In this document: positions 1-64,000 of the stretch, in pieces
Numbering within the stretch: the stretch's first letter is position 1
How the letters are laid out: every line of letters starts with the position of its first letter
Assembly: GCA_963809035.1 (NCBI GenBank)
Contig: CAWEHV010000002.1
Location: 2,240,361 to 2,304,360, forward strand
DNA from: an uncultured Thermoplasmata archaeon
Lineage (GTDB): Archaea; Thermoplasmatota; Thermoplasmata; Lutacidiplasmatales; UBA184
Length of the DNA: 64,000 bases
Direction: 5' to 3'
Notes under the pieces: generated by a model
What the model was told of the DNA's origin: nothing
The model's input: only the letters and a program-made list of their open reading frames with translations
Databases searched by the model: none
Made by a program: the position numbers and the translations under genes

Positions 1-1
1 G

Positions 2-526
2 AGGCCCGCGGCCCGGGAGGAGGTCTACGCGCGCCTCGGGCGGCTGGGCGACCTGGCGTCCGTCGCGCTCACCCCCCGGGTCGTCGACCGGGCGGTCCGG
101 AACGGTGGGCTGAACGACCTCGAGGCCGAGGCGTTCGGAACCGTGATCCGGCGGCTCGGCGCGGAGGAGGCCCGGGTCGATGCCTGCGACACGAACGAAG
201 CCCGCTTCGGCCGCCGGGTCTCCGCCCGGGCCGGGGGAGGGGTCCGGATCATCTCCCGACACCACGCCGACCGGGACGACCCGCTGGTCGGGGCGGCCTC
301 GATCGTCGCTAAGGTGCGGCGCGACCGGGCCCTCGCTCGACTCCGGGCGGCCGTCGGGGATGGGATCGGAAGCGGATATCCCTCCGATATGCAGACCGTG
401 GAATTCGTCCGGGCCCACCTGCAGCAGGCCGCGGTAGCACCGCCATGGCTCCGGTTCTCGTGGGCCACGATGACAAGGGTTAAACCAGTCGCGCCGGCTG
501 TCACGCTGGACCAGTTCACTCCATGA
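2..526 (+). CDS. rnhB: Ribonuclease HII, 5'-truncated by window edge
   Basis: Frame is open from nt 2. Translation carries RNase HII hallmarks (VDACDTNE, HADRDDPLVGAASIVAKVRRD, GSGYPSD). Track ORF 143..526 is only the part after an internal GTG. Confidence 0.85.
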   Translation, partial: RPAAREEVYARLGRLGDLASVALTPRVVDRAVRNGGLNDLEAEAFGTVIRRLGAEEARVDACDTNEARFGRRVSARAGGGVRIISRHHADRDDPLVGAASIVAKVRRDRALARLRAAVGDGIGSGYPSDMQTVEFVRAHLQQAAVAPPWLRFSWATMTRVKPVAPAVTLDQFTP

Positions 527-858
527 CCGTCGAGGAAACCTTGGCCGCGCTCGTCGACCGGTTCAACCGGCACGCCGAACGGACGCCGGCGATGGCGGAG
601 GAACTCGACGGGATCGAGCGGACGATCGAAGTGCGCCTTCGAGACGAGGGCACGTATGCGGTCGACCTCCGCCACGGCCGCCTGACGGCCCTCCGTTCCG
701 GATCCCCTCCCCGGTCCGACGTAAAGATCATCACCGATGTCGCGACGTTCCGCGGCCTCGTCACCAAGGAGATCGGGCCGATGAAGGCCCTCGTGACCCG
801 CAAGCTCGCGATCGAGGGCAGCCTAGAGGACAAGCTGCTCTTCCGGAAACTGCTCTAG
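523..858 (+). CDS. SCP2 (sterol carrier protein 2-like) domain protein
   Basis: 111-aa ORF with an SCP2-like C-terminal pattern (DVATFRGLVTKEIGPMKALVTRKLAIEGSLEDKLLFRKL). ATGA start/stop overlap with rnhB. Confidence 0.65.
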   Translation: MTVEETLAALVDRFNRHAERTPAMAEELDGIERTIEVRLRDEGTYAVDLRHGRLTALRSGSPPRSDVKIITDVATFRGLVTKEIGPMKALVTRKLAIEGSLEDKLLFRKLL

Positions 859-971
859 TTCGGCCCACGGGCGGATCCCCTTCTCGGCGCCCCCGAGGAA
901 CGTCGCATCGAGCTCCCGACGACTGCCGAACGAGGCAAAGTCTCTTCTGGAGCGAGAACGACGGGCGTCCG

Positions 972-1610
972 ATGGCTCGACTCCTCCGTCGCCGTTCCCC
1001 CCGGGAGCGACCGGCGCAGCCTCCCGTGCTCGAATGGCCCCGGAAGCTCCGCGCGGTCCGGCCGCTCGACCGCTCGCTCCGGTTCTCTCACGTCCAGCTC
1101 GAGCTCGACGTGGAGCACGAGGGGTACCGGTTCGAGCCGCTCCCACTGCTCGGACCGCTCACGTCGTTGCTCCGCGAACGCGAGGTCGAGTCGGCCGAGG
1201 ACCTCCTCCAGATGACCGGGCAGCTCCTGCGCGCGTGTACCGGGGTCGGCTTCCGGCGGGTGGACCACTGGGAGGCCCGGCCGGGGGGCTGGCTGCCGCT
1301 ACCGGAGCCCACCCATGCCCAGCTCGCGGAACCGGTCGCCCATCTCGTGCGCGCCCTCTCCGACGCATCGTGGGCGCCCGTCGGGAAAGCCCACTCGTTC
1401 GCCGTTCGTCTCTCGGGGCCGGATCGGCTCCGGCTCGATCTCGTGGTCCGGCGCGTTCACCGCGAGCGCACCCACGCCATTTCCCTGGATCTCTGGGGAG
1501 CCATCCAGCGACGCGTCGTCGAGGACCTCGTCGTGCGCATCCACGACGACCTTCCGCTCGTGCGGGCGGAGGTCGTCGCCCTGGAGACGGTCCGTCCCCG
1601 AAGACCGTAG
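972..1610 (+). CDS. Hypothetical protein
   Basis: 212-aa ORF with strong G/C third-position bias and non-repetitive composition. It fills the gap between the SCP2 gene and pdaD. No recognisable motif. Confidence 0.4.
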   Translation: MARLLRRRSPRERPAQPPVLEWPRKLRAVRPLDRSLRFSHVQLELDVEHEGYRFEPLPLLGPLTSLLREREVESAEDLLQMTGQLLRACTGVGFRRVDHWEARPGGWLPLPEPTHAQLAEPVAHLVRALSDASWAPVGKAHSFAVRLSGPDRLRLDLVVRRVHRERTHAISLDLWGAIQRRVVEDLVVRIHDDLPLVRAEVVALETVRPRRP

Positions 1611-1641
1611 CGTCTGGACGGGCGCAGAAGGACTTGTCCGC

Positions 1642-2142
1642 TCAGGGAAGGAAGACGCACGCGGCGATGCAAACCCCGTAGTGGTCCATCGGGATCGAGA
1701 GCTCCTCGCTGCGGTAGTGGATCCGGCGGAGCTCGACGCCCCGGAAGTGTGCGATCTCCTCCATCCGCCACTTGAGGAACTCCTTCAGCGAGCGCTGGGT
1801 GCCGTGGACGTGGCCCTCGGCGACGTACCCGCCCTGGCCGTCGGTCCGGAACCCGTAGGCGATCCCGGCGCTGACGACCTCGCCCTCGCCGCCGGCGAAC
1901 CGGGCGAGGACGGCGTGCGTGATGGCGCCCCGGGGCATCTTGGTGCGGTCGACCTGACGGATCCCGATCGGGAGCACGGAGGATACGCTGACGAGGTTCT
2001 GGTCTCCGATCCCCGCCTGGAGGAGGGCGAGGTCAAAGGCGTTCAACTCGCTCGTCTTGTTGATCCCCTTCCCGCTCGTGACGAAGAATCGGGTCGGGAT
2101 GGGGACGAGGGTTCCCTCGGCGTGGGTTCCGCGAGCCGGCAC
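1642..2142 (-). CDS. pdaD: Pyruvoyl-dependent arginine decarboxylase
   Basis: 166 aa with strong family resemblance, including the self-cleavage region NLVSVSSVLP and GYVAEGHVHG. Confidence 0.9.
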   Translation of the reverse strand: MPARGTHAEGTLVPIPTRFFVTSGKGINKTSELNAFDLALLQAGIGDQNLVSVSSVLPIGIRQVDRTKMPRGAITHAVLARFAGGEGEVVSAGIAYGFRTDGQGGYVAEGHVHGTQRSLKEFLKWRMEEIAHFRGVELRRIHYRSEELSIPMDHYGVCIAACVFLP

Positions 2143-2190
2143 GCTCCGGCTGAAGCCCGGCGCTCCTTAAAGTTTGGTCCGCGTCGAGGG

Positions 2191-2763
2191 CTACGTGATG
2201 ATCGCGTGGCGACGGCGCATCGACGCCTCGGTCTCCCCGTGGGCGACTAGGATCTCGGCGATGAGCCCGTCGGTGAGGAGGAGGCTCGCCGCCTCGAAGA
2301 TCGTCCCGAGCGGCGCGTAGCGGGTCCGGTCGGGATCGTCGGGGAGCTCGATCGCGAGGAGCACCGTGGCCGTGTGCGCGAGTTTGGACGATGCCTTCGC
2401 GGTGAGGACGACCAGCTCCGCCCCCTCGCGGCGAACGATGTTCGCCACCTGGATGCTGGAGTAGCTCTCGCCCTGCCCGGAAAGGATGAAGACCACGTCG
2501 CCTTTTTTCACGATGGGCGTCACGCTCTCGCCGATCACGTAGGCGGTCAATCCGGTCTGGACGAGCCGCATCGCGAACGCGCGTCCGATGATCCCGCTCC
2601 GACCGGCGCCGTAGACGAAGATCTGGGGGGCGCGGCTCAGGACCTCCACCGCCTGCCGTACCGTCGCCGGGTCGAGCCGTTCGAGGGCCGCACTGACGTG
2701 CTCCGCGATGTACCGCTGGGATCGGAGGTAGACCGACAGGCTACCGGCGCGGGGGACGGGCAT
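2191..2763 (-). CDS. SIS-domain sugar-phosphate isomerase, 6-phospho-3-hexuloisomerase-like
   Basis: 190 aa with the SIS pattern IFVYGAGRSGIIGRAFAMRL ... VVFILSGQGES. Confidence 0.7.
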   Translation of the reverse strand: MPVPRAGSLSVYLRSQRYIAEHVSAALERLDPATVRQAVEVLSRAPQIFVYGAGRSGIIGRAFAMRLVQTGLTAYVIGESVTPIVKKGDVVFILSGQGESYSSIQVANIVRREGAELVVLTAKASSKLAHTATVLLAIELPDDPDRTRYAPLGTIFEAASLLLTDGLIAEILVAHGETEASMRRRHAIIT

Positions 2764-3976
2764 GCTTTCGCACCTCCGACGGTTTCGGCCGCGCCCGGCC
2801 GGCCGACGGCCGAGCGGGTCCGTGGCGGGCGGCCGGGATCGGCGCGGGTTTCCGTGGCGGCGGTCCCTTGCTGCGGGACGGGCGCGCCAGGGTCGGGGCG
2901 ATAAGACGGCCCTTGGGGGGTACAGGTTTGCCCTTGGGGAGGACGGGTTTGGCCGGGGGCGGGGCGTGCAATTTCGTCCAGCGCTTCGTGAGGGCGCGCT
3001 CGTAAAGGAGCTTCATGTACATCGCGTCGTGCTCGAGGAGGGGCGAGCTCGAGATCACGGTCACGTCGTAGTCGCGCTCGGCCAGGAGCTCCGCGAGCGG
3101 GTCGAAGCGGACCTGCCCCCGCTTGATCGGGGTGAGGCGGAACTCGCCCGGTCCGTAGAGCTCGACCCCCGAAAAATGGCCGTAGAGGGGCCCGTCGGTG
3201 GCCGCCACGAACTCCTTGATCACGGGCGCGAGCGCCTCGGCGGTTTCGAACGTCGTGCGCTCTCGGGCTGCGAGGTGCGGCACGTTCAGCACGGGGACGG
3301 TCCCCTTCACGTGACGGACGAGCTCGAGGACCTCCTCGCGCGAGCCGAAGACGTCGGGGTGGCCACTCGGTTCGATACCGAGCCGGACCGTGCCCTTGGA
3401 GAAGGTCCGGAGCCAGGCGGAGAGGTCGGTCACGATCTCGGTCAGCTCTTGGACCGAATCAGCGCGGGGTCCCCCGCCGTAGAACCCGAGGTGGGTCACC
3501 GCGAGGCGGGCCCCGAGACCGTGGGCCAGCACGCCCGACCACTGGATCTGGCGGGTCGACTGCTCCCGAGCGTCGGTCGAGCCGAAGAAGTCCACGTAGT
3601 ACGGCGCGTGCAGCGTGAGGTCGACGTCGAGGGCGCGGGCGAGCTGTTTGGTCTGGTCGAGGTCATTGTGGTCCTTGGCCAGGCTCCACGTGAGCGTCGT
3701 GAGCTGGTCCTTGCGCTTCAGCGGCGTCGTGAACGCCGCGGCGAGGGGCGGGGCGGCGGCGGGGTCACCGGCGCCGACGTTCACGACGAGCTGGAGGAGG
3801 AGCTCGTTCGGCACCTTGCCGAGCTCCTCGTCGAAGACGACCCGCGTTAGCGGATTGACCTTGATGAACTGGACCTCCATCGCGGTGAGGCCCAGGTGGT
3901 GCACGTCTGCGATGCCATCGCGGAGCGTCCGCCCCTTGCACGAGAGAGGGATCCCCGCAGGTCCGAACCGGATCAC
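2741..3976 (-). CDS. Xylose-isomerase-like TIM-barrel protein (AP endonuclease family 2 / Endo IV-related) with a basic Pro/Lys-rich C-terminal tail
   Basis: N-terminus MIRFGPAGIPLSCKG..., LTLHAPYYVDF, VTHLGFYGG and LGIEPSG resemble AP-endonuclease-2 TIM barrels. The last ~85 aa are P/K/R-rich. Confidence 0.6.
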   Translation of the reverse strand: MIRFGPAGIPLSCKGRTLRDGIADVHHLGLTAMEVQFIKVNPLTRVVFDEELGKVPNELLLQLVVNVGAGDPAAAPPLAAAFTTPLKRKDQLTTLTWSLAKDHNDLDQTKQLARALDVDLTLHAPYYVDFFGSTDAREQSTRQIQWSGVLAHGLGARLAVTHLGFYGGGPRADSVQELTEIVTDLSAWLRTFSKGTVRLGIEPSGHPDVFGSREEVLELVRHVKGTVPVLNVPHLAARERTTFETAEALAPVIKEFVAATDGPLYGHFSGVELYGPGEFRLTPIKRGQVRFDPLAELLAERDYDVTVISSSPLLEHDAMYMKLLYERALTKRWTKLHAPPPAKPVLPKGKPVPPKGRLIAPTLARPSRSKGPPPRKPAPIPAARHGPARPSAGRARPKPSEVRKHARPPRR

Positions 3977-4033
3977 GAGTAAACAGACCTCGAAACAGGC
4001 GGCGTCGGCGCGGAGCCGGCGTATAATGTGAAC

Positions 4034-4681
4034 CTATATAGCGGGGCTCGGGCGCGGCTTGGGACGCGATCCGGTCACCGCCGGTGGCTCGCCGAGGAAT
4101 CCGCGGGCGATGATATACGTCTCGGACGAGCCTTCGCGCGAAGCCGGCGGCTTCGTCCGGCGGACCTCCGAGAACGAACGCCCGACCTCGAACTGGAGGT
4201 CGTCCAGGAGGTCCCCGTCGAACACCTTGGCGACGAAGGCACCGCCCGGGGCCAGCGCCAGTCGGGCGAGCGCGAACGCCTCCCGGACCAGTCCGACCGA
4301 ACGAGCGTGGTCGGTCGCGTACGCTCCGCTGATCGAGGGGGACATGTCGGAGAGCACGACATCGAACGACCCGGGTCCAAGCCGGCCCGGAAGACGCGGG
4401 TCCCCGACTCGGCCCCGGATGTACTCCACCCCATCGATCGGTTCCACGACCCGCGGGTCGACGGCGACGACCGACCCCTTGGCGCCGACCCGGTCGCGGG
4501 CGACCAGGGACCAGCCGCCGGGCGCCGCACCCAGGTCGAGGACCCGGGCGCCCCGGGGCAGGAGGTGAAAGCGAGTGTTGAGGTAGTCGAGTTTGAACGC
4601 CGCCCGCGACCGGAGGCCCTGCTGCTGGGCGGCCTGGTAGTAGGGGTCGTGGCGACGGTCCGCGGCAAAGCGTCGGCTCAC
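4034..4681 (-). CDS. rlmE: 23S rRNA (uridine-2'-O)-methyltransferase RlmE/FtsJ
   Basis: 215 aa with RSRAAFKLDYL, VLDLGAAPGGWS, VVLSDMSP and FVAKVF, the typical FtsJ motifs. Confidence 0.9.
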   Translation of the reverse strand: MSRRFAADRRHDPYYQAAQQQGLRSRAAFKLDYLNTRFHLLPRGARVLDLGAAPGGWSLVARDRVGAKGSVVAVDPRVVEPIDGVEYIRGRVGDPRLPGRLGPGSFDVVLSDMSPSISGAYATDHARSVGLVREAFALARLALAPGGAFVAKVFDGDLLDDLQFEVGRSFSEVRRTKPPASREGSSETYIIARGFLGEPPAVTGSRPKPRPSPAI

Positions 4682-4757
4682 GGGCGCTCCAGACGGACCG
4701 ATTAGATAGCGCCCCCCTCACGTCCTGCTGGGCGGGCTCCGGGTTCCCCGGCGCGAG

Positions 4758-4832
4758 TGGGGCCGTCCGAATTTGAATCGGAGTCTCTTGCACCCCAAGC
4801 AAGAAGGATGGTCCAAGCTACCCCACGGCCCC
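4758..4832 (-). tRNA. tRNA-Pro (anticodon GGG)
   Basis: The reverse complement folds as a cloverleaf: acceptor GGGGCCG/CGGCCCC, anticodon stem CTTGC/GCAAG with loop TTGGGGT, T-arm TCCGA-TTCAAAT-TCGGA. No CCA is encoded. Confidence 0.85.
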
Positions 4833-4902
4833 AAACCGCGCCGGCGGCGCGCCGACCCGGCCGTGTTAGATAATGGTTACTCGAGCGGCGCGCGGGAGGC
4901 GC

Positions 4903-5106
4903 CTAGTGGACGTAGAACCAGGCGGCGAGCCCGACGCCCACGATGATCGCGGTGTTGACGAACGCGAGCCAGAAGAACGCCCACAGGTCCGCCTTCCCTT
5001 CCTCGGGGGTGGTGTGGGGGGGAGGCATGGAACCCCCCGGGTAGGCCGTGTATGGCGTCTCGTAGACGCCCGTCGGTGTGGTCATCGCTCCTCCGAAATG
5101 ACCCAA
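4903..5106 (-). CDS. Small hypothetical membrane protein (one C-terminal TM helix)
   Basis: 67-aa ORF with GC3-biased codons and a hydrophobic stretch LWAFFWLAFVNTAIIVGVGLAAWFYV. Confidence 0.35.
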   Translation of the reverse strand: MGHFGGAMTTPTGVYETPYTAYPGGSMPPPHTTPEEGKADLWAFFWLAFVNTAIIVGVGLAAWFYVH

Positions 5107-5138
5107 AAGGGGTTCTTATGGCTTCGGTTGGAGCGCGA

Positions 5139-5846
5139 TCAGGCCGCGAACCACGGGAGGCGGGCGGCCGGACCCGTCGGCTTGAGAACGAGGAGGTGGA
5201 GGTTGGCCCCGGGGTCGCCGGGTGCATAGGAGTCCCGGAGCGCGAGCTGGTAGAGCAGGAAGAGGGCGTCCTCGTCGGACTGAACGCCAAGCGAGTGCTG
5301 CACGTCGATGCCGAAGCGGTTGCGAAGGTGGACGAGCATCTCCTCGAAGTCCACGGGGGAGGAGCCGTCCGACGCCTGGGCACGGCGGAAGAGCCCGACC
5401 ACGATGCCCGTGGCGATCCGGAGGACCTCCTTCGGAGGGACGGACCGGAGGTGGAAGTGGGGCGGGGGGTCGGCCCGCGGCTCGCTCGGGACGACCAGGA
5501 TGGAGACCTCGTGGTCGATCGTGGAGCCGGGGGTCTTGGACAGCCGGGCCCAGGCGGCCTCGGCCGCCGAGTCGTTCGGGACGACGAAGATCGCGCGGCG
5601 GGCTTGGGGAGTCCCCCGGGCGACCTCGACCCATCGGTCAATGCCCGCGTCGACCTCGCCCCGCGCGCCCGGTACGTAGACCGGGAAGGTCCGGCGCGGA
5701 ACCCCGGACTCCTGAACCCAGAACGAGGGTTCGGTCACCGGTTCTCGTCGGGCGGGGACCACGCGGGAATAGCCCATGCGTCTCAGCACATTCTCGGCGT
5801 CGCGAGTGCGTTCGCTCGCGGCTCCGACCCGGTCGGAGTCTGACAT
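5139..5846 (-). CDS. Hypothetical protein
   Basis: 235-aa ORF with balanced composition and good codon bias. No motif that I can name. Confidence 0.5.
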   Translation of the reverse strand: MSDSDRVGAASERTRDAENVLRRMGYSRVVPARREPVTEPSFWVQESGVPRRTFPVYVPGARGEVDAGIDRWVEVARGTPQARRAIFVVPNDSAAEAAWARLSKTPGSTIDHEVSILVVPSEPRADPPPHFHLRSVPPKEVLRIATGIVVGLFRRAQASDGSSPVDFEEMLVHLRNRFGIDVQHSLGVQSDEDALFLLYQLALRDSYAPGDPGANLHLLVLKPTGPAARLPWFAA

Positions 5847-5913
5847 CGTGAGGTGCGAGGAGCGGCCCCCGACATAAGCTCAACGTCCGCACTCACCCGG
5901 AGGTGAGGGCAGG

Positions 5914-6831
5914 CTAGAACCGGGGCGCGAACCCCAGATGCACGAGAGGGACGTTCACGACGAGGGCCAGCACCACGCCCAGCAGGTACGGCCCCGAATA
6001 GATGAATCCGCGACGGGCCCGGCGGGCGGTCACCTCGCGCCACAGAGGCAGCGTGACGGCCACGAACCCGACCGCGAGCCCGACCAGGGCGACCCCGACG
6101 GGCCACGCGACCGGTCCGAGGAGCGCGATGAGGATCGATGGTGGGACGAGCAGGGCGGCGGAGACGACCACCACCTTGCCCGAGAACGCCGGGTCGTTCA
6201 TCCGGGGGAGCATCGGAAGGCCCGCGCGCGCATAATCGTCCTTGAGCAGGAGCGCGAGGCTCCAGAAGTGCGGGGGGGTCCAGAAGAAGACGAGGAGGGC
6301 CAACGCAAGAACGCCCGGCGTCCAGAACCCGAGGGCCGCCGCCCCTCCTGCGAGCGCCGGTGCGCTCCCGGCGAACCCGCCGATGACGATGTTCCAGCTC
6401 GACCGGGGCTTGAGCCAGGCGGTGTAGACCACGACGTACGTGATGGCTCCGAGCAGGATCGAGACGCCGGTGAGGAGGTTCAGGGTCAGGGACGCCCCGC
6501 CGACCCCGAGCGCCACCAGCGTGAGGCCGACCGCCGCCGTCGCCCGGAAGTCGACCCGCGCGGCCGGCAGCGGCCGGGTGCGGGTCCGGCGCATCGCCCG
6601 GTCCCGGTCCCGCTCGAGGTAGTGGTTCAGCATCCCGGAGCCGGCGGAGGCGAGGGCCCCGAAGCCGACCACGAGCCCGAGCCGCACCAGGTCGACGGAA
6701 CCGGGCCGGGCGAGGACGAACCCTCCGACCGCGACCAGGCAGATGAGGGCCGTGATCCCGGGTTTGGCGAGCGTCCACCAGTCCCCCAGCGGCGAGCGAC
6801 GGGACGGCGGAAGTTCGGCGTCGGACGACAC
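5914..6831 (-). CDS. ctaB: Protoheme IX farnesyltransferase (heme O synthase)
   Basis: UbiA-family polytopic protein (WWTLAKPGITALI..., NHYLERDRDRAMRRTRTRPLP, WTPPHFWSLALL). The upstream part of track ORF 5914..7431 overlaps ctaA and is Arg-rich nonsense. In-frame GTG at 6831 lies 39 nt after the ctaA stop. Confidence 0.85.
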   Translation of the reverse strand: MSSDAELPPSRRSPLGDWWTLAKPGITALICLVAVGGFVLARPGSVDLVRLGLVVGFGALASAGSGMLNHYLERDRDRAMRRTRTRPLPAARVDFRATAAVGLTLVALGVGGASLTLNLLTGVSILLGAITYVVVYTAWLKPRSSWNIVIGGFAGSAPALAGGAAALGFWTPGVLALALLVFFWTPPHFWSLALLLKDDYARAGLPMLPRMNDPAFSGKVVVVSAALLVPPSILIALLGPVAWPVGVALVGLAVGFVAVTLPLWREVTARRARRGFIYSGPYLLGVVLALVVNVPLVHLGFAPRF

Positions 6832-6869
6832 GGGAGTAGGACCTCGCCGCGAGGGAGCCGGGGGCTCGC

Positions 6870-7454
6870 TTAGCCTTCCCGGGGGGTGGCCGAGACCCGG
6901 CCCGGGTCGCTGGGGAACGGTTGCGGCCCCGGTACGGAACCGGGCTCGGTGGCGGCCGGCGGGGGAGTCTCGTCGATCGCCCGGCGCGCCCAGGCCACCC
7001 AGCGGGTCGGCATTTCCCGCAGGTTGGCGAGGAGCGCGATCACGAGAAGGATCCCGAAGAGGGCCGTCGCGATCGCGAGGTGCGTGAGCACGAGCGGGAC
7101 CTGGAGTGAATTCTCGACCACGAGACCGCCCAGGAGGGCCTCGGTGACGACGAGGCCGAGCGAGATGAGCGACATGCGGAGGAGAGCCGGGCGACGGCGT
7201 TCGAACGCGACCCCGAGGAGCGCGAGGACGGCGACGCTCGTGGAGAGGAAGAACGCCATCACGCGGTGGCTCCACTCGACCGCCGCTCCGCCCTGGAACG
7301 CGGGCAGGAGGTTCCCGTTCCCGTAGCAGGACGGCCAGCTCGGACAGGCGAGACCGCTGTCGCTCGCCATGACGTTCCCCCCGAGGAGGATCGTGGCGTA
7401 GCACAGGATGACCGCGAAGAGGGTCGCGCACCGGAACAGGTCGTGGCCCTTCAT
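6870..7454 (-). CDS. ctaA: Short (4-TM) heme A synthase, CtaA/COX15 family
   Basis: 194 aa with LGGNVMASDSGLACPSWPSCYG (Cys pair) and conserved His residues in TM helices (WSHRV, LTHLA). Sits between coxI and ctaB. Confidence 0.75.
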   Translation of the reverse strand: MKGHDLFRCATLFAVILCYATILLGGNVMASDSGLACPSWPSCYGNGNLLPAFQGGAAVEWSHRVMAFFLSTSVAVLALLGVAFERRRPALLRMSLISLGLVVTEALLGGLVVENSLQVPLVLTHLAIATALFGILLVIALLANLREMPTRWVAWARRAIDETPPPAATEPGSVPGPQPFPSDPGRVSATPREG

Positions 7455-7461
7455 GGACGGC

Positions 7462-9144
7462 CTACGGGCCCTCGGCCGGGGCGGCGGTGGGGACCGGGTG
7501 AGGGGCTCGGGACGGCACGGGGACGGCGGTCGGGCCGGTCATCTTGATCGCGAGCTCCTCCCCCCACGGGTCGGCGGTGGTCACGTGGGCGCCCGCGAAG
7601 TAGCTGTAGACCATATTGAACAGGAAAACCAGCTGACCTATCCCCAGGATGTACGCACCGACCGTCGAGGCGAAGTTGAGCGCCTGGAAGTTGCCCTGCC
7701 AGAGGTAGTCGTAGACGCGCCGGGGCATTCCCTCGGCCCCGAGCAGGAACATCGGGAAGAGGAGGAGGTTCACCCCGATGTAGGTCATCAGGAAGTGGAC
7801 CTGGCCGAGTCGCTGGTCGTACCAGCGGCGCGTGAGCACGGGGTAGTAGAAGTAGATCCCGGCGAAGATCGCCATCAGCGTTCCGCCGAGGATGATGTAG
7901 TGGAAGTGGGCCACGACGAAGTACGTCCCGTGGTAAAGGAAGTCGACGGGGACGGAGGCGAGGAACAGACCCGAGAGGCCACCGATGACGAACCCCGTGA
8001 TGAACGCGATGCAGAACCACATCGGCACCGCCATCCATATCCGACCCCCCCACAGGGTCGCGATCCAGTTGAACGTCTTGACCGCCGAGGGGACGGCGAT
8101 CGCCATCGTGGCGAGCATGAACACGAATCGGATGTTCACGTCGATCCCGGTGACGAACATGTGGTGCTCCCAGACCGCGAACGAGAGCACCGCGAAGACG
8201 CCGAGCGCGATCGCCATCGCCCCGTACCCGAAGATGTCCTTGCGCGCGAGCTTCGGGATGACGGTCGAGATGATCCCGAACGCCGGCAGGACCATGATGT
8301 AGACCTCGGGATGCGCGAAGAACCAGAAGATGTTCTGGTAGAGCAACGCCCCGCCGAGGGGTGTCCCGTTGACCGCCGCGAGGATGTGGGTCCCGAGGGT
8401 CCGGTCGGCGAGGACGAAGGTGAGCGCGATCGAGAGGGAGGGGAGGGCGAAGATGAGCAGGACCGAGTTGATGAGGGTCGCCCAGACGAAGAGGGGCATG
8501 TTCCAGTAGTGGACGCCCGGCGCCCGGTGCTTCAGGATCGTGACGAGGAAGTTGATGGCTCCCAGCATGGAGGAAATCGTGAGGATATGCAGGCCGAGGA
8601 TCCAGAGGGTCGGTCCGTTGGGGTTGGAGGGCAGGGTTTGCAAGGAGAGCGGCACGTAGCCGGTCCAGCCGGCGTACGCGTTCGAAAGGATCAGGATCAC
8701 GCCGGCCGGCGGGAGCATCCAGAAGGCGATCGCGTTGATCTTCGGGAGCGCCATCTCCCGCGCGCCGATCATGGACGGTACGAGGAAGTTCCCGAACCCG
8801 GCGAGGGTGGGGATGATGAACATGAAGATCATCAGCACCCCGTGCATCGTGAACAGGGTCGAGTAGACGTCCGGGGAGATCCCAAGGGTCGTCTGGGGGT
8901 CCTGGCCGAGCGCCTGGACCAGCCCGAGGTCGGTACGGATGAGGATCGCGTAGACCCCGCCGATGAAGAAGAATAGGATCCCGATGCCGATGTACATGAG
9001 GCCGATGCGTCGGTGGTCCGTCGTGAAGACCCAGGTCTTCATCATCCGGACCAGCCACGGGCCGTGGTAGCTGAACGCCCAGAGGAGGAACGCTGCGAAC
9101 CCGACGATCACGGCGATGATGACGAACGTGGTGGTGAGATCCAT
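7462..9144 (-). CDS. Heme-copper oxidase subunit I
   Basis: 560 aa and polytopic, with [27 protein letters not shown] and VVAHFHY. Confidence 0.95.
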
Positions 9145-9159
9145 CGTATTCTCCCTCGT

Positions 9160-9540
9160 TCAGCTCGTGAGCAGGACTCCGAGAAGGTAGGCGACCGCGG
9201 CGGCCGTCGCCACGACGACGGCCCATCGGAAGAAGCGGGCGACGTCCCGGTCGTTGACCGGGGCGGGCCGGGTCGGATGGACCGTCCGACCGAGCGGCCA
9301 GACCCGGTACATCCGGTCGACCAAATGGACCGCGACCGTCGCCATCAGGAAGGCGAGCGCGAGGGCGAGACCGAACGACTCCTGGGCTCCCGGGCTCGTC
9401 AGTGGCCCAACCCAGAGGATGATGTACGCGGCCAGGATCGCGATCCCGACGATCATGATCGCGATGATGCCCGAGTAGAGGTCGAGCACCCGTGCCCGGA
9501 GCCGGGAGAACTCGACCGGGGTCAGCTCAGCGCTACTCAA
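9160..9540 (-). CDS. Hypothetical membrane protein within the respiratory cluster
   Basis: 126 aa with about 4 predicted TM stretches. Tightly packed between coxI and another small membrane ORF. Confidence 0.5.
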   Translation of the reverse strand: MSSAELTPVEFSRLRARVLDLYSGIIAIMIVGIAILAAYIILWVGPLTSPGAQESFGLALALAFLMATVAVHLVDRMYRVWPLGRTVHPTRPAPVNDRDVARFFRWAVVVATAAAVAYLLGVLLTS

Positions 9541-9793
9541 AGAGCTCGATCCTCCGGCCGATGATGCCCCGGTACCGGTCGACCCGGTACAGGATCCCGG
9601 CGATGAACAGGAACGAGAGCGCGGCGACGACCGCCCCGATCGGCACCGCGATGAGGTCCCAGAGCTGCCCCGAGGCGGCGCCCGTCACACCGAAGACCAC
9701 GGCGGCCGACCCGACCGTACCGAAGACAAGGAACAGCGCGAGGACCCCCCAGAGGACCCCCGTGGACCACTTCGGGTGCTCCGGGCTAGTCAA
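9533..9793 (-). CDS. Small hypothetical membrane protein (2 TM)
   Basis: 86 aa with two hydrophobic helices. Its ends overlap the flanking genes by a few nt, suggesting operon coupling. Confidence 0.45.
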   Translation of the reverse strand: MTSPEHPKWSTGVLWGVLALFLVFGTVGSAAVVFGVTGAASGQLWDLIAVPIGAVVAALSFLFIAGILYRVDRYRGIIGRRIELFE

Positions 9794-11144
9794 CGCCCTT
9801 CACCTCCGCGGCCGCGGTGGGGGTCGGAGAACGGGTCGGGGCGCCCCGAGGGTAGCTCCCGGCGAAGCTCGAGCGCCGGGCGGCCAGGCGCCGGTGGTAG
9901 CTGCGATAGTACCGGTAGTGGAAGAGGGCCACCACCAACGCGTTCACGCCGAAGACGGGACCGACGGTCGACAGGATCGTCGGGTCCGTGATCTGGATCC
10001 CCGGGGTCTCCCCGCCCCACACGGTCATGAGGATGAAGAACCCGAGCAGGCTCGTCGCGAGGTAGATGAAGAGCGGGCGGTCCCGCGGGTGCGTCCGCTT
10101 TGACCGGTCGAGGAACGGCAGGAAAAGGAAGTAGAGCAGGATCACGTTGCTCACCCCGATCGCGATGACCGGCGTGACGCCGGCAAAGTCCACGAGCTTG
10201 AACAACCAGAGGAAGTACCAGTCGGGCTCGGTCACGACCGCCGCGGCGGCGGTGTTCCCGACGTAGGTGGGCAAGCTCCAGGGCCAGAGAGCCGCGATAC
10301 CGAAGAGCACCCCGATGTACAGGAGGCCCCACTTGATCGTGTAGAGGAGGACGTGGGGGATGAACGGGACGTGCTGTTTCTCGTCCTGCTCGTTGAACCG
10401 CCGACGCTGGAGCGGGTCGGAGGTCGCGGGGGGAGCGATCCCGTGCGATTCGAAGAGCGCGAAGTGGGCGTAGAAAAGGCCCGCGAGCGCGAGCGGAAGG
10501 AGGATGATGTGGGCGTCGAACATCCGCGAGAGGAGGCCCTGCGACGTCCCGTCGGCCAGGATGAACGGACCCAGCAGCGGCCCGACCGTGGGGAGGCGGA
10601 GGGCGAGCACGACCCCTACGTTGGTCGCGTTGTAGGAGATCTGGGTGTACGGGAGCAGGTAGCCGGTGAACCCCATCCCCAGGGTCACGACCATCAGGAG
10701 GGTGCCGACCATCCAGGAGAATTCGCGCGGCGACTTGTAGACGCCGACGTAGTAGCCGCGGAAGAAGTGGACGAACATGAGGAAGATCATGGCGTAGGCG
10801 CCGTAGAGGTGGCTCGAGAGCAGGATCTGGCCCATCGGGACCGAGTGAATGATGTAGTAGGTGGAGCACCAGGCGGCCGGACCGGACGAGAGGGTTCCGA
10901 CCACCTGGCCGCACGCGGTCAGCGTGGGATTGGTGCTCGGTTCGTAATAGAGCAGGAGCAGCGCTCCCGAGATGATCTGGTAGGAGAGCGCGACGGCGAC
11001 GAACGACCCGGTCCAGTACGACGGTTTGAACGTGAAGGCGGGCTGGGGCTTGAGAGCCCACTTTTTCATCGCGGTGCGGTCTTCGACGAACCCCCAGATC
11101 TGGTTGAGGGTGCGATTGAACCAATTCGAGTTCGAAGATGTCAA
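9786..11144 (-). CDS. Cytochrome b (bc-type complex, SoxC/SoxG-like)
   Basis: 452 aa with the cytochrome b N-terminal domain pattern HLYGAYAMIFLMFVHFFRGYYVG...FTGYLLPY and a C-terminal TM extension. Confidence 0.9.
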   Translation of the reverse strand: MTSSNSNWFNRTLNQIWGFVEDRTAMKKWALKPQPAFTFKPSYWTGSFVAVALSYQIISGALLLLYYEPSTNPTLTACGQVVGTLSSGPAAWCSTYYIIHSVPMGQILLSSHLYGAYAMIFLMFVHFFRGYYVGVYKSPREFSWMVGTLLMVVTLGMGFTGYLLPYTQISYNATNVGVVLALRLPTVGPLLGPFILADGTSQGLLSRMFDAHIILLPLALAGLFYAHFALFESHGIAPPATSDPLQRRRFNEQDEKQHVPFIPHVLLYTIKWGLLYIGVLFGIAALWPWSLPTYVGNTAAAAVVTEPDWYFLWLFKLVDFAGVTPVIAIGVSNVILLYFLFLPFLDRSKRTHPRDRPLFIYLATSLLGFFILMTVWGGETPGIQITDPTILSTVGPVFGVNALVVALFHYRYYRSYHRRLAARRSSFAGSYPRGAPTRSPTPTAAAEVKGVD

Positions 11145-11152
11145 CCTGCCTC

Positions 11153-11998
11153 CTAGCTGGGGAACGAACAGAGCTTGACCGGCGTCTCCGTCGTGAGCTG
11201 GCTCGTCGTACCGACGCCGTAGTCCCCCTGCAACGAGTTCAGGTGGCCGTTCACCGGCGGGCCGGAGAGGCCCGTCGCGTAGATGTTGCCGCTCGGGTCC
11301 GAGACGAGGGTCACCTGAGGGAGCGGCAGGACCGCGGGTCCCGTGAGGTTATGCGCCGAATTCGCGGGGTCGTAGGTCGACCCGTGACAGGAGCAGTGGA
11401 TGTAGAACGGTTGGGCCGGTGAGTTGGGCGTATTGAACGTCTGCCCGGGGCAAAACGTGGGCGGATAGTAGGCGATGGCCGGCGCAGGGCATCCCAAATG
11501 CTGACAGATGGCACTGAAGGCGACAATCGAGCCGTTCGTTCCGATCCCGCCGGGAACATTCCAAGCCCCGGGGTTCGATAAGGTCGGCCGCTGGCCATTG
11601 ACCGGGGCCAAGTTGATGAAGAAGTTCGGTTCATTCCTCAGCGGGTAGTTGAAAAGGAACAGATTGGTCTCCGCCACGTTGTATTCCGATTCGACGGCGG
11701 CGAGCGTTAACGGCCTCCCGTCCACGTCGATGAGCTGGACCTTGGGGTAGCTCGAGAGCCCGACCGACGGGGGTTGGACGTACTGGATTGAGGCCGCGCC
11801 CAGCCCTCCGGCGGCGAGGACGAGGGCGCCGACTCCCGCCAGCTTGAGGACGTTCCGGCGGGTTTCGTCCACGTCGTCGCTGCCGGTGTCCCGGACCGGG
11901 GCGACCCGGCGCACCTGGCCGATGGGGAAGTCGAGGGGTCCGCTCTTTCCCGCGAGGTAGGGGCACTGCTCCGAACAGCCCGGCAACTCGAACGTCAC
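11153..11998 (-). CDS. Rieske [2Fe-2S] protein with twin-arginine signal
   Basis: Cluster boxes CQHLGC and CSCHGS. N-terminal TRRNVLKLAGVGALVLAAGG is Tat-signal-like. Confidence 0.9.
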   Translation of the reverse strand: MTFELPGCSEQCPYLAGKSGPLDFPIGQVRRVAPVRDTGSDDVDETRRNVLKLAGVGALVLAAGGLGAASIQYVQPPSVGLSSYPKVQLIDVDGRPLTLAAVESEYNVAETNLFLFNYPLRNEPNFFINLAPVNGQRPTLSNPGAWNVPGGIGTNGSIVAFSAICQHLGCPAPAIAYYPPTFCPGQTFNTPNSPAQPFYIHCSCHGSTYDPANSAHNLTGPAVLPLPQVTLVSDPSGNIYATGLSGPPVNGHLNSLQGDYGVGTTSQLTTETPVKLCSFPS

Positions 11999-12177
11999 AG
12001 CGACCTCCCTTCCGTGTCGGGTTTGGCGTCGTCAACTCCTCCCGGTTCCGGGATCGATGCGTCCCCGGGCAGCTCTGCGTTCTCGCTCCCGTGGTAGACC
12101 GCGTAGGTGATCCCGATTCCCATGAGGATGACCAGGACCTCGGTCATCGTCACGATCTGATCCGGCGTGAAGCTCAT
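11995..12177 (-). CDS. Small hypothetical membrane protein
   Basis: 60 aa with one TM (VTMTEVLVILMGIGITYAVY). 4-nt overlaps with both neighbours. Confidence 0.4.
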   Translation of the reverse strand: MSFTPDQIVTMTEVLVILMGIGITYAVYHGSENAELPGDASIPEPGGVDDAKPDTEGRSL

Positions 12178-12569
12178 CGGGTCACCTCACTCGGGTCGAC
12201 GGTGACGGGGACCGTCATCGACCAGGTCGGGGTGGGGTACCCACCGGTCCAGGGGATCGAACCCCCCGGGGGAGGAGGGGCGACCGAGAGGACCGGTGGG
12301 CTCGTGACGGCCGCCGGGATCCCGCGCGTGGGCGAGACCGGGGGGTCGAGGCCGAGGAGGGCTCCGCGGAAGGAGACCTGGCCCGGGGGGCCCGGCGCGG
12401 GGAGGTCCGCGGCCCGGGTGAATTCGGAGAGAAGTTCCTGCTTCAGTCGGCCGGCCCGTCCGTACCAGCGGCCCATCGTCCGGAGGACGTCCGTGCTCCC
12501 CTTCCCGAAGAGGAGGTACGCGGCGACCGCGGCAACGATGACCCAATCGACGTCCGAGAAGAGCGCCAT
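12174..12569 (-). CDS. TatA/TatB-family Sec-independent translocase component
   Basis: N-terminal TM followed by an amphipathic helix (WVIVAAVAAYLLFGKGSTDVLRTMGRWYGRAGRLKQEL). Adjacent to tatC. Confidence 0.6.
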   Translation of the reverse strand: MALFSDVDWVIVAAVAAYLLFGKGSTDVLRTMGRWYGRAGRLKQELLSEFTRAADLPAPGPPGQVSFRGALLGLDPPVSPTRGIPAAVTSPPVLSVAPPPPGGSIPWTGGYPTPTWSMTVPVTVDPSEVTR

Positions 12570-12574
12570 CTAGC

Positions 12575-13408
12575 TCACCCTGCCCCCGCGGGCGACGGCC
12601 CTTGCCGACGCTTGCCGGCGGTCCGCTCCCACCGGCCGGCGAAGTAAGCTCCGCCGAGGTAGAGGGCGATCATGGGCGTCGCGACGATCAGCATCGTGAT
12701 GCCCGAGTTGTCGGGCGTGATGACCATCCCGAAGACGAGGGCCCCGATGACCGCGGCCCGCCAATGCTGGCGCCACGCCGAGGCCTTCACGAGCCCGATG
12801 CGGGTCAGGGCGTAGACGAACACGGGGAGCTCGAACACCACGCCGAACGCGAGGGAGTAGAGCAGCGTGAATGTGACGAAATCCTGCACGCCGAGCACCG
12901 GCGCGAGGCCCATCGCCGCGACGTAGCGGAAGAGCAGCAGGAAGGTGAACGGCGTCAGGAGGAACAGGCCGAGCGCGGTCCCGACGGCGAAGAGGATCGA
13001 CGCCGGGATCCCGACCTGACGGAGCAGCTGGCGCTCGTTCTTGCGGAGGGCCGGCATGAGGAACGCCCCGACCTCGTGGACGATCCAGGGCATCCCGAGG
13101 ATCAGCGTGAGGAGGAGTCCGATCTCCATCTGGACGAGGATCGAGTCCCCGACCCCGACGTTCAGGAGCTCCACGCCGGACGGGAGCATCCAGGCGACCA
13201 TCCAGCGGAACACCTCGGCGGTGATATTGTAGAACGGGCTCGGCCAGGGGTAGCCGAACGGGATCGACCACCCGCCGACGTGGAGCTGGACCGGGACGAT
13301 CTCCACGAGCAGCAGGGAACCGAAGAGCGGTCCGAGCACGAGTCCGATGCGGACCAGGCGGCGCCGGGCCTCCGAGAGGACCCCCAAGATACGGTCGAGG
13401 TCGCGCAT
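12575..13408 (-). CDS. tatC: Twin-arginine translocase subunit TatC
   Basis: 277 aa, 6-TM TatC-like profile (LSEARRRLVRIGL..., FLLTPFTFLLLFRY, FELPVFVYALTRIGLV). Confidence 0.9.
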   Translation of the reverse strand: MRDLDRILGVLSEARRRLVRIGLVLGPLFGSLLLVEIVPVQLHVGGWSIPFGYPWPSPFYNITAEVFRWMVAWMLPSGVELLNVGVGDSILVQMEIGLLLTLILGMPWIVHEVGAFLMPALRKNERQLLRQVGIPASILFAVGTALGLFLLTPFTFLLLFRYVAAMGLAPVLGVQDFVTFTLLYSLAFGVVFELPVFVYALTRIGLVKASAWRQHWRAAVIGALVFGMVITPDNSGITMLIVATPMIALYLGGAYFAGRWERTAGKRRQGPSPAGAG

Positions 13409-13509
13409 CAGTCACTCGGCCACCCCCGCCGAGCGGGCGTCCGGCGACCGAGCGCGGTCACCACGACGCCCAAATCGTTGGTCCGCTCGCGCATGCCTCG
13501 CCGACGGTC

Positions 13510-13728
13510 CTAGGGAGACCGGACCGCCGGAGCCGAAGCCGAAACGGGGGGCACGGCCAAGTTCGCCTGGTCGGCCTTCAGTTCTCGCTCGACCTCGAGC
13601 CGGCCCTTCTTGAACTCCCCGACGGAACGGCCCAAGCTGTGGGCGAGCTGCGGGATCTTGGAAGACCCGTAGAACAAAATCCCTGCGACCACGGCGATAA
13701 TCAGCCAGTCGTCTATTGAGTCAAACAC
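13510..13728 (-). CDS. tatA: Twin-arginine translocase subunit TatA/E
   Basis: 72 aa with WLIIAVVAGILFYGSSKIPQLAHSLGRSVGEFKKG, the canonical TatA layout. Confidence 0.8.
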   Translation of the reverse strand: MFDSIDDWLIIAVVAGILFYGSSKIPQLAHSLGRSVGEFKKGRLEVERELKADQANLAVPPVSASAPAVRSP

Positions 13729-13828
13729 TGTCTCCCCCGCCGACGGACCCGAGGTCGGGCGATATGGCGTTCGTACGGGGCGACCCTACTCGTACCTGTT
13801 GTCCGAACTCGACGCAGATAAGGGGGGG

Positions 13829-14884
13829 TCATGCGGCTTCGACGAGGATCGTCTCGTTCCCGGCGGCCACGGCCCGGTCGATCGCGACGGCGGCGAGCAA
13901 TCCCAAGCACGCGGCACCCCGTTGCAGGAGTTGCGCCGCCGGCCGGGCGCCGCGGTGCCCGAGCGCCGGGGTACGCCGCTCGGCCGCGGAAGGCGTCTCG
14001 TCCCCGAGGATGTCCCCGGCGTGGTAGACCGTGCACGCGTGGTCGAGCGACGGATGCATCAGGGCCTCGACGACGCTCTTCAATTGCTCCTTGAGCTCGG
14101 GCAAGAACGCGCCCAGGGCGTCGGCGGCCGGGTCGCTCCGCCCGGGGACGCCTTCGTTGAGGGCGGAGAGCGCCTCGCCGAACAGCTCGGCGAGCTCCTC
14201 GAGCGCGTGGACGACGACCCGCCACTCGAGTAGCTGACGGGGGTCGGGGCTGCCGATCCGCCGCGCGAGCGACCAGTCCCGGCTGGCGAGGAACAGCTGT
14301 CGGACGAGTAGCGCGAGCACCTTGTTCCCCTCGTCGTTGAGCGTCGGGAGGCGGCGGCTACGACCATGGCGTCGGAGGACCTCCTCCATCTCCTCGAGGA
14401 ACGCCACCAGGATCATCTTCATCCGGGCGACGAGCTGCGGGAGGCCGTACTTGGACGGGTCGATGAAGTTCTGGAGAACGATGCGGGTCGGCTCTTGCGA
14501 GACGACCGAGACCCCGAGCAACCCGCGGGCCGCCTCGAGGAGCTCCTCGACCCGCTCGGGGGCGAACGGCAGGTCGCTGCGGATCTCGATGGAGTCGTGA
14601 CCCACCCGGTACGCGCCCACGATGAGGCGCTGGAGCACCCCGGGAGTATCGAACGACCGTGCTTGGACGAGGAACGGCGTCCCCTCGACGACGGCCCCCG
14701 GAACCGGCGCGGGTTTGAGGAACAGTGTCCCGTCGTCGCTCTGGTCGAACACGATGAGGTCGCCGGCCCGGAGGTTCATCGCTTCCGCCCACGGTTTGGG
14801 TAGCGTGACCGCGATCGACGAGTGGCCTGCCTTGAGTACGCGGCGCTCCCGGTTCGGTGCTCCCCACGCCATTAGATTCCTCAA
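13829..14884 (-). CDS. PhoU-family regulator with N-terminal AbrB/SpoVT DNA-binding domain
   Basis: N-terminal SIAVTLPKPWAEAMNLRAGDLIVF (SpoVT/AbrB-like) followed by two helical PhoU-like repeats. This architecture is typical of archaeal phosphate-uptake-regulator homologues. Confidence 0.75.
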   Translation of the reverse strand: MRNLMAWGAPNRERRVLKAGHSSIAVTLPKPWAEAMNLRAGDLIVFDQSDDGTLFLKPAPVPGAVVEGTPFLVQARSFDTPGVLQRLIVGAYRVGHDSIEIRSDLPFAPERVEELLEAARGLLGVSVVSQEPTRIVLQNFIDPSKYGLPQLVARMKMILVAFLEEMEEVLRRHGRSRRLPTLNDEGNKVLALLVRQLFLASRDWSLARRIGSPDPRQLLEWRVVVHALEELAELFGEALSALNEGVPGRSDPAADALGAFLPELKEQLKSVVEALMHPSLDHACTVYHAGDILGDETPSAAERRTPALGHRGARPAAQLLQRGAACLGLLAAVAIDRAVAAGNETILVEAA

Positions 14885-14941
14885 ACCTACTACGAGGTTC
14901 GTAGGTAGTAAGAGTGGGGGTTTTTCAACTTTGTGTTGAGT

Positions 14942-15649
14942 TTATCGACGCTTCGGCAGCGCCCCGGGGGGTGGGGGCGGCTCTGCGGGGGCTAGCGGTT
15001 CGGGGTAGCCGAGCCGCTCGGGGGGCATTTCGTCGCTCGACCCGCGTCGCCGGCCGACGACGAACCCGAGGACGATGGCGATGACCGTCAGTGCGACGAT
15101 CGTGCCCACGATGATGAACACGGCCTCGCCGGGGCCGACCGACGCGGCACTGACCGTAAGGTTGGACGGCAGCGGCTCACCGAAGGCAATGAACCCGTAC
15201 ATCCCCGACTGGAAATGACCGGGCTCGGTGCAGACGAACTCGTACCAACCCTTCGCCGGGGACGTGAAATTCGCGGTGGCTTGGGACGCGGGGGTCGCGT
15301 TGACATTGAAGAGCGGGGGATACTCGGTGAGGAACGTCGTGAGTTGTCCCTGGGTATAGGTGGCGGGAATGACCCATCCCTGGCGCGATGCGATCGTGAA
15401 GGTGTGCGGCTGGTCGTCTCCGTTCGTGAGGGTGACCACGATGGACGTGTTCGTCAGCTGGTTGCCGAAGAGCGACGGGCTGAACAGGAACCCGCTCGAC
15501 GACGTCACGGCGAGCGTCGAGCTGGCCGTTTGCTTCACGACCGCCGAATGCGAGGTCGCTTGGGATGTGCCGACCCCGAAGAGGCTGAGAACGATGATCA
15601 CCGCAAGCGCGACCGCGAGCGGTCCCCTTCCTGGTCCACGATATTCCAT
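14942..15649 (-). CDS. Sulfocyanin-like type-1 (blue) copper protein, C-terminally TM-anchored
   Basis: Cu-ligand pattern H (QPHTF) ... C-x3-H-x4-M (FVCTEPGHFQSGMYG). N-terminal signal/anchor and a C-terminal TM helix. Confidence 0.8.
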   Translation of the reverse strand: MEYRGPGRGPLAVALAVIIVLSLFGVGTSQATSHSAVVKQTASSTLAVTSSSGFLFSPSLFGNQLTNTSIVVTLTNGDDQPHTFTIASRQGWVIPATYTQGQLTTFLTEYPPLFNVNATPASQATANFTSPAKGWYEFVCTEPGHFQSGMYGFIAFGEPLPSNLTVSAASVGPGEAVFIIVGTIVALTVIAIVLGFVVGRRRGSSDEMPPERLGYPEPLAPAEPPPPPGALPKRR

Positions 15650-15863
15650 CCCGGTCCCCCGAAGCCAACGAGTCGGCGAGGACGGGGGACTCCGTTCAAA
15701 GCCCCTACGTACATACCTGAGGAGCCGAAGGGCCGGCCCGGCCTTCGGTCAGTCCGCCGTGGGGGCCGGTCGCATTGGACTGCAGTATGTACGCGGCCCA
15801 TATGTAGGTCCAACCCCACCCACCTGACGGACGCGGCCTCGGGGTCGCGCACGATCGGCCTCG

Positions 15864-16058
15864 ATGGGATTCGGTTCCGCGGTCCTGAGTGCATTCGCCC
15901 ACGTCGCCTCCGGGCCGTCGAACCTGCAAGAGACGAACGGGCTCGTCTGGGTCCTGCTCGGGATCAGCGTCGCGGGAGCGATCCTAACCTTTGGCTTCCT
16001 CGTGTACGCCCTTTGGAAGTGGCGCGACCGCGAGACGAGCCGGAGGCCCTATGGTTAA
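15864..16058 (+). CDS. Heme-copper oxidase subunit II, N-terminal TM1 piece (split or frameshifted)
   Basis: 64 aa with a single TM (LVWVLLGISVAGAILTFGFLVYALW) and a basic loop ending ...RRPYG*. It continues conceptually into the next ORF. Confidence 0.6.
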   Translation: MGFGSAVLSAFAHVASGPSNLQETNGLVWVLLGISVAGAILTFGFLVYALWKWRDRETSRRPYG

Positions 16059-16512
16059 CCGACTCGAGGTGGCCTGGACCCTGGCCGTCGTGGGCTTGCT
16101 CGCCGGGGTCGCAGCCTACTCCACCATTCTGCTCTACCACATCGACGCGTTGCCCTCGGACCCAACCGAGTACGTCTCGGTGATCGGCCACCAGTGGTAC
16201 TGGGAGTTCTGCTATCCGGCGAACGGGTCGTGCTTCAACTCGGAGTACGATGCCGCGACGAACACGGTCACCGGTGGAGCTTTATGGGCGACACCAGGGG
16301 CTGAGGTCCAGATCAATGTCACCGGTGCCGACGTCGCCCACTCGTTCAACATCCCGCAGCTCGGGATCCGGATCGACGCGATCCCCGGCCGGGTGAACAT
16401 GTTCGCCTTCACCGTACCGACGGTCCCTCCCGGCACAGCGTACCTGATCCAGTGCACCGAGTTCTGCGGCACCTTCCACGGGACGATGCGCTCGTTCCTG
16501 GACATCGTGTAG
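16051..16512 (+). CDS. Heme-copper oxidase subunit II, TM2 + CuA cupredoxin domain
   Basis: MVNRLEVAWTLAVV... (the LE..WT motif preceding TM2) and CuA ligands HSF ... CTEFCGTFHGTM. GGAGG lies 4 nt upstream of ATG 16051. ATG overlaps the upstream stop (ATGGTTAA). Confidence 0.85.
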   Translation: MVNRLEVAWTLAVVGLLAGVAAYSTILLYHIDALPSDPTEYVSVIGHQWYWEFCYPANGSCFNSEYDAATNTVTGGALWATPGAEVQINVTGADVAHSFNIPQLGIRIDAIPGRVNMFAFTVPTVPPGTAYLIQCTEFCGTFHGTMRSFLDIV

Positions 16513-16582
16513 TCATCAATCCCCCGCCTTCCGGGATCCGTCTTCGAGCGGGACGCCCGCGCTCCCTCCCCCATCGACCGAT

Positions 16583-16613
16583 CCCTCGCTCGGGTTCGAG
16601 GGGGATTTTTTTT
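16583..16613 (+). terminator. Hairpin + T8 tract between convergent genes
   Basis: CCCTCG-ctcgggtt-CGAGGG followed by GGA and eight T (16606-16613). Oligo-T is an archaeal termination signal. Confidence 0.5.
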
Positions 16614-16656
16614 GTGCCGGCCGTGCGACCTACCCTCCGTTCGATCCGAACGAAGG

Positions 16657-17691
16657 TCAGTGGTGTCTGGATTCGTCCTTCGGCGCCGGCGGAAAGCGGC
16701 CCGCGAACGTGGCGACGATGGCCGCGAGTATCCCGAAGGCGAGGAGGACGCCCGAGCCGACCAGGACCCAACTCTCCACGATCGCCGTGCTTGGCGGAGC
16801 GGGCTGCGGAGGAGGAGCCACGCCGACGTACAGGTATCCCATCATCCCGTTCGCCAAATGCCCGCTGGCCGTGCAAATATACTGGTAGACCCCCGGCCCG
16901 GCTACCGTGAAGTTGGCCCAGACCGTGGAGCCGGCTCCGCTCGGGACGGCCGCGTTGACGAGCGGGGGGTGCTGGACGAAGTAGGACGCGTACGTCGCGG
17001 GGGTGAGCGTCACATTGGTCTGGCCGGCTACGGTGAAGGTGTGGCCGAGGTTGCCAGAGTTGGTCACGAGCACGTCGAGGTTGAACGGGTAGTGAGTGGA
17101 ATTCGCGACCAGCACCGCGGGGACGAACTGGTAGGTGTCGGTCGTGTTCTCGGAGGTCAGGAGACCCGCGGCGGTCGAAGTGAGGTTGATCTGCCCGTAC
17201 ATCCCGGCCTGGAACTGGTACGGGATCACCGAGACGAATTCGAACGAGTCGAACGCCGTGGAGGCATTGAACGCCAGCGTCTGGTTCGCCTGGCCCCCGG
17301 CGGGCACCGACACGTTCGCGAGGGACCCGTTCTCCGTGAAGTAGTGGTCGAGCTGAGCGGGGGTCCAACTCGTGTTCAGCAAGACTTTGGGCTGGGCTAG
17401 GAGGGTGAAGGTGTGCACGAACGAGCCCTGGTTCACGAGGTGGAAGGTCACGCTGCTCCCGGAAGGGGCCGCGAGGAACTGGGGCGCGAAGCGCGGGGTG
17501 TCGGTCATGTTGACCAGCAGCGTCGTGAAGTTCGAAGGGCGGGCATACCCCACGAGGGGGGCACTCGGAAGGTGACCGAACGCACCGGCGGCCGCCGGCA
17601 GTCCCAGGGTCGCGAGCAGGAGGGCCGCGACGAACCATGGGGCGGCCCGCCGGAGTGGGCGGACGGGGCGTTTGGCGACCGGGTCGTTCAC
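16657..17691 (-). CDS. Tandem two-domain cupredoxin (degenerate N-terminal domain + intact type-1 Cu domain), RR signal, C-terminal TM anchor
   Basis: Domain 2 has GHTF ... YICTASGHLANGMMG. Domain 1 aligns but reads FVSVIPYQFQAGMYG (Cys->Ser, His->Tyr). N-terminus is RPLRRAAPWFVAALLLATLG. GTG 17691 overlaps the upstream stop (GTGA). The rest of track ORF 16657..18369 is a wrong-frame extension. Confidence 0.75.
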   Translation of the reverse strand: MNDPVAKRPVRPLRRAAPWFVAALLLATLGLPAAAGAFGHLPSAPLVGYARPSNFTTLLVNMTDTPRFAPQFLAAPSGSSVTFHLVNQGSFVHTFTLLAQPKVLLNTSWTPAQLDHYFTENGSLANVSVPAGGQANQTLAFNASTAFDSFEFVSVIPYQFQAGMYGQINLTSTAAGLLTSENTTDTYQFVPAVLVANSTHYPFNLDVLVTNSGNLGHTFTVAGQTNVTLTPATYASYFVQHPPLVNAAVPSGAGSTVWANFTVAGPGVYQYICTASGHLANGMMGYLYVGVAPPPQPAPPSTAIVESWVLVGSGVLLAFGILAAIVATFAGRFPPAPKDESRHH

Positions 17692-18602
17692 ACGGCTCCT
17701 ATCGGTCGAGCGACCTGGACCCGCTTGATATCGGTGTGGTACGAATCCCAGGTCCGGTGGAGAACGAACGCGACCTCGGTTCCCATCACGCAAGCCATCG
17801 TTCCCCCGAACGCGAGCGCCGCGGCGTCGGAGCCCGGTGAGGCGACGATTGCGACCTGGGCCGCGATCATGACGGCGAACGCTAGCGCCAACCCGAACGG
17901 GACGCGGAGCTCGGATGCACGGATCTCGCCCCGTCGGGCCAACCGGCGGTAGAGCAGTCCGAAGACCGCCAACATCAGCACGGCCATTCCGGCGGCGCCG
18001 ACCAGAGGAGCCGCCACCACCCACGGCGCGAGGAAGGCCGCCGCGGTGAGCGCCGCCAGCGACCCGCGGATGGCTCCCGATAGTGGCAACCAGAGCAGGA
18101 GCGCCACCATCACGACCCCCATCGACCAATCGAACCAGATGGAGGAAAGTCCGAGGGCCAGCCCTCCGAGAAGGGTCGAAGGGGCGCTGCCCCCTCCGAC
18201 CGCGAAGAGGATGCCCATCAACACCTCCGAGCCGACGGTCACGAGGGCCAGCACCGCGGGCCACACCCAACTGGCCGCATCGACCGTCCGGTCGCGGAAG
18301 AGGATGAGGCTCACGAACCAGAGGCCGGCCGGCCCCATCATCATGAAGTTGAACGCGACCAGGACCCACGTCCAGGCCGTCGTGCCGTTCGGGGTGATGA
18401 ACACGAAGAGGAGGGCGAGCAGGAGGAGGCTGCTGCCCGCGAGCACCGACACGCCGATCGTCATCGTGGTGAGCGGGGCCGTCCCACCCGACCGTGGGAG
18501 GATCTGCGTGAGGACGAAGACCGTCACCCCGATCATCGAGAGCGCGACGACGGCGAACGGGAGGAACGCCGTGGTCAGGTCGAGCGGAGGGAGGAAGTTC
18601 AT
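17688..18602 (-). CDS. Polytopic hypothetical membrane protein
   Basis: 304 aa with about 8 hydrophobic helices. Translationally coupled to the tandem cupredoxin gene. Confidence 0.6.
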   Translation of the reverse strand: MNFLPPLDLTTAFLPFAVVALSMIGVTVFVLTQILPRSGGTAPLTTMTIGVSVLAGSSLLLLALLFVFITPNGTTAWTWVLVAFNFMMMGPAGLWFVSLILFRDRTVDAASWVWPAVLALVTVGSEVLMGILFAVGGGSAPSTLLGGLALGLSSIWFDWSMGVVMVALLLWLPLSGAIRGSLAALTAAAFLAPWVVAAPLVGAAGMAVLMLAVFGLLYRRLARRGEIRASELRVPFGLALAFAVMIAAQVAIVASPGSDAAALAFGGTMACVMGTEVAFVLHRTWDSYHTDIKRVQVARPIGAV

Positions 18603-18674
18603 TCTGGCTCGGGAGCGACGACCCGACCTACTCTCATATGCCCCCGGTCCGAACCGGGGGGTCGGAGCTACGGC

Positions 18675-19514
18675 CTACGGCTCGGAAATCTCCCGGGAGG
18701 GGCTCGCTTCCACGCGCCGGAGCAGTTGGGTCGTGACCTCGAGGAGGGGGTGGTGCGTGCTTCGGTCAATCTCGATGTCGTCGACCGTCCGGAGGTGGTG
18801 GTCACGCGCCAGTCGCTCGAAGCCGGTCTCCTGCCGGGCGAACTCCTCGGGACGGTCGCAGGTCAGGACGAACGCCTGAAGTTGGGTCAGACCCATCTCG
18901 CGCGCGGCGAGCGCACGATGGTGTCCGTCCACGAGGATCCAGGCGTCTCCCTTCTGGACGACGAGAACGGGTTCGGCGAACCCTCGCTCGAGCTCGTAAC
19001 GCCGGCCCTCGAGCTCGTCCTCGAATACCTTCCATTGGGTCGGTGTCAGGCGCTCGATCGGGACCAGCCCCCGATGGATCGAGAACGGGAAGTGGTACCG
19101 TTCGGAGAGGAGGGTCTTCAGCGTGTCCGCCTTGGCCGGGGAGGCCCGCTCGAAGTGCGACCGGACGATGTCGAGGTTCGAGAGGACCCCGCACAATCGC
19201 CCGGTCTCGTCGATGATGGGGAGGTCCCGCAGCCCGTAGCGGAACATGATCCGGGCCGCGTCGTCCAAGGCGGTCTCCGGGGAGGCGGTGATGGTGCCGG
19301 GCCGAATGATACTCGAGAGCGGGTGGTCCCCCTCGCCGGCGTGACGGAGGAGCTCCTTCGCGCTCACGAACCCGACCAGCTTGCCCACCTTGTCCGTGAC
19401 CGGCAGTCCGTGATGGCGGCTCCGGGAGAGCTTCTCGATCGCTTCCCGGATCCGGGCCGTTCGCTGGATGTGCTCGACCTCGAGCACCATGTAGTCCCGG
19501 ACTCGGACCGTCAT
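18675..19514 (-). CDS. CBS-pair + ParB/sulfiredoxin-like nuclease domain fusion protein
   Basis: From ATG 19514 (MTVRVRDYM...): two CBS motifs (HGLPVTDKVGKLVGFVS, RDLPIIDETGRLCGVLS), then a ParB/Srx motif (AWILVDGHHRALAAREMG). Start overlaps the gmhA stop (TGATG). Confidence 0.75.
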   Translation of the reverse strand: MTVRVRDYMVLEVEHIQRTARIREAIEKLSRSRHHGLPVTDKVGKLVGFVSAKELLRHAGEGDHPLSSIIRPGTITASPETALDDAARIMFRYGLRDLPIIDETGRLCGVLSNLDIVRSHFERASPAKADTLKTLLSERYHFPFSIHRGLVPIERLTPTQWKVFEDELEGRRYELERGFAEPVLVVQKGDAWILVDGHHRALAAREMGLTQLQAFVLTCDRPEEFARQETGFERLARDHHLRTVDDIEIDRSTHHPLLEVTTQLLRRVEASPSREISEP

Positions 19515-20119
19515 CACGCCGTAGGTGGCTGCTCGTCGCGGAAGAATGCCATGAGGAAGTGGAGGACGACCAGGTGGACGTCCTCGGTGTGCTGCATGCT
19601 CTGGGACGGGACGACGAGCGGCACGTCGACCAGACCCTTCAGCTTGCCTCCTCCGATCCCCGTGAGTCCGATGGAGGCGAGTCCCATCTCTTTCGCGACC
19701 CGGACCGCCTCGAGGACGTTCGGGGAGTTCCCGCTCCCCGAGATCGCGACGACGACATCGCCCGGGGCCGCGAGGCTGCGCAGTTGCTCGGAGAAGACCC
19801 GGGAGTAATCGGCGTCGTTCGCCCACGCCATCACGCTCGGCACGTTGTCGTTGAGCGCGACGCATCGGAAGCGCTTCGTGAGGGGGCCCGGGGTCAGCGA
19901 CGGCCGCGTGCCCTTCGCGAGGTCGACCACGAAGTGCGAGGCGGTCGACGCGCTCCCTCCGTTCCCGAAGAAGAAGACCGTCCGGTCCTGCGCGCGCGCC
20001 CGGAGGAGGATCGGGACGATCCCGCGGAGCGCCTCGAGCAGGTAGGGGGCCTCGAGGGTCGCTCGGGTCTCGCTGACGTACGTCCGGAGGTACGATTCGA
20101 GGGTCGGATATTCGGTCAT
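19514..20119 (-). CDS. gmhA: D-sedoheptulose-7-phosphate isomerase (phosphoheptose isomerase)
   Basis: 201 aa, SIS fold, with FFFGNGGSASTASHF, NDADYSRVFSEQL, VVAISGSGNSPNV and HTEDVHLVVLH. Confidence 0.85.
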   Translation of the reverse strand: MTEYPTLESYLRTYVSETRATLEAPYLLEALRGIVPILLRARAQDRTVFFFGNGGSASTASHFVVDLAKGTRPSLTPGPLTKRFRCVALNDNVPSVMAWANDADYSRVFSEQLRSLAAPGDVVVAISGSGNSPNVLEAVRVAKEMGLASIGLTGIGGGKLKGLVDVPLVVPSQSMQHTEDVHLVVLHFLMAFFRDEQPPTA

Positions 20120-21093
20120 CGTCCCACGAATAGGATACGCGACCCTTCCGGGGTGATCCGCACCGAGAGCCGCTGCATGTGCGAGAGGGCGGCCGCTATT
20201 TGATGGCTCCTCTCGGGGGGGTGGAGGAGCAGGAGGAATCCGCCTCCGCCGGCGCCGGTGATCTTCCCTCCGTACGCCCCCGCGGCGCGCGCCGCCTCGT
20301 ATTGCGCGTCGATCTCCGCGGTCGAGATCCCGTCGGCGAGGCCCCGTTTGAGACCCCAGCCCTCGTCCAGGGTCGCACCGAGCGCCGCCCAGTCAGCGCG
20401 GATGATCGCGTCCCGCGCCTCGCCCGCCAAGTCCCTCATCCGAACGAGCGCATCCAGGTTCGTGCGGGTCCGCTCGCTCTGGTTCTTGAGGATCCCCTCC
20501 GCGTGGCGGGTGACCCCGGTGTAGAAGAGGGACAGGTGGTCGGAGAGGGCCTCCCGGTCGACGTTCGAGAGGGGGAGGGGGGAGGCCCGGACCGTGTCGT
20601 CCGGCCGGAACTCGAAGTAGTGCACGCCCCCGAAGGCCGCGATGTAATCGTCCTGCCGTCCGAGGGCGCCTCCGAGGCGGTCGATCTCGATCCGGCAAGC
20701 CTCCTCCGCGAGCTCCGCCGGCCCTTTCAGGACGCCGCGAAAGGCGTGGAGGGCGTTCAGCAGGCCCACGGTCAGCGTAGAAGAGGAGCCGAGTCCCGTC
20801 CCCTCGGACGGAATGTCGGCGATCGTATGGATCTCGAGGGAGTCAGAGACCCCGGTGAGCCGCATCGCCTCCTTGACGATCCCATGCTGGAGCTGCTCCA
20901 GCCGGTCGACATTCTCGGTCCGGGAGTACGCGACGCGGATCGACCGGTCGAACTTCTCGTTCACCAGGACGTGGATGTACTTGTCGATCGCCGCGCTGGT
21001 GACCGCCCCTCCGGCGTGGTGCCGGTAGAACGACGGCAGGTCGGTCCCCCCGCCCGCGAAGCTGATGCGGAGCGGAGTACGGGTGATGATCAC
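20116..21093 (-). CDS. GHMP-family sugar kinase, D-glycero-D-manno-heptose-7-phosphate kinase-like
   Basis: MIITRTPLRISFAGGGTDLPSFY and the GHMP motif PSEGTGLGSSSTLTVG. 4-nt overlap with gmhA. Confidence 0.8.
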   Translation of the reverse strand: MIITRTPLRISFAGGGTDLPSFYRHHAGGAVTSAAIDKYIHVLVNEKFDRSIRVAYSRTENVDRLEQLQHGIVKEAMRLTGVSDSLEIHTIADIPSEGTGLGSSSTLTVGLLNALHAFRGVLKGPAELAEEACRIEIDRLGGALGRQDDYIAAFGGVHYFEFRPDDTVRASPLPLSNVDREALSDHLSLFYTGVTRHAEGILKNQSERTRTNLDALVRMRDLAGEARDAIIRADWAALGATLDEGWGLKRGLADGISTAEIDAQYEAARAAGAYGGKITGAGGGGFLLLLHPPERSHQIAAALSHMQRLSVRITPEGSRILFVGR

Positions 21094-21126
21094 GGCCGGT
21101 CGAGCGGCCCCGGCGCTTATTATCTA

Positions 21127-23097
21127 TTATGGAGGGGGCGGCGCCGGGTCGGACGGGCGCGGCGGAGCGACTCGCCCCGCGGCAGCCGACCATCGTGCCC
21201 GGCGGGCCCCGTAGAAGTTGCGGGTGGTCGCCCCCAGGTCGTGGATCGGTTCGAGCCCCGGCAGCCATTTCGCGAACGTGGGGGCCCGCTTGTCCAGGAT
21301 GATTGCGAGGCCGCGGTCGTTCTCCGAGCGGATCATTCGGCCGCAGGCCTGGACGATTGAGCGCGCGGCCGGCGCCTCGACCGTATACTCCCACCCCCGG
21401 CCCGTGGTCGCGTCCAGGAACTCCCGCAGCGCCGAGCGCTTGGCGGTCGGCTTGGGGTAGGGGATCCCCACCATCACGACCGCCTCGAGCTCCTCGTCAG
21501 GGTAGTCGATCCCCTCGGCGAGCCGGCCTCCTGCGACCCCCAGCAGCACGGTGCCCTCGGGGTCCCGCTTCCATCCTTCGATCGAGCGCCAGAGGTCACC
21601 GGTCGGCATCTTGGAGAACTCGACAAAGACGTTCCCTGGCAGCGCCGACTGAAGGCCCGCGTCCAGGACCCGCTGGAGGAGGTCGAAGCTCGGGAAGAAG
21701 ACCGCCGTCTTGACCGGCAGGCAGGACAGGACCTCCACCAGGCGGTCGGCGAGCCGGGCCACGGCATGCGGGTCCCGGCGGAGGTCTTCGAACCGGGTCG
21801 TCACGCTCGGGTCGTAGAGGTAGCGGCGGTTCTCCGGCGGGAAGTGGGAGGGAACGTCCAGGAGGCGGGCGGTCGCGCCCAGCCCGAGGGCATCGCGGTA
21901 CTCCTCGAGCGGGGCGAGCGTGCCAGAGAGGTGGATCGACGTGTGGCACTCGAGGATCCCCTGCGCGGGTACGGACGCGTCGAGCGCGTAGGCCTCGAGC
22001 GCCGGCCGTGGGGTGCGCGTAGCGACCTTCACGTACCCCGGGGGTTCGAGCTGGGGCCAGGACAGGAGCGTCAGCGCGACCGTGTGGGCCCACGAACGCG
22101 GGAGATGGCGCTCGCGCCGTCGCTCCTCGCGGAGGTTCTCCCCCCAGGTGGCCAGCGCCCCGAGCCACGTGTCGAGTCGATGGGTCGTGCCGCCGAGGGC
22201 GGTGAGCAGCGCATCCTCGAAGACCGAGGGAGGGAGCACCGCATCTTCCTCCCGCACCAGCGCGTGGACCAGCTCCTCGACGGCCGCCCCGACGATATCG
22301 AGGAGGCGCGTGGCACTGGGGCCGTCGGGCAACTGGAAGTCTCCCCGCTCCGCGACCTCGCTGCGCGCCCGCCGGACCGATTCCTGGGGGAGGGACACGG
22401 TCGCGAGGTCCCGCAGATGGCTCGGTAGGTTGTGCGCCTCGTCGATGACGAGGTCGACCCGGTCCGGGGTGAGCTCCATCCACCGGTAGAGCGCCTTGCG
22501 GATGTGCGGATGGAAGAAGAACGCGTACGGGGCGGTGACGACGCGGGAGCGGGGGATGAGGCGTTTCGCGAGCTCGTAGGCGCACAGGTTCTCCTCCCGT
22601 GCGAACGTGTCGAACTCTCCGGGCGTGGGGAGCTTTGCTCCGAAGCGCTCCAGCACCGTCTCGACGTCCGTCTGGAGGACCCGGGCGTAGTACGGACAGC
22701 CGTCTAGGTCCGTGAGGTCGATCTCGCCCCCCTCCGGGAGCTCCGGAGCCGGCACGAGGGGTGCCTCACCGGCCATGGCCCGCTCGGTCGTCCGCTTCCG
22801 GTCGGCGCACAGCTTGCCGTGCTCCTCGGCGGTCGCCCCCTTCACCTCGGCGACATTCTCGAGCAGGAAGCAGCGCCGGGCCCGACCCTGCAGTCCGATC
22901 GCGAACAGCGGTCGGTCCAGGCGATGGGCGATTGTGCGGGCCTCCTGGAGCACCTGCACCTCCTGGGAGTGCGTCCGGACGAGGTAGAGGATCTTGTGGT
23001 CGGCCGCCTCCGCATGCTCGAGCAGGGGGGCGAGGGTCGCCACGGTCTTTCCGCTGCCCGTGGGGGCGTTGATCAGAAGGGGCCCACCGCGCTGCAC
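21127..23097 (-). CDS. XPD/Rad3-family 5'-3' DNA helicase with FeS-cluster domain
   Basis: Walker A NAPTGSGKT, DEAH box (VIDEAHNL), four-Cys FeS domain (RRCF..., KLCADRK, LDGCPYY, NLCAYE) and C-terminal helicase motifs. GTG start at 23097. The true start may be upstream (see finding). Confidence 0.9.
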   Translation of the reverse strand: MQRGGPLLINAPTGSGKTVATLAPLLEHAEAADHKILYLVRTHSQEVQVLQEARTIAHRLDRPLFAIGLQGRARRCFLLENVAEVKGATAEEHGKLCADRKRTTERAMAGEAPLVPAPELPEGGEIDLTDLDGCPYYARVLQTDVETVLERFGAKLPTPGEFDTFAREENLCAYELAKRLIPRSRVVTAPYAFFFHPHIRKALYRWMELTPDRVDLVIDEAHNLPSHLRDLATVSLPQESVRRARSEVAERGDFQLPDGPSATRLLDIVGAAVEELVHALVREEDAVLPPSVFEDALLTALGGTTHRLDTWLGALATWGENLREERRRERHLPRSWAHTVALTLLSWPQLEPPGYVKVATRTPRPALEAYALDASVPAQGILECHTSIHLSGTLAPLEEYRDALGLGATARLLDVPSHFPPENRRYLYDPSVTTRFEDLRRDPHAVARLADRLVEVLSCLPVKTAVFFPSFDLLQRVLDAGLQSALPGNVFVEFSKMPTGDLWRSIEGWKRDPEGTVLLGVAGGRLAEGIDYPDEELEAVVMVGIPYPKPTAKRSALREFLDATTGRGWEYTVEAPAARSIVQACGRMIRSENDRGLAIILDKRAPTFAKWLPGLEPIHDLGATTRNFYGARRARWSAAAGRVAPPRPSDPAPPPP

Positions 23098-23295
23098 GAT
23101 CTCCGCGACCTCGGAGAGGATGCGGTCCTGGCCCGGCCGTACACGGTACGGGAACAGGTGGGAAGGCCCGGTAGTGGAGGTTGCGCTCGGCGTAGACCCG
23201 GCTCCGGCGTTCCCAGCCCGCGGTCGGGGTTTTAAGGTGAGCCTTGAGTGGAACGGTGCCGAGCTCGGGACGGGCGCCGGAGGGCGCGTTCCGGC

Positions 23296-23616
23296 CTACC
23301 CGTAGGTGTACTTCACGCCGTACGGGCCGCGGGGGTGCGTCCAGGTGACCGACCCCTGGTCGCAAGCGATGTCGCACGCGCCGCACTCCACGCAATCCTC
23401 GTAGCGGAACACCAGCCGCCCCTCGATCCGCTCGTAGCACTGGGCGGGGCAGACGAACGTGCAGAACGAGTGGGGGCACTTCGCACAGATCTCGGGCTTG
23501 ACCGTGATGTGGGCATGCTCCTTCGAGTCCGTGACATAGCGGAGGGTCCCGAGCCGCCGTTTGATCTCGATGAACCCGGCGGGGGGAGGGGTCGGAGAAG
23601 CCATCGGTTCGGTCAT
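23296..23616 (-). CDS. FixX-like ferredoxin
   Basis: 106 aa with HITVKPEICAKCPHSFCTFVCPAQCY ... CVECGACDIAC ... WTHPRGPYGVKYTYG, the FixX family pattern. Confidence 0.8.
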   Translation of the reverse strand: MTEPMASPTPPPAGFIEIKRRLGTLRYVTDSKEHAHITVKPEICAKCPHSFCTFVCPAQCYERIEGRLVFRYEDCVECGACDIACDQGSVTWTHPRGPYGVKYTYG

Positions 23617-23630
23617 CGTCCGTTTCCGTC

Positions 23631-24599
23631 CTACGGAGGGAGCGCGGAGAGGATGCGGAGGTCCTCCCGGACCGCCGCCGCGCTCGCGGCGAACGCCGTC
23701 CGCTCCCCCGGGGTGAGGTCGACCTCAACGACCCGCTCTACCCCGGCGCGGCCGAGGATCGCGGGAACTCCGGTGTAGACGTCCCGCTCACCGAACTCCC
23801 CATCCAGGTGGGCGCTCACCGGCAGGAGGCGGTGCTCGTCCCGGGCGATCGCCCGGACCAGTTCGGCCTGGGACGCCGTGGGGGCGTAGAAGGCGCTCCC
23901 GGTCTTCAGGAGATTGACGATCTCCCCTCCGCCCTGCTTCGTCCGTTCGACGATCGCAGCGAGACGGTCGGCCGGCAGCAGCTTCTGGAGTGGGACCCCC
24001 GAGACGCTGGTGAGGGAGAGGACCGGCACCATCGTATCCCCGTGGCTTCCGAGGACGAAGCCGGTGACGTCCCGCGGGGCCACGCCCAGCGCGTCGGCGA
24101 CGAACCAGCGGAACCGGGCCGTGTCGAGCGTCCCGGACTCCCCAAAGACGCGCGCCGGCGGGAATCCCGTGATTTTGCGGAACCAGTACGTCATCGCATC
24201 GACCGGGTTGGTGACGACGACCACGGTGGCGTTGGGGGCCTTCGCCCGAACCGCCTCGGCATGGCCCCGGACGATGGAGGCGTTCTTCCCCAAGAGGTCC
24301 GACCGACTCATTCCCGGCTTGCGGGCGAGGCCGGCGGTCTCGACGACCACGTCCGAGCCCGCAATGGCCTCGAGGGAGGTGGATCCGGTCACCCGGGTGC
24401 CGAACCCCAGGATGGGGGCCGACTCCTGGATGTCCAGGGCCTTCCCCTGCGGGAGACCCTCGATGATGTCGACCAGGACGACCTCCCGGGCCAGGTCCAT
24501 CTCCGCGAGGCGCTGGGCGAGCGATCCACCGATATTCCCGGCTCCCAGCACGACGACCTTCCCCAAACCGGTCATGGCGGTCCCCTTGGGCGAGTTCAC
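23631..24599 (-). CDS. mdh: Malate dehydrogenase (LDH-like family)
   Basis: VVVLGAGNIGGS Rossmann motif, GLARKPGMSRSDLL (Arg at the substrate-specificity position), VVVVTNPVD and GSHGDTMVP. Confidence 0.9.
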   Translation of the reverse strand: MNSPKGTAMTGLGKVVVLGAGNIGGSLAQRLAEMDLAREVVLVDIIEGLPQGKALDIQESAPILGFGTRVTGSTSLEAIAGSDVVVETAGLARKPGMSRSDLLGKNASIVRGHAEAVRAKAPNATVVVVTNPVDAMTYWFRKITGFPPARVFGESGTLDTARFRWFVADALGVAPRDVTGFVLGSHGDTMVPVLSLTSVSGVPLQKLLPADRLAAIVERTKQGGGEIVNLLKTGSAFYAPTASQAELVRAIARDEHRLLPVSAHLDGEFGERDVYTGVPAILGRAGVERVVEVDLTPGERTAFAASAAAVREDLRILSALPP

Positions 24600-24664
24600 C
24601 CGTCTCCCGCCTTTAGCCTCTCGCCCCCGCCCCGAGGGAAGGGGGCCGGGCGTCGAGCGAAAGG

Positions 24665-24946
24665 TTGATTCTCGCTCCGGGCTCCTCCGAAGCTGGCATG
24701 GTCGACACCGAATCCGTCCTGCTCAACGTGCAGGAGCGGGAAAAGTGGCGGCGGCGGATGGACCTGCTGGACCGGACCCTCGTGGAGCTACGGACCCAGC
24801 GGCGCCGGGTCGAGACCCGGCTCCAGCGCATACGTCGCGAGATCGCCCGGCTGCGCGTCGCAGCGGATGCGGTCGTGGAGTTCGGCGGTCGCGCGCAGCC
24901 AGGGAGGATGGATGCCCGGCAGGGGATCCCTCTCACTTACCGATAG
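24665..24946 (+). CDS. Hypothetical coiled-coil protein (start probably ATG 24698)
   Basis: Heptad-like Arg/Glu/Leu-rich sequence (EREKWRRRMDLLDRTLVELRTQRRRVETRLQRIRREIARL). No family recognised. Confidence 0.35.
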   Translation: MILAPGSSEAGMVDTESVLLNVQEREKWRRRMDLLDRTLVELRTQRRRVETRLQRIRREIARLRVAADAVVEFGGRAQPGRMDARQGIPLTYR

Positions 24947-25142
24947 GATCGAGACCCTGCGAGGGGGCGAGCGCGAGCTCCTCGCGGAGATCGACCGACT
25001 GAAGCGGGAGGAGCGGTACATCCTCCTCAAGGTCCGGCAGGCCCGCGAGCAGGTTCGGTACTACGAGAGCCTTCTCTCACTGCTCCGGCGGGACTGGGGG
25101 AAGACGCCGGGGCTCTCCGAGCTCATCCGACGGCTCGGCTAG
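24867..25142 (+). CDS. Hypothetical coiled-coil protein (start uncertain, overlaps previous ORF)
   Basis: TDRIETLRGGERELLAEIDRLKREERYILLKVRQAREQVRYYESLLSLL. Could be a second small gene or the out-of-frame continuation of the previous one. Confidence 0.35.
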   Translation: MRSWSSAVARSQGGWMPGRGSLSLTDRIETLRGGERELLAEIDRLKREERYILLKVRQAREQVRYYESLLSLLRRDWGKTPGLSELIRRLG

Positions 25143-25157
25143 GCACCGGGGGTCGCC

Positions 25158-26108
25158 GTGCGGGTCGTGGTGTTCGCCGCCGGTGCCATCGGCAGCCTGC
25201 TCGGCGCGTCACTCGCCCACGCGGGACACACGGTCCTCCTCGTGGGTCGCCCCGACCATGTCGAAGCGATCCGTGCGGACGGACTCCGGGTCACCGGGAC
25301 GCTCGTCGAGACCGCCGAGCTCCGCGCCGAGACATCCGTCCCCCCGGATTTCGTACCCGAGGCGATCCTCCTCACTGCCAAGACATTCGACCTACCGGCG
25401 TCGGCGAGCCTTCTCGGGATCGAGGTCCCCACGCCCGTGCCGACCCTTCTCCCACAGAATGGGCTCGGGGTCGAGGAGCCGGTCCGGACCGCCCTCAGCG
25501 CAAGTGGATGGAGCCACCCCGAGCGGTGGGTGGTCCGCGCGGTGAACTCGATCCCGGCCACGCTCCTCGGTCCGGGGGCGGTCCGAGCAGCGGGCGCGGG
25601 AGAGCTCGTGCTCGGTCGGGCCCGCGGGCCGGCCGCCGCCGCGACCCGGACCCTCACCCGGCTCTTCCGTGGCACGGAGATCTCCGTGCGCACGGTGGAC
25701 GACCTCGAACGCGCGGTGTGGCGGAAGGCGCTCATCAACGCGGCGATCAATCCTGTGACCGCGCTCCATGGGGTGCCGAACGGACGCCTGCTCGAGGAGC
25801 CCTACCGGACCGAGTCGAGGGCGTTGCTGGGCGAAGCCCTCGCGACTGCGCGCGCCGTCGGGTTCGACTTCCGGGAGAAGGAGGTGCGCTCCGACCTCGA
25901 CCGGGTCCTCCGGGCGACCGCCGACAACCGCTCCAGCATGCTGCAAGACCTCGACCGAGGACGCCGTACCGAGATCCAGGCCATCTCTGGGGAGATCCTG
26001 CGTCAAGGCACGGCGAAGGGTCTCGACCTCCCGGCGACCCGGAAGGCGGTCGATGCGATCCGCGCCCATTCGCCCGGGGGCTCGCTGGCCCGGGGACAAG
26101 TGTCATAG
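25158..26108 (+). CDS. panE: 2-dehydropantoate 2-reductase (ketopantoate reductase)
   Basis: 316 aa with an N-terminal VVVFAAGAIGSLLG Rossmann motif, WRKALINAAINPVTAL and SSMLQDLDRGRRTEI. Confidence 0.85.
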   Translation: MRVVVFAAGAIGSLLGASLAHAGHTVLLVGRPDHVEAIRADGLRVTGTLVETAELRAETSVPPDFVPEAILLTAKTFDLPASASLLGIEVPTPVPTLLPQNGLGVEEPVRTALSASGWSHPERWVVRAVNSIPATLLGPGAVRAAGAGELVLGRARGPAAAATRTLTRLFRGTEISVRTVDDLERAVWRKALINAAINPVTALHGVPNGRLLEEPYRTESRALLGEALATARAVGFDFREKEVRSDLDRVLRATADNRSSMLQDLDRGRRTEIQAISGEILRQGTAKGLDLPATRKAVDAIRAHSPGGSLARGQVS

Positions 26109-26136
26109 GTCCCGGCTCCTCGCGCCACCGGTCCTC

Positions 26137-27315
26137 ATGGCGAAGCGTGGGATGCAGGCGGCTCCCGTCCACGGGCGACGGGTCCTCGTGCGGGTCGACT
26201 TTAACGTCCCCCAGCAGCCGAACGGCCAGATCGCCGACGACCGGCGGATCGTCGAGGCGCTCCCGACCCTCCATCACCTCGGTGCCGCCGGATCCCGGAC
26301 GATCCTGATGTCGCATCTCGGGCGCCCCGAAGGCCTCAAGGATCCGCGCTTCAGCCTCCGCCCCGTCGCGCATCGGCTCAGCGCGCTGCTCGGTCAGCCG
26401 GTCCCCCTCGCGGCGGACGTCGTGGGCATCGAGGCGCTCGAGCTCTCCGCGCGGCTCCAGAACGGTCAGTTCCTCCTGCTCGAGAACTTGCGGTTTCATC
26501 CGGGCGAGGAGGCGAACGACCCGGCCTTCGCGGCCCAGCTCGCCCGGCTGGGGGAACTGTTCATCGAAGACGCCTTCGGCACCGTCCACCGGGCGCACGC
26601 GTCGACCGTCGGGGTACCGAAGCTCCTGCCCTCGTTCGCCGGCCTTCTCGTCGAGCGGGAGGTTCGCGAGCTCTCTCGCCTCGTCCGTTCACCGGCGCGT
26701 CCGTATGTCGTGGTCGTCGGCGGCGCGAAGGTCAAGGACAAGTTGCCCCTCCTCACGAGCTTCCTCGGCCGGGCCGACCGGCTCCTCATCGGAGGCGCGC
26801 TCGCGAACCCGTTCCTGGCCGCCGCCGGGGCGAACCTCGGGGCGACCCCTCCTCAAGCCGGGCTGGAGACGGCGGTCGCCGACTTCCTCCGGGCGGCCAA
26901 TGCCGCGCACACGGAGGTGTTGTTCCCGACGGACGTCGTGGTCGAACGTCCCGGCCGCGCCGAGGCCGAGACCTACCCACTCGGCCAGATCCCACCCGAC
27001 GCGCTGGTCCAGGATATCGGACCCGCGACCCGGACCCGATTCATCGAGGGGCTCGCGGGATCGAAGACCGTCTTCTGGAACGGCCCGCTGGGCCGGGCGG
27101 AAGACGCCCGGTTCGCGGAAGGAACCCGGGCCGTGCTCGGGTCGCTGCAGGGGATCGACGGCTACCATGTCGCGGCGGGCGGGGATTCCGCGCGGCTCGC
27201 GCAGGACCTGGGGGTCACCGGCGGGTTCCAGTTCGTGTCGACCGGCGGTGGGGCGGCCCTCGAGTTCGTGGAGGGGCTCGAACTCCCTGGGCTCGCGGTC
27301 CTTCCCGACGAATGA
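26137..27315 (+). CDS. pgk: Phosphoglycerate kinase
   Basis: From ATG 26137: RVLVRVDFNVP, ILMSHLGRP, VVVGGAKVKDK, FWNGPLG, STGGGA. The upstream part of track ORF 25768..27315 overlaps panE and is spurious. Confidence 0.92.
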   Translation: MAKRGMQAAPVHGRRVLVRVDFNVPQQPNGQIADDRRIVEALPTLHHLGAAGSRTILMSHLGRPEGLKDPRFSLRPVAHRLSALLGQPVPLAADVVGIEALELSARLQNGQFLLLENLRFHPGEEANDPAFAAQLARLGELFIEDAFGTVHRAHASTVGVPKLLPSFAGLLVEREVRELSRLVRSPARPYVVVVGGAKVKDKLPLLTSFLGRADRLLIGGALANPFLAAAGANLGATPPQAGLETAVADFLRAANAAHTEVLFPTDVVVERPGRAEAETYPLGQIPPDALVQDIGPATRTRFIEGLAGSKTVFWNGPLGRAEDARFAEGTRAVLGSLQGIDGYHVAAGGDSARLAQDLGVTGGFQFVSTGGGAALEFVEGLELPGLAVLPDE

Positions 27316-27694
27316 AACCTCCGCCGAGCGGAGGCGGCGCCGGGTCTCGGTCGAGCGTCAGTGAAAGATACCGGAGGTAGCGGGGGTCGACCCGCGGCAC
27401 GTCGATCTCTACGATCTCGGGTACCTCGTAGGGGTGGGTCTTCCCCAGGAACTCGAACAGCGCCCCCACCTTCTTGGGCACCGTTTTGAACACCACGAGC
27501 GCCTCCGTCTGCGACTCCACCCGTCCCCGCCAAAGGTAGCGTGACTCGGTGGGGAGGACGTTCCCGCACGCGGCGAGGCGGTGCTCGACGACCGTCGTCA
27601 CCGCCGCCAGCGCGGCCTCGCGCGACGGGTACGTCGAGATCACCAGTCGGACGGGACCGACCGCCCGGATCGGGTCGAGCGAGTACGGGCTCAC
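27215..27694 (-). CDS. cutA: Divalent-cation tolerance protein CutA with ~45-aa Arg/Pro-rich C-terminal extension
   Basis: The CutA1 core (RLAACGNVLP..., YLWRGRVE, HPYEVPEIVEIDV, YLRYL) ends near 27350. The ORF runs on to 27215, overlapping the pgk 3' end. Confidence 0.8.
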   Translation of the reverse strand: MSPYSLDPIRAVGPVRLVISTYPSREAALAAVTTVVEHRLAACGNVLPTESRYLWRGRVESQTEALVVFKTVPKKVGALFEFLGKTHPYEVPEIVEIDVPRVDPRYLRYLSLTLDRDPAPPPLGGGFIRREGPRAQGVRAPPRTRGPPHRRSTRTGTRR

Positions 27695-29376
27695 GTCGCG
27701 ACCTCCGACACGTGGGGGTCCCCGTCAGAGAAATCGAGCGTCTGGACGCCGAACGTCGCGAGGTCGACCAGCGCGGCCCGCGCCGGGACCGGAACGATGT
27801 TGCGCATACGCTGGTACTCCGTCTCGGCCTGCCAGGTCGAGGCGTTGAGCAGGAGAACGCCCCGGTACCGGTCGACGCCGTACGTGTGCGAGTGGCCGGT
27901 GACCAGGATGTCCGGCGCCGGGTCCAGGATGAGCCCGTCGCGGGCGCTCGGAGCCAGCGGCGTCCGGTCCCCGTACATCGGCGCGAGATGCCGCATCTGG
28001 AGCATCCGCTTCATCACCTCGGTCGGGCGGGAGTACGATGCGCCTGGGATCGCCGGGATGAGGTCATCGAAGCTCCGCCCATGATACGCGGAGACGACCA
28101 CGCCCTCGAGGGCAAAGGTCGAGGGGTTCGAGAGGATCCGTACGTTCGGCCCGAGCGTCGTCGTCAGGTTGGTGGGCAGGGCGGGTTGCGGCTCGGCCGG
28201 GCAGACGGCATCGTGGTTGCCGGGGATGACGACGATCGTCATCCGCTCCGGGAGCTCGCCGAGCCTTCGGCCGAGCTCGGCGTACTGTTCGACCACGTCG
28301 GCGATAGCGAGGTCCTTCTCCTGCCGGGGGTAGATGCCGATCCCGTCGACGAGGTCCCCCGCGACGACCACGTGGTCGATCGAAGAGGCCAGTTCCCCGT
28401 GCGGGCCGTGGCCGTGGAGGAACTCCGCGAGATGCCCCCAGCTCTCCGAGAGGAACGAGCGGCTGCCGAGGTGCAAGTCGGAGAGGAAAAGGGCCCGCGA
28501 CGGGCGACGCGACCGCCCCACGGTGCGGGTCGGAGGGATCTCCGGGCGTTCGACCGCCGCCACCCGAGGCAGGCGGCGGGGGTCCTTACCGAACTCTAGG
28601 CGAAGGCCGAGCACCTCGTCAGGGAGGATGGTCAGCCGCGCACCGGGGGAGCCCTTCGGGACCAGGGCTTCGAGCGACCCGGTGTCGTCGTCGACCGTCA
28701 GGATCAGATGGTGCCGCTGCGACGTCTCCCGCACGTCGCGGACCATCCCGATCACGGACGACGTCCCGTCGGACATGCGGAGCTCCTTGATCGGGCGCAG
28801 GTTCTCGAGTCCCGGACGACCCTTGAGCAAACGCAAGAGCGAGCGGTAGCGGAAGTGGAACAGGGCCGAGTACGCCAACAGAGGAGTGTCACCGGACGGG
28901 GGGCCCGAGTAGCCGTCCTGGATGAGGCGGAAGGGCAACGTCGCGGCCCCCGGGGGCGCGTCCCTCGGGCCTGGCGGGCGCTCCGTCGGGGCCCGGACGA
29001 GCGGGCCCGAGCCACGGTCTTCCGCGAGGACCGTTTCCACCATCTCACGGGTGACGAACGGATTCACCGATCCCGACCGCTCGATCACCTCGCGGGAGAC
29101 GACGAGCGGGTGCGAGTGGTCGAGCAGGAGCTCAAGGGCTCCTGCCTCCACGAGCTTCTGGTGCTCCTGGAAGTACGCGACGAGATGTTCCCGAAGGGTG
29201 CTCGCCACCGTTCTCCCCGGGCGAACGGATACGCGGCGCCGAGGCGCCGTGAACCTTGGACGCCCGACGAGCGCGGAGTAGGCCCGGCTTATTTCAAGTC
29301 TCTCAACGCTGCCGGCTTCAACGTGGCGTCCGGGCGACTCCGAGCCGAAGGGAGGCCGATGCCGTGACGTCCCCAC
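27691..29376 (-). CDS. DNA polymerase D (PolD) small subunit DP1; start uncertain (alternative GTG 29208)
   Basis: Calcineurin-like phosphoesterase motifs (LFLSDLHLGS, VVVAGDLVDGIGIYP, IPGNHDA, VTGHSHT) plus an OB-fold region. The first ~55 codons are Arg-rich and may not be translated. Confidence 0.88.
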   Translation of the reverse strand: MGTSRHRPPFGSESPGRHVEAGSVERLEISRAYSALVGRPRFTAPRRRVSVRPGRTVASTLREHLVAYFQEHQKLVEAGALELLLDHSHPLVVSREVIERSGSVNPFVTREMVETVLAEDRGSGPLVRAPTERPPGPRDAPPGAATLPFRLIQDGYSGPPSGDTPLLAYSALFHFRYRSLLRLLKGRPGLENLRPIKELRMSDGTSSVIGMVRDVRETSQRHHLILTVDDDTGSLEALVPKGSPGARLTILPDEVLGLRLEFGKDPRRLPRVAAVERPEIPPTRTVGRSRRPSRALFLSDLHLGSRSFLSESWGHLAEFLHGHGPHGELASSIDHVVVAGDLVDGIGIYPRQEKDLAIADVVEQYAELGRRLGELPERMTIVVIPGNHDAVCPAEPQPALPTNLTTTLGPNVRILSNPSTFALEGVVVSAYHGRSFDDLIPAIPGASYSRPTEVMKRMLQMRHLAPMYGDRTPLAPSARDGLILDPAPDILVTGHSHTYGVDRYRGVLLLNASTWQAETEYQRMRNIVPVPARAALVDLATFGVQTLDFSDGDPHVSEVAT

Positions 29377-29379
29377 CGC

Positions 29380-30057
29380 CTAGCGGTAGGATTCCTTGGC
29401 GTAGGACGCGCCCTTCGGGTACTTCTCCTTCAGGTGCGCGATGAACTTCTCCGGCGTGCGCTCCAAATGCGCGGCGTACCACTGCACCACGACATCTTTG
29501 AGGACCCGGTGGAGCTCGCTAATCTTCGCGGCGTCCTCCGCGGAGTCGTAGAGGACGGCCTGGCTCATCATGCGCATCCATCCGGAGTACCGGTGGTAGC
29601 TCTCCCCCTCACACCACTCGAAGATCCCGCGGAGGTGGTTCGCCCCCTCGGGGGTCCGGTAGTACCAGAAGCGGAGCGTGAAGCCGACCCATCCCGCGGC
29701 GCGGTCACCAAGCTCGATCGTTTTGACGCCGCCGAAGTCGAACGACTCGCGGAACGTCCACTTGGTCGGGTACTCCACGAACGTGGCAAACAGCGTCTGC
29801 GACGGGTCGATCGTGAGGTGGACACTGACCTCCTCGAACTGGTTGTGGACCTCCCACAGGTCTTGGAGGAGACGCTTGTTAAGTTCGCCCCGATGGGTGA
29901 AGTCCTCGCCCGTATTCTCACCGGCCGCCTTCTGGGTCCGGGCGAGTTCGGTCTTGAGCGAGATCACGAAATCGTCTTCGGGCAGGTGCTCAGTAATGCT
30001 CTCGGGCTCCCCCGGGACCGGTACCTCCGCGGCTTTGCGAGTTGCACGACGGGCCAT
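29380..30057 (-). CDS. Hypothetical protein
   Basis: 225 aa from ATG 30057. A TATA-like CTTTATAG (complement of ~30092-30099) lies ~35-40 nt upstream. Composition is balanced and Trp/Tyr/Phe-rich. No family recognised. Confidence 0.6.
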   Translation of the reverse strand: MARRATRKAAEVPVPGEPESITEHLPEDDFVISLKTELARTQKAAGENTGEDFTHRGELNKRLLQDLWEVHNQFEEVSVHLTIDPSQTLFATFVEYPTKWTFRESFDFGGVKTIELGDRAAGWVGFTLRFWYYRTPEGANHLRGIFEWCEGESYHRYSGWMRMMSQAVLYDSAEDAAKISELHRVLKDVVVQWYAAHLERTPEKFIAHLKEKYPKGASYAKESYR

Positions 30058-30392
30058 TCTGACAGTCTCCGACCTCGCGTAGTGGAGACCGCTATAAAGA
30101 GAGTAGGTCGCATCGCCCCCTCGCACCGAGGGAAAGTCGGTGATGAACTCGTCTTGACCGTCAGGTCCCGCTTAAATACCGCACCCACCATTCGTCGACT
30201 GGAAGGAACCCCCGGAGACGGACGGAGCCCCAACTCCCGACGTCGCTGGAGATCCGGAATCACGACTCATGATCCACCACGCCCCCCTTTGTCGTAGGCT
30301 CCGCGCATCGCCCAGCGACGTCTAGTTGGACTCGGTCGCCTCCAGGGAAGTCCCCCGCGTGAGCGGGCTGCCTTCCAACACGGAGAACCAAC

Positions 30393-31742
30393 ATGACCAA
30401 CGACCCCAGCGCCGCAAAGTACCAGATCCGAGCCCGCATCAGCGCCGAAGGCGTCATCGACAAACCTGACGTCGTCGGAGCGGTGTTCGGACAGACCGAA
30501 GGTCTGCTCGGAGACGAGCTCGACCTTCGTGACCTCCAGAAGTCCGGCCGAATCGGCCGTATCGAGGTCGAAATCGACAGCCGGAAGGGCAAGAGCGAGG
30601 GCGAGATCATCATCCCCTCTTCGCTCGACCAGGTGGAGACCGCCATCCTCGCCTCCGGCCTTGAGACGGTCGACCGGATCGGCCCCTGCCGGGCCAAGAT
30701 CGAGGTCATCAGCGTAGAAGACATCCGGATCTCGAAGCGCCAGAAGGTCGTCGACCGCGCCAAGGAGATCCTCGCGCGCCTTCAGGAAGATTCCAAGGGC
30801 GTCGGGATGGACCTTACCGAGGCCGTCCGAAAGATGGTCCAGGTGGACGATATCACGACCTACGGGCCCGAACACCTGCCCGCGGGACCGAACATCGACC
30901 AGGCCGATGCGCTCATCGTCGTCGAGGGTCGGTCCGACGTTCTGGCCCTGCTCCGCTGCGGGATCAAGAACGTCATCGCCGTCGAGGGGACGAGCGTCCC
31001 ACAGACGGTGAAGGACCTCTCGCGCGGCAAGACCGTGACCGTCTTCACGGACGGGGACCGCGCCGGCGAGCTGATCCTCCGCGAGATGCTCCAGACGATG
31101 GACATCGACTTCGTCGCCCGCGCGCCGCGCGGCAGCGAAGTGGAGGAGCTCACGCAGAAGCAGCTCCTGAAGTGCCTCCGGAACAAGATCCCGATCAACC
31201 AGTACCTGGAGATGAGCGGGTTCGAGTCGACCGGGTCCACCCGGGAACCGCGCGAGGAGCGCGGCGAGTCGGGCGGCGGTGGCCGCCCGGAGCGGCGCGA
31301 GGAACGGAACGGCGACCGCGGCGGCGGACGGCGGGACGAGCGCGACCGGATGCCCATGCCGGTGCCCCGCGCACCCTCCCCGATCCCCAGTGCCCCGGCC
31401 CCTCCCGCTCCGGCCGCGGCCCAACTCACGCCCGAGCTGGCGCACTACTTTGAGCTCCTGAGCGGCGTCGAGAACGCCTCCCGCTGCCTCATCCTCGGCG
31501 AGAACGACGCCATCGTGGGCGAGGCGCCGGTCAAGGAGATGATCGAAGCGATCTCTGCCCTCACGGAACCGGCGAAGGCCATCATCTTCGACGGGATCGT
31601 GAGCCAACGGCTGCTCGACGTGGCCCAGGAGAAGGGCATCGGGACGGTCGTCGGCACGCGCCTCGGCCCCGTGGGGAAGATCCCGGAGACGATCCGGATC
31701 TTCACCAAGGCGGACCTCGCGGTGCCCGGCGCCGCCCGGTAG
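30393..31742 (+). CDS. dnaG: Archaeal DnaG-type primase (Toprim domain)
   Basis: N-terminal YQIRARISAEGVIDKPDVVGAVFGQTEGLLG and Toprim LIVVEGRSDVLALLRCGIKNVIAVEGTS ... FTDGDRAGE. Contains an Arg/Glu/Gly-rich low-complexity insert. Confidence 0.9.
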   Translation: MTNDPSAAKYQIRARISAEGVIDKPDVVGAVFGQTEGLLGDELDLRDLQKSGRIGRIEVEIDSRKGKSEGEIIIPSSLDQVETAILASGLETVDRIGPCRAKIEVISVEDIRISKRQKVVDRAKEILARLQEDSKGVGMDLTEAVRKMVQVDDITTYGPEHLPAGPNIDQADALIVVEGRSDVLALLRCGIKNVIAVEGTSVPQTVKDLSRGKTVTVFTDGDRAGELILREMLQTMDIDFVARAPRGSEVEELTQKQLLKCLRNKIPINQYLEMSGFESTGSTREPREERGESGGGGRPERREERNGDRGGGRRDERDRMPMPVPRAPSPIPSAPAPPAPAAAQLTPELAHYFELLSGVENASRCLILGENDAIVGEAPVKEMIEAISALTEPAKAIIFDGIVSQRLLDVAQEKGIGTVVGTRLGPVGKIPETIRIFTKADLAVPGAAR

Positions 31743-31826
31743 TCCGAACCACCCTTTCCCGTCGCGGGGCTGTGAGAGCCCCGCGACGAACCTATAGTTT
31801 CGTCCGGCCTCTCTAGGTAGGTCCGC

Positions 31827-33371
31827 ATGGCGTCCAACATTGACAACTCCCGCCGCCTCCCGGTCGCGATCGACGAGATCCAAACGACGGCTGACATTCC
31901 GATCCCCACCGACCCGCTCCAGCGAGTGATCGGCCAGGAGAAGGCGGTCGAGACGGCGCGGATCGCGGCCTACCAGCATCGCCACCTCCTGCTCGTCGGT
32001 CCGCCCGGCATCGGCAAATCGATGACCGCCCAGGCCCTCGCGCTCCACCTCGACCGCCCCCGGACCGAGATCCGTGTCGTCCACAACCCCGAGAATCCCG
32101 AGCGACCGAGCGTCGAGATCGCGACCCGCGAGGAGGTCTACCACGAGCGCGAGGCGGCTCGCTCGGTCGAGGGCGAGCTGATCGCCCCGAGCGAGGCCCC
32201 CGCGTCGGTCGCCGAGCGGCTTGGGTACCGCTGCGCGCGGTGCAACTTCGTCTCGACCCCCAATGAGCGCTACTGTCCCAGCTGCGGGAACATCAAGCAG
32301 TCCCTGCCCGGCGCCGCCGGCACCGGGAACCCGTTCCGCGACCTCGTCGGGGGGATCCTCGAGCTGACCGTGACCGCGGGCGGGAACCCCCAGGAATCGG
32401 TGCGGACGACGCGCCTGCGCAATGGGGTCGAAGAGGTCGTCTCGTACGAGCGGGCGGGCGAGCAGATCAAGGTCCTGGACCAGCGGGCCCTCGAACGCCG
32501 GCGAACTCTCCAACGGGAGAGTCCGCGCAAGGTCATCGTCAAGCTCGACCGCACGACGTTCGTCATGGCCACGGGCGCGAGCGAGACCGAGCTTTTGGGG
32601 GACGTGCGCCACGACCCGTACGGGGGCCACCCCCAGCTCGGGACCCAGCCCTACGAACGCGTGATCCCCGGTGAGATCCACGAAGCCCACGAAGGGGTCC
32701 TGTTCATCGACGAGCTCCCCTCGCTCGGCCCCATCCAGCGCCACATCCTGACCGCGATGCAGGAAAAGCGGTTCCCGATCAGCGGCCGCAACCCGCAGTC
32801 CGGCGGCGCGTCCGTCCGGGTCGACTCGGTGCCGTGTGACTTCATCCTGGTCGCCGCGGCGAACATCCAGGACATCCACCGGATCCTCTCCCCGCTGCGC
32901 TCCCGCATCGCGGGCGGCGGGTACGAAGTGCTCCTGGAGACGGCGATGCCCGACTCGCCCGCCAACCGATTGCGTCTCGCCCAGTTCACCGCGCAGGAGA
33001 TCGCCGTGGACGGACGGATCCGTCCCGCGACCCGTGAGGCGGTCGAGGAGATCATCAAGGAAGCCCGCCGGAGAGCCGAAGTGCTCGACGGCCGACGCAA
33101 CGCGCTCACGCTCCGCCTGCGTGAGCTCGGCGGGCTCATCCGGACCGCCGGCGACCTCGCCGCGGTATCGGGCAGCGACCACCTCGAGGCGAAGCACCTT
33201 CTCGAGGCGCTCCGGCGCGCGCGCTCGATCGAGGAGCAGGTGCGGGAGACGTACGGCTCCTTCCAGGGGGGCCTCCGGCAGGAGGTCACCGAATCCCAGC
33301 GCCAGTCGATGGGCTACTACAACTGGAATGACCACCCGGATCCGGGGCAGTTCCCCGGCGGGTACGGCTAG
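31827..33371 (+). CDS. LonB-like AAA+ ATPase without protease domain or TM anchor; zinc-ribbon insert
   Basis: The N-terminus matches the archaeal Lon pattern (LQRVIGQEKAVETARIAAYQHRHLLLVGPPGIGKSM). Walker B is GVLFIDELPSL. CARCNFVSTPNERYCPSCG lies between Walker A and B. The protein ends after the AAA lid with no Ser-Lys protease domain. Confidence 0.7.
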   Translation: MASNIDNSRRLPVAIDEIQTTADIPIPTDPLQRVIGQEKAVETARIAAYQHRHLLLVGPPGIGKSMTAQALALHLDRPRTEIRVVHNPENPERPSVEIATREEVYHEREAARSVEGELIAPSEAPASVAERLGYRCARCNFVSTPNERYCPSCGNIKQSLPGAAGTGNPFRDLVGGILELTVTAGGNPQESVRTTRLRNGVEEVVSYERAGEQIKVLDQRALERRRTLQRESPRKVIVKLDRTTFVMATGASETELLGDVRHDPYGGHPQLGTQPYERVIPGEIHEAHEGVLFIDELPSLGPIQRHILTAMQEKRFPISGRNPQSGGASVRVDSVPCDFILVAAANIQDIHRILSPLRSRIAGGGYEVLLETAMPDSPANRLRLAQFTAQEIAVDGRIRPATREAVEEIIKEARRRAEVLDGRRNALTLRLRELGGLIRTAGDLAAVSGSDHLEAKHLLEALRRARSIEEQVRETYGSFQGGLRQEVTESQRQSMGYYNWNDHPDPGQFPGGYG

Positions 33372-33434
33372 AACTCCGGCCGGAGAGGGTTCCTCCGACA
33401 GGCATATGAGCGGGTCGTCGGTGGCCGCCCGCAC

Positions 33435-33510
33435 GGGCGCGTAGTCTAGCGGTTATGACGTCACCCTGACACGGTGAAGGTCGCCAGTTCGAATCTGGCC
33501 GCGCCCACCA
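33435..33510 (+). tRNA. tRNA-Val (anticodon GAC), CCA encoded
   Basis: Acceptor GGGCGCG/CGCGCCC, anticodon stem TCACC/GGTGA with loop CTGACAC, T-arm GCCAG-TTCGAAT-CTGGC, then ACCA. Confidence 0.9.
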
Positions 33511-33585
33511 CTTCCGATCGCCGGGGCCCTGCCGATTCGAAATCTCCCACCACTCGAGTCCGGTGGCGCGCATGAGCCCAAGACG

Positions 33586-34572
33586 TCAGGGGCGGCGACG
33601 GTCCGCCTCGGGGGGTGGACCCCTTCGCTTCGTCGAGCGACGGCGCGCCCTCGCGAGCCGGTACTCCCGCGCGAGGTTATCGGGAAAGAAGAGCGAAGCC
33701 CGCCAGGCGTGGTATCGTTCCGGCACGGGAAGCGACCGTACTTCCCGCAGGGTGGCTCCTCGTCGGATCGCATCCGCCACGGTCCGCTGCAGGTCGTGCA
33801 GGTAGCGGCGTTCCTCGGCGAGAACCGCTCCCGGTCCCACCGGACCGTGGCCGGGGACCACCTGGTCGACCCGCAGGCGTTGCATCCGGACCAGCATGCG
33901 CTCCCAGACGTCCGGCCAGCCGTCCCCCACCGAGGGGTGGAGGTTCACCATCGTCAAGTCGCCCGAGAAGAGGACCCGTTCGTCGGGAAGGTAGCCGAAG
34001 ACGTCGCTCGGGGAATGTCCTCCACCGTATGAAATGAGGTGGAGCGAGCGTCGTGACCCTTCGAGCACGAGCTCGTTCTCGAACGTGACCATGGGGGGCC
34101 GGATCCGGTGCGAGGCGGGTGTCTGGATCACCCCACGGTACCACCCGCGGACCCAGGGCCGGTCGACCGGGAGGATGGGGGAATCCGGCTCCTCCAATCG
34201 GGCGAGTTCCTTGGGAAACTCCCGGCGGCAGTTGACCCATTGGGTGCGGCTCTTTCTCACGATCAGCTCCCGTACCCGTCGGGTCGAGACGACGTGGCTC
34301 TCCGCGAACGCCGAGTTTCCCCAGATGTGGTCGCCGTGCCAGTGGCTGTTGACGACCCAATCGGCCGGGCGGCCGGTGGTCCGCTCCGCCGCTCGTGCGA
34401 GATCGACCCCCGCCATCGGCGACAGCATGGAGTCGAACACCACGGTCCGGTCTCCCAGGTCGACGATGCCGGCGTTGCACATGGCGAAACCGTCCACGCT
34501 CGCGATCGCGGCATGGACCCCTGGGGCGAGCCGCTCCAGCCGAAAATGTCGGCTTTCTCCTCGGGGCGGCAA
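33586..34572 (-). CDS. MBL-fold metallo-hydrolase
   Basis: 328 aa with VVNSHWHGDHIWGN (HxHxDH) and downstream His/Asp ligands (GGGHSPSD, PGHGP). Confidence 0.85.
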   Translation of the reverse strand: MPPRGESRHFRLERLAPGVHAAIASVDGFAMCNAGIVDLGDRTVVFDSMLSPMAGVDLARAAERTTGRPADWVVNSHWHGDHIWGNSAFAESHVVSTRRVRELIVRKSRTQWVNCRREFPKELARLEEPDSPILPVDRPWVRGWYRGVIQTPASHRIRPPMVTFENELVLEGSRRSLHLISYGGGHSPSDVFGYLPDERVLFSGDLTMVNLHPSVGDGWPDVWERMLVRMQRLRVDQVVPGHGPVGPGAVLAEERRYLHDLQRTVADAIRRGATLREVRSLPVPERYHAWRASLFFPDNLAREYRLARARRRSTKRRGPPPEADRRRP

Positions 34573-34649
34573 CTTCCGTCCTACCGGGCCGGTGGTTAGG
34601 TCTCTTTCGGCCGTCGCACGACCGAGCCCCGTCGCCCCCCCGGAGCGGC

Positions 34650-35201
34650 TCAGATGTCCGTGAACGCGGGCACCTTGTCGGGGTCCTCGCCCTTGGCGAA
34701 GGCGCGCATGGATTCCAGGCGCTTCGCTTCACGGAGCGCCTTTGGCATGCGGATGGGCATCGATAGCGACCAGTGGTGACCGAACGGGTCGACGAGGTGG
34801 CCGTACCGTTCGCCCCAGTACATGTCGGCCAGCGGCATCGTGACCTTCGCCCCCGCATCGACGGCACGATTCCAGAGCTTCTCCACGTCATTCGAGTAGA
34901 TGTGCAAGGTCACGGTGGTCGTCTCGACGGTCGATGGGGCCGACCGGTCCGAGCCCCGGAAGACGTCGGAGAGGAGCAGGATGGAGTCCCCGATCCGGAG
35001 GCGGCCATGGACCAGCTTACCGGACGGGGTGACCTGCCGTAGGAGTTCCTTCGCGCCGAAGGCCTTCTGGTAGAATTCCATGGCCGCCACTCCCCCGACG
35101 ACCGCCAGGGAAGGGGTGATCGTACGGAACCCACGCGGTATGGCGGGAGCCGTCCGAGTCGTTCGTCTGCGGCCCTTGCCCTTGCGGCGAGCTGTCGGCA
35201 T
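34650..35201 (-). CDS. VOC (glyoxalase/bleomycin-resistance, PhnB-like) family protein
   Basis: ITPSLAVVGGVAAMEFYQKAFGAKE ... HGRLRIGDSILLLSD ... YWGERYGHLVDPFGHHWSL. Confidence 0.75.
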   Translation of the reverse strand: MPTARRKGKGRRRTTRTAPAIPRGFRTITPSLAVVGGVAAMEFYQKAFGAKELLRQVTPSGKLVHGRLRIGDSILLLSDVFRGSDRSAPSTVETTTVTLHIYSNDVEKLWNRAVDAGAKVTMPLADMYWGERYGHLVDPFGHHWSLSMPIRMPKALREAKRLESMRAFAKGEDPDKVPAFTDI

Positions 35202-35299
35202 GGTGCCTTCCTGGCCCCGTTACCGGCTGGGCGTACATAACGTCCCGAGGGGGTAACGGGCGCCGACCGAACGGGGAGGGTTCGTGGGTGCGGCCCCGG

Positions 35300-35863
35300 T
35301 CACTTGTCGAACCGATCGTGCTCGGTGTCGGGCCCTTTGAGCGCCCGGAGCAGCGGGAGGAACTCGCTCGACCCTGTGTAGAGGACGCCGTTCACGAAGA
35401 ACGTCGGCGTCCCGCGGACTCCGTGGCGGCGCGCGCTCTCGACGTCCTCGGCCACGCGCCGCGCGGGGGCCTCCGAGCGGAGGTCCCGCTCGAAGGTCGC
35501 CATGTCCAGCGAGATCTCGCGTGCGTAGCCCTCGAGGTGCGAACGCTCGAGGCGGTCCGGGTGCTCGAGCAGCCGGTCGTGCATCAACCAGAACTTCCCC
35601 TGGGCATCGGCCGCCTCGGCCGCCTCTGCGGCAGCTTGGGCATGGGGGTGGATCTGGGTCAACGGAAGGTTCCGGAAGACCACGCACACCTCGTCGCCCA
35701 GCTCCTCCACGAGCTCCTTGACCACCCAGTGGGCGTCCGCGCAGGGCGGGCACTCGTAATCCGAGTATTCGACCAACGAGAGTTTCGCAGTGGCCGGACC
35801 CTTGCAGTGGTCTCGGACCAGGTCCGGGAGAACGGGCACGGAGGCGGGCTCGGTCTTCGTCAT
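35300..35863 (-). CDS. DsbA-family thiol:disulfide oxidoreductase
   Basis: From ATG 35863 (MTKTEP...): CxxC site YECPPCADAH and C-terminal GVRGTPTFFVNG. The upstream part of track ORF 35300..36808 overlaps the MFS gene. Confidence 0.8.
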   Translation of the reverse strand: MTKTEPASVPVLPDLVRDHCKGPATAKLSLVEYSDYECPPCADAHWVVKELVEELGDEVCVVFRNLPLTQIHPHAQAAAEAAEAADAQGKFWLMHDRLLEHPDRLERSHLEGYAREISLDMATFERDLRSEAPARRVAEDVESARRHGVRGTPTFFVNGVLYTGSSEFLPLLRALKGPDTEHDRFDK

Positions 35864-35946
35864 GGTTCGCTCGTGCGGAGAGACGCCGTAAGGGATATGG
35901 TAGTTCCCCCCACGGAAGCCCCCGAACCCACGGATCCCACCCCCGC

Positions 35947-37236
35947 TCAGAACGCAAACCTCCGAATCGCGGGGAGGAGCAGCGACGCGACCGCCGCCGC
36001 GCCGTACACGAGGGCGACGATCGTGGCGAGGGAGCTCGGTACGATCTGGGCGGCCAGAACCCCAAGCACGACCGCGCCCACCGCGCCGGCCGCGCCCCGG
36101 AAGACGTAGAGATTGCTCGTGACCCGGGCCAGACGGTTCTCCGGAACGTATCCCCACAGGAACGTCCCGCTCCCCGACAGGTACCCGCTGACACCGGCGC
36201 CGGCGAAGAACCATGCGGCCGCGGCCAAGGGGAGGGACGGGGGGAAGACGCCGGTCAAGTACAGCGCGAACGCACTGAGGGACAGTGCCGCAACGATCAC
36301 CACCCCGACCCGACGTCGGGGATTGGAGTGCCCGAGCAGGAGGTCGACCGCTACCCCTCCGACGACGAACGACGTGAACAAGAGACCGTAGGCAAGCCCG
36401 GGATTCGCGAAGGAGTGGTTCGCATCGAGGGTGATGAGCAGAGCCGGGGCCGCCGAGAAGAACCCCGAGACCGCGCCGAGCGCACCGAGCTGAAGGAGCG
36501 GACGGCCCTCGGGAGTCGTGAGGTACCGCCACCCTTCGACGAAGCCGGCCGTGTATTCCCGCTCCGTCGCCGACCCGCCCCGTAAGGGCACGAGGGCGGC
36601 GAGAAGGGTCGCCAGCACGAGCAGCCCGGCGTAGAGGTACCCGCTCCCGACCGCCCCCGAGACCAGGATAAGGCTCGCGCCGGCCGCGTACCCTCCCACC
36701 TGGACGCCCGAGCCCAACGCGCTCGCCAACCCTTGCCCGGCGAACAGCTCGTCCTTCGAGAGGAGCGTGCGTGGCGCGACCTGGAAGACCGCCCACTCGA
36801 AGTCCCACGCGACGGAGAGGATGGCCACGAGAGCGAGGAGCAGGCCGAGATGGAGCTCGCCGCGGGACGCGGTATAGGCGAGGACACCGGCCGCGACCGC
36901 CTGGATCGGGTAACCGATGAGAAAGATCACCCGCTTGTCAGCCGCCCGATCGACGAGCGGCGCGATGAGGAAGGTGAGGGCGTACACGCCGAGCTCGAGA
37001 AAAAGGACGAGTCCGACCACGAGGAAGGAGCCGGAGTTGAGGTAGGCGATCCACGGAATCGAGATGCTATAGACCGCATACCCGGTCGAGGAGAGTATGG
37101 CCGAGCCCTCGTAGAGAAGGAATCGTCGGTTCCGCAGCACGGTCCGATACCCGCCGGGAGGGCTCGGCGCGGCGGGGGAGCCGACCACGACCGCGGGCCG
37201 CTCCGGGAAGATGTCGGGACCGGAGCTAGGACTCAT
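35947..37236 (-). CDS. MFS transporter
   Basis: About 12 TM helices, with an MFS loop motif LIAPLVDRAADKRVI. Start taken at ATG 37236 (an alternative is 37290). Confidence 0.8.
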   Translation of the reverse strand: MSPSSGPDIFPERPAVVVGSPAAPSPPGGYRTVLRNRRFLLYEGSAILSSTGYAVYSISIPWIAYLNSGSFLVVGLVLFLELGVYALTFLIAPLVDRAADKRVIFLIGYPIQAVAAGVLAYTASRGELHLGLLLALVAILSVAWDFEWAVFQVAPRTLLSKDELFAGQGLASALGSGVQVGGYAAGASLILVSGAVGSGYLYAGLLVLATLLAALVPLRGGSATEREYTAGFVEGWRYLTTPEGRPLLQLGALGAVSGFFSAAPALLITLDANHSFANPGLAYGLLFTSFVVGGVAVDLLLGHSNPRRRVGVVIVAALSLSAFALYLTGVFPPSLPLAAAAWFFAGAGVSGYLSGSGTFLWGYVPENRLARVTSNLYVFRGAAGAVGAVVLGVLAAQIVPSSLATIVALVYGAAAVASLLLPAIRRFAF

Positions 37237-37383
37237 CGGCTCCCGGCCACCCCGCGGTTGACGGCCGGCATCCTTCCGGCAACCGACCATCCGCTAATAT
37301 GGGGTGCTCCGCTGGGAGCGGCCGGAGGACGAACCCGGTTGGCCGAGGCGACGCCGACCGTCCTGCCGACCCCCCTTCCCGAG

Positions 37384-38760
37384 GTGCCGCGCCGCACGCG
37401 GGTCCTCCGGTACTTGCTCGCCTGGCTCTCAGGCGCGCTCCCCGCCTTCGCCGTGATCACGGCGCTGTGGCTCTTCCCGAGCGACTTCCACGGGGTCGGG
37501 GAGATCTCTCTGGGCGCCTTCGCCCTCATGTTCCCGGTCGCCGTCCGGGAGCTGCGCGTCCCGCGCCGGATCGGCTTCATCTATTTCCTCCTCGGTGCGG
37601 GGATGGTCTTCTCCATCGGTTCCATCTTGACCGGCGCCGCCAACGGGTTGACCGACGAACCGTTCACGACACCGCGATACGTCGGCCTGCTCTTCGCGCA
37701 CCAGGACCCGTACCTCGTCCCCCTCGTTTTCAACTACGTCCAGTACGGCCAGGTGTTCCGCTCCCAATCGATCTACCTCTACGGCCCCCTGCTGATGTTC
37801 TTCCAGATCCCGGGCCTCGATTACAAGTGGTTCGCCGTCGGATGCTGGGGGATCATGGTCCTCCTCGTCCGGAAGCGGTTCGACGTCGCGGTCATGCTCG
37901 CCCAGCCGTACGTCGCGATCATGGCCGCGAGCGGCTACAACGACCTGGTCGTCCTTGTGTTCATGACCCTCGCCTTCGTCGGGTACGAAGGGCGGCGGCA
38001 GAAGTGGGCCGAGTGGCTGTCGCTCGGGTTGAAACAGTTCGCGAACCTGCTCATCCTCGTCTACTACATCTTCCGCCGCGACTGGCGGAACACCCTCCTC
38101 ACCGCCGGCATCAGCGCGGCGTTCATCCTTCCGTTCCTTCTCTGGAGCGGCCCGGGGGTCCTGTGCCCCGCGATCCTCGCGGACCGGCTCCCGAGCTGCA
38201 GCGGAGGGAGCGCTCCCAGCTACCTGCTCAACTACTCGGTCTGGGTCGTCTGGGCGGTCGCGATCTTCTACCCCTCGTTCGTGGACCTCCTCCGCCGAGG
38301 GGCTGTGACGGGCCGCTGGAACCGCCTGCTGGCCCGCGCCGGGCTCCGGTTTGACGACCTTCTGCGCCTGCCCGCGTTCATCGTCGTCGGGATCTCCGGT
38401 GTGTTCGTCAACCTGTGCGTGTTCACCCTCCTCGGGGTCCGCTTCGGTCACGCGACCTCCGTCACGCTGCTCGCGAGCGTCGCCGCCTTCGGCGTCGCGA
38501 TGGTCTGGAACTTCACCTGGAACCGCTCCTGGGCGTTCCAAGGGCGGGGGGACCGTTCGACCGCCTACCACCTCACCGTCTACGGAGCCATCCAGGCCGT
38601 TGCGCTCGGGGTCAACTTGGCCGTCCTCGCGCTCGGGGTCGACCTCGGCATCAGCCCACTCGACAGCCAGCTCGTCGGCGTCCTTTTGGGAAGCGTGATC
38701 GGGTACGTCGCGAACCTCCGATGGAATTTCCGCGCGGTCCGGCCGCAGCCGCAGGCCTGA
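37384..38760 (+). CDS. Polytopic membrane protein: GT-C-like N-terminal domain fused to C-terminal GtrA-like domain (start GTG 37384 or TTG 37339)
   Basis: C-terminal ~130 aa match the GtrA pattern (FIVVGISGVFVNLCVF..., WNFTWNRSWAF, ANLRWNF). The N-terminal ~320 aa are paralogous to 42719..43795 (NGLTDEPFTTP, GLDYKWFAVG, SLGLKQFANL). Confidence 0.65.
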   Translation: MPRRTRVLRYLLAWLSGALPAFAVITALWLFPSDFHGVGEISLGAFALMFPVAVRELRVPRRIGFIYFLLGAGMVFSIGSILTGAANGLTDEPFTTPRYVGLLFAHQDPYLVPLVFNYVQYGQVFRSQSIYLYGPLLMFFQIPGLDYKWFAVGCWGIMVLLVRKRFDVAVMLAQPYVAIMAASGYNDLVVLVFMTLAFVGYEGRRQKWAEWLSLGLKQFANLLILVYYIFRRDWRNTLLTAGISAAFILPFLLWSGPGVLCPAILADRLPSCSGGSAPSYLLNYSVWVVWAVAIFYPSFVDLLRRGAVTGRWNRLLARAGLRFDDLLRLPAFIVVGISGVFVNLCVFTLLGVRFGHATSVTLLASVAAFGVAMVWNFTWNRSWAFQGRGDRSTAYHLTVYGAIQAVALGVNLAVLALGVDLGISPLDSQLVGVLLGSVIGYVANLRWNFRAVRPQPQA

Positions 38761-38799
38761 GCTGGGCGCCCGCGGCCGCCGAAGCCGACGCCCTCGACC

Positions 38800-40188
38800 C
38801 TAGGACTTCTTCAGCGCCGCGACGAGCTGGCCGACCGCCGCTTGAGCATCCCCATAGAGCATCCGCGTGTTCTCCTTGTAGAACAGGTCGTTCTCGATGC
38901 CGGCGAACCCCTTGCCTTGGCCCCGCTTGATCACGATCACGTTGTGGGCCTGGTCGACGTCGAGGATCGGCATCCCGAACAGCGCGCTACCCTGGCGATG
39001 GGCGGCCGGGTTCACGACGTCGTTCGCCCCGATGACGAGCGCCACGTCGACGGTGGGGAACTCCGAATTGATCTCATCCCGGTCGAACAGCTTATCGTAG
39101 GAGATCCCGGCCTCCGCGAGGAGGACGTTCATGTGCCCGGGCATCCGGCCCGCGACCGGGTGGATCGCGAACTTGACCGTCACGCCCTTCGACTCGAGCA
39201 GGTCGGCGAGCTCCTTGACCTTCTGCTGGGCTTGGGCGACCGCCATCCCGTAGCCGGGGACGATGATCACCTCGTTGGCATACGCCATCTCGACCGCCGC
39301 GCTTTCCGCGTCGATCGGCTTCATCGACCCCTGCATGGTCGTCCCGGTCTCCTCCGTGGCCCCGAACGCGCCGAAGAGGACGTTCCCGACGGATCGGTTC
39401 ATTGCCTTGGCCATGAGGAGGGTGAGGAGCGAGCCCGCGGCGCCGACCAAGGTGCCCGCGATCACGAGCGCGTAGCCGGCATCGCCGAGGGGCCCGTTGA
39501 CGAGCGCGAAGCCGTCGAGGGCGACCGCAATCCCGGTGAAGGCGTTGAAGAGGCTGATGACGACCGGCATGTCGGCCCCGCCGATCGGGAGCGCGAAGAG
39601 GATGCCGAACAGGAGCAGCAGGACGAAGAACGGCAGCAGCCAGAAGGTCTGGACCGTGTAGGCGGCGTACCCCCCGAAGGCGAGGGCGACCGCGAGCACG
39701 GTCAGGTTCAACGGTTGCTGGACGGGGAAGACGATTGGCTTCGACCGGAGCCATCCCTGGAGCTTGAGGAACGCGATGATGCTCCCCGCGATCGAGACGG
39801 ACCCGATGATCGCCCCGGCGAGGCTCAATCCGGCGGTGACGGGATTCCCGAGTGCGACGAGGAGTTCCACGGCGGCGATCGCCCCGGCGGCCCCGCCGCC
39901 CATCCCGTTGAAGATCGCGACCATCTGGGGCATGGCGGTCATCTGGACCACCCGGGCCCAGTACCAGCCCGCGAGGCCTCCGATGATGACGCCGAGCGCG
40001 ATGAGCCCGAAGTTCGAGATGCCGGGGAGCAGGACCGTGACCGCGACCGCGACGAGCATCGCGACGCCGGCGAGCACGATGCCGCGCCGGGCGGTCGTGG
40101 GCGAACTCATCGAGCGGAGGCCGAGGACAAAGACCAGGATCGCGAGGACGTAGACCCCGTCGACCAGGGGGGTCTGCCAGGCGATCAC
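38800..40188 (-). CDS. pntB: NAD(P) transhydrogenase subunit beta
   Basis: 462 aa with an N-terminal TM domain and a dIII domain (VIIVPGYGMAVAQAQ, HPVAGRMPGHMNVLLAEA, IGANDVVNP). Confidence 0.92.
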   Translation of the reverse strand: MIAWQTPLVDGVYVLAILVFVLGLRSMSSPTTARRGIVLAGVAMLVAVAVTVLLPGISNFGLIALGVIIGGLAGWYWARVVQMTAMPQMVAIFNGMGGGAAGAIAAVELLVALGNPVTAGLSLAGAIIGSVSIAGSIIAFLKLQGWLRSKPIVFPVQQPLNLTVLAVALAFGGYAAYTVQTFWLLPFFVLLLLFGILFALPIGGADMPVVISLFNAFTGIAVALDGFALVNGPLGDAGYALVIAGTLVGAAGSLLTLLMAKAMNRSVGNVLFGAFGATEETGTTMQGSMKPIDAESAAVEMAYANEVIIVPGYGMAVAQAQQKVKELADLLESKGVTVKFAIHPVAGRMPGHMNVLLAEAGISYDKLFDRDEINSEFPTVDVALVIGANDVVNPAAHRQGSALFGMPILDVDQAHNVIVIKRGQGKGFAGIENDLFYKENTRMLYGDAQAAVGQLVAALKKS

Positions 40189-40487
40189 GGTGGGCCTCCC
40201 TTCTTCTTCGAACGGTCGAACATCGCGAGGATCCGCTCCGTCACGACGTATCCGCCCGTGACGTTCATCGCGCCCATGATGACCGCGACCAGGCCGATCG
40301 CCTCTTCCAGCGAGGTCGTCGCGAGGCCGAGGACGACGATCCCTCCGACCAGCACGATCCCGTGTATGAAGTTCGAGCCCGACATCAGGGGCGTGTGGAG
40401 GAGCACGGGGACTCGGCTGATGACCTCGTACCCGACAAACGCCGTCAGGATGGCGATGTAGAACGCCGTCCAGAGGTCAGCCGTCAT
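40185..40487 (-). CDS. pntA: NAD(P) transhydrogenase alpha subunit part 2 (membrane piece)
   Basis: From ATG 40487: MTADLWTAFYIAILTAFVGYEVISRVPVLLHTPLMSGSNFIHGIV.... 4-nt overlap with pntB. Confidence 0.85.
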   Translation of the reverse strand: MTADLWTAFYIAILTAFVGYEVISRVPVLLHTPLMSGSNFIHGIVLVGGIVVLGLATTSLEEAIGLVAVIMGAMNVTGGYVVTERILAMFDRSKKKGGPP

Positions 40488-40494
40488 CGAGAGC

Positions 40495-41635
40495 TCACTT
40501 GGCTCCGGCGAGCGCGTCCCGCGTCGGAACGTGGAGGACCTCACCGTTCCGGGTCAGGAGGCTCGCGGTCAGGATCTCGTCCGTGAAGTCGGTCAATAGG
40601 TTACCCTGAGGACCCACCAGGAGCTTCAGGAACGCTTCGACGTTCTTCGCGAACATCTGGCTCGCGTGGTAGGGTAGCTGGCTCGGAAGGTTGAGGGGCC
40701 CGACGATCCTCACACCGTTGACCTCGACCGTCTCGCCCGGCTTGGTCAGCTCGACGTTCCCGCCGGACTCGGCCGCGAGGTCGATGATGACCGCGCCCGG
40801 CCGCATGCGAGCGACCATCTCCTTCCGGACGAGCAAGGGGGCGCGTCGCCCCGGCACGTTGGCGGTCGTGATCACGATGTCCGCCTCCGCGACGGCTTTC
40901 GCGAGCATCTCGGCCTCTTGCTTCTTCTCGTCGTCCGTAAGCTCCCGGGCGTAGCCCCCCGAACCTTCGGCGTTGATCTGGAGTTCCAGGAACTTCGCCC
41001 CGAGGCTGCGGACCTGCTCGCCCGCCGCGCGCCGGACGTCGTACGCCTCGACGATCGCACCGAGCCGCTTGGAGGTCGCGATCGCCATCAAGCCGGCGAG
41101 CGCCGGCTCCGAGGATCAGGACGCGCGCCGGACGGACGGTGCCCGCCGCGGTGGTGAGCATGGGGAGGAACTTCGGACAGAGGTCGGCGCCGATGAGGGC
41201 CGCCCGGTACCCCGCGACGGTCGCCTGGGAGGAGAGGACGTCCATGCTTTGCGCCCGGGTGATCCGGGGAAGCAGCTCGAGGGCGAAGGAGGTGATCTTC
41301 TGGTCGCGCATCTTGGCGACCTTGTCGAGGTTACGGTTCGCGTTCATCAAGGCCACGACCACCGTTCCGGGCCGCATCGCGGTGGTCTCCTCGGCCGTGG
41401 GGATCTGGACCTTCACGATCACGTCCGCCCCGCCCAGCAGGGCCGCACGCTTGGTCTCGAGCTTCGCGCCGGCCTGGGAGTACGCGGTGTCGGGGTACCG
41501 GGAGCTTTCCCCGGCGCCGGCTTCGACGACGACCTCGTAGCCCGCCTTCACCATACGAGGGATGACCTCGGGTGTGAGGGCGACCCGTGCCTCGCCCGGT
41601 GCGACCTCTTTCAGGACGGCGACGTGGAACGTCAC
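40495..41635 (-). pseudogene. pntA: NAD(P) transhydrogenase alpha subunit part 1 (dI), interrupted by a 1-nt frameshift near 41095-41102
   Basis: Track ORF 40601..41635 is good up to ...RVLILGAG, then turns to nonsense. ORF 40495..41091 resumes ...LMAIATSKRLGAIVEAYDVR... in another frame. The break falls inside the GxGxxG NAD-binding motif. Confidence 0.8.
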
Positions 41636-41727
41636 AGGAATCAGTCAGGTCGAACCCGGCGAGATTATACCCTTAGTGCTGCCCGGCCCGTTTCGCCGAG
41701 GAACGGGGTGGGGTCCGCAGGGGAGAT

Positions 41728-42690
41728 ATGGCCCGGACGCCTAAGATATCCTCATCAGGCACGGGACGGTCCCCGCGCGGGATGGCGAAGGGGCGGTCCC
41801 GTTCGTCGAAGCTTGACTGGCGGGACCGGATCGTTCAGGGGGACGCGCGGGAGGTCCTGCGCGGCCTTCCGTCGGAATCGGTCCAGCTCGCGATCACGAG
41901 TCCGCCGTACAACATTCGGATCCCCTACCGCGGGTACGAGGACGACCTCCCCCCCGACGAGTATCTTCGATGGTTGCGGGACGCATGGGCCGAGCTGCAT
42001 CGGGTGCTCGTGCCGGGGGGACGATTCGTCCTCAACGTCGCGCCTACCTCGATCAAGGATTTTCGACCGATCCACCACGACCTCTCGCGGGACCTTCGGG
42101 ACTTGGGCTACATCATGCGAACCGAGATCATCTGGTACAAGCAGACGATGGGCCGACGCACGGCGTGGGGGAGCTGGAAGAGCCCGTCGAACCCGCACAT
42201 CATCCCGTCGTGGGAATATGTCCTGGTCTTCTCCAAAGGCCAGTGGAAGCTCGAGGGGGACCCCCGCGCGGTGGACATCACCGCCCGGGAGTTCGAAACG
42301 TTCTCCGACGGCTTCTGGCACATCCCTCCCGAACGGAAGCGGCACGGGCACCCCGCCCCGTTCCCGGAGGAATTGATCGAGCGGATCGTGAAGTTCTACA
42401 GCTACCGGGAGAACGTCGTGCTCGACATGTTCGGAGGGACCGGCACGGTCGCATCGGTAGCCCGTCGCCTCGGACGGCACTACCTTCACATCGATTCCTC
42501 GGCCGAGTACTGCGAACAGGCCGCCGAAAGGGTGCGTCGCGCTGTCCCTCCCGCGGATGTCCCGATCCCGGCGCCCCGGCTCGAGCTGAACCCGACCCCC
42601 TCGCCTCCGCCCTCTCGATCGCGAAGGCAGACCCCCGCCCGGCCTCCGAGCGGGTCTCCCCGGGTCGCACCGGTCCCCGCGTCCCGGTGA
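41728..42690 (+). CDS. Beta-class N4-cytosine/N6-adenine DNA methyltransferase (N6_N4_Mtase family)
   Basis: Motif IV ITSPPYN precedes motif I VLDMFGGTGTVA (circularly permuted beta order). Pro/Ser/Arg-rich tail. Start uncertain (41728 or an internal ATG). Confidence 0.85.
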   Translation: MARTPKISSSGTGRSPRGMAKGRSRSSKLDWRDRIVQGDAREVLRGLPSESVQLAITSPPYNIRIPYRGYEDDLPPDEYLRWLRDAWAELHRVLVPGGRFVLNVAPTSIKDFRPIHHDLSRDLRDLGYIMRTEIIWYKQTMGRRTAWGSWKSPSNPHIIPSWEYVLVFSKGQWKLEGDPRAVDITAREFETFSDGFWHIPPERKRHGHPAPFPEELIERIVKFYSYRENVVLDMFGGTGTVASVARRLGRHYLHIDSSAEYCEQAAERVRRAVPPADVPIPAPRLELNPTPSPPPSRSRRQTPARPPSGSPRVAPVPASR

Positions 42691-42718
42691 CGTCGTTCGC
42701 GGGGCGACTCTGAACGCG

Positions 42719-43795
42719 ATGCCGGCAGAAACACCGAACCTGGCAGACTCCCCGGGCCCACCGGACTCGAGCTCCGGTTTCGTGCCCGACCGACCGCTCC
42801 TCTCTCGAGCCGTCCGGATCGTCGTGGTCACCGGGTTGAGCACGGTCCTGACGTTCGCGATCCTGTCCTTCTTGCTGCCGGGCTGGCCGGCAGGGATCCT
42901 GCTCCTGGTCGTGATCGTGGGCACGTTCCTTCTCGCGTACCACTGGGACCTCACCCGCGACCGCGCCTTCCTCGCGACGTGGGTCGGGATTTCGCTCGCG
43001 GTCGCAATCGTTTCGCTCGTCACCGGATGGCACAACGGCCTCACCGACGAGCCGTTCGTGACCCCGGCGTTCGCCCAGCTCTGGCCGAACCTGTACGGGG
43101 CTCCGATCTCGATCGTCTACAATCAATACGGCACGCAGCTCGCCCTCTCGAATCTGTACAACGTGTATCTTCCCGGTCTTGCGTTCGCCGAGATCCCGGG
43201 GATCAGCTACAAGTGGACGGCCCTCGCGGCGTGGGCCGGAAGCGTCTACCTCCTCCGACGCCGGGGGGATTCGACCGTGTTGTGGGGCGGCGCGTGGGTC
43301 GGCCTCATGGCGGCCAACGGGTTCAATGACTACGTACCGTTCCTCGCCCTGACGCTCACCTTCGTGACGCTCGTGGGGGCACCCTCCAAGCTCGCCGAGG
43401 TCGTTTCGCTCGGATTGAAGCAGTTCGCGAACCTGGTGGTCGTCGCGGTGCACTTGTACCATCGCCGCTGGCGGGACGCCCTGCTTGCCGTGGTGATCAC
43501 GGCGGCTATCCTGGCCCCGTTCGCCTACCTCGCTCCGGGCGGGGTCGTCTGCCACGTGCTCCTCATCCAGGCGGGAGCCTGCAGCCAGGGAGCGGGCTCG
43601 GCCCTGGGGGTCGGGTTCGTCCACCACCTCAATTACCTGCTCTGGCCGCTATTCGTTCTCGCGATCTTCGGTCCGAGCTACGTCCGCTCCCTCCGAGCCG
43701 CCGGGCCCGGAGGCCTCCGCGGCAGGGTCGGCGAGTTCCTTCGTCGCCGGTCCCGGCCCCACGGGAACGGACCGGCGCTCTCCACGCCGCCCTGA
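42719..43795 (+). CDS. Polytopic membrane protein, GT-C-like, paralog of the N-terminal domain of 37384..38760
   Basis: Shares NGLTDEPFVTP, GISYKWTALA, NGFNDYVPFLALTL and SLGLKQFANL with the other copy. About 9 TM helices. Confidence 0.65.
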   Translation: MPAETPNLADSPGPPDSSSGFVPDRPLLSRAVRIVVVTGLSTVLTFAILSFLLPGWPAGILLLVVIVGTFLLAYHWDLTRDRAFLATWVGISLAVAIVSLVTGWHNGLTDEPFVTPAFAQLWPNLYGAPISIVYNQYGTQLALSNLYNVYLPGLAFAEIPGISYKWTALAAWAGSVYLLRRRGDSTVLWGGAWVGLMAANGFNDYVPFLALTLTFVTLVGAPSKLAEVVSLGLKQFANLVVVAVHLYHRRWRDALLAVVITAAILAPFAYLAPGGVVCHVLLIQAGACSQGAGSALGVGFVHHLNYLLWPLFVLAIFGPSYVRSLRAAGPGGLRGRVGEFLRRRSRPHGNGPALSTPP

Positions 43796-43819
43796 GCCCG
43801 CGGTGGCGGGCCGGAAACC

Positions 43820-44593
43820 CTACGCCCCGGCCCCCGGGAGCGTCCAGGGCCCCAGGAGGCGTCGCTCGAGGTCCGTGGTCGCTCGGACGAGGAGGGGTTC
43901 GAGATTCACCGTATCGGCTCGGTTGTATCGGACGAGCTGGTCCAGGGCGGCCTGGCTGCCTCGTCGATACTCCTGCCAGAGTCGCACGGCGTCCAGGCCG
44001 TGGATCCCCTCCACTCCCGTACGGTCCCCGAGACCCAGACGCGCCTCGATCCGCTTCAGGCCACCCGCGAGACCGAGGCGATAGAACACGAACCGCAGGT
44101 CGATGTGGACCGGGGGAGCGACGAAGGAGGGAAAGCAGGCCTCGAGGAACGGGACGTCGAACCGTCGTCCGTTGAACGTGACGAGGATGGGGAATCGGCG
44201 TAGGTAGGCGGGGAGTTCCTCGAGATCCTCGCCCGCGATGAAGGAGCGGGTTCGCCCTCCCCCATGTACGGCGACGACCGTGACGATGCCGGCGTACGGG
44301 GAAAGGCCGGTCGTCTCGATGTCGAGGAAGGCGGTCCGTTCCGCGAATCGGGGGTACAGGCGCCAATGTTCGGCGTCGGGCAGACGACGGCCGAACCAGG
44401 CGGCGTCCCCCTCCGCGAGCGCCCGTTCGCTGGCGGCCAGCTCGCGCGCCAGGTTCTCCCGGGGAAGAGTTCGGATCGCCCCGCTCGGAAGTCGCTCCCC
44501 GAGGTCCTTCCAGTCCCGGATGCCCTCCTGCCAGAGGGCCGCTTCCGTGGCAGGTCCGATCCCGGGCAGATGCTGGAACGTGGCGCGAAGCAT
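43820..44593 (-). CDS. RNase H-fold (DnaQ-like) 3'-5' exonuclease-like protein with N-terminal helix-hairpin-helix
   Basis: LPGIGPATEAALWQEGI (HhH) and FLDIETTGL (Exo I-like D-x-E), with later FNGRRFDVPFL and YNRADT motifs. Confidence 0.6.
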   Translation of the reverse strand: MLRATFQHLPGIGPATEAALWQEGIRDWKDLGERLPSGAIRTLPRENLARELAASERALAEGDAAWFGRRLPDAEHWRLYPRFAERTAFLDIETTGLSPYAGIVTVVAVHGGGRTRSFIAGEDLEELPAYLRRFPILVTFNGRRFDVPFLEACFPSFVAPPVHIDLRFVFYRLGLAGGLKRIEARLGLGDRTGVEGIHGLDAVRLWQEYRRGSQAALDQLVRYNRADTVNLEPLLVRATTDLERRLLGPWTLPGAGA

Positions 44594-44665
44594 TCGGCCG
44601 CCGATTGGTTCGAACCATTAAGCCTAGCGCGACCGGGCCCCGGGTCCGACGGGTCCCGACACCGG

Positions 44666-45046
44666 CTACGGGCGCGGGTCGGCCCCCTCGACCGCGAGCG
44701 GTCCGAGGGGGGCGACGAGCTGCTTCACCGCCGCCCAGAAATCAGCGACCTGCTGCCGGGCGAGCCGACGGTCGTAGAGCGGCTGGCGGCATTCCGCCTC
44801 GAGCACCTCGGGGTCGTCGGCGTCCCACACGAGACGGACCACCCACGCTCCGCGCTCCTCCTCGTAGGCGTAGACGCGCTTTCTCGGGTCGGTCGTCACC
44901 GGGTTCGGGACCAGGATGTCCAGCGGAGGGTTCGGAGGCGGAGGGATACCGGGCGTGAGCATGATCACCGGCGGCGCGGGTGGGAGTTTCAGCCGGATCC
45001 AGGCGACGACCGGCCAGTGGGAGCGGGGCGCACCGAGGCTCGGCAC
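44666..45046 (-). CDS. Hypothetical protein
   Basis: 126-aa ORF with a coherent C-terminal half (YAYEEERGAWVVRLVWDADDPEVLEAECRQPLYDRRLARQQVADFWAAVKQL). No family recognised. Confidence 0.4.
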   Translation of the reverse strand: MPSLGAPRSHWPVVAWIRLKLPPAPPVIMLTPGIPPPPNPPLDILVPNPVTTDPRKRVYAYEEERGAWVVRLVWDADDPEVLEAECRQPLYDRRLARQQVADFWAAVKQLVAPLGPLAVEGADPRP

Positions 45047-45254
45047 GATCGAGGGGAACGGCGAGATGTATTGACGACAACGACCGGGACGAACCAGACA
45101 TCGAACGGTTCCCGGCCGCGCTCCCTCCGACGGGAGCGACCCGGGTTGAGAGGAGGGGTAACGGGACCCCGACCGGCGGTCGTGGCCCTCGCCCCGTCCT
45201 CAAAACTTCACACGCGTTCTGTTTAACTGCCAAACGCCGCTAGCTTACGTAGCT

Positions 45255-48195
<2,941 letters not shown>

Positions 48196-48443
48196 ACAAG
48201 CGTCCAGAACGCGTGTGATCGGCGTCATCGGCCCCTCCACCGGGTCGGTGGCGGGCCTAGCCCTTCCCCGAGGAGGCCATGGCCTCAGCGGGTGCACATA
48301 CCGACCGAACAGCTTCGCCGTGGCGCGGCTCGGGTCCAACCGTGGCGTTCTATTTAACGGTCGTCGGGCCAGAATTTCCGTGGGACCGACCTCTTCCGGT
48401 CGCCCTCGGTAGCCCCTGAGCGCTCCGGGTCTACCGCGCCGCC

Positions 48444-48491
48444 CCGTCTCACTTCTACCCGAGGATAAAGAAGCGTCGGAATCCCTATTAC
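48444..48491 (+). promoter_or_regulatory. Conserved upstream element copy 1 (CCGTCTCACTT ... TATTAC) before surface-protein gene 1
   Basis: CTCACTT box ~83 nt and an A/T hexamer ~44 nt before ATG 48530. The same layout occurs before paralogs 2, 3 and the remnant. Confidence 0.4.
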
Positions 48492-48529
48492 ACTCATCGA
48501 ACAGAATTTTCGCTGCCTAGGTCCAGTGG

Positions 48530-51500
48530 ATGGCGCATTTCTCATGGTCGGCGGCAGCGCTCGTGATCGCTGCGGTTACGCTCCTCACCTTGCCGGGGAG
48601 CCTGGCGTCGGCCGGGGCCGGCCCTGGAGGTTTCCCCTCTCCCGGAGCTGGGCCATCGTCACCAATAGGCCCGAATGAGAACGCGACCCTGACCCTCGAG
48701 GCCGGTCACAACCTCTCGAGCTTGTTCTGGGGAACCACGGTCTCGCCGAGGGCCCGTCTGCTCCCCAACGAGGGGAGCCTGACGACCGGAACACCTGTGA
48801 GCGTGGTCGTGTGGCCGGGCGCGTTCGCGGGCGACGACTACGACCCGCTCGCCAACGACGCTCGGGGGGTCATCTGGACGAGCGGAAACCAGCAGACCAC
48901 GCCGTCCGTCAATGAGAGCCAGTTCGTGGCCTGGTGCCGCGCGATCAACTGCACCGCCATCTTCCAGGTCCCAGGAGAGATTGACAACCCGAGCATCGCC
49001 GCCGACATCGTCGCGTACACCGTGAATCAGACCTACACCGGTCCGGTGTGGGAGGGAGGAACGGAGGTCAACGTCACCATGCCGGGGTTGGACTTCCGGC
49101 CCGCGTACTGGGAGGTCGGCAACGAGCCGGCCCTGTGGCCGTTCTGGGACGAACCGTGGGGGGAGTGGAACCATTACCAGACACCGGACTCCGCCCAGTA
49201 TGCCCACGAGGAAAATGCGTACTTCCTCGCGATGGACGGGGCCAACCGCTCCTACCGGCCAGGGATCATCGGCCTTCCGGGGATCGGCAAGGCCAGCTCG
49301 CTCGATAATCCGAGCCAGTGGATCGACGACGTCCTCTCCCTGAACGGCCCCAACCTTTCGGGGGTCGCCACGCACATCTATCCCGCGCGCACCCTGCTGT
49401 CAGGCCAGAACGCCCTGGTGCAGTTCTACGACCAGATCGGGGCAACCGACGATAGCTCGCTGTACGCCCGGGTCGGTGACTTCGAGGTCCCGATCCTCGC
49501 AGCGTGCCGGACCTACACCTGCGGCCCGGACGCGAATGCCAGCCTCCCGATCTTCATCACGGAGGTGGGCACCTCCCTATCGCACTCGTCGTTCGGGGAT
49601 TACAGTCTCAGTTTCCCGGGGGCGCTGGGAATGGCCGTCGAAGGCATACAGGCGATGAGCCTGCCCAATGCGACGGTCGCTTCGTCCGACCTGTTCCAAT
49701 CGGTCGCGGACACGACCAACGGGTGGTTCAACAACTCCGGCGCGGCTCGACCCACCTACACGCTCTACACGCGCATCTTCTCGCACCTCGGGACGGACGT
49801 TTTCCCGGTGAACGTCACGGGCGACTCGAACCTCTCGGCCATCGCCACGGTCGCGGCCAGCGACGGCGATCGACGCGATCTCCTGGTCGCGAACTACAAC
49901 CTCACTACGAGCGCGACCTTTGGGACGGGGTTCATCAATCAGTCCTCGTTCGGCCAGGGGAGCGCCCCCCTCCCGACGTTCGCCCCGGAGGCCCCGGTCG
50001 AGGTCTGGGAGTGGAACGCCACTCCGCCGGCTTTCAACCATACCGTCGACCTGACCACCTCGGACCCGGCGACGCCGGTCCCCGTGGCGACCTACTACGA
50101 CCACGGTCTCCCGTCCAGTTGGACCCTCCCCCCCCAGTCCCTCGCCCTCTTCGAAACCTACAACGCCCTGGCCTACCCCGTGAACTTCACCGCCAACTTG
50201 ACCCCTCCGGGATCGATTCGGCTCGCGCACTGGTTCATCGACGTCGACGGCTGGCGCACGTCGTCCACTGAGGCGAGCCTCACGCTCCTCCTCCGCCCTG
50301 GCGAACACTCGGCCTTCGGCGTCCCGCTCCTGACTCCGGCGACCGGGACGGACCCCAAGTCCCGATGGAACCCCTACCTTCCACCCGTGCTGACGGTCGG
50401 AAACTCGTGGACGTGGGTCAACATCACGTTCGCCCGGCAGTGGGCGCTGAACCTCTCCTGGAACGCCAGCCGCGGGACCGTCCTCACCCAAGGTCGGAGC
50501 GGCGCGACGGGACTTCCCCCGGACGGGCAGATGAGCTGGGTCAACGACTCGGAGCCGATCAATTTGACATTCCAACCCTCCCCCGGTTACGCCTTCGACC
50601 GGTGGGATGGAGAAGGGGGCGGTAGCTTCAGCGGCTACAGCCCGATGGCGACCCTCGCGCCGACCAGCCCCCTAGAGGAGCAGGCCATCTTCCACCCCGG
50701 GACCGAGGTCACCTTCCGGGAGACCGGGCTGCCGGCCGGGACCCCCTGGTCCGTCTCGCTCCGTGGGTTCGAGCAAAACACCGCGAACCCCACTGACGTC
50801 TTTTACGAGGTCAACGGCAGCTGGGCGGATCAGGTCAACAACGTTTCCGGCTATCAGCTAATCACGCCCGGCCAGGGTGCGTGGTGGCAAAACACCCTCG
50901 TTGTGGCCAACACTTCGATGACCGTTCCGGTCCTGTACACGGCCCTGACGCCCCCCGCCCCATTCTACCCCGTCACGTTCACCGAGGTTGGGTTGCCCGA
51001 CGGCGCGAGCTGGGCCGTGACCGTGCGAAATGTATCGAATTCGGCGAACTCGCCGGGCCCCATCGCGTTCTCTGAACAGGCCGGGGCCTACGGATTCAGC
51101 TCCGGCGCAGCCGGGGGATACATCATCGTCACCCCGCTCCACTTCACGGTCGGAGACGGTTCGTTGTCGATCCAGGTCGATTTTGTGCCGCTCAATCGGG
51201 TCGTCTGGAACGAGACAGGGCTGGGGCCGGGGCTCATCTGGTCGGTACTGGTCAATGGGGCTGCTCTCCCGGATTCCGGGGGCTGGGTGGTCACGCACCT
51301 GTTCAACGGGTCCCATTCATTTACGATCCCGGGCGTACAGGACTACGTCCCTAACCCCCGTCTGGGAACCGTCGATTTGACGGGAAGCGGCACGACGATC
51401 GACGTGCGATTCGCCCGGGCGACATTCTCCGTCAAGTTTGCCGTGACCGGCCTCCCTACCGGAGCGGAATACCAGGTCCGTCTCTCGAACTCGAGTCAGC

Positions 51501-51793
51501 AAACGGCCCTCGACGCGTTCGGATTCGAAATCCCGAATGGCACGTACACGTTCGACGTCCACCCGCCGGCGGGGTACTATCCCTCCCCATCGCACGGTAC
51601 GGTGACGGTTCGCGGAAGCCCTACGGTCATCGTGATCGCCATCCTGCCCATCGGCCCCGGCCCGAATCCTCCCACGGCCACCCTGATCCTTTCGGCCACG
51701 ACCACCGCGGTCGCGCTCAGCCTCGGAGGGGCGGGCGCCTTCCTCCTCTTGGGCGCAATCCGCCGTCGACGGGCCCAAAGCAGCTTGGCTTAG
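48530..51793 (+). CDS. Giant surface glycoprotein paralog 1: signal peptide, clan GH-A-like (beta/alpha)8 glycosidase domain + beta-sandwich, repeated GLPxGTxW modules, C-terminal TM anchor
   Basis: 1087 aa. Signal peptide MAHFSWSAAALVIAAVTLLTLPGSLASA. AYWEVGNEP (acid/base NEP) and IFITEVG (nucleophile TE). Repeats such as VTFRETGLPAGTPWSVSL and VTFTEVGLPDGASWAVTV. About 30 N-x-S/T sequons by eye. C-terminus LSLGGAGAFLLLGAIRRRR. Confidence 0.85.
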   Translation: MAHFSWSAAALVIAAVTLLTLPGSLASAGAGPGGFPSPGAGPSSPIGPNENATLTLEAGHNLSSLFWGTTVSPRARLLPNEGSLTTGTPVSVVVWPGAFAGDDYDPLANDARGVIWTSGNQQTTPSVNESQFVAWCRAINCTAIFQVPGEIDNPSIAADIVAYTVNQTYTGPVWEGGTEVNVTMPGLDFRPAYWEVGNEPALWPFWDEPWGEWNHYQTPDSAQYAHEENAYFLAMDGANRSYRPGIIGLPGIGKASSLDNPSQWIDDVLSLNGPNLSGVATHIYPARTLLSGQNALVQFYDQIGATDDSSLYARVGDFEVPILAACRTYTCGPDANASLPIFITEVGTSLSHSSFGDYSLSFPGALGMAVEGIQAMSLPNATVASSDLFQSVADTTNGWFNNSGAARPTYTLYTRIFSHLGTDVFPVNVTGDSNLSAIATVAASDGDRRDLLVANYNLTTSATFGTGFINQSSFGQGSAPLPTFAPEAPVEVWEWNATPPAFNHTVDLTTSDPATPVPVATYYDHGLPSSWTLPPQSLALFETYNALAYPVNFTANLTPPGSIRLAHWFIDVDGWRTSSTEASLTLLLRPGEHSAFGVPLLTPATGTDPKSRWNPYLPPVLTVGNSWTWVNITFARQWALNLSWNASRGTVLTQGRSGATGLPPDGQMSWVNDSEPINLTFQPSPGYAFDRWDGEGGGSFSGYSPMATLAPTSPLEEQAIFHPGTEVTFRETGLPAGTPWSVSLRGFEQNTANPTDVFYEVNGSWADQVNNVSGYQLITPGQGAWWQNTLVVANTSMTVPVLYTALTPPAPFYPVTFTEVGLPDGASWAVTVRNVSNSANSPGPIAFSEQAGAYGFSSGAAGGYIIVTPLHFTVGDGSLSIQVDFVPLNRVVWNETGLGPGLIWSVLVNGAALPDSGGWVVTHLFNGSHSFTIPGVQDYVPNPRLGTVDLTGSGTTIDVRFARATFSVKFAVTGLPTGAEYQVRLSNSSQQTALDAFGFEIPNGTYTFDVHPPAGYYPSPSHGTVTVRGSPTVIVIAILPIGPGPNPPTATLILSATTTAVALSLGGAGAFLLLGAIRRRRAQSSLA

Positions 51794-51854
51794 TCGCTGG
51801 GCGTCGTTCCCCGACTGGGGAGCCCACCCGGGTCGTACTGGAATAGCCCGCCCC

Positions 51855-51902
51855 TGTCTCACTTTGAGGGAGGGATTATCCTCCGGTCGGTAGTTCTAAT
51901 AC
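51855..51902 (+). promoter_or_regulatory. Conserved upstream element copy 2 (TGTCTCACTTTGAG ... TAATAC)
   Basis: Box ~86 nt and an A/T hexamer ~46 nt before ATG 51943. Nearly identical to copy 4. Confidence 0.4.
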
Positions 51903-51942
51903 GCAATTCGGTTCCCCGGGGGCAGCGCCGGGTTGCCAAATC

Positions 51943-54900
51943 ATGCGGTCCTCATGGCTAGTGGTAACGCTCGCCCTCACCACCCTAGGGATCCTCACGC
52001 TGCCGGGCGTTCTCGCCAGCGGGGGGGCCGGTCCCGGAAGTTCTTCGCCGCCCGGGGGGGCGGGCGTGCCCGGTTCGAGTCTGACCATCAACGCCTACCT
52101 CACCTTGGGGAACGGGGCCAGCAACCTCACGTCCCCGATCCTCCTCGGCAGTACGGTCACCCCCCGAGCCCCGCTACTCCCTAACCAGGCCGCCCTCGTG
52201 AACGCCACGCCCCAAGGGGCGATCGTCTGGCCGGGCGGGAACGCCGGAGACACCCTCAACCCGCTCGGCAGCAACGGCACGGGAATCCTGTATACCAGCG
52301 ATGGCCAATTCGTTCATCCGGAGACTAACGAGAGCGAGTTCGTGGCCTGGTGTCGTTCGATCAACTGCACCGCCATCTTCCAGGTCCCCGGGGAGCTCAA
52401 TAATTCTGCCATCGCCAGAGACATCGTGGCCTACACGGTGAACACCACTTATTCGGGCCCAATCTGGGGCTATGAGACAAACATTACCAAAGGAAAGGGC
52501 GACCCTCTGGGAATCGAACGCAACGTCACAAATTTCCCAGGGCTGGACTTCCGGCCCGCGTACTGGGAAATTGGTAACGAGCCCGTCTTTTGGCACCATT
52601 GGAACCAGCCTTGGGGCGCCACGTACGACACCGGTAATGTCAGCGCAACCGTGTACGGTCAGCTGGTCGAGTCCTACGAACTCGCGATGGACCAGGCCAA
52701 CACCACTTACACCGCGAAGATCCTGGCCCCGCCCGGAATTGGGAGCGGCGCGCCCCCCACCCCTTGGATCAATGCCATCCTCAATGACACCGGAGGAAAC
52801 CTCGCTGGCGTCGCCATGCACAATTACGCGGCTGGTACTGGTGACCCGAACGGAGGGATCAACGAGCCGGGGAGCATCGCGCAATTTGAGAAGTCGTTCG
52901 CCCCGAAAGCCGGGCTGTATAGCAGCATTCAAACCGAGGCGGCTCAAATCCGGAGCCTCTGCCATATGTACGGCCGGAACTGTACCCTCCCCCTGTTTGT
53001 CACGGAGGTCGGCCCCGCGCTCTCCCACGGGGGGTACGGCCCCTTTAGCGCCACATTCCCGGGCGCCCTCTCCGTGGCCGACCAGGCCATCCAGGCGATG
53101 GACTTCAGCGCCTCCACGCTCGTTACCACGAATATATTCTCGACCGTGTCCGACTCCGCCAACTCTTGGTTCAGCCTCAATGGTTCGGCCCGACCTTCCT
53201 ATACGGTTTACAGCCAGGTCCTGAACCACCTCGGGAACGACGCGTTTCCGGTCCGCGCGACCAACGGAGTCGTCACTAGAGGCACGGATCAGACGCTGAA
53301 CGCCCTCGCCACCATCGCGCCGAACGACAGCGACCGCCACGATCTCCTCGTCGTGAACACCAACGTGAGCAGTCCGTCCGTCTTCAGCACGAACTTCATC
53401 AACAGCTCGTACGTTCTCTCCACAAGCCCGGCCTTCCCGGCCACCTTTAAGAACGGCGCCCCCGTCGAGGTTTGGGAATGGAGCGGGTACAACGTCACCG
53501 TCTGGGCCCAAACCTCGCAGGACAACCACACGGTGCTCTACAACACGTCCGATCCGGCGACGCCGGTCCCCATTCCCTTCTACTATCCTCACGGCCTACC
53601 GCCCATCTTTTCGGTTCCCCCGTTGTCCCTCGCCCTCTTCGAGACCTACAACGCACCGGCCTACCCGGTCCAGTTCGAGGAGAGCGGCCTCAGCTTGGCC
53701 CCACCGAACCTGAGCGCTCCGAACCTGACCGCTCGCTGGTTCCTCGACGTCGACGGCACGAATACTTCCACGAACGCGACCAATATCACCCTCCTGCTGC
53801 CCCCAGGTAATTATCCGACCTCCGCTGTCCCGATACTCACCCCGACCCCGGGGCATGTGCTCGTCCCGAAAGAACGGTACCTCCCCGTCCTCCCCTCCAC
53901 CACGGTGGTGGGGAACTCGCCGACGACCGTCATCGTGTCCTACATCCGGCAATGGGCGCTCAACATCTCATGGAACACCAGCCGGGGCACCGTGGCGGCC
54001 ACGAACCTCGGCAGCGGGATCGGACCACCCCCGACTTGGTGGAATGCCTCCCAACCGCTCACCCTGAAGTTCCGTCCGCAGCCCGACTTCGCCCTCGACG
54101 TATGGGCTGGGGAGGGAGGCGGGAGCTTCACCGGTTACAGCATAGAAGCGACGATCGCTCCCACCAGTCCAGTAGGGGAGCAGGCTATCTTCGAGCCTGG
54201 GAACACCGTGACCTTTTCGGAGACCGGACTTCCAACCGGCACTCCTTGGAACGCCTCGCTGAGGGGCCTCAACGCGACCTCGACCAACAGCTCGATCGTC
54301 TTCAACGAGATCAACAGTAACCTCACCACGAATCGCGGCTGGGGGTACGAGGTCAGCAACGTGACAGTCCGGAACGTCGCCACGGGCAACCTAACGACGT
54401 ATCGCGTCGAGCGGACTCTGGCGAACGTGACGGTGGACAACGCCCCCGTTACGGTCCCGGTCACCTTTGACGAGCTCTTCCCGATCACGCTTATCGAGAC
54501 GGGATTGCCCATGGGAACCGAATGGAACGCGACGGTCGCCGGTGGGTCCGCCGTCCAGGCCAGCGGCACCTCCTTCGGGGATTCCATCGCCCTCAGCGAA
54601 GCCAACTCGACGGTAAACCACGCCTGGGGGCTCGAGGTCCCCCGGGTCTTTCCGCCCGGTTCCCCGGGTACCGCCCGCAGCTCACTCTGCCGAACGGGAC
54701 CCTAGTCAACGGCTCGGCGGCGAGCGTGGTCCTGAAGGGGAGTCCGCTGACCGTTCGGGTCCATTTCATCTTGCTCACGCCGCCCGCGACCCGCTACCCC
54801 ATCACCTTCATCGAGACGAACCTCATCCCAGGTACGAACTGGTCGGTGACCGTGGCCAACGGAACGAGCGTGGCCAGTACCGGATGGTCGACGTCGGCCA

Positions 54901-56510
54901 CGCTCCTCCTTTGGGAACCGAATTCCACCTTGAACGCGTGGGGATTCACGGCCAGCGCTCTCCACTACCGCTTCAACGCGACGGCGGATTCGTCCGTGGT
55001 CGTCGCAGGCGCGCCCGCCCAAGCCACCGTGAACTTCCAGCTTCTCTTCTCGATCACGTTCAAGGAACAAGGACTCCCGCTCCCCTACGACCCGCCCACC
55101 GGCTGGAACGTGTCCCTGGCCACTGGCAACCCTGGCAACCCTGCCAACCCTGGCAACCTCGCGTTGGCCCAGAACGGGTCGTCGACCTCGCAAACCATCG
55201 TCCTCTGGGAACCGAACAGCACGATTAGAAGCGGGAAGAATCCGGGGTATGGTTACCTCGCCAACGCGGGACCGGAGTACCACTTCGAACGAATCCTCCC
55301 GCTCATCTACATCGACGGGTCGGATGTTACCGTCTCGATCATCTTCGACCTGCTCACGGAGTCGACGTTCGTAGAAACCGGGCTCCTGCCGGGGACCCCC
55401 TGGCCCCTCGAGGTCAAGGGGTTCACGGGGCCGGAGTGGAACAACGGCAGCTGGACGGAGAAGAACTTCTTCGAGACCCCCGGCGACTGGGGGTACTCGA
55501 TCGGCGACGCGACCTCGCTCAATGCCACGGGAGTCCTCACGAAATACCACGTCATGGTAATGGGGCCCCAAGGGACGGAGGTCGCCACGCACAATGGCAG
55601 CTTTACGGTAAACCAGTCGGCCGTCACGGTTACCATCTCGTTCTTCCCGTTCCCGTACTATCCGGTGACGTTCACCGAGCAGGGGCTCCCCTCCGACGCG
55701 ACCTGGCACGTGACCGTCCGCAACGTCACCGAGGTGGGGAACGACGCCCATCCGATCCTGTTCGTCGAACAGAACGGGAGCTACGGGTTCTTTGCGGGCG
55801 CGGCCGGGGGCTACAACGTGTCGTCCGCCCTGTACTTTGACGTCAGCGGGGTCCCCGTGTCGGTCACGGTGGTCTTCGTCCCGCTCAACAAGGTGATCTG
55901 GGAGGAGACCGGCCTCGGACCCAACCTCACGTGGTCGGTGCTCCTCAACAGTTCGCAGGTGCTCGCCGCCCACGTCGGATGGACGACGGTGCGCGAGTTC
56001 AACGGAACCGGCTTCAGTTTCACCATCCCGGTCGTCCAGGCGGTGACCGGGGGCCCAGCCTACGTCCCGAGTCCCCGGGTGGGGACGTTCGACCTGACGG
56101 GGGTTGGCCTCATCATCGAAGTGCACTTCATCCTGGTGACGTACGAGGTGACCGTGACCGTGACCGGCCTTCCGAGCGGCGACCAGTACCGGATCTCGCT
56201 ATCGAATGTCACGGAGACGACGACGCTCCTCTCCTTCTCCCTCGCGCGACCCAACGGTACGTGGTCGTTCGACATCGTCCCCCCGACGGGCTTCTACGGT
56301 TCTCCCCAGGGCGGCAAGTTGAACGTGACCGGACACTCCGTCGTGCAGACGATCTCCATCCTCGTCATCGGTCGGGGCCCGACCCCTCCTATCTGGACCC
56401 TCGTCTTGCCATCGGCGACGACGGCGATCGTGCTCGGCCTCTCGGGAGCGGGAATGTTCGCGCTGTTGGGGTCGACCCGGCGCCGAGGGTCCCAAAACCG
56501 GTCGGCGTAG
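51943..56510 (+). pseudogene. Giant surface glycoprotein paralog 2, reading frame broken by a 1-nt deficit in the C4G3 run at ~54662-54668
   Basis: Track ORFs 51943..54705 and 54522..56510 join as ...WGLEVPRVFPPGSPG|YRPQLTLPNGTLVNGS..., collinear with paralog 3 (...WGFQVPYVYPPTTPGFRPTHIDWNGKNV...). Has WEIGNEP and LFVTEVG, a signal peptide and a C-terminal TM anchor. Confidence 0.8.
55125..55160 (+). repeat. In-frame 9-bp tandem repeat, 4 units (GGCAACCCT-like), encoding (GNP)n
   Basis: ggcaaccct ggcaaccct gccaaccct ggcaacctc, read directly. Absent from the equivalent position of paralog 3. Confidence 0.8.
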
Positions 56511-56523
56511 TCTCGCCTTGCGG
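56163..56523 (+). repeat. Near-identical 361-nt tract shared with 60803..61164 (3' end of paralogs 2 and 3)
   Basis: I find only three differences by eye (one extra C in copy 3, one T/C, one G/C). Flanking paralogous sequence is clearly more diverged. Confidence 0.85.
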
Positions 56524-56529
56524 CCCCTC

Positions 56530-56577
56530 CGCCTCACTTTGAGAAGGGGATCACCCTCGGGTCGGAAGGTGTTTTAC
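56530..56577 (+). promoter_or_regulatory. Conserved upstream element copy 3 (CGCCTCACTTTGAG ... TTTTAC)
   Basis: Box ~85 nt and an A/T hexamer ~46 nt before the TTG start at 56618. Confidence 0.35.
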
Positions 56578-56617
56578 GTCACATGGACTAGCGGAAGCAG
56601 CCCCGGATTACCCGATC

Positions 56618-59600
56618 TTGAGATCTTCTTCATGGCTCGTAGTCACACTCGCAATCACCACGGTAGGGATTCTCACCCTGCCAGGTGCCTTTGCCAGCGG
56701 AGGCGCCAATCTAGGAGGTTCTTCGCCTCCCGCAGGAGGGGGCGTCCCCGGTTCCAACATGGCCATCGACGCCTTCCTCACATTGGGCAACGGGTCCGGC
56801 AACTTGACGTCCCCGATCCTCCTTGGGACCACGGTCACCCCCCGAGCCCCGATACTCCCGAACCAAGACGGCCTCCTCAGCGCCACGCCGGGCGGTGCGG
56901 TCGTCTGGCCGGGCGGTAACGCCGGCGACGACCTCAACCCACTCGGCAACTACACGGCCGGGGCCAGGAACGGAACGGGAGGTGTGACGGGAGTCATGTA
57001 TACCTCCGGGGACAAATGGGTTGTCCCGGAGACTCGCGAGAGCGCCTTCGTAGCCTGGTGTCGGTCGATCAGCTGCACCGCCATCTTCCAGGTCCCCGGG
57101 GAGCTCAACGATCCCACCATCGCCCGAGACATCGTAGCCTACACCGTGAACAAGACCTACACCGGCCCCGTATGGACCAACGAGACGGAGCCGGGTAACG
57201 GTGGAAATGGCAATCCTCGGGGAATCGAACGTACCGAGACCATGCCGGGGCTGGATTTCCGACCGGCGTACTGGGAAGTTGGTAACGAACCTGGGCTCTG
57301 GAGCCATTGGGATCAGCCTTGGGGGGCCCGGACCGGCGCCGTGAGCGTTACCCCCGCAGAGTACGGCCAAGTGGTCGAGTCCTACAAGCTCGCGATGGAC
57401 CAAGCCAACTCATCCTACACTGCGAACATCATCGCCCCCCCGGGGGTCGGGGGTAAGGCGGAGGCCGGGGGCTGGCTCGATGACATCCTTAACGACACCG
57501 GAGGGAACCTCGCGGGAGTCGGCATGCATGCGTACATTATTGGCAGCAACGCCTGGACCAATACTACCACGGCACCGTCCATGGCGCGGTTCGTCCAGTC
57601 CATCACCGCTCCGAGCGGCCTTCACACGCGCATCCAGGGGCAGGCGTCCACCATCGCGCAGGCATGCCATTCGTTCGGCCTGGGCTGCAATCTGCCGATA
57701 TTCGTCACGGAAGTAGGCAACGGTCTTTCCCACTGGCCGTACGGCACTTATAGCGCAACATTCCCGGGTGCCCTCGGTGTGACGATCGAGGCCATCCAGG
57801 CGATGGACTTCCCCGCCTCCACGATCATGACCACGAACGTGTTCTCGACGGTGTCCGACTCGAACAATTCTTGGTTTAACCTCAGCGGCGCGGTCCGGCC
57901 GAGCTATACCGCCTACAGCCAGATCTTGAACCATCTCGGGAACGACGCGTTTCCGGTCAGCACGTTCAACGAGACCAATGGTGTCAAGAACCGACTGGAA
58001 GATTCGACGCTCACTGCCATTGCCACCATCGCGCTCAACGACCGCGACCGCCGCGATCTGCTCGTTGTGAACACCAACGTGAACCAACCGGCCAATTTTA
58101 GCACGGCCTTCATCAACAGCTCGGACGTTTCGTTCAGCAGCCCGAGCTTCCCGGCGACGTTCAAGAGCGGCAGCCCGGTCGAGGTCTGGGAGTGGAGTGG
58201 GCAGAGGGCCCACGTCTTCGCCAGGAACAAGGTCGAACAGAACGGGGCGAACTACACTACGTTAGATCCGACCCCCCCGGGCCCGGTTCCCACCTATTAC
58301 CCCAACGGTCTGCCCGCCAACTTTTCGATCCCCGCGATGTCCCTCGCCCTCTTCGAGACCTACAACGCACCGGCCTACCCGGTCCAGTTTGAGGAGAAGG
58401 GCCTCAGCCTGGCTCCATCGAACCTGACCGCTCACTGGTTCCTCGACGTCGACGGCAGGAACACTTCCACGAACGCGACCAATATCACGCTCCTGTTGCC
58501 CCCCGGTAGTTACCCGACTTCCGGAACCCCGGTGCTCGTTCCGACTCCGGGCTCCGTGCTCGTCCCGAAAGAACGGTACTACCCCGTCCTCCCCTCCACC
58601 ACGGTGGTGGGGAACTCGCCGACGACCGTCATCGTGTCCTACATCCAGCAATGGGCGCTCAACATCTCCTGGGACCATAGCCGGGGCACCGTGGTGGCCA
58701 CGGACCTCGGCAGCGGCGTAGGACCACCTCCGACCTGGTGGAATGCTTCCGAACCGCTCACCCTGCAGTTCCATGCCAACGATTCGAACGCGAGGTACGC
58801 CTACGCCTTCGACCGGTGGGACGGAGAAGGGAACGGTAACTATAGCGGCTACAACGTTACGGCCACGCTCGATCCGACCGGCCCCGTGGAAGAGCAGGCC
58901 ATCTTCCTCCGCGGGTACGCCGTCAACTTCTCGGAGAGGGGCCTACCGTCGGGAACTCCGTGGAACGTCTCGTTGAGGGGCCTCAACGCGAACCCAACCA
59001 GCTCCTCGACTACATTCTACGAGATCGACGGCCAATGGCCATACCAAGTGAACAACGTCACCGTCCCGAACCCCACCACGGGCAATCTCACCACGTACCG
59101 AGCCGATCACAACACAGTGCCGGGACAATCGTGGGGGGACGTCAACGTGCAGAACAGCTCCGTGAACGTCCCGGTCAATTTCTCCGAGCTCTACCCGATC
59201 ACGTTCACCGAACAGGGATTACCAACGGGGGTCAATTGGAGTGTCATCGTGGCCAACGATTCAACCGTGCAAACGGGGGGCGATACGTCCGGCCATTCCA
59301 TCGTCGTGAACGAAGCCGACGGGAACTGGGGCTTTCAGGTTCCGTATGTCTACCCACCCACCACCCCGGGGTTCCGTCCGACCCATATCGATTGGAACGG
59401 AAAGAACGTGAGCAGTACCGGGGGCAACGTTACGTTGAATGGAGCTCCGACGTCGGTCCAGATCACGTTTGTCGAGCTCACGCCCAACGCCACCCGTTAT
59501 CCGGTCTACTTCACCGAGACGAACCTCGCCCCCGGCACCCTCTGGACCGTGACCGTGGCTAACAGATCGGACGTAGCCACCACGAACTCGTCCACCACCC

Positions 59601-61151
59601 AGACATTGATCGTCTGGGAAAAGGACGGTAAATGGGGATTCACTGCTTCCGCCGTGGGATACCACTTCGATCGAACGCAGGGGTTCTTCACCGTGAACAA
59701 CGCCAGCGCGTCGGTCGCCGTCGACTTCGAGTACCTCTATCGTATCACCTTCGAGGAGACGGGCCTTCCGCTCCCCTACGACCCTCCCCGCGGCTGGAAC
59801 GTCTCGGTGGCCACCGAGAACCCCTTGGAAACGAATGGCTCGTCGACGGGTTCCTCCCTCGTTCTCGAGGAGCCGAACGGGACCTGGGGGTACCTCGCCA
59901 ACGCGGGACCCGAGTACCACTTCAACCGAACTCTCGCGGACATCACCATCGCGGGCTCGGATGTCACCGTCTCGGTCGTCTTCGACCTGCTCACGGAGTC
60001 CACCTTTGAGGAGAGCGGACTGCTGCCGGGCACCGCGTGGCCCCTCGAAGTCCACGGGTTCGACGGGGCGAGCTGGAACAACAACAGCACAGTGATCAAG
60101 AACTTCTTCGAGACGAACGGCACCTGGGGGTACGTGATCGGGAATGCGACGACCCTCAACGCCACGGGCGTTCTCACGAAGTACCACGTCGTGCGAACGG
60201 AGTGGAACGGGACCGAGGCTCAGGGGCCCGGCGGGAATTACACCGTAGACGGGGCCAACATCACGATCCACATCGAGTTCCTCCCGCTCCCGTACCTCCC
60301 CATCACGTTCACTGAGGTCGGGCTCCCCTCCGGCACGACCTGGAGCGTGACGATGCGCAACGTCTCCAACTCGACGGGCGCCCCCGACCCGATCCTGTTC
60401 CGGGAGCAAGCCGGGCTGTACGGGTTCTCCGCGGGGGCGGCCGGGGGCTACAACGTCTCCTCGTCGCTCTACTTCAATGATACCGGCCGCACCTCGATGT
60501 TGATCACGGTCGACTTCGTCCCGGGCAACCACGTGATCTGGGAGGAGACCGGCCTCGGACCCAACCTCTCCTGGTCGGTCCTCCTCAACGGCTCGGAGGA
60601 CCTGCCCGCCAAAGGAGGGTGGGCGAATATTCGCGAGTTCAATGGCACCGGCTACTCCTACAACATCCCGGTGGTGCAGGCGTATCCCGGGGGTCCGGCC
60701 TATGTCCCGAGTCCCCGGCTGGGAACGATCGACCTTACCGGTAGCGGACGGATCCTCAACATTCATTTCATCCTGGTCACCTATGAGGTGACCCTGGTCC
60801 TCACCGGCCTTCCGAGCGGCGACCAGTACCCGGATCTCGCTATCGAATGTCACGGAGACGACGACGCTCCTCTCCCTCTCCCTCGCGCGACCCAACGGTA
60901 CGTGGTCGTTCGACATCGTCCCCCCGACGGGCTTCTACGGTTCTCCCCAGGGCGGCAAGTTGAACGTGACCGGACACTCCGTCGTCCAGACGATCTCCAT
61001 CCTCGTCATCGGTCGGGGCCCGACCCCTCCTATCTGGACCCTCGTCTTGCCATCGGCGACGACGGCGATCGTGCTCGGCCTCTCGGGAGCGGGAATGTTC
61101 GCGCTGTTGGGGTCGACCCGGCGCCGAGGGTCCCAAAACCGGTCGGCGTAG
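56618..61151 (+). pseudogene. Giant surface glycoprotein paralog 3, 1-nt insertion (CCC at 60829-60831 vs CC in paralog 2) shifts the last ~110 codons
   Basis: As written, the ORF runs 56618..61183 with an Arg/Pro-rich nonsense tail. Track ORF 60960..61151 carries the correct-frame TM anchor, identical to that of paralog 2. Has WEVGNEP and IFVTEVG. Apparent TTG start (LRSSSWLVVTLAI...). Confidence 0.8.
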
Positions 61152-61164
61152 TCTCGCCTTGCGG
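60803..61164 (+). repeat. Second copy of the near-identical 3' tract (see 56163..56523)
   Basis: Direct comparison of the two stretches. Confidence 0.85.
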
Positions 61165-61170
61165 TCCTTC

Positions 61171-61218
61171 CGTCTCACTTTGAGAGAGGGGTTATCGCCC
61201 GGTCGAAAGGCCTAATAC
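61171..61218 (+). promoter_or_regulatory. Conserved upstream element copy 4 (CGTCTCACTTTGAG ... TAATAC)
   Basis: Box ~85 nt and an A/T hexamer ~45 nt before ATG 61258. Nearly identical to copy 2. Confidence 0.4.
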
Positions 61219-61257
61219 CCAATCCGGTCCAGCGAGGGCAGCGCCCGGTTGCCAATC

Positions 61258-61449
61258 ATGCGGTTCTCGTGGCTGGTGGGCACACTCGCCCTCCTCACCG
61301 TAGGAATCCTCACGCTGCCGGGAGTCCTGACCAGCGGGGACGCCGAGCTGGGAGGTTCTTCGACTCCCGGAGGGGGCGGCGCCGCCGGTCCGAGCATGCC
61401 CTTCGACGCCTACCTCACCCGCAAACGAGGATCGGGAGTCTCCCTCTGA
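61258..61449 (+). pseudogene. 5' remnant of a fourth surface-protein paralog (signal peptide + ~40 aa only)
   Basis: MRFSWLVGTLALLTVGILTLPGVLTSG...GPSMPFDAYLT aligns with MRSSWLVVTLALTTLGILTLPGVLASG...GSSLTINAYLT of paralog 2. Similarity decays and a TGA follows at 61447-61449. Confidence 0.6.
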
Positions 61450-61472
61450 CGGACGCCCTCGCCCACGTCGGC

Positions 61473-63641
61473 ATGGCGGGAACCTTCGGCGTCTCGCGGA
61501 GCTCCTGGCCTCCCTGGTTCCAGAGCTTTCTCAATTGGGTTTCGGGCGTGGGTCACTCTCTCGTCGTCCTCCTATCGCCCATCCTCGACCCGTTGGGAAC
61601 GGTGGGCAGGCATTACGGGATCCCGTTCGGGGCGGTCGTTTCCGGCCTGGTTCTCGGCGCCATCGTATCGTTCTCGATCGCCTGGCTGGCCGACCGGCCC
61701 ACGACGGACGGACCGGGGACGAATGCGATGGTGGCCCGGTGGCCGTGGGAGGGGCCGCCCCCGGATCCCTCCCCCTCCGCCGGAGCCCCCTCAGCCCCGA
61801 GCGTCCGGGTCTACGGCAAGGACGGGGTGACCGTCCTCCCGATGCGGGGGGCGGGCGAGCACCCATCGCTCCGCCTCCCCCGCGCGCGCGGGTTCGTCTT
61901 CGTCCTAGTCGGGTTGTTCGCCACGTCGGGGTTCCTCCTGCTCTACTTCTATGGACGAATCTTCAACCATTACGACCACCTGGTCGCCTTGGCCGGGACG
62001 TTCCTCTACTGGCCTCTCCATTGGCCGGGGATCTACACCGTCGGCGCCAACGCGCTCGACGTGCCGGACTACATCTTCCCGATGTACCTGGCCGCGATGT
62101 TCGCGTTCGTCGTCGCGAGCGGTCTGCTCTTCAATCGACCCCACCATTCGGTCCGACGCCGCGCCTTCGCGCTTGGGATCATCCTGTTCTACATCGCCAT
62201 GGAGGTCTTCCTCGACGCCCTGCTCTTCACGGTGCCGGGCCGCGAGGTGCGCGACTTTGGCCTCCTGGTGCGGACGCTGACCGGAGGCCTGTTCATGGTG
62301 ACGCTCATGTTCTGCGCCACCTATCTCCCGAAGCCCCAGCGCCTACCCGCCCGCTTTCCACGCGACCGGGGCGCGGTCGGAGCGTTTGTGGGGATCGGGG
62401 GTCTGGCCGTGGGGCTGTCGGTCGTACTCGTGCTCGTCGTCTCCGATCTCCTGGGCGTGACCGGCCTCCTGCTCCCGTTCACGCTCCTGCTCCTCGTTCC
62501 CCTTCTCTCGCTCACCGTCTTCGGCGTGATCGCGCGACCGTTCTATTTCCGCTACGTCCGCCGCAGTCATCTCCCTCCCCTTGCGGCCTACCATCCCTCC
62601 GTGTCGATCGTGATGCCCGCCTTCAACGAGGAAGAGTGGATCTGGGAGACCATCCTCGCGGCTGACAAGGCCGCCGGACTGTATCCGGGCGATGTCGAGA
62701 TCATCGTGGGAAATGACGGGTCCACGGACCATACGCTGGAACTCGCCCGGGCCGCGATCGGGCATCTCCAGCACGCGAAGGGGTACGTCGTCGACCTTCC
62801 CCACGGTGGCAAGTCGAACGCGCTCAACGGCGCCCTGGCCCTCGCGCGCCACGAGATCGTCCTGCGGTGCGACGCCGACACGCACATCTCGGCGGAGCTC
62901 GGGTTCGGAGAGATGATACGCCACTTCGCCGACCCCACGGTCGGCGGGGTCCAGGGCGCGCTGCACCCGCTCCAGCACAACGGGTGGACCCGGAAATTGC
63001 GGGCCCTCGAGATCGCGTGGATGCACTACCTGCTCCGTCCGGCGAACATGGGGACCCGATCGGCCGAGGTCATCGACGGACTCTTCTCCGCGTTCCGTCG
63101 AAAGGACCTGGTCGAGCTCGGGGGCTGGGTCCCTTGGAACGGGGAGGACACTGAGATCTCGATGCGAGTCCAGCGACTCGGTTACCGCATCCGGATCGAG
63201 TTCGGCTCGCTCGCTTTCGAAGATGTGCCGAAGGACTACGAAGCACTGCGCCGTCAGCGCGTGCGCTGGGCCCGCGGTATCCTGATGGCCAACGGCCAGC
63301 ACTACGTCTCCCTCTTCGGCCCGACACCCGAGTACTGCGGCGTCTCCGTCTTCTTCTGGTTCCTGCTCTTGATGCGCTCGGGCGTGCGCAGCCTCGTCTA
63401 CCTCTATCTGGCGGTGCTGATCGTCGTCCTCGGGGTTCCGGCGCTCGCCTTTACCGCGGCGCTCTTCCTCATCGGGATCGCGATCCGTGCGGTCCCGATC
63501 GGCTACTTCCTCGCCAAGATGGGACGGAAGGACGTGCTCCTATGGATCCCGTTCTTCCCGGTCGCGAACGTCATCAAGCAGTCGTTCCGGTTCGAGGGGT
63601 ACGGCACCCTCGGCCCGAACGCCGCCCAGGAATACATTTAG
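61473..63641 (+). CDS. Processive-type family-2 glycosyltransferase (cellulose/chitin/PNAG-synthase-like) with a ~400-aa polytopic N-terminal extension
   Basis: From ATG 61473: VSIVMPAFNEEE, VGNDGSTD, RCDADT (DxD), WNGEDTE (TED) and QRVRWARG (QxxRW), followed by 3-4 C-terminal TM helices. The upstream part of track ORF 61269.. overlaps the remnant and is Arg-rich. Confidence 0.85.
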   Translation: MAGTFGVSRSSWPPWFQSFLNWVSGVGHSLVVLLSPILDPLGTVGRHYGIPFGAVVSGLVLGAIVSFSIAWLADRPTTDGPGTNAMVARWPWEGPPPDPSPSAGAPSAPSVRVYGKDGVTVLPMRGAGEHPSLRLPRARGFVFVLVGLFATSGFLLLYFYGRIFNHYDHLVALAGTFLYWPLHWPGIYTVGANALDVPDYIFPMYLAAMFAFVVASGLLFNRPHHSVRRRAFALGIILFYIAMEVFLDALLFTVPGREVRDFGLLVRTLTGGLFMVTLMFCATYLPKPQRLPARFPRDRGAVGAFVGIGGLAVGLSVVLVLVVSDLLGVTGLLLPFTLLLLVPLLSLTVFGVIARPFYFRYVRRSHLPPLAAYHPSVSIVMPAFNEEEWIWETILAADKAAGLYPGDVEIIVGNDGSTDHTLELARAAIGHLQHAKGYVVDLPHGGKSNALNGALALARHEIVLRCDADTHISAELGFGEMIRHFADPTVGGVQGALHPLQHNGWTRKLRALEIAWMHYLLRPANMGTRSAEVIDGLFSAFRRKDLVELGGWVPWNGEDTEISMRVQRLGYRIRIEFGSLAFEDVPKDYEALRRQRVRWARGILMANGQHYVSLFGPTPEYCGVSVFFWFLLLMRSGVRSLVYLYLAVLIVVLGVPALAFTAALFLIGIAIRAVPIGYFLAKMGRKDVLLWIPFFPVANVIKQSFRFEGYGTLGPNAAQEYI

Positions 63642-63664
63642 GCCCCGGGCGGGGCGTTGGAGCC

Positions 63665-64000
63665 CTACGTCCGGCGGCTCATGAAGAACGTCTGGTGGTG
63701 GTGCGGGCCCTCGTAGCGGGCCGCCGCGAACTTGCACAGGCTGTCCGCGTTCGGCTCGCATCCGCCGCAGTTGCGCTCCGCGGGCACCGGGGCGCGGACC
63801 GAATCCTCGCGGACCTGGCGCAGGGCGACCCGCAACCAGCTCTGCTCGGCCTCCCCGTAGGGGATGCGAACCCATCCCTCGCGCTGGCCGTCGCCGGCCT
63901 GGTCGCCGTAGAGGACGATCCCGTAGGGGACCTTCCGTCCGAACGCCGCCTCGACGAGGCGGCACTCGGCGACGGACTGGACCGTGTCGAATAGCCGCCC
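63665..64000 (-). CDS. PD-(D/E)XK nuclease, Cas4/RecB-like C-terminal part (5' end beyond window)
   Basis: Not in the ORF track because no start lies in the window. The frame is open from 64000 to TAG at 63665-63667 with strong GC3 bias. Translation is ...VQSVAECRLVEAAFGRKVPYGIVLYG...ERNCGGCEPNADSLCKF..., a Cas4-like C-terminal Cys cluster. Confidence 0.45.
   Translation of the reverse strand, partial: GRLFDTVQSVAECRLVEAAFGRKVPYGIVLYGDQAGDGQREGWVRIPYGEAEQSWLRVALRQVREDSVRAPVPAERNCGGCEPNADSLCKFAAARYEGPHHHQTFFMSRRT

Follow-up and report, generated by a model that had tools for sequence, protein, structure and literature searches.

We propose, with what we judge to be an even chance of being right, that uncultured high-GC Thermoplasmata of soil and peat possess a conserved two-component module for a surface glycan, made of a synthase and a membrane-tethered glycosidase or transglycosylase. 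The gene pair recurs across related genomes and may therefore build and trim a cell-surface sugar coat. In the window, by which we mean the whole 64-kb stretch of DNA analysed, the locus covers 48530-63641 of the forward strand and consists of three paralogous surface-protein genes, the remnant of a fourth copy and a GT2 gene (Table 1); all of these elements had been listed in a first-pass annotation and all were found where it placed them.

Table 1. Features of the locus (nucleotide positions in the window; domain assignments are predictions)
Feature	Position (nt)	Strand	Residues (aa)	Details
Upstream region of copy 1	48185-48529	+		Between divergent 23S rRNA gene and start of copy 1; putative promoter/leader
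Copy 1 (paralogue 1)	48530-51793	+	1087	Intact ORF, predicted surface glycoprotein
Copy 1, signal peptide			1-27	
Copy 1, GH-A barrel	48671-49789		~48-420	N198-E199 at 49121-49126; E345 at 49562-49564
Copy 1, beta-sandwich	49790-50167		421-546	
Copy 1, stalk	50174-51637		549-1036	Five modules and one B-repeat-like domain; Pro-rich linker after
Copy 1, TM helix and RRRR tail	51674-51790		1049-1087	
Copy 2 (paralogue 2)	51943-56510	+	~1522 if read through	Layout as copy 1; nine stalk modules
Copy 3 (paralogue 3)	56618-61151	+	~1509 if read through	TTG start; nine stalk modules
Fourth-paralogue remnant	61258-61449	+	63 codons	Signal peptide and N-terminus, then stop
GT2 gene	61473 (ATG) to 63641	+	722	Equals P0098
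GT2, layout			13-363; ~375-600	About nine N-terminal helices (13-363), GT-A domain (~375-600), four or five C-terminal helices
GT2, motifs	62715-62729; 62871-62882; 63141-63155; 63255-63269	+		DGSTD; DADT; GEDTE; QRVRW

The start codon of the GT2 gene lies 23 nt beyond the stop of the remnant, so that the close spacing noted earlier stands while the distance of 24 nt given for it needs correction. A longer GT2 reading, a 790-aa ORF from GTG 61269, was discarded, since it runs across the remnant in a different frame and the gene called in the database is the 722-aa protein from ATG 61473. The remnant is 79.5% identical in nucleotides to the start of copy 2 and still has the upstream leader of the family (61146-61257), and its 63-aa ORF is also present and gene-called in the loci L076 and L077. 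The upstream regions of the four copies align with a mean column identity of 71% and have in common the motif GTCTCACTT ... GTCGG ... T[AT][AT]TAC, about 40 nt 5' of the start codon, which marks a putative promoter or leader of each copy. Copies 2 and 3 share 72% DNA identity over 4.8 kb and 67% protein identity, far beyond chance. Their last ~150 residues, which comprise the final stalk modules, the TM helix and the tail, are 89-100% identical, while the remainder reaches 50-85%. The N-terminal domain of copy 1 is 46-47% identical to those of copies 2 and 3. Further members of the family were not found elsewhere in the 64-kb window; a 1055-aa ORF on the reverse strand (30267-33434), considered as an extra surface protein, was rejected because the forward strand encodes Toprim and AAA proteins there. 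The window also encodes a GtrA/DPMS-TM protein (36733-38760), and a second GT2 and a GT4 are found downstream in the same strain (L076).

Copies 2 and 3 had been described as proteins of about 1500 residues. These lengths hold if the genes are read through, but each of them contains a frameshift that had not been mentioned. In copy 2 one base is missing within a homopolymeric G/C tract (54655-54674), which splits the gene into ORFs of 920 and 662 aa; in copy 3 an extra C at 60829 (CCC instead of CC) shifts the last ~100 aa, comprising the final stalk module, the TM helix and the RRR tail, into another frame. Independent, near-identical assemblies have both genes without interruption, copy 2 in P0021 (99.9% and 99.1% identity to its two halves) and copy 3 in P0013 (100% identity over 1357 aa) as well as in the JGI contig L076 (99.4% DNA identity). 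Because the shifts are single-base changes in homopolymers and absent from these assemblies, they are more likely to reflect either an error of sequencing or assembly or a mutation specific to the strain than true pseudogenisation.

The five-part layout ascribed to the paralogues, including a signal peptide, repeated modules and a TM helix with an Arg tail, was found in all three copies. An HMM derived from the Y.VTF.E.GLP.GT.W units detects five stalk modules in copy 1 and nine in each of the others. N-x-S/T sequons, estimated by eye at about 30 in copy 1, number 32, 60, and 62 in copies 1, 2, and 3, against 9.8±2.7, 19.7±3.6, and 20.8±4.0 in 1000 shuffles of each protein, which is an approximately threefold excess (z 8-11); the GT2 contains none. 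A hydrophobic segment of ~25 aa precedes RRR(R) at the C-terminus of every copy, and the family alignment has conserved Cys pairs. Judged by the signal peptide, the sequon excess, the Cys pairs and the C-terminal TM helix with its Arg tail, the surface proteins are extracellular. No Pfam or NCBIfam model scored above its threshold in any of the three paralogues. The sub-threshold matches to Flg_new_2 (E 0.026) and GldM_2nd (E 0.057) are taken as noise or a weak hint, and the divergent InlB B-repeat PF18998 scores 14.9 bits at residues 677-701 of copy 1, compared to a gathering cut-off of 23.6, and has a precomputed match in 12 of 97 homologues.

The AlphaFold (AF2) model of the N-terminal domain is of high confidence (pLDDT 90.6, pTM 0.89) and consists of a (beta/alpha)8 barrel and a beta-sandwich. 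Its best Foldseek matches are GH51, GH79, and GH44 enzymes (E 2e-18 to 2e-16, target-normalised TM-score 0.56-0.74, identity 12-16%), all of them GH-A barrels with a C-terminal beta-sandwich, and the best 50 of the 247 PDB matches at E <= 0.001 belong without exception to these three GH-A families. A profile of the domain also finds GH51 first in the PDB, namely AbfB (2y2w, E 4.4e-9), followed by other GH51s at 1e-4 to 1e-1, and aligns WEiGNEp to the WcIGNE and vFvtEig to the SFDEWG of GH51. The single sequence of copy 1 had no phmmer match in the PDB even at E 10, and the profile of the full-length family gives only marginal GH51 matches because the stalk columns dilute it. Pfam Glyco_hydro_44 is not matched by the three copies of the window and is approached by stalk-less relatives (19-21 bits, gathering cut-off 25.1). 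Both sequence signatures on which the GH-A assignment had been based, WE[VI]GNEP and [FI][IV]TEVG, are present in all three copies. Among 83 homologues with identities down to ~28%, N198, H282, Y284, and E345 are kept in all and E199 in 82. In the model, N198-E199 follow the strand 193-196, H282 and Y284 end the strand 276-283, and E345 is part of the strand 341-346. N198-E199 align with the GNE motif of GH51 and E345 with the Glu of its DEW(G/N) motif, H282 and Y284 represent the invariant beta-6 His-x-Tyr, and the strand numbers beta-4 and beta-7 of the two Glu were assigned by homology, not from 3-D coordinates. The barrel that had been predicted from the signatures is thus recovered, and according to model and alignment the domain is a clan GH-A fold with the acid/base and the nucleophile Glu in the expected places. 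It is therefore predicted to be a retaining glycosidase or transglycosylase with intact catalytic machinery. With 608 clusters (50% identity) at E <= 1e-30 the family is large, and it appears to be an unclassified one with a distant relationship to GH51. The accessible part of a dbCAN survey of the related, similarly high-GC order Lutacidiplasmatales names GH57, GH15, and GH133 only, an indirect sign that the family may be unclassified there (PMC9287336).

The pairing of the two genes is widespread. Among the assessable paralogues in Thermoplasmata MAGs, 31 of the 36 close ones and 11 of the 27 distant ones have a GT2 orthologue next to them on the same strand, and an adjacent GT2 is absent for the other 5 and 16. 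Of the 75 genome loci, 39 hold a GT2 orthologue with 34-79% identity (42-79% if only full-length matches are counted; the matches with lower values are cut off by contig ends). Approached from the GT2 side, all three orthologues that were looked up have a family member 49-68 nt upstream. The reversed order, GT2 before the glycosidase gene, also occurs among some loci, and locus L013 contains two glycosidase-GT2 pairs within 21 kb. Co-localisation in relatives, which had been put forward as one of the tests of the reading, is accordingly seen in most of them and from either side of the pair. Other conserved neighbours, including accessory or export genes, were not found in the loci examined. 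The stalk-less members of the glycosidase family are not linked to a GT2; one of them is located between two MFS transporters, adjoins a PNGase A gene, and looks catabolic. Every named relative is an uncultured Thermoplasmata or a generically labelled archaeal MAG. We did not find the module described in the literature on archaeal surface layers, synthase-dependent EPS, and cellulose synthase, our coverage of which is incomplete.

The GT2 matches Pfam models that include Glyco_trans_2_3 and Glycos_transf_2 (accessions matched: PF13632, PF00535, PF13641), and its D, DxD, GEDTE, and QRVRW motifs are invariant over 63 orthologues, which agrees with its earlier designation as a QxxRW-type enzyme. 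Many polar and aromatic residues of the N-terminal TM region are invariant in the same orthologues. The model (pLDDT 86.7) has helices before and after the GT domain, and in Foldseek it best matches, over 400-620 aligned columns, the HAS of Chlorella virus and Xenopus, BcsA, PcManGT, and chitin synthases. The GT2 profile aligns with residues 51-433 of BcsA over ~355 positions including TM segments. PgaC/IcaA is the best NCBIfam model (8e-28), with a score against the equivalog TIGR03937 (poly-beta-1,6-GlcNAc synthase) of 97.5 bits that is far below the cut-off of 422.3, and the likeness to HAS, BcsA, PgaC, and chitin synthase is of the same order throughout. Pfam finds no PilZ domain in the GT2, and there is no BcsB-like gene among its neighbours in the loci examined. 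By motifs and fold it is probably a membrane-embedded synthase of the cellulose/hyaluronan/chitin/PNAG-synthase class, and we infer from this class that it may make a secreted polymer processively.

It could also be that the GT2 works like PcManGT, as a transferase for the building or extension of a lipid- or protein-linked glycan rather than as a polymer synthase, that the sequon-rich surface proteins are its dedicated clients, and that the glycosidase has an unrelated job. We consider this unlikely. Among enzymes of solved structure, PcManGT comes closest to the GT2 in sequence (E 3e-16 for the single sequence and 6e-24 with the profile, ~20-22% identity), and it has the highest target-normalised TM-score (0.63-0.69) among the best-ranked Foldseek matches. 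PcManGT has been proposed to act in N-glycan assembly, and we know of no work that establishes it as a processive synthase. Clients with 32-62 sequons, a threefold excess, and the glycosylation genes nearby (the GtrA/DPMS-TM gene, and the second GT2 and the GT4 of L076) would fit as well. However, the GT2 is twice the size of PcManGT with about nine additional, highly conserved TM helices, its D / DxD / ED / QxxRW set is complete and invariant, and hyaluronan and cellulose synthases rank first in Foldseek. In addition, enzymes of general N-glycosylation do not as a rule stay beside one client gene across so many genomes and in both orders.

A somewhat less probable explanation is that the anchored GH51-like proteins are hydrolases for environmental polysaccharides, for example plant hemicellulose, or for foreign glycoproteins. 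The amplification would then reflect substrate diversification and the adjacency to the GT2 would have no mechanistic meaning. Membrane anchoring and N-glycosylation are common in the extracellular enzymes of archaea. The nearest families GH51, GH44, and GH79 are mostly catabolic, the stalk-less member between transporters and PNGase A gene points in the same direction, and the family is large and diversified. A scavenging role would also suit the related order Lutacidiplasmatales, which is described as organoheterotrophic (PMC9287336). But such a role leaves the GT2 beside 31 of 36 close paralogues, the two gene orders, and the duplicated pairs unexplained, and no sugar transporter or catabolic genes were found beside the anchored forms in the loci examined. 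Finally, an S-layer-like coat or a set of variable surface proteins, with the GH-A barrel as a lattice-forming or lectin head rather than an enzyme, would agree with the signal peptide, glycosylated repeat ectodomain, and C-terminal TM anchor typical of archaeal surface-layer glycoproteins, with the tandem paralogues and with the nearly identical C-terminal ~150 residues of copies 2 and 3, but it is the least probable reading because Asn-Glu, His-x-Tyr, and the nucleophile Glu are essentially invariant, which is unexpected for a purely structural or lectin domain, and because no characterised S-layer or adhesin family, no PGF-CTERM-type sorting-signal model in Pfam or NCBIfam, and no tripartite sorting-signal motif at the C-terminus (Pro-rich linker, TM helix, RRR) could be recognised.

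In the synthase and tethered-glycosidase module that we prefer, the GT2 would take up a nucleotide-sugar at the cytoplasmic face, polymerise its sugar and pass the chain through the bundle formed by its own TM helices. The paralogues would be type I, heavily N-glycosylated surface proteins, anchored by the C-terminal TM helix, that hold a GH51-like, retaining clan GH-A enzyme on a stalk of 5-9 beta-modules. By analogy to the known pairs, this tethered enzyme may cut, trim, release, or re-link the product of the GT2 or a related surface glycan. The glycosidase gene has undergone tandem amplification here, to three copies and a deleted fourth, the GT2 now follows the leader of the remnant, and the genes may be co-transcribed. 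From the earlier proposal of a glycan synthase with a membrane-tethered glycosidase, the GH-A fold and the synteny have held, and the secreted polymer, its identity, and the action of the glycosidase on it are parts that we infer. Several findings speak against the module. The closest solved relative of the GT2, as far as sequence goes, is an enzyme without established processivity, the PgaC cut-off is missed by far, and accessory or export genes are not conserved beside the pair. Paralogues without a GT2 exist both among the close (5/36) and the distant ones (16/27), and the stalk-less members are unlinked to it. The catalytic domain would be placed at the tip of the long stalk, away from the membrane where the chain would come out. 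In the present assembly copies 2 and 3 contain frameshifts, and copy 3 starts with TTG. A bolder version, to which we give little credence, is a proteoglycan-like envelope of these cell-wall-less Thermoplasmata, in which the GT2 extrudes a polysaccharide and the GH-A heads act as transglycosylases that covalently graft or cross-link it to the glycans which these surface proteins themselves carry. If true, this would amount to a new type of archaeal cell envelope, encoded by a two-gene module and analogous to the way in which fungi assemble their walls.

To our knowledge, archaea have so far yielded no characterised system for synthase-dependent polysaccharide secretion, and the Thermoplasmata of soil and peat, abundant as they are, have no cultured member from which the envelope could be described. 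The locus provides a concrete and widely conserved two-gene candidate for the making and remodelling of a surface glycan in this group. It offers a large and apparently unclassified glycoside-hydrolase family, distantly related to GH51, with its predicted catalytic machinery intact, and a synthase-type GT2 with a novel and strongly conserved nine-helix N-terminal membrane domain. If client-specific glycosylation or scavenging were true, a new enzyme family of ordinary biological interest would still be left.

Each half of the module resembles known proteins. The GH51 alpha-L-arabinofuranosidases (2Y2W, 3UG3, 2C8N, 6D25) likewise have a (beta/alpha)8 barrel followed by a beta-sandwich, and their acid/base in the GNE motif and their nucleophile Glu align with the domain of the window. 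However, the identity is only 12-16% and the surface proteins of the window stay below every Pfam threshold; in contrast to GH51, they are predicted to lie outside the cell, to be N-glycosylated, and to continue into a modular stalk and a TM anchor. GH79 beta-glucuronidase/heparanase and GH44 endoglucanase are equally good in Foldseek (E ~1e-17, TM-score up to 0.74) but have a weaker sequence signal than GH51, and the Pfam GH44 matches of the stalk-less relatives remain under the gathering cut-off. Archaeal S-layer glycoproteins with a C-terminal TM anchor are alike in signal peptide, beta-modules, dense sequons, and TM helix with basic tail, but the proteins of the window carry an apparently active enzyme head. 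PcManGT of Pyrobaculum calidifontis (6YV7-9), a minimal cellulose-synthase-like GT2 that uses GDP-mannose as donor (PMC12595478), is archaeal and membrane-bound and has the same GT-A core as the GT2 of the window. It differs in its length (356 compared to 722 aa), in having no nine-helix N-terminal domain, and in a DD where the GT2 of the window has ED.

As a system, the module is closest in kind to pairs of a QxxRW GT2 and an extracytoplasmic, often tethered glycosidase. Such pairs are BcsA-BcsZ (GH8), PgaC-PgaB, and Psl with PslG (GH39, clan GH-A), and plant CesA works with KORRIGAN, a membrane-anchored, N-glycosylated endoglucanase (GH9). The coupling is supported here by the conserved adjacency. 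The differences are the archaeal host, the unclassified GH-A family, the long glycosylated stalk, the unusually large N-terminal TM domain of the GT2, and the absence of a BcsB, PilZ, PgaD, OM-porin, or TPR partner. In fungi, the wall transglycosylases GH72 (Gas/Gel) and GH16 (Crh) are GPI-anchored, and GH72 belongs to clan GH-A. They have no sequence relationship to the proteins of the window and differ in lineage, anchor type, and polymer. As is proposed here, however, they are retaining enzymes, tethered to the membrane and rich in glycans, and they remodel outside the cell what a membrane synthase has made. BcsZ, PslG, KORRIGAN, and the fungal Gas/Gel proteins each work beside their own synthase.

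Five collinear features occupy the plus strand of 48530-63641 (see table), and the three paralogues, the remnant of a fourth copy and the GT2 glycosyltransferase gene that the first-pass annotation had read there are borne out; two frameshifts had gone unmentioned. The remnant shares 79.5% DNA identity with the start of copy 2. A similar leader of about 110 nt lies upstream of each of the three copies and of the remnant; it contains an invariant CTCACTT, followed by a GTCG and, about 40 nt ahead of the start, by a T[AT][AT]TAC box, and is a putative promoter or leader element. Because the remnant keeps the leader of the paralogues, the GT2 lies directly behind a retained leader and a 63-codon mini-ORF. 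For P0013, the orthologue of copy 3, the start called elsewhere is an internal ATG, which would cut off the signal peptide.

Features at and around the locus (window coordinates)
Feature	Position	Strand	Remarks
Copy 1	48530-51793	+	intact ORF, 1087 aa
Copy 2	51943-56510	+	ATG start; two overlapping ORFs, 920 and 662 aa
Copy 3	56618-61151	+	TTG start; 1521-aa ORF, final ~115 residues nonsense, true C-terminus in other frame
Remnant	61258-61449	+	ATG start; 63-codon ORF, family signal peptide and first residues, then stop
GT2	61473-63641	+	ATG start 23 nt past remnant; 722 aa, identical to database protein P0098
Leader regions	48410-48529, 51823-51942, 56498-56617, 61138-61257		one per copy, remnant last
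Near-identical C-termini	56060-56510, 60700-61151		copy 2 versus copy 3
23S rRNA gene	45246-48184	-	complete, archaeal; divergent from copy 1, 345 nt upstream
GtrA/DPMS ORF	36733-38760	+	10 kb upstream of locus; C-terminal GtrA/DPMS transmembrane domain (E 1.5e-16)
1055-aa ORF	30267-33434	-	no family match; probably a high-GC artefact

The GC content of the window is about 67% overall and, away from the rRNA gene, 62-71% in each 2-kb block; the dip at 46-48 kb is due to this gene. Neither a 16S nor a 5S rRNA gene is present anywhere within the 64-kb window next to the 23S rRNA gene, and the rRNA genes are therefore unlinked. Unlinked rRNA genes are known for Thermoplasma. The GtrA/DPMS family, to which the upstream ORF belongs by its C-terminal domain, is tied to lipid-linked sugar metabolism. 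The 1055-aa ORF was rejected as a candidate for a further surface protein; the strand opposite to it encodes Toprim (primase-like) and AAA/Mg-chelatase-like proteins.

The frame of copy 3 is shifted by one extra C at 60829 (GTACCCGG versus GTACCGG in the reference, JGI metagenome contig L076), and that of copy 2 by one base lost within CCCGGTTCCCCGGGTACC at 54655-54674. L076 is an independent assembly with 99.4% identity over 7.8 kb, in which the copy 3 gene is intact, and the NCBI MAG proteins P0021 and P0013 correspond, with 99-100% identity and without interruption, to copies 2 and 3. Both shifts affect a single base of a G/C homopolymer run, and neither occurs in the independent, 99-100% identical assemblies. 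Strain-level inactivation would be the alternative, but given the uninterrupted near-identical versions elsewhere and the nature of the changes, homopolymer sequencing error is the simplest explanation. The source genome is a single 2.3-Mb contig, and other genes on it may contain similar indel errors.

The architecture that had been read from the paralogues by eye is recovered in every part. Both catalytic signatures, WE[VI]GNEP and [FI][IV]TEVG, are retained in all three copies, and the very many N-x-S/T sequons amount to 32, 60, and 62 in copies 1, 2, and 3, where shuffling predicts 9.8, 19.7, and 20.8 (z 8-11). An HMM built from the repeated Y.VTF.E.GLP.GT.W units detects five stalk modules in copy 1 and nine each in copies 2 and 3, and it is this number, together with barrel insertions, that makes the copies differ in length. 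At the C-terminus of each copy, a Pro-rich linker leads into a hydrophobic helix of some 25 residues and RRR(R), corresponding to the proposed transmembrane helix with Arg-rich tail. Over the final ~150 residues (last stalk modules, helix and tail) copies 2 and 3 are 89-100% identical, compared to 50-85% in the remainder. This points to gene conversion or to an anchor under strong constraint. The stalk module is also present in 23-44 copies in the giant proteins P0218 (3552 aa, 44 matched stretches), P0313, and P0317, in which a full-length match to the N-terminal domain was not found. Judged from its sequence distribution, the module is a widely reused building block of surface proteins.

The N-terminal domain is not recognised by Pfam, NCBIfam, or single-sequence PDB searches. 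Searching 5.8 billion proteins gave 97 homologues, of which all informatively named ones belong to uncultured Thermoplasmata MAGs (one labelled Euryarchaeota) and nearly all are annotated as hypothetical. Based on an alignment of 83 of these 97, AlphaFold2 modelled residues 1-610 with a pLDDT of 90.6 and a pTM of 0.89, and Foldseek retrieved 247 PDB matches at E <= 0.001. The best 50 of the 247 all belong to clan GH-A with a (beta/alpha)8 barrel and a beta-sandwich, namely GH51 arabinofuranosidases, GH79 beta-glucuronidases/heparanases, and GH44 endoglucanases (E 2e-18 to 2e-16, target-normalised TM-score 0.56-0.74, identity 12-16%). A profile of the N-terminal domain alone matches GH51 AbfB (2y2w) at E 4.4e-9 and nine more GH51 sequences below 1e-3, aligning WEiGNEp with the acid/base motif and vFvtEig with the nucleophile motif D-E-W, the established catalytic motifs of GH51. 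The GH-A fold proposed in the first-pass annotation thus holds in structure prediction, with both Glu aligned to catalytic motifs, and the domain is predicted to be a GH51-like clan GH-A glycosidase. In the model (copy 1 numbering), strand 193-196 is followed by N198 and the acid/base E199, H282 and Y284 are located at the end of strand 276-283, and the nucleophile E345 is inside strand 341-346. None of the 83 homologues, which reach down to about 28% identity, differs at N198, H282, Y284, or E345, and a single one has Asp in place of E199. Two Cys pairs are conserved across homologues and would fit an extracytoplasmic location.

The family extends further: HMMER found 608 clusters at E <= 1e-30 among 1.84 billion cluster representatives, many of them stalk-less with 460-550 aa. 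Of ten sampled, two carried a taxon label, both being Thermoplasmata MAG proteins, and the others had no name or just 'hypothetical protein'; three of ten sampled had Pfam GH44 matches below threshold. One passage of a published dbCAN survey of the soil order Lutacidiplasmatales, whose GC content is similarly high (about 69%), names only GH57, GH15, and GH133 (PMC9287336), which suggests indirectly that current CAZy HMMs miss the GH51-like family. Judged by its GC content, the 2.3-Mb contig and the habitats of its relatives, the window probably comes from that order or a related one.

The GT2 matches the Pfam families Glyco_trans_2_3, Glycos_transf_2, and Glyco_tranf_2_3; its top NCBIfam model is PgaC/IcaA (E 8e-28, far under the equivalog cut-off), and JGI labels its orthologues 'cellulose synthase/poly-beta-1,6-N-acetylglucosamine synthase-like'. 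All 63 orthologues (56-84% identity) share DGSTD, DADT, GEDTE, and QRVRW without change, and in the N-terminal membrane region numerous Asp, Arg, Tyr, Phe, and Trp residues are likewise invariant. In the AlphaFold2 model (pLDDT 86.7), about nine helices precede the GT-A domain and four or five follow it; its top PDB fold matches are the hyaluronan synthases of Chlorella virus and Xenopus, BcsA of E. coli and Rhodobacter, archaeal PcManGT, and chitin synthases. Sequence profiles rank PcManGT first (6e-24), followed by chondroitin polymerase (1e-12) and BcsA (5e-11), the alignment with BcsA covering about 355 positions including transmembrane segments. Fold matches, motifs, and helices therefore place the modelled GT2 structurally in the class of membrane-integrated synthases.

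Synteny in related Thermoplasmata, which had been proposed as a check, is found from both sides. A scan with one genome per GTDB species gave 144 relatives, of which 75 distinct loci were retained; these come from Thermoplasmata MAGs of acid sulfate soils, peat, and other soils (few records being generically labelled), frequently with several loci per genome. By tblastn, 39 of the 75 loci contain a GT2 orthologue with 34-79% identity (42-79% for full-length matches, lower values being matches truncated by contig ends). These matches usually cover the N-terminal membrane domain, and the GT2 almost always follows immediately downstream in the same orientation. Among genes whose flanking sequence is long enough, the GT2 is adjacent in 31/36 close paralogues (>= 36% identity to copy 1) and 11/27 more distant ones. 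Conversely, at all three GT2 orthologues chosen only for long contigs a family member of 1030-1391 aa ends 49-68 nt upstream, while the remaining neighbourhood differs. Locus L002 has the layout of the window (copy-1-type, copy-2/3-type, GT2), L013 has two complete glycosidase-GT2 pairs, and L043, L044, and L047 of a distant subfamily have the reversed order, GT2 then glycosidase. At two stalk-less members examined GT2 linkage was not found. One of them, P0291 (483 aa, contig L082, 6001-7452), is located between two MFS transporter genes and beside a 935-aa PNGase A-family gene, a context that looks catabolic, unlike that of the GT2-linked anchored forms.

At L044 (7629-14994) the GT2 (672 aa) is followed by a GH-like anchored protein with a cytoplasmic tail of about 100 aa and then by an anchored protein of stalk modules without GH-like head; upstream, on the opposite strand, is a Gly/Ala/Thr/Val-rich ORF of 1124 aa. 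L076 (7447-14792), from the same strain, continues past the window end, behind the GT2, with two convergent genes that have no Pfam match (266 and 299 aa) and with a gene for a GATase, all of which recur behind a 59%-identical GT2 orthologue in L079. Farther along, L076 encodes another, short GT2 (334 aa) as well as a GT4, and the region may be a wider glycosylation neighbourhood.

The analysis establishes a GH-A fold with conserved catalytic residues, an extracellular glycoprotein architecture, a synthase-class GT2 and adjacency in both orders. The best-supported reading, which in our judgement has an even chance of being right, is that the locus encodes a synthase together with a tethered glycosidase as a module for a cell-surface glycan. 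By analogy to BcsA-BcsZ, Psl-PslG, CesA-KORRIGAN, and the fungal synthase-transglycosylase pairs, which are known precedents, the GT2 would extrude a polymer and the glycosidase would trim, release or re-link it. It is doubtful that the GT2 is instead a PcManGT-like decorating transferase devoted to the sequon-rich surface proteins; its large conserved transmembrane domain and synthase-like fold speak against this, less decisively than the evidence against the other readings. It is unlikely that the paralogues are scavenging hydrolases with an incidental GT2 neighbour, as the synteny speaks against it, and it is very unlikely that they are structural coat proteins whose head is non-catalytic, against which the invariant active site speaks. 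A proteoglycan-like envelope put together by transglycosylation seems quite unlikely.

Descriptions of a synthase/tethered-glycosidase module of this kind were not found in the searchable literature, nor was a curated family for the surface proteins in Pfam and NCBIfam. Synthase-glycosidase pairs are known in principle; new are the archaeal setting, the GH51-like family, which appears to be unclassified, the predicted stalked, anchored, and hyper-glycosylated presentation of the glycosidase, and the extended GT2.
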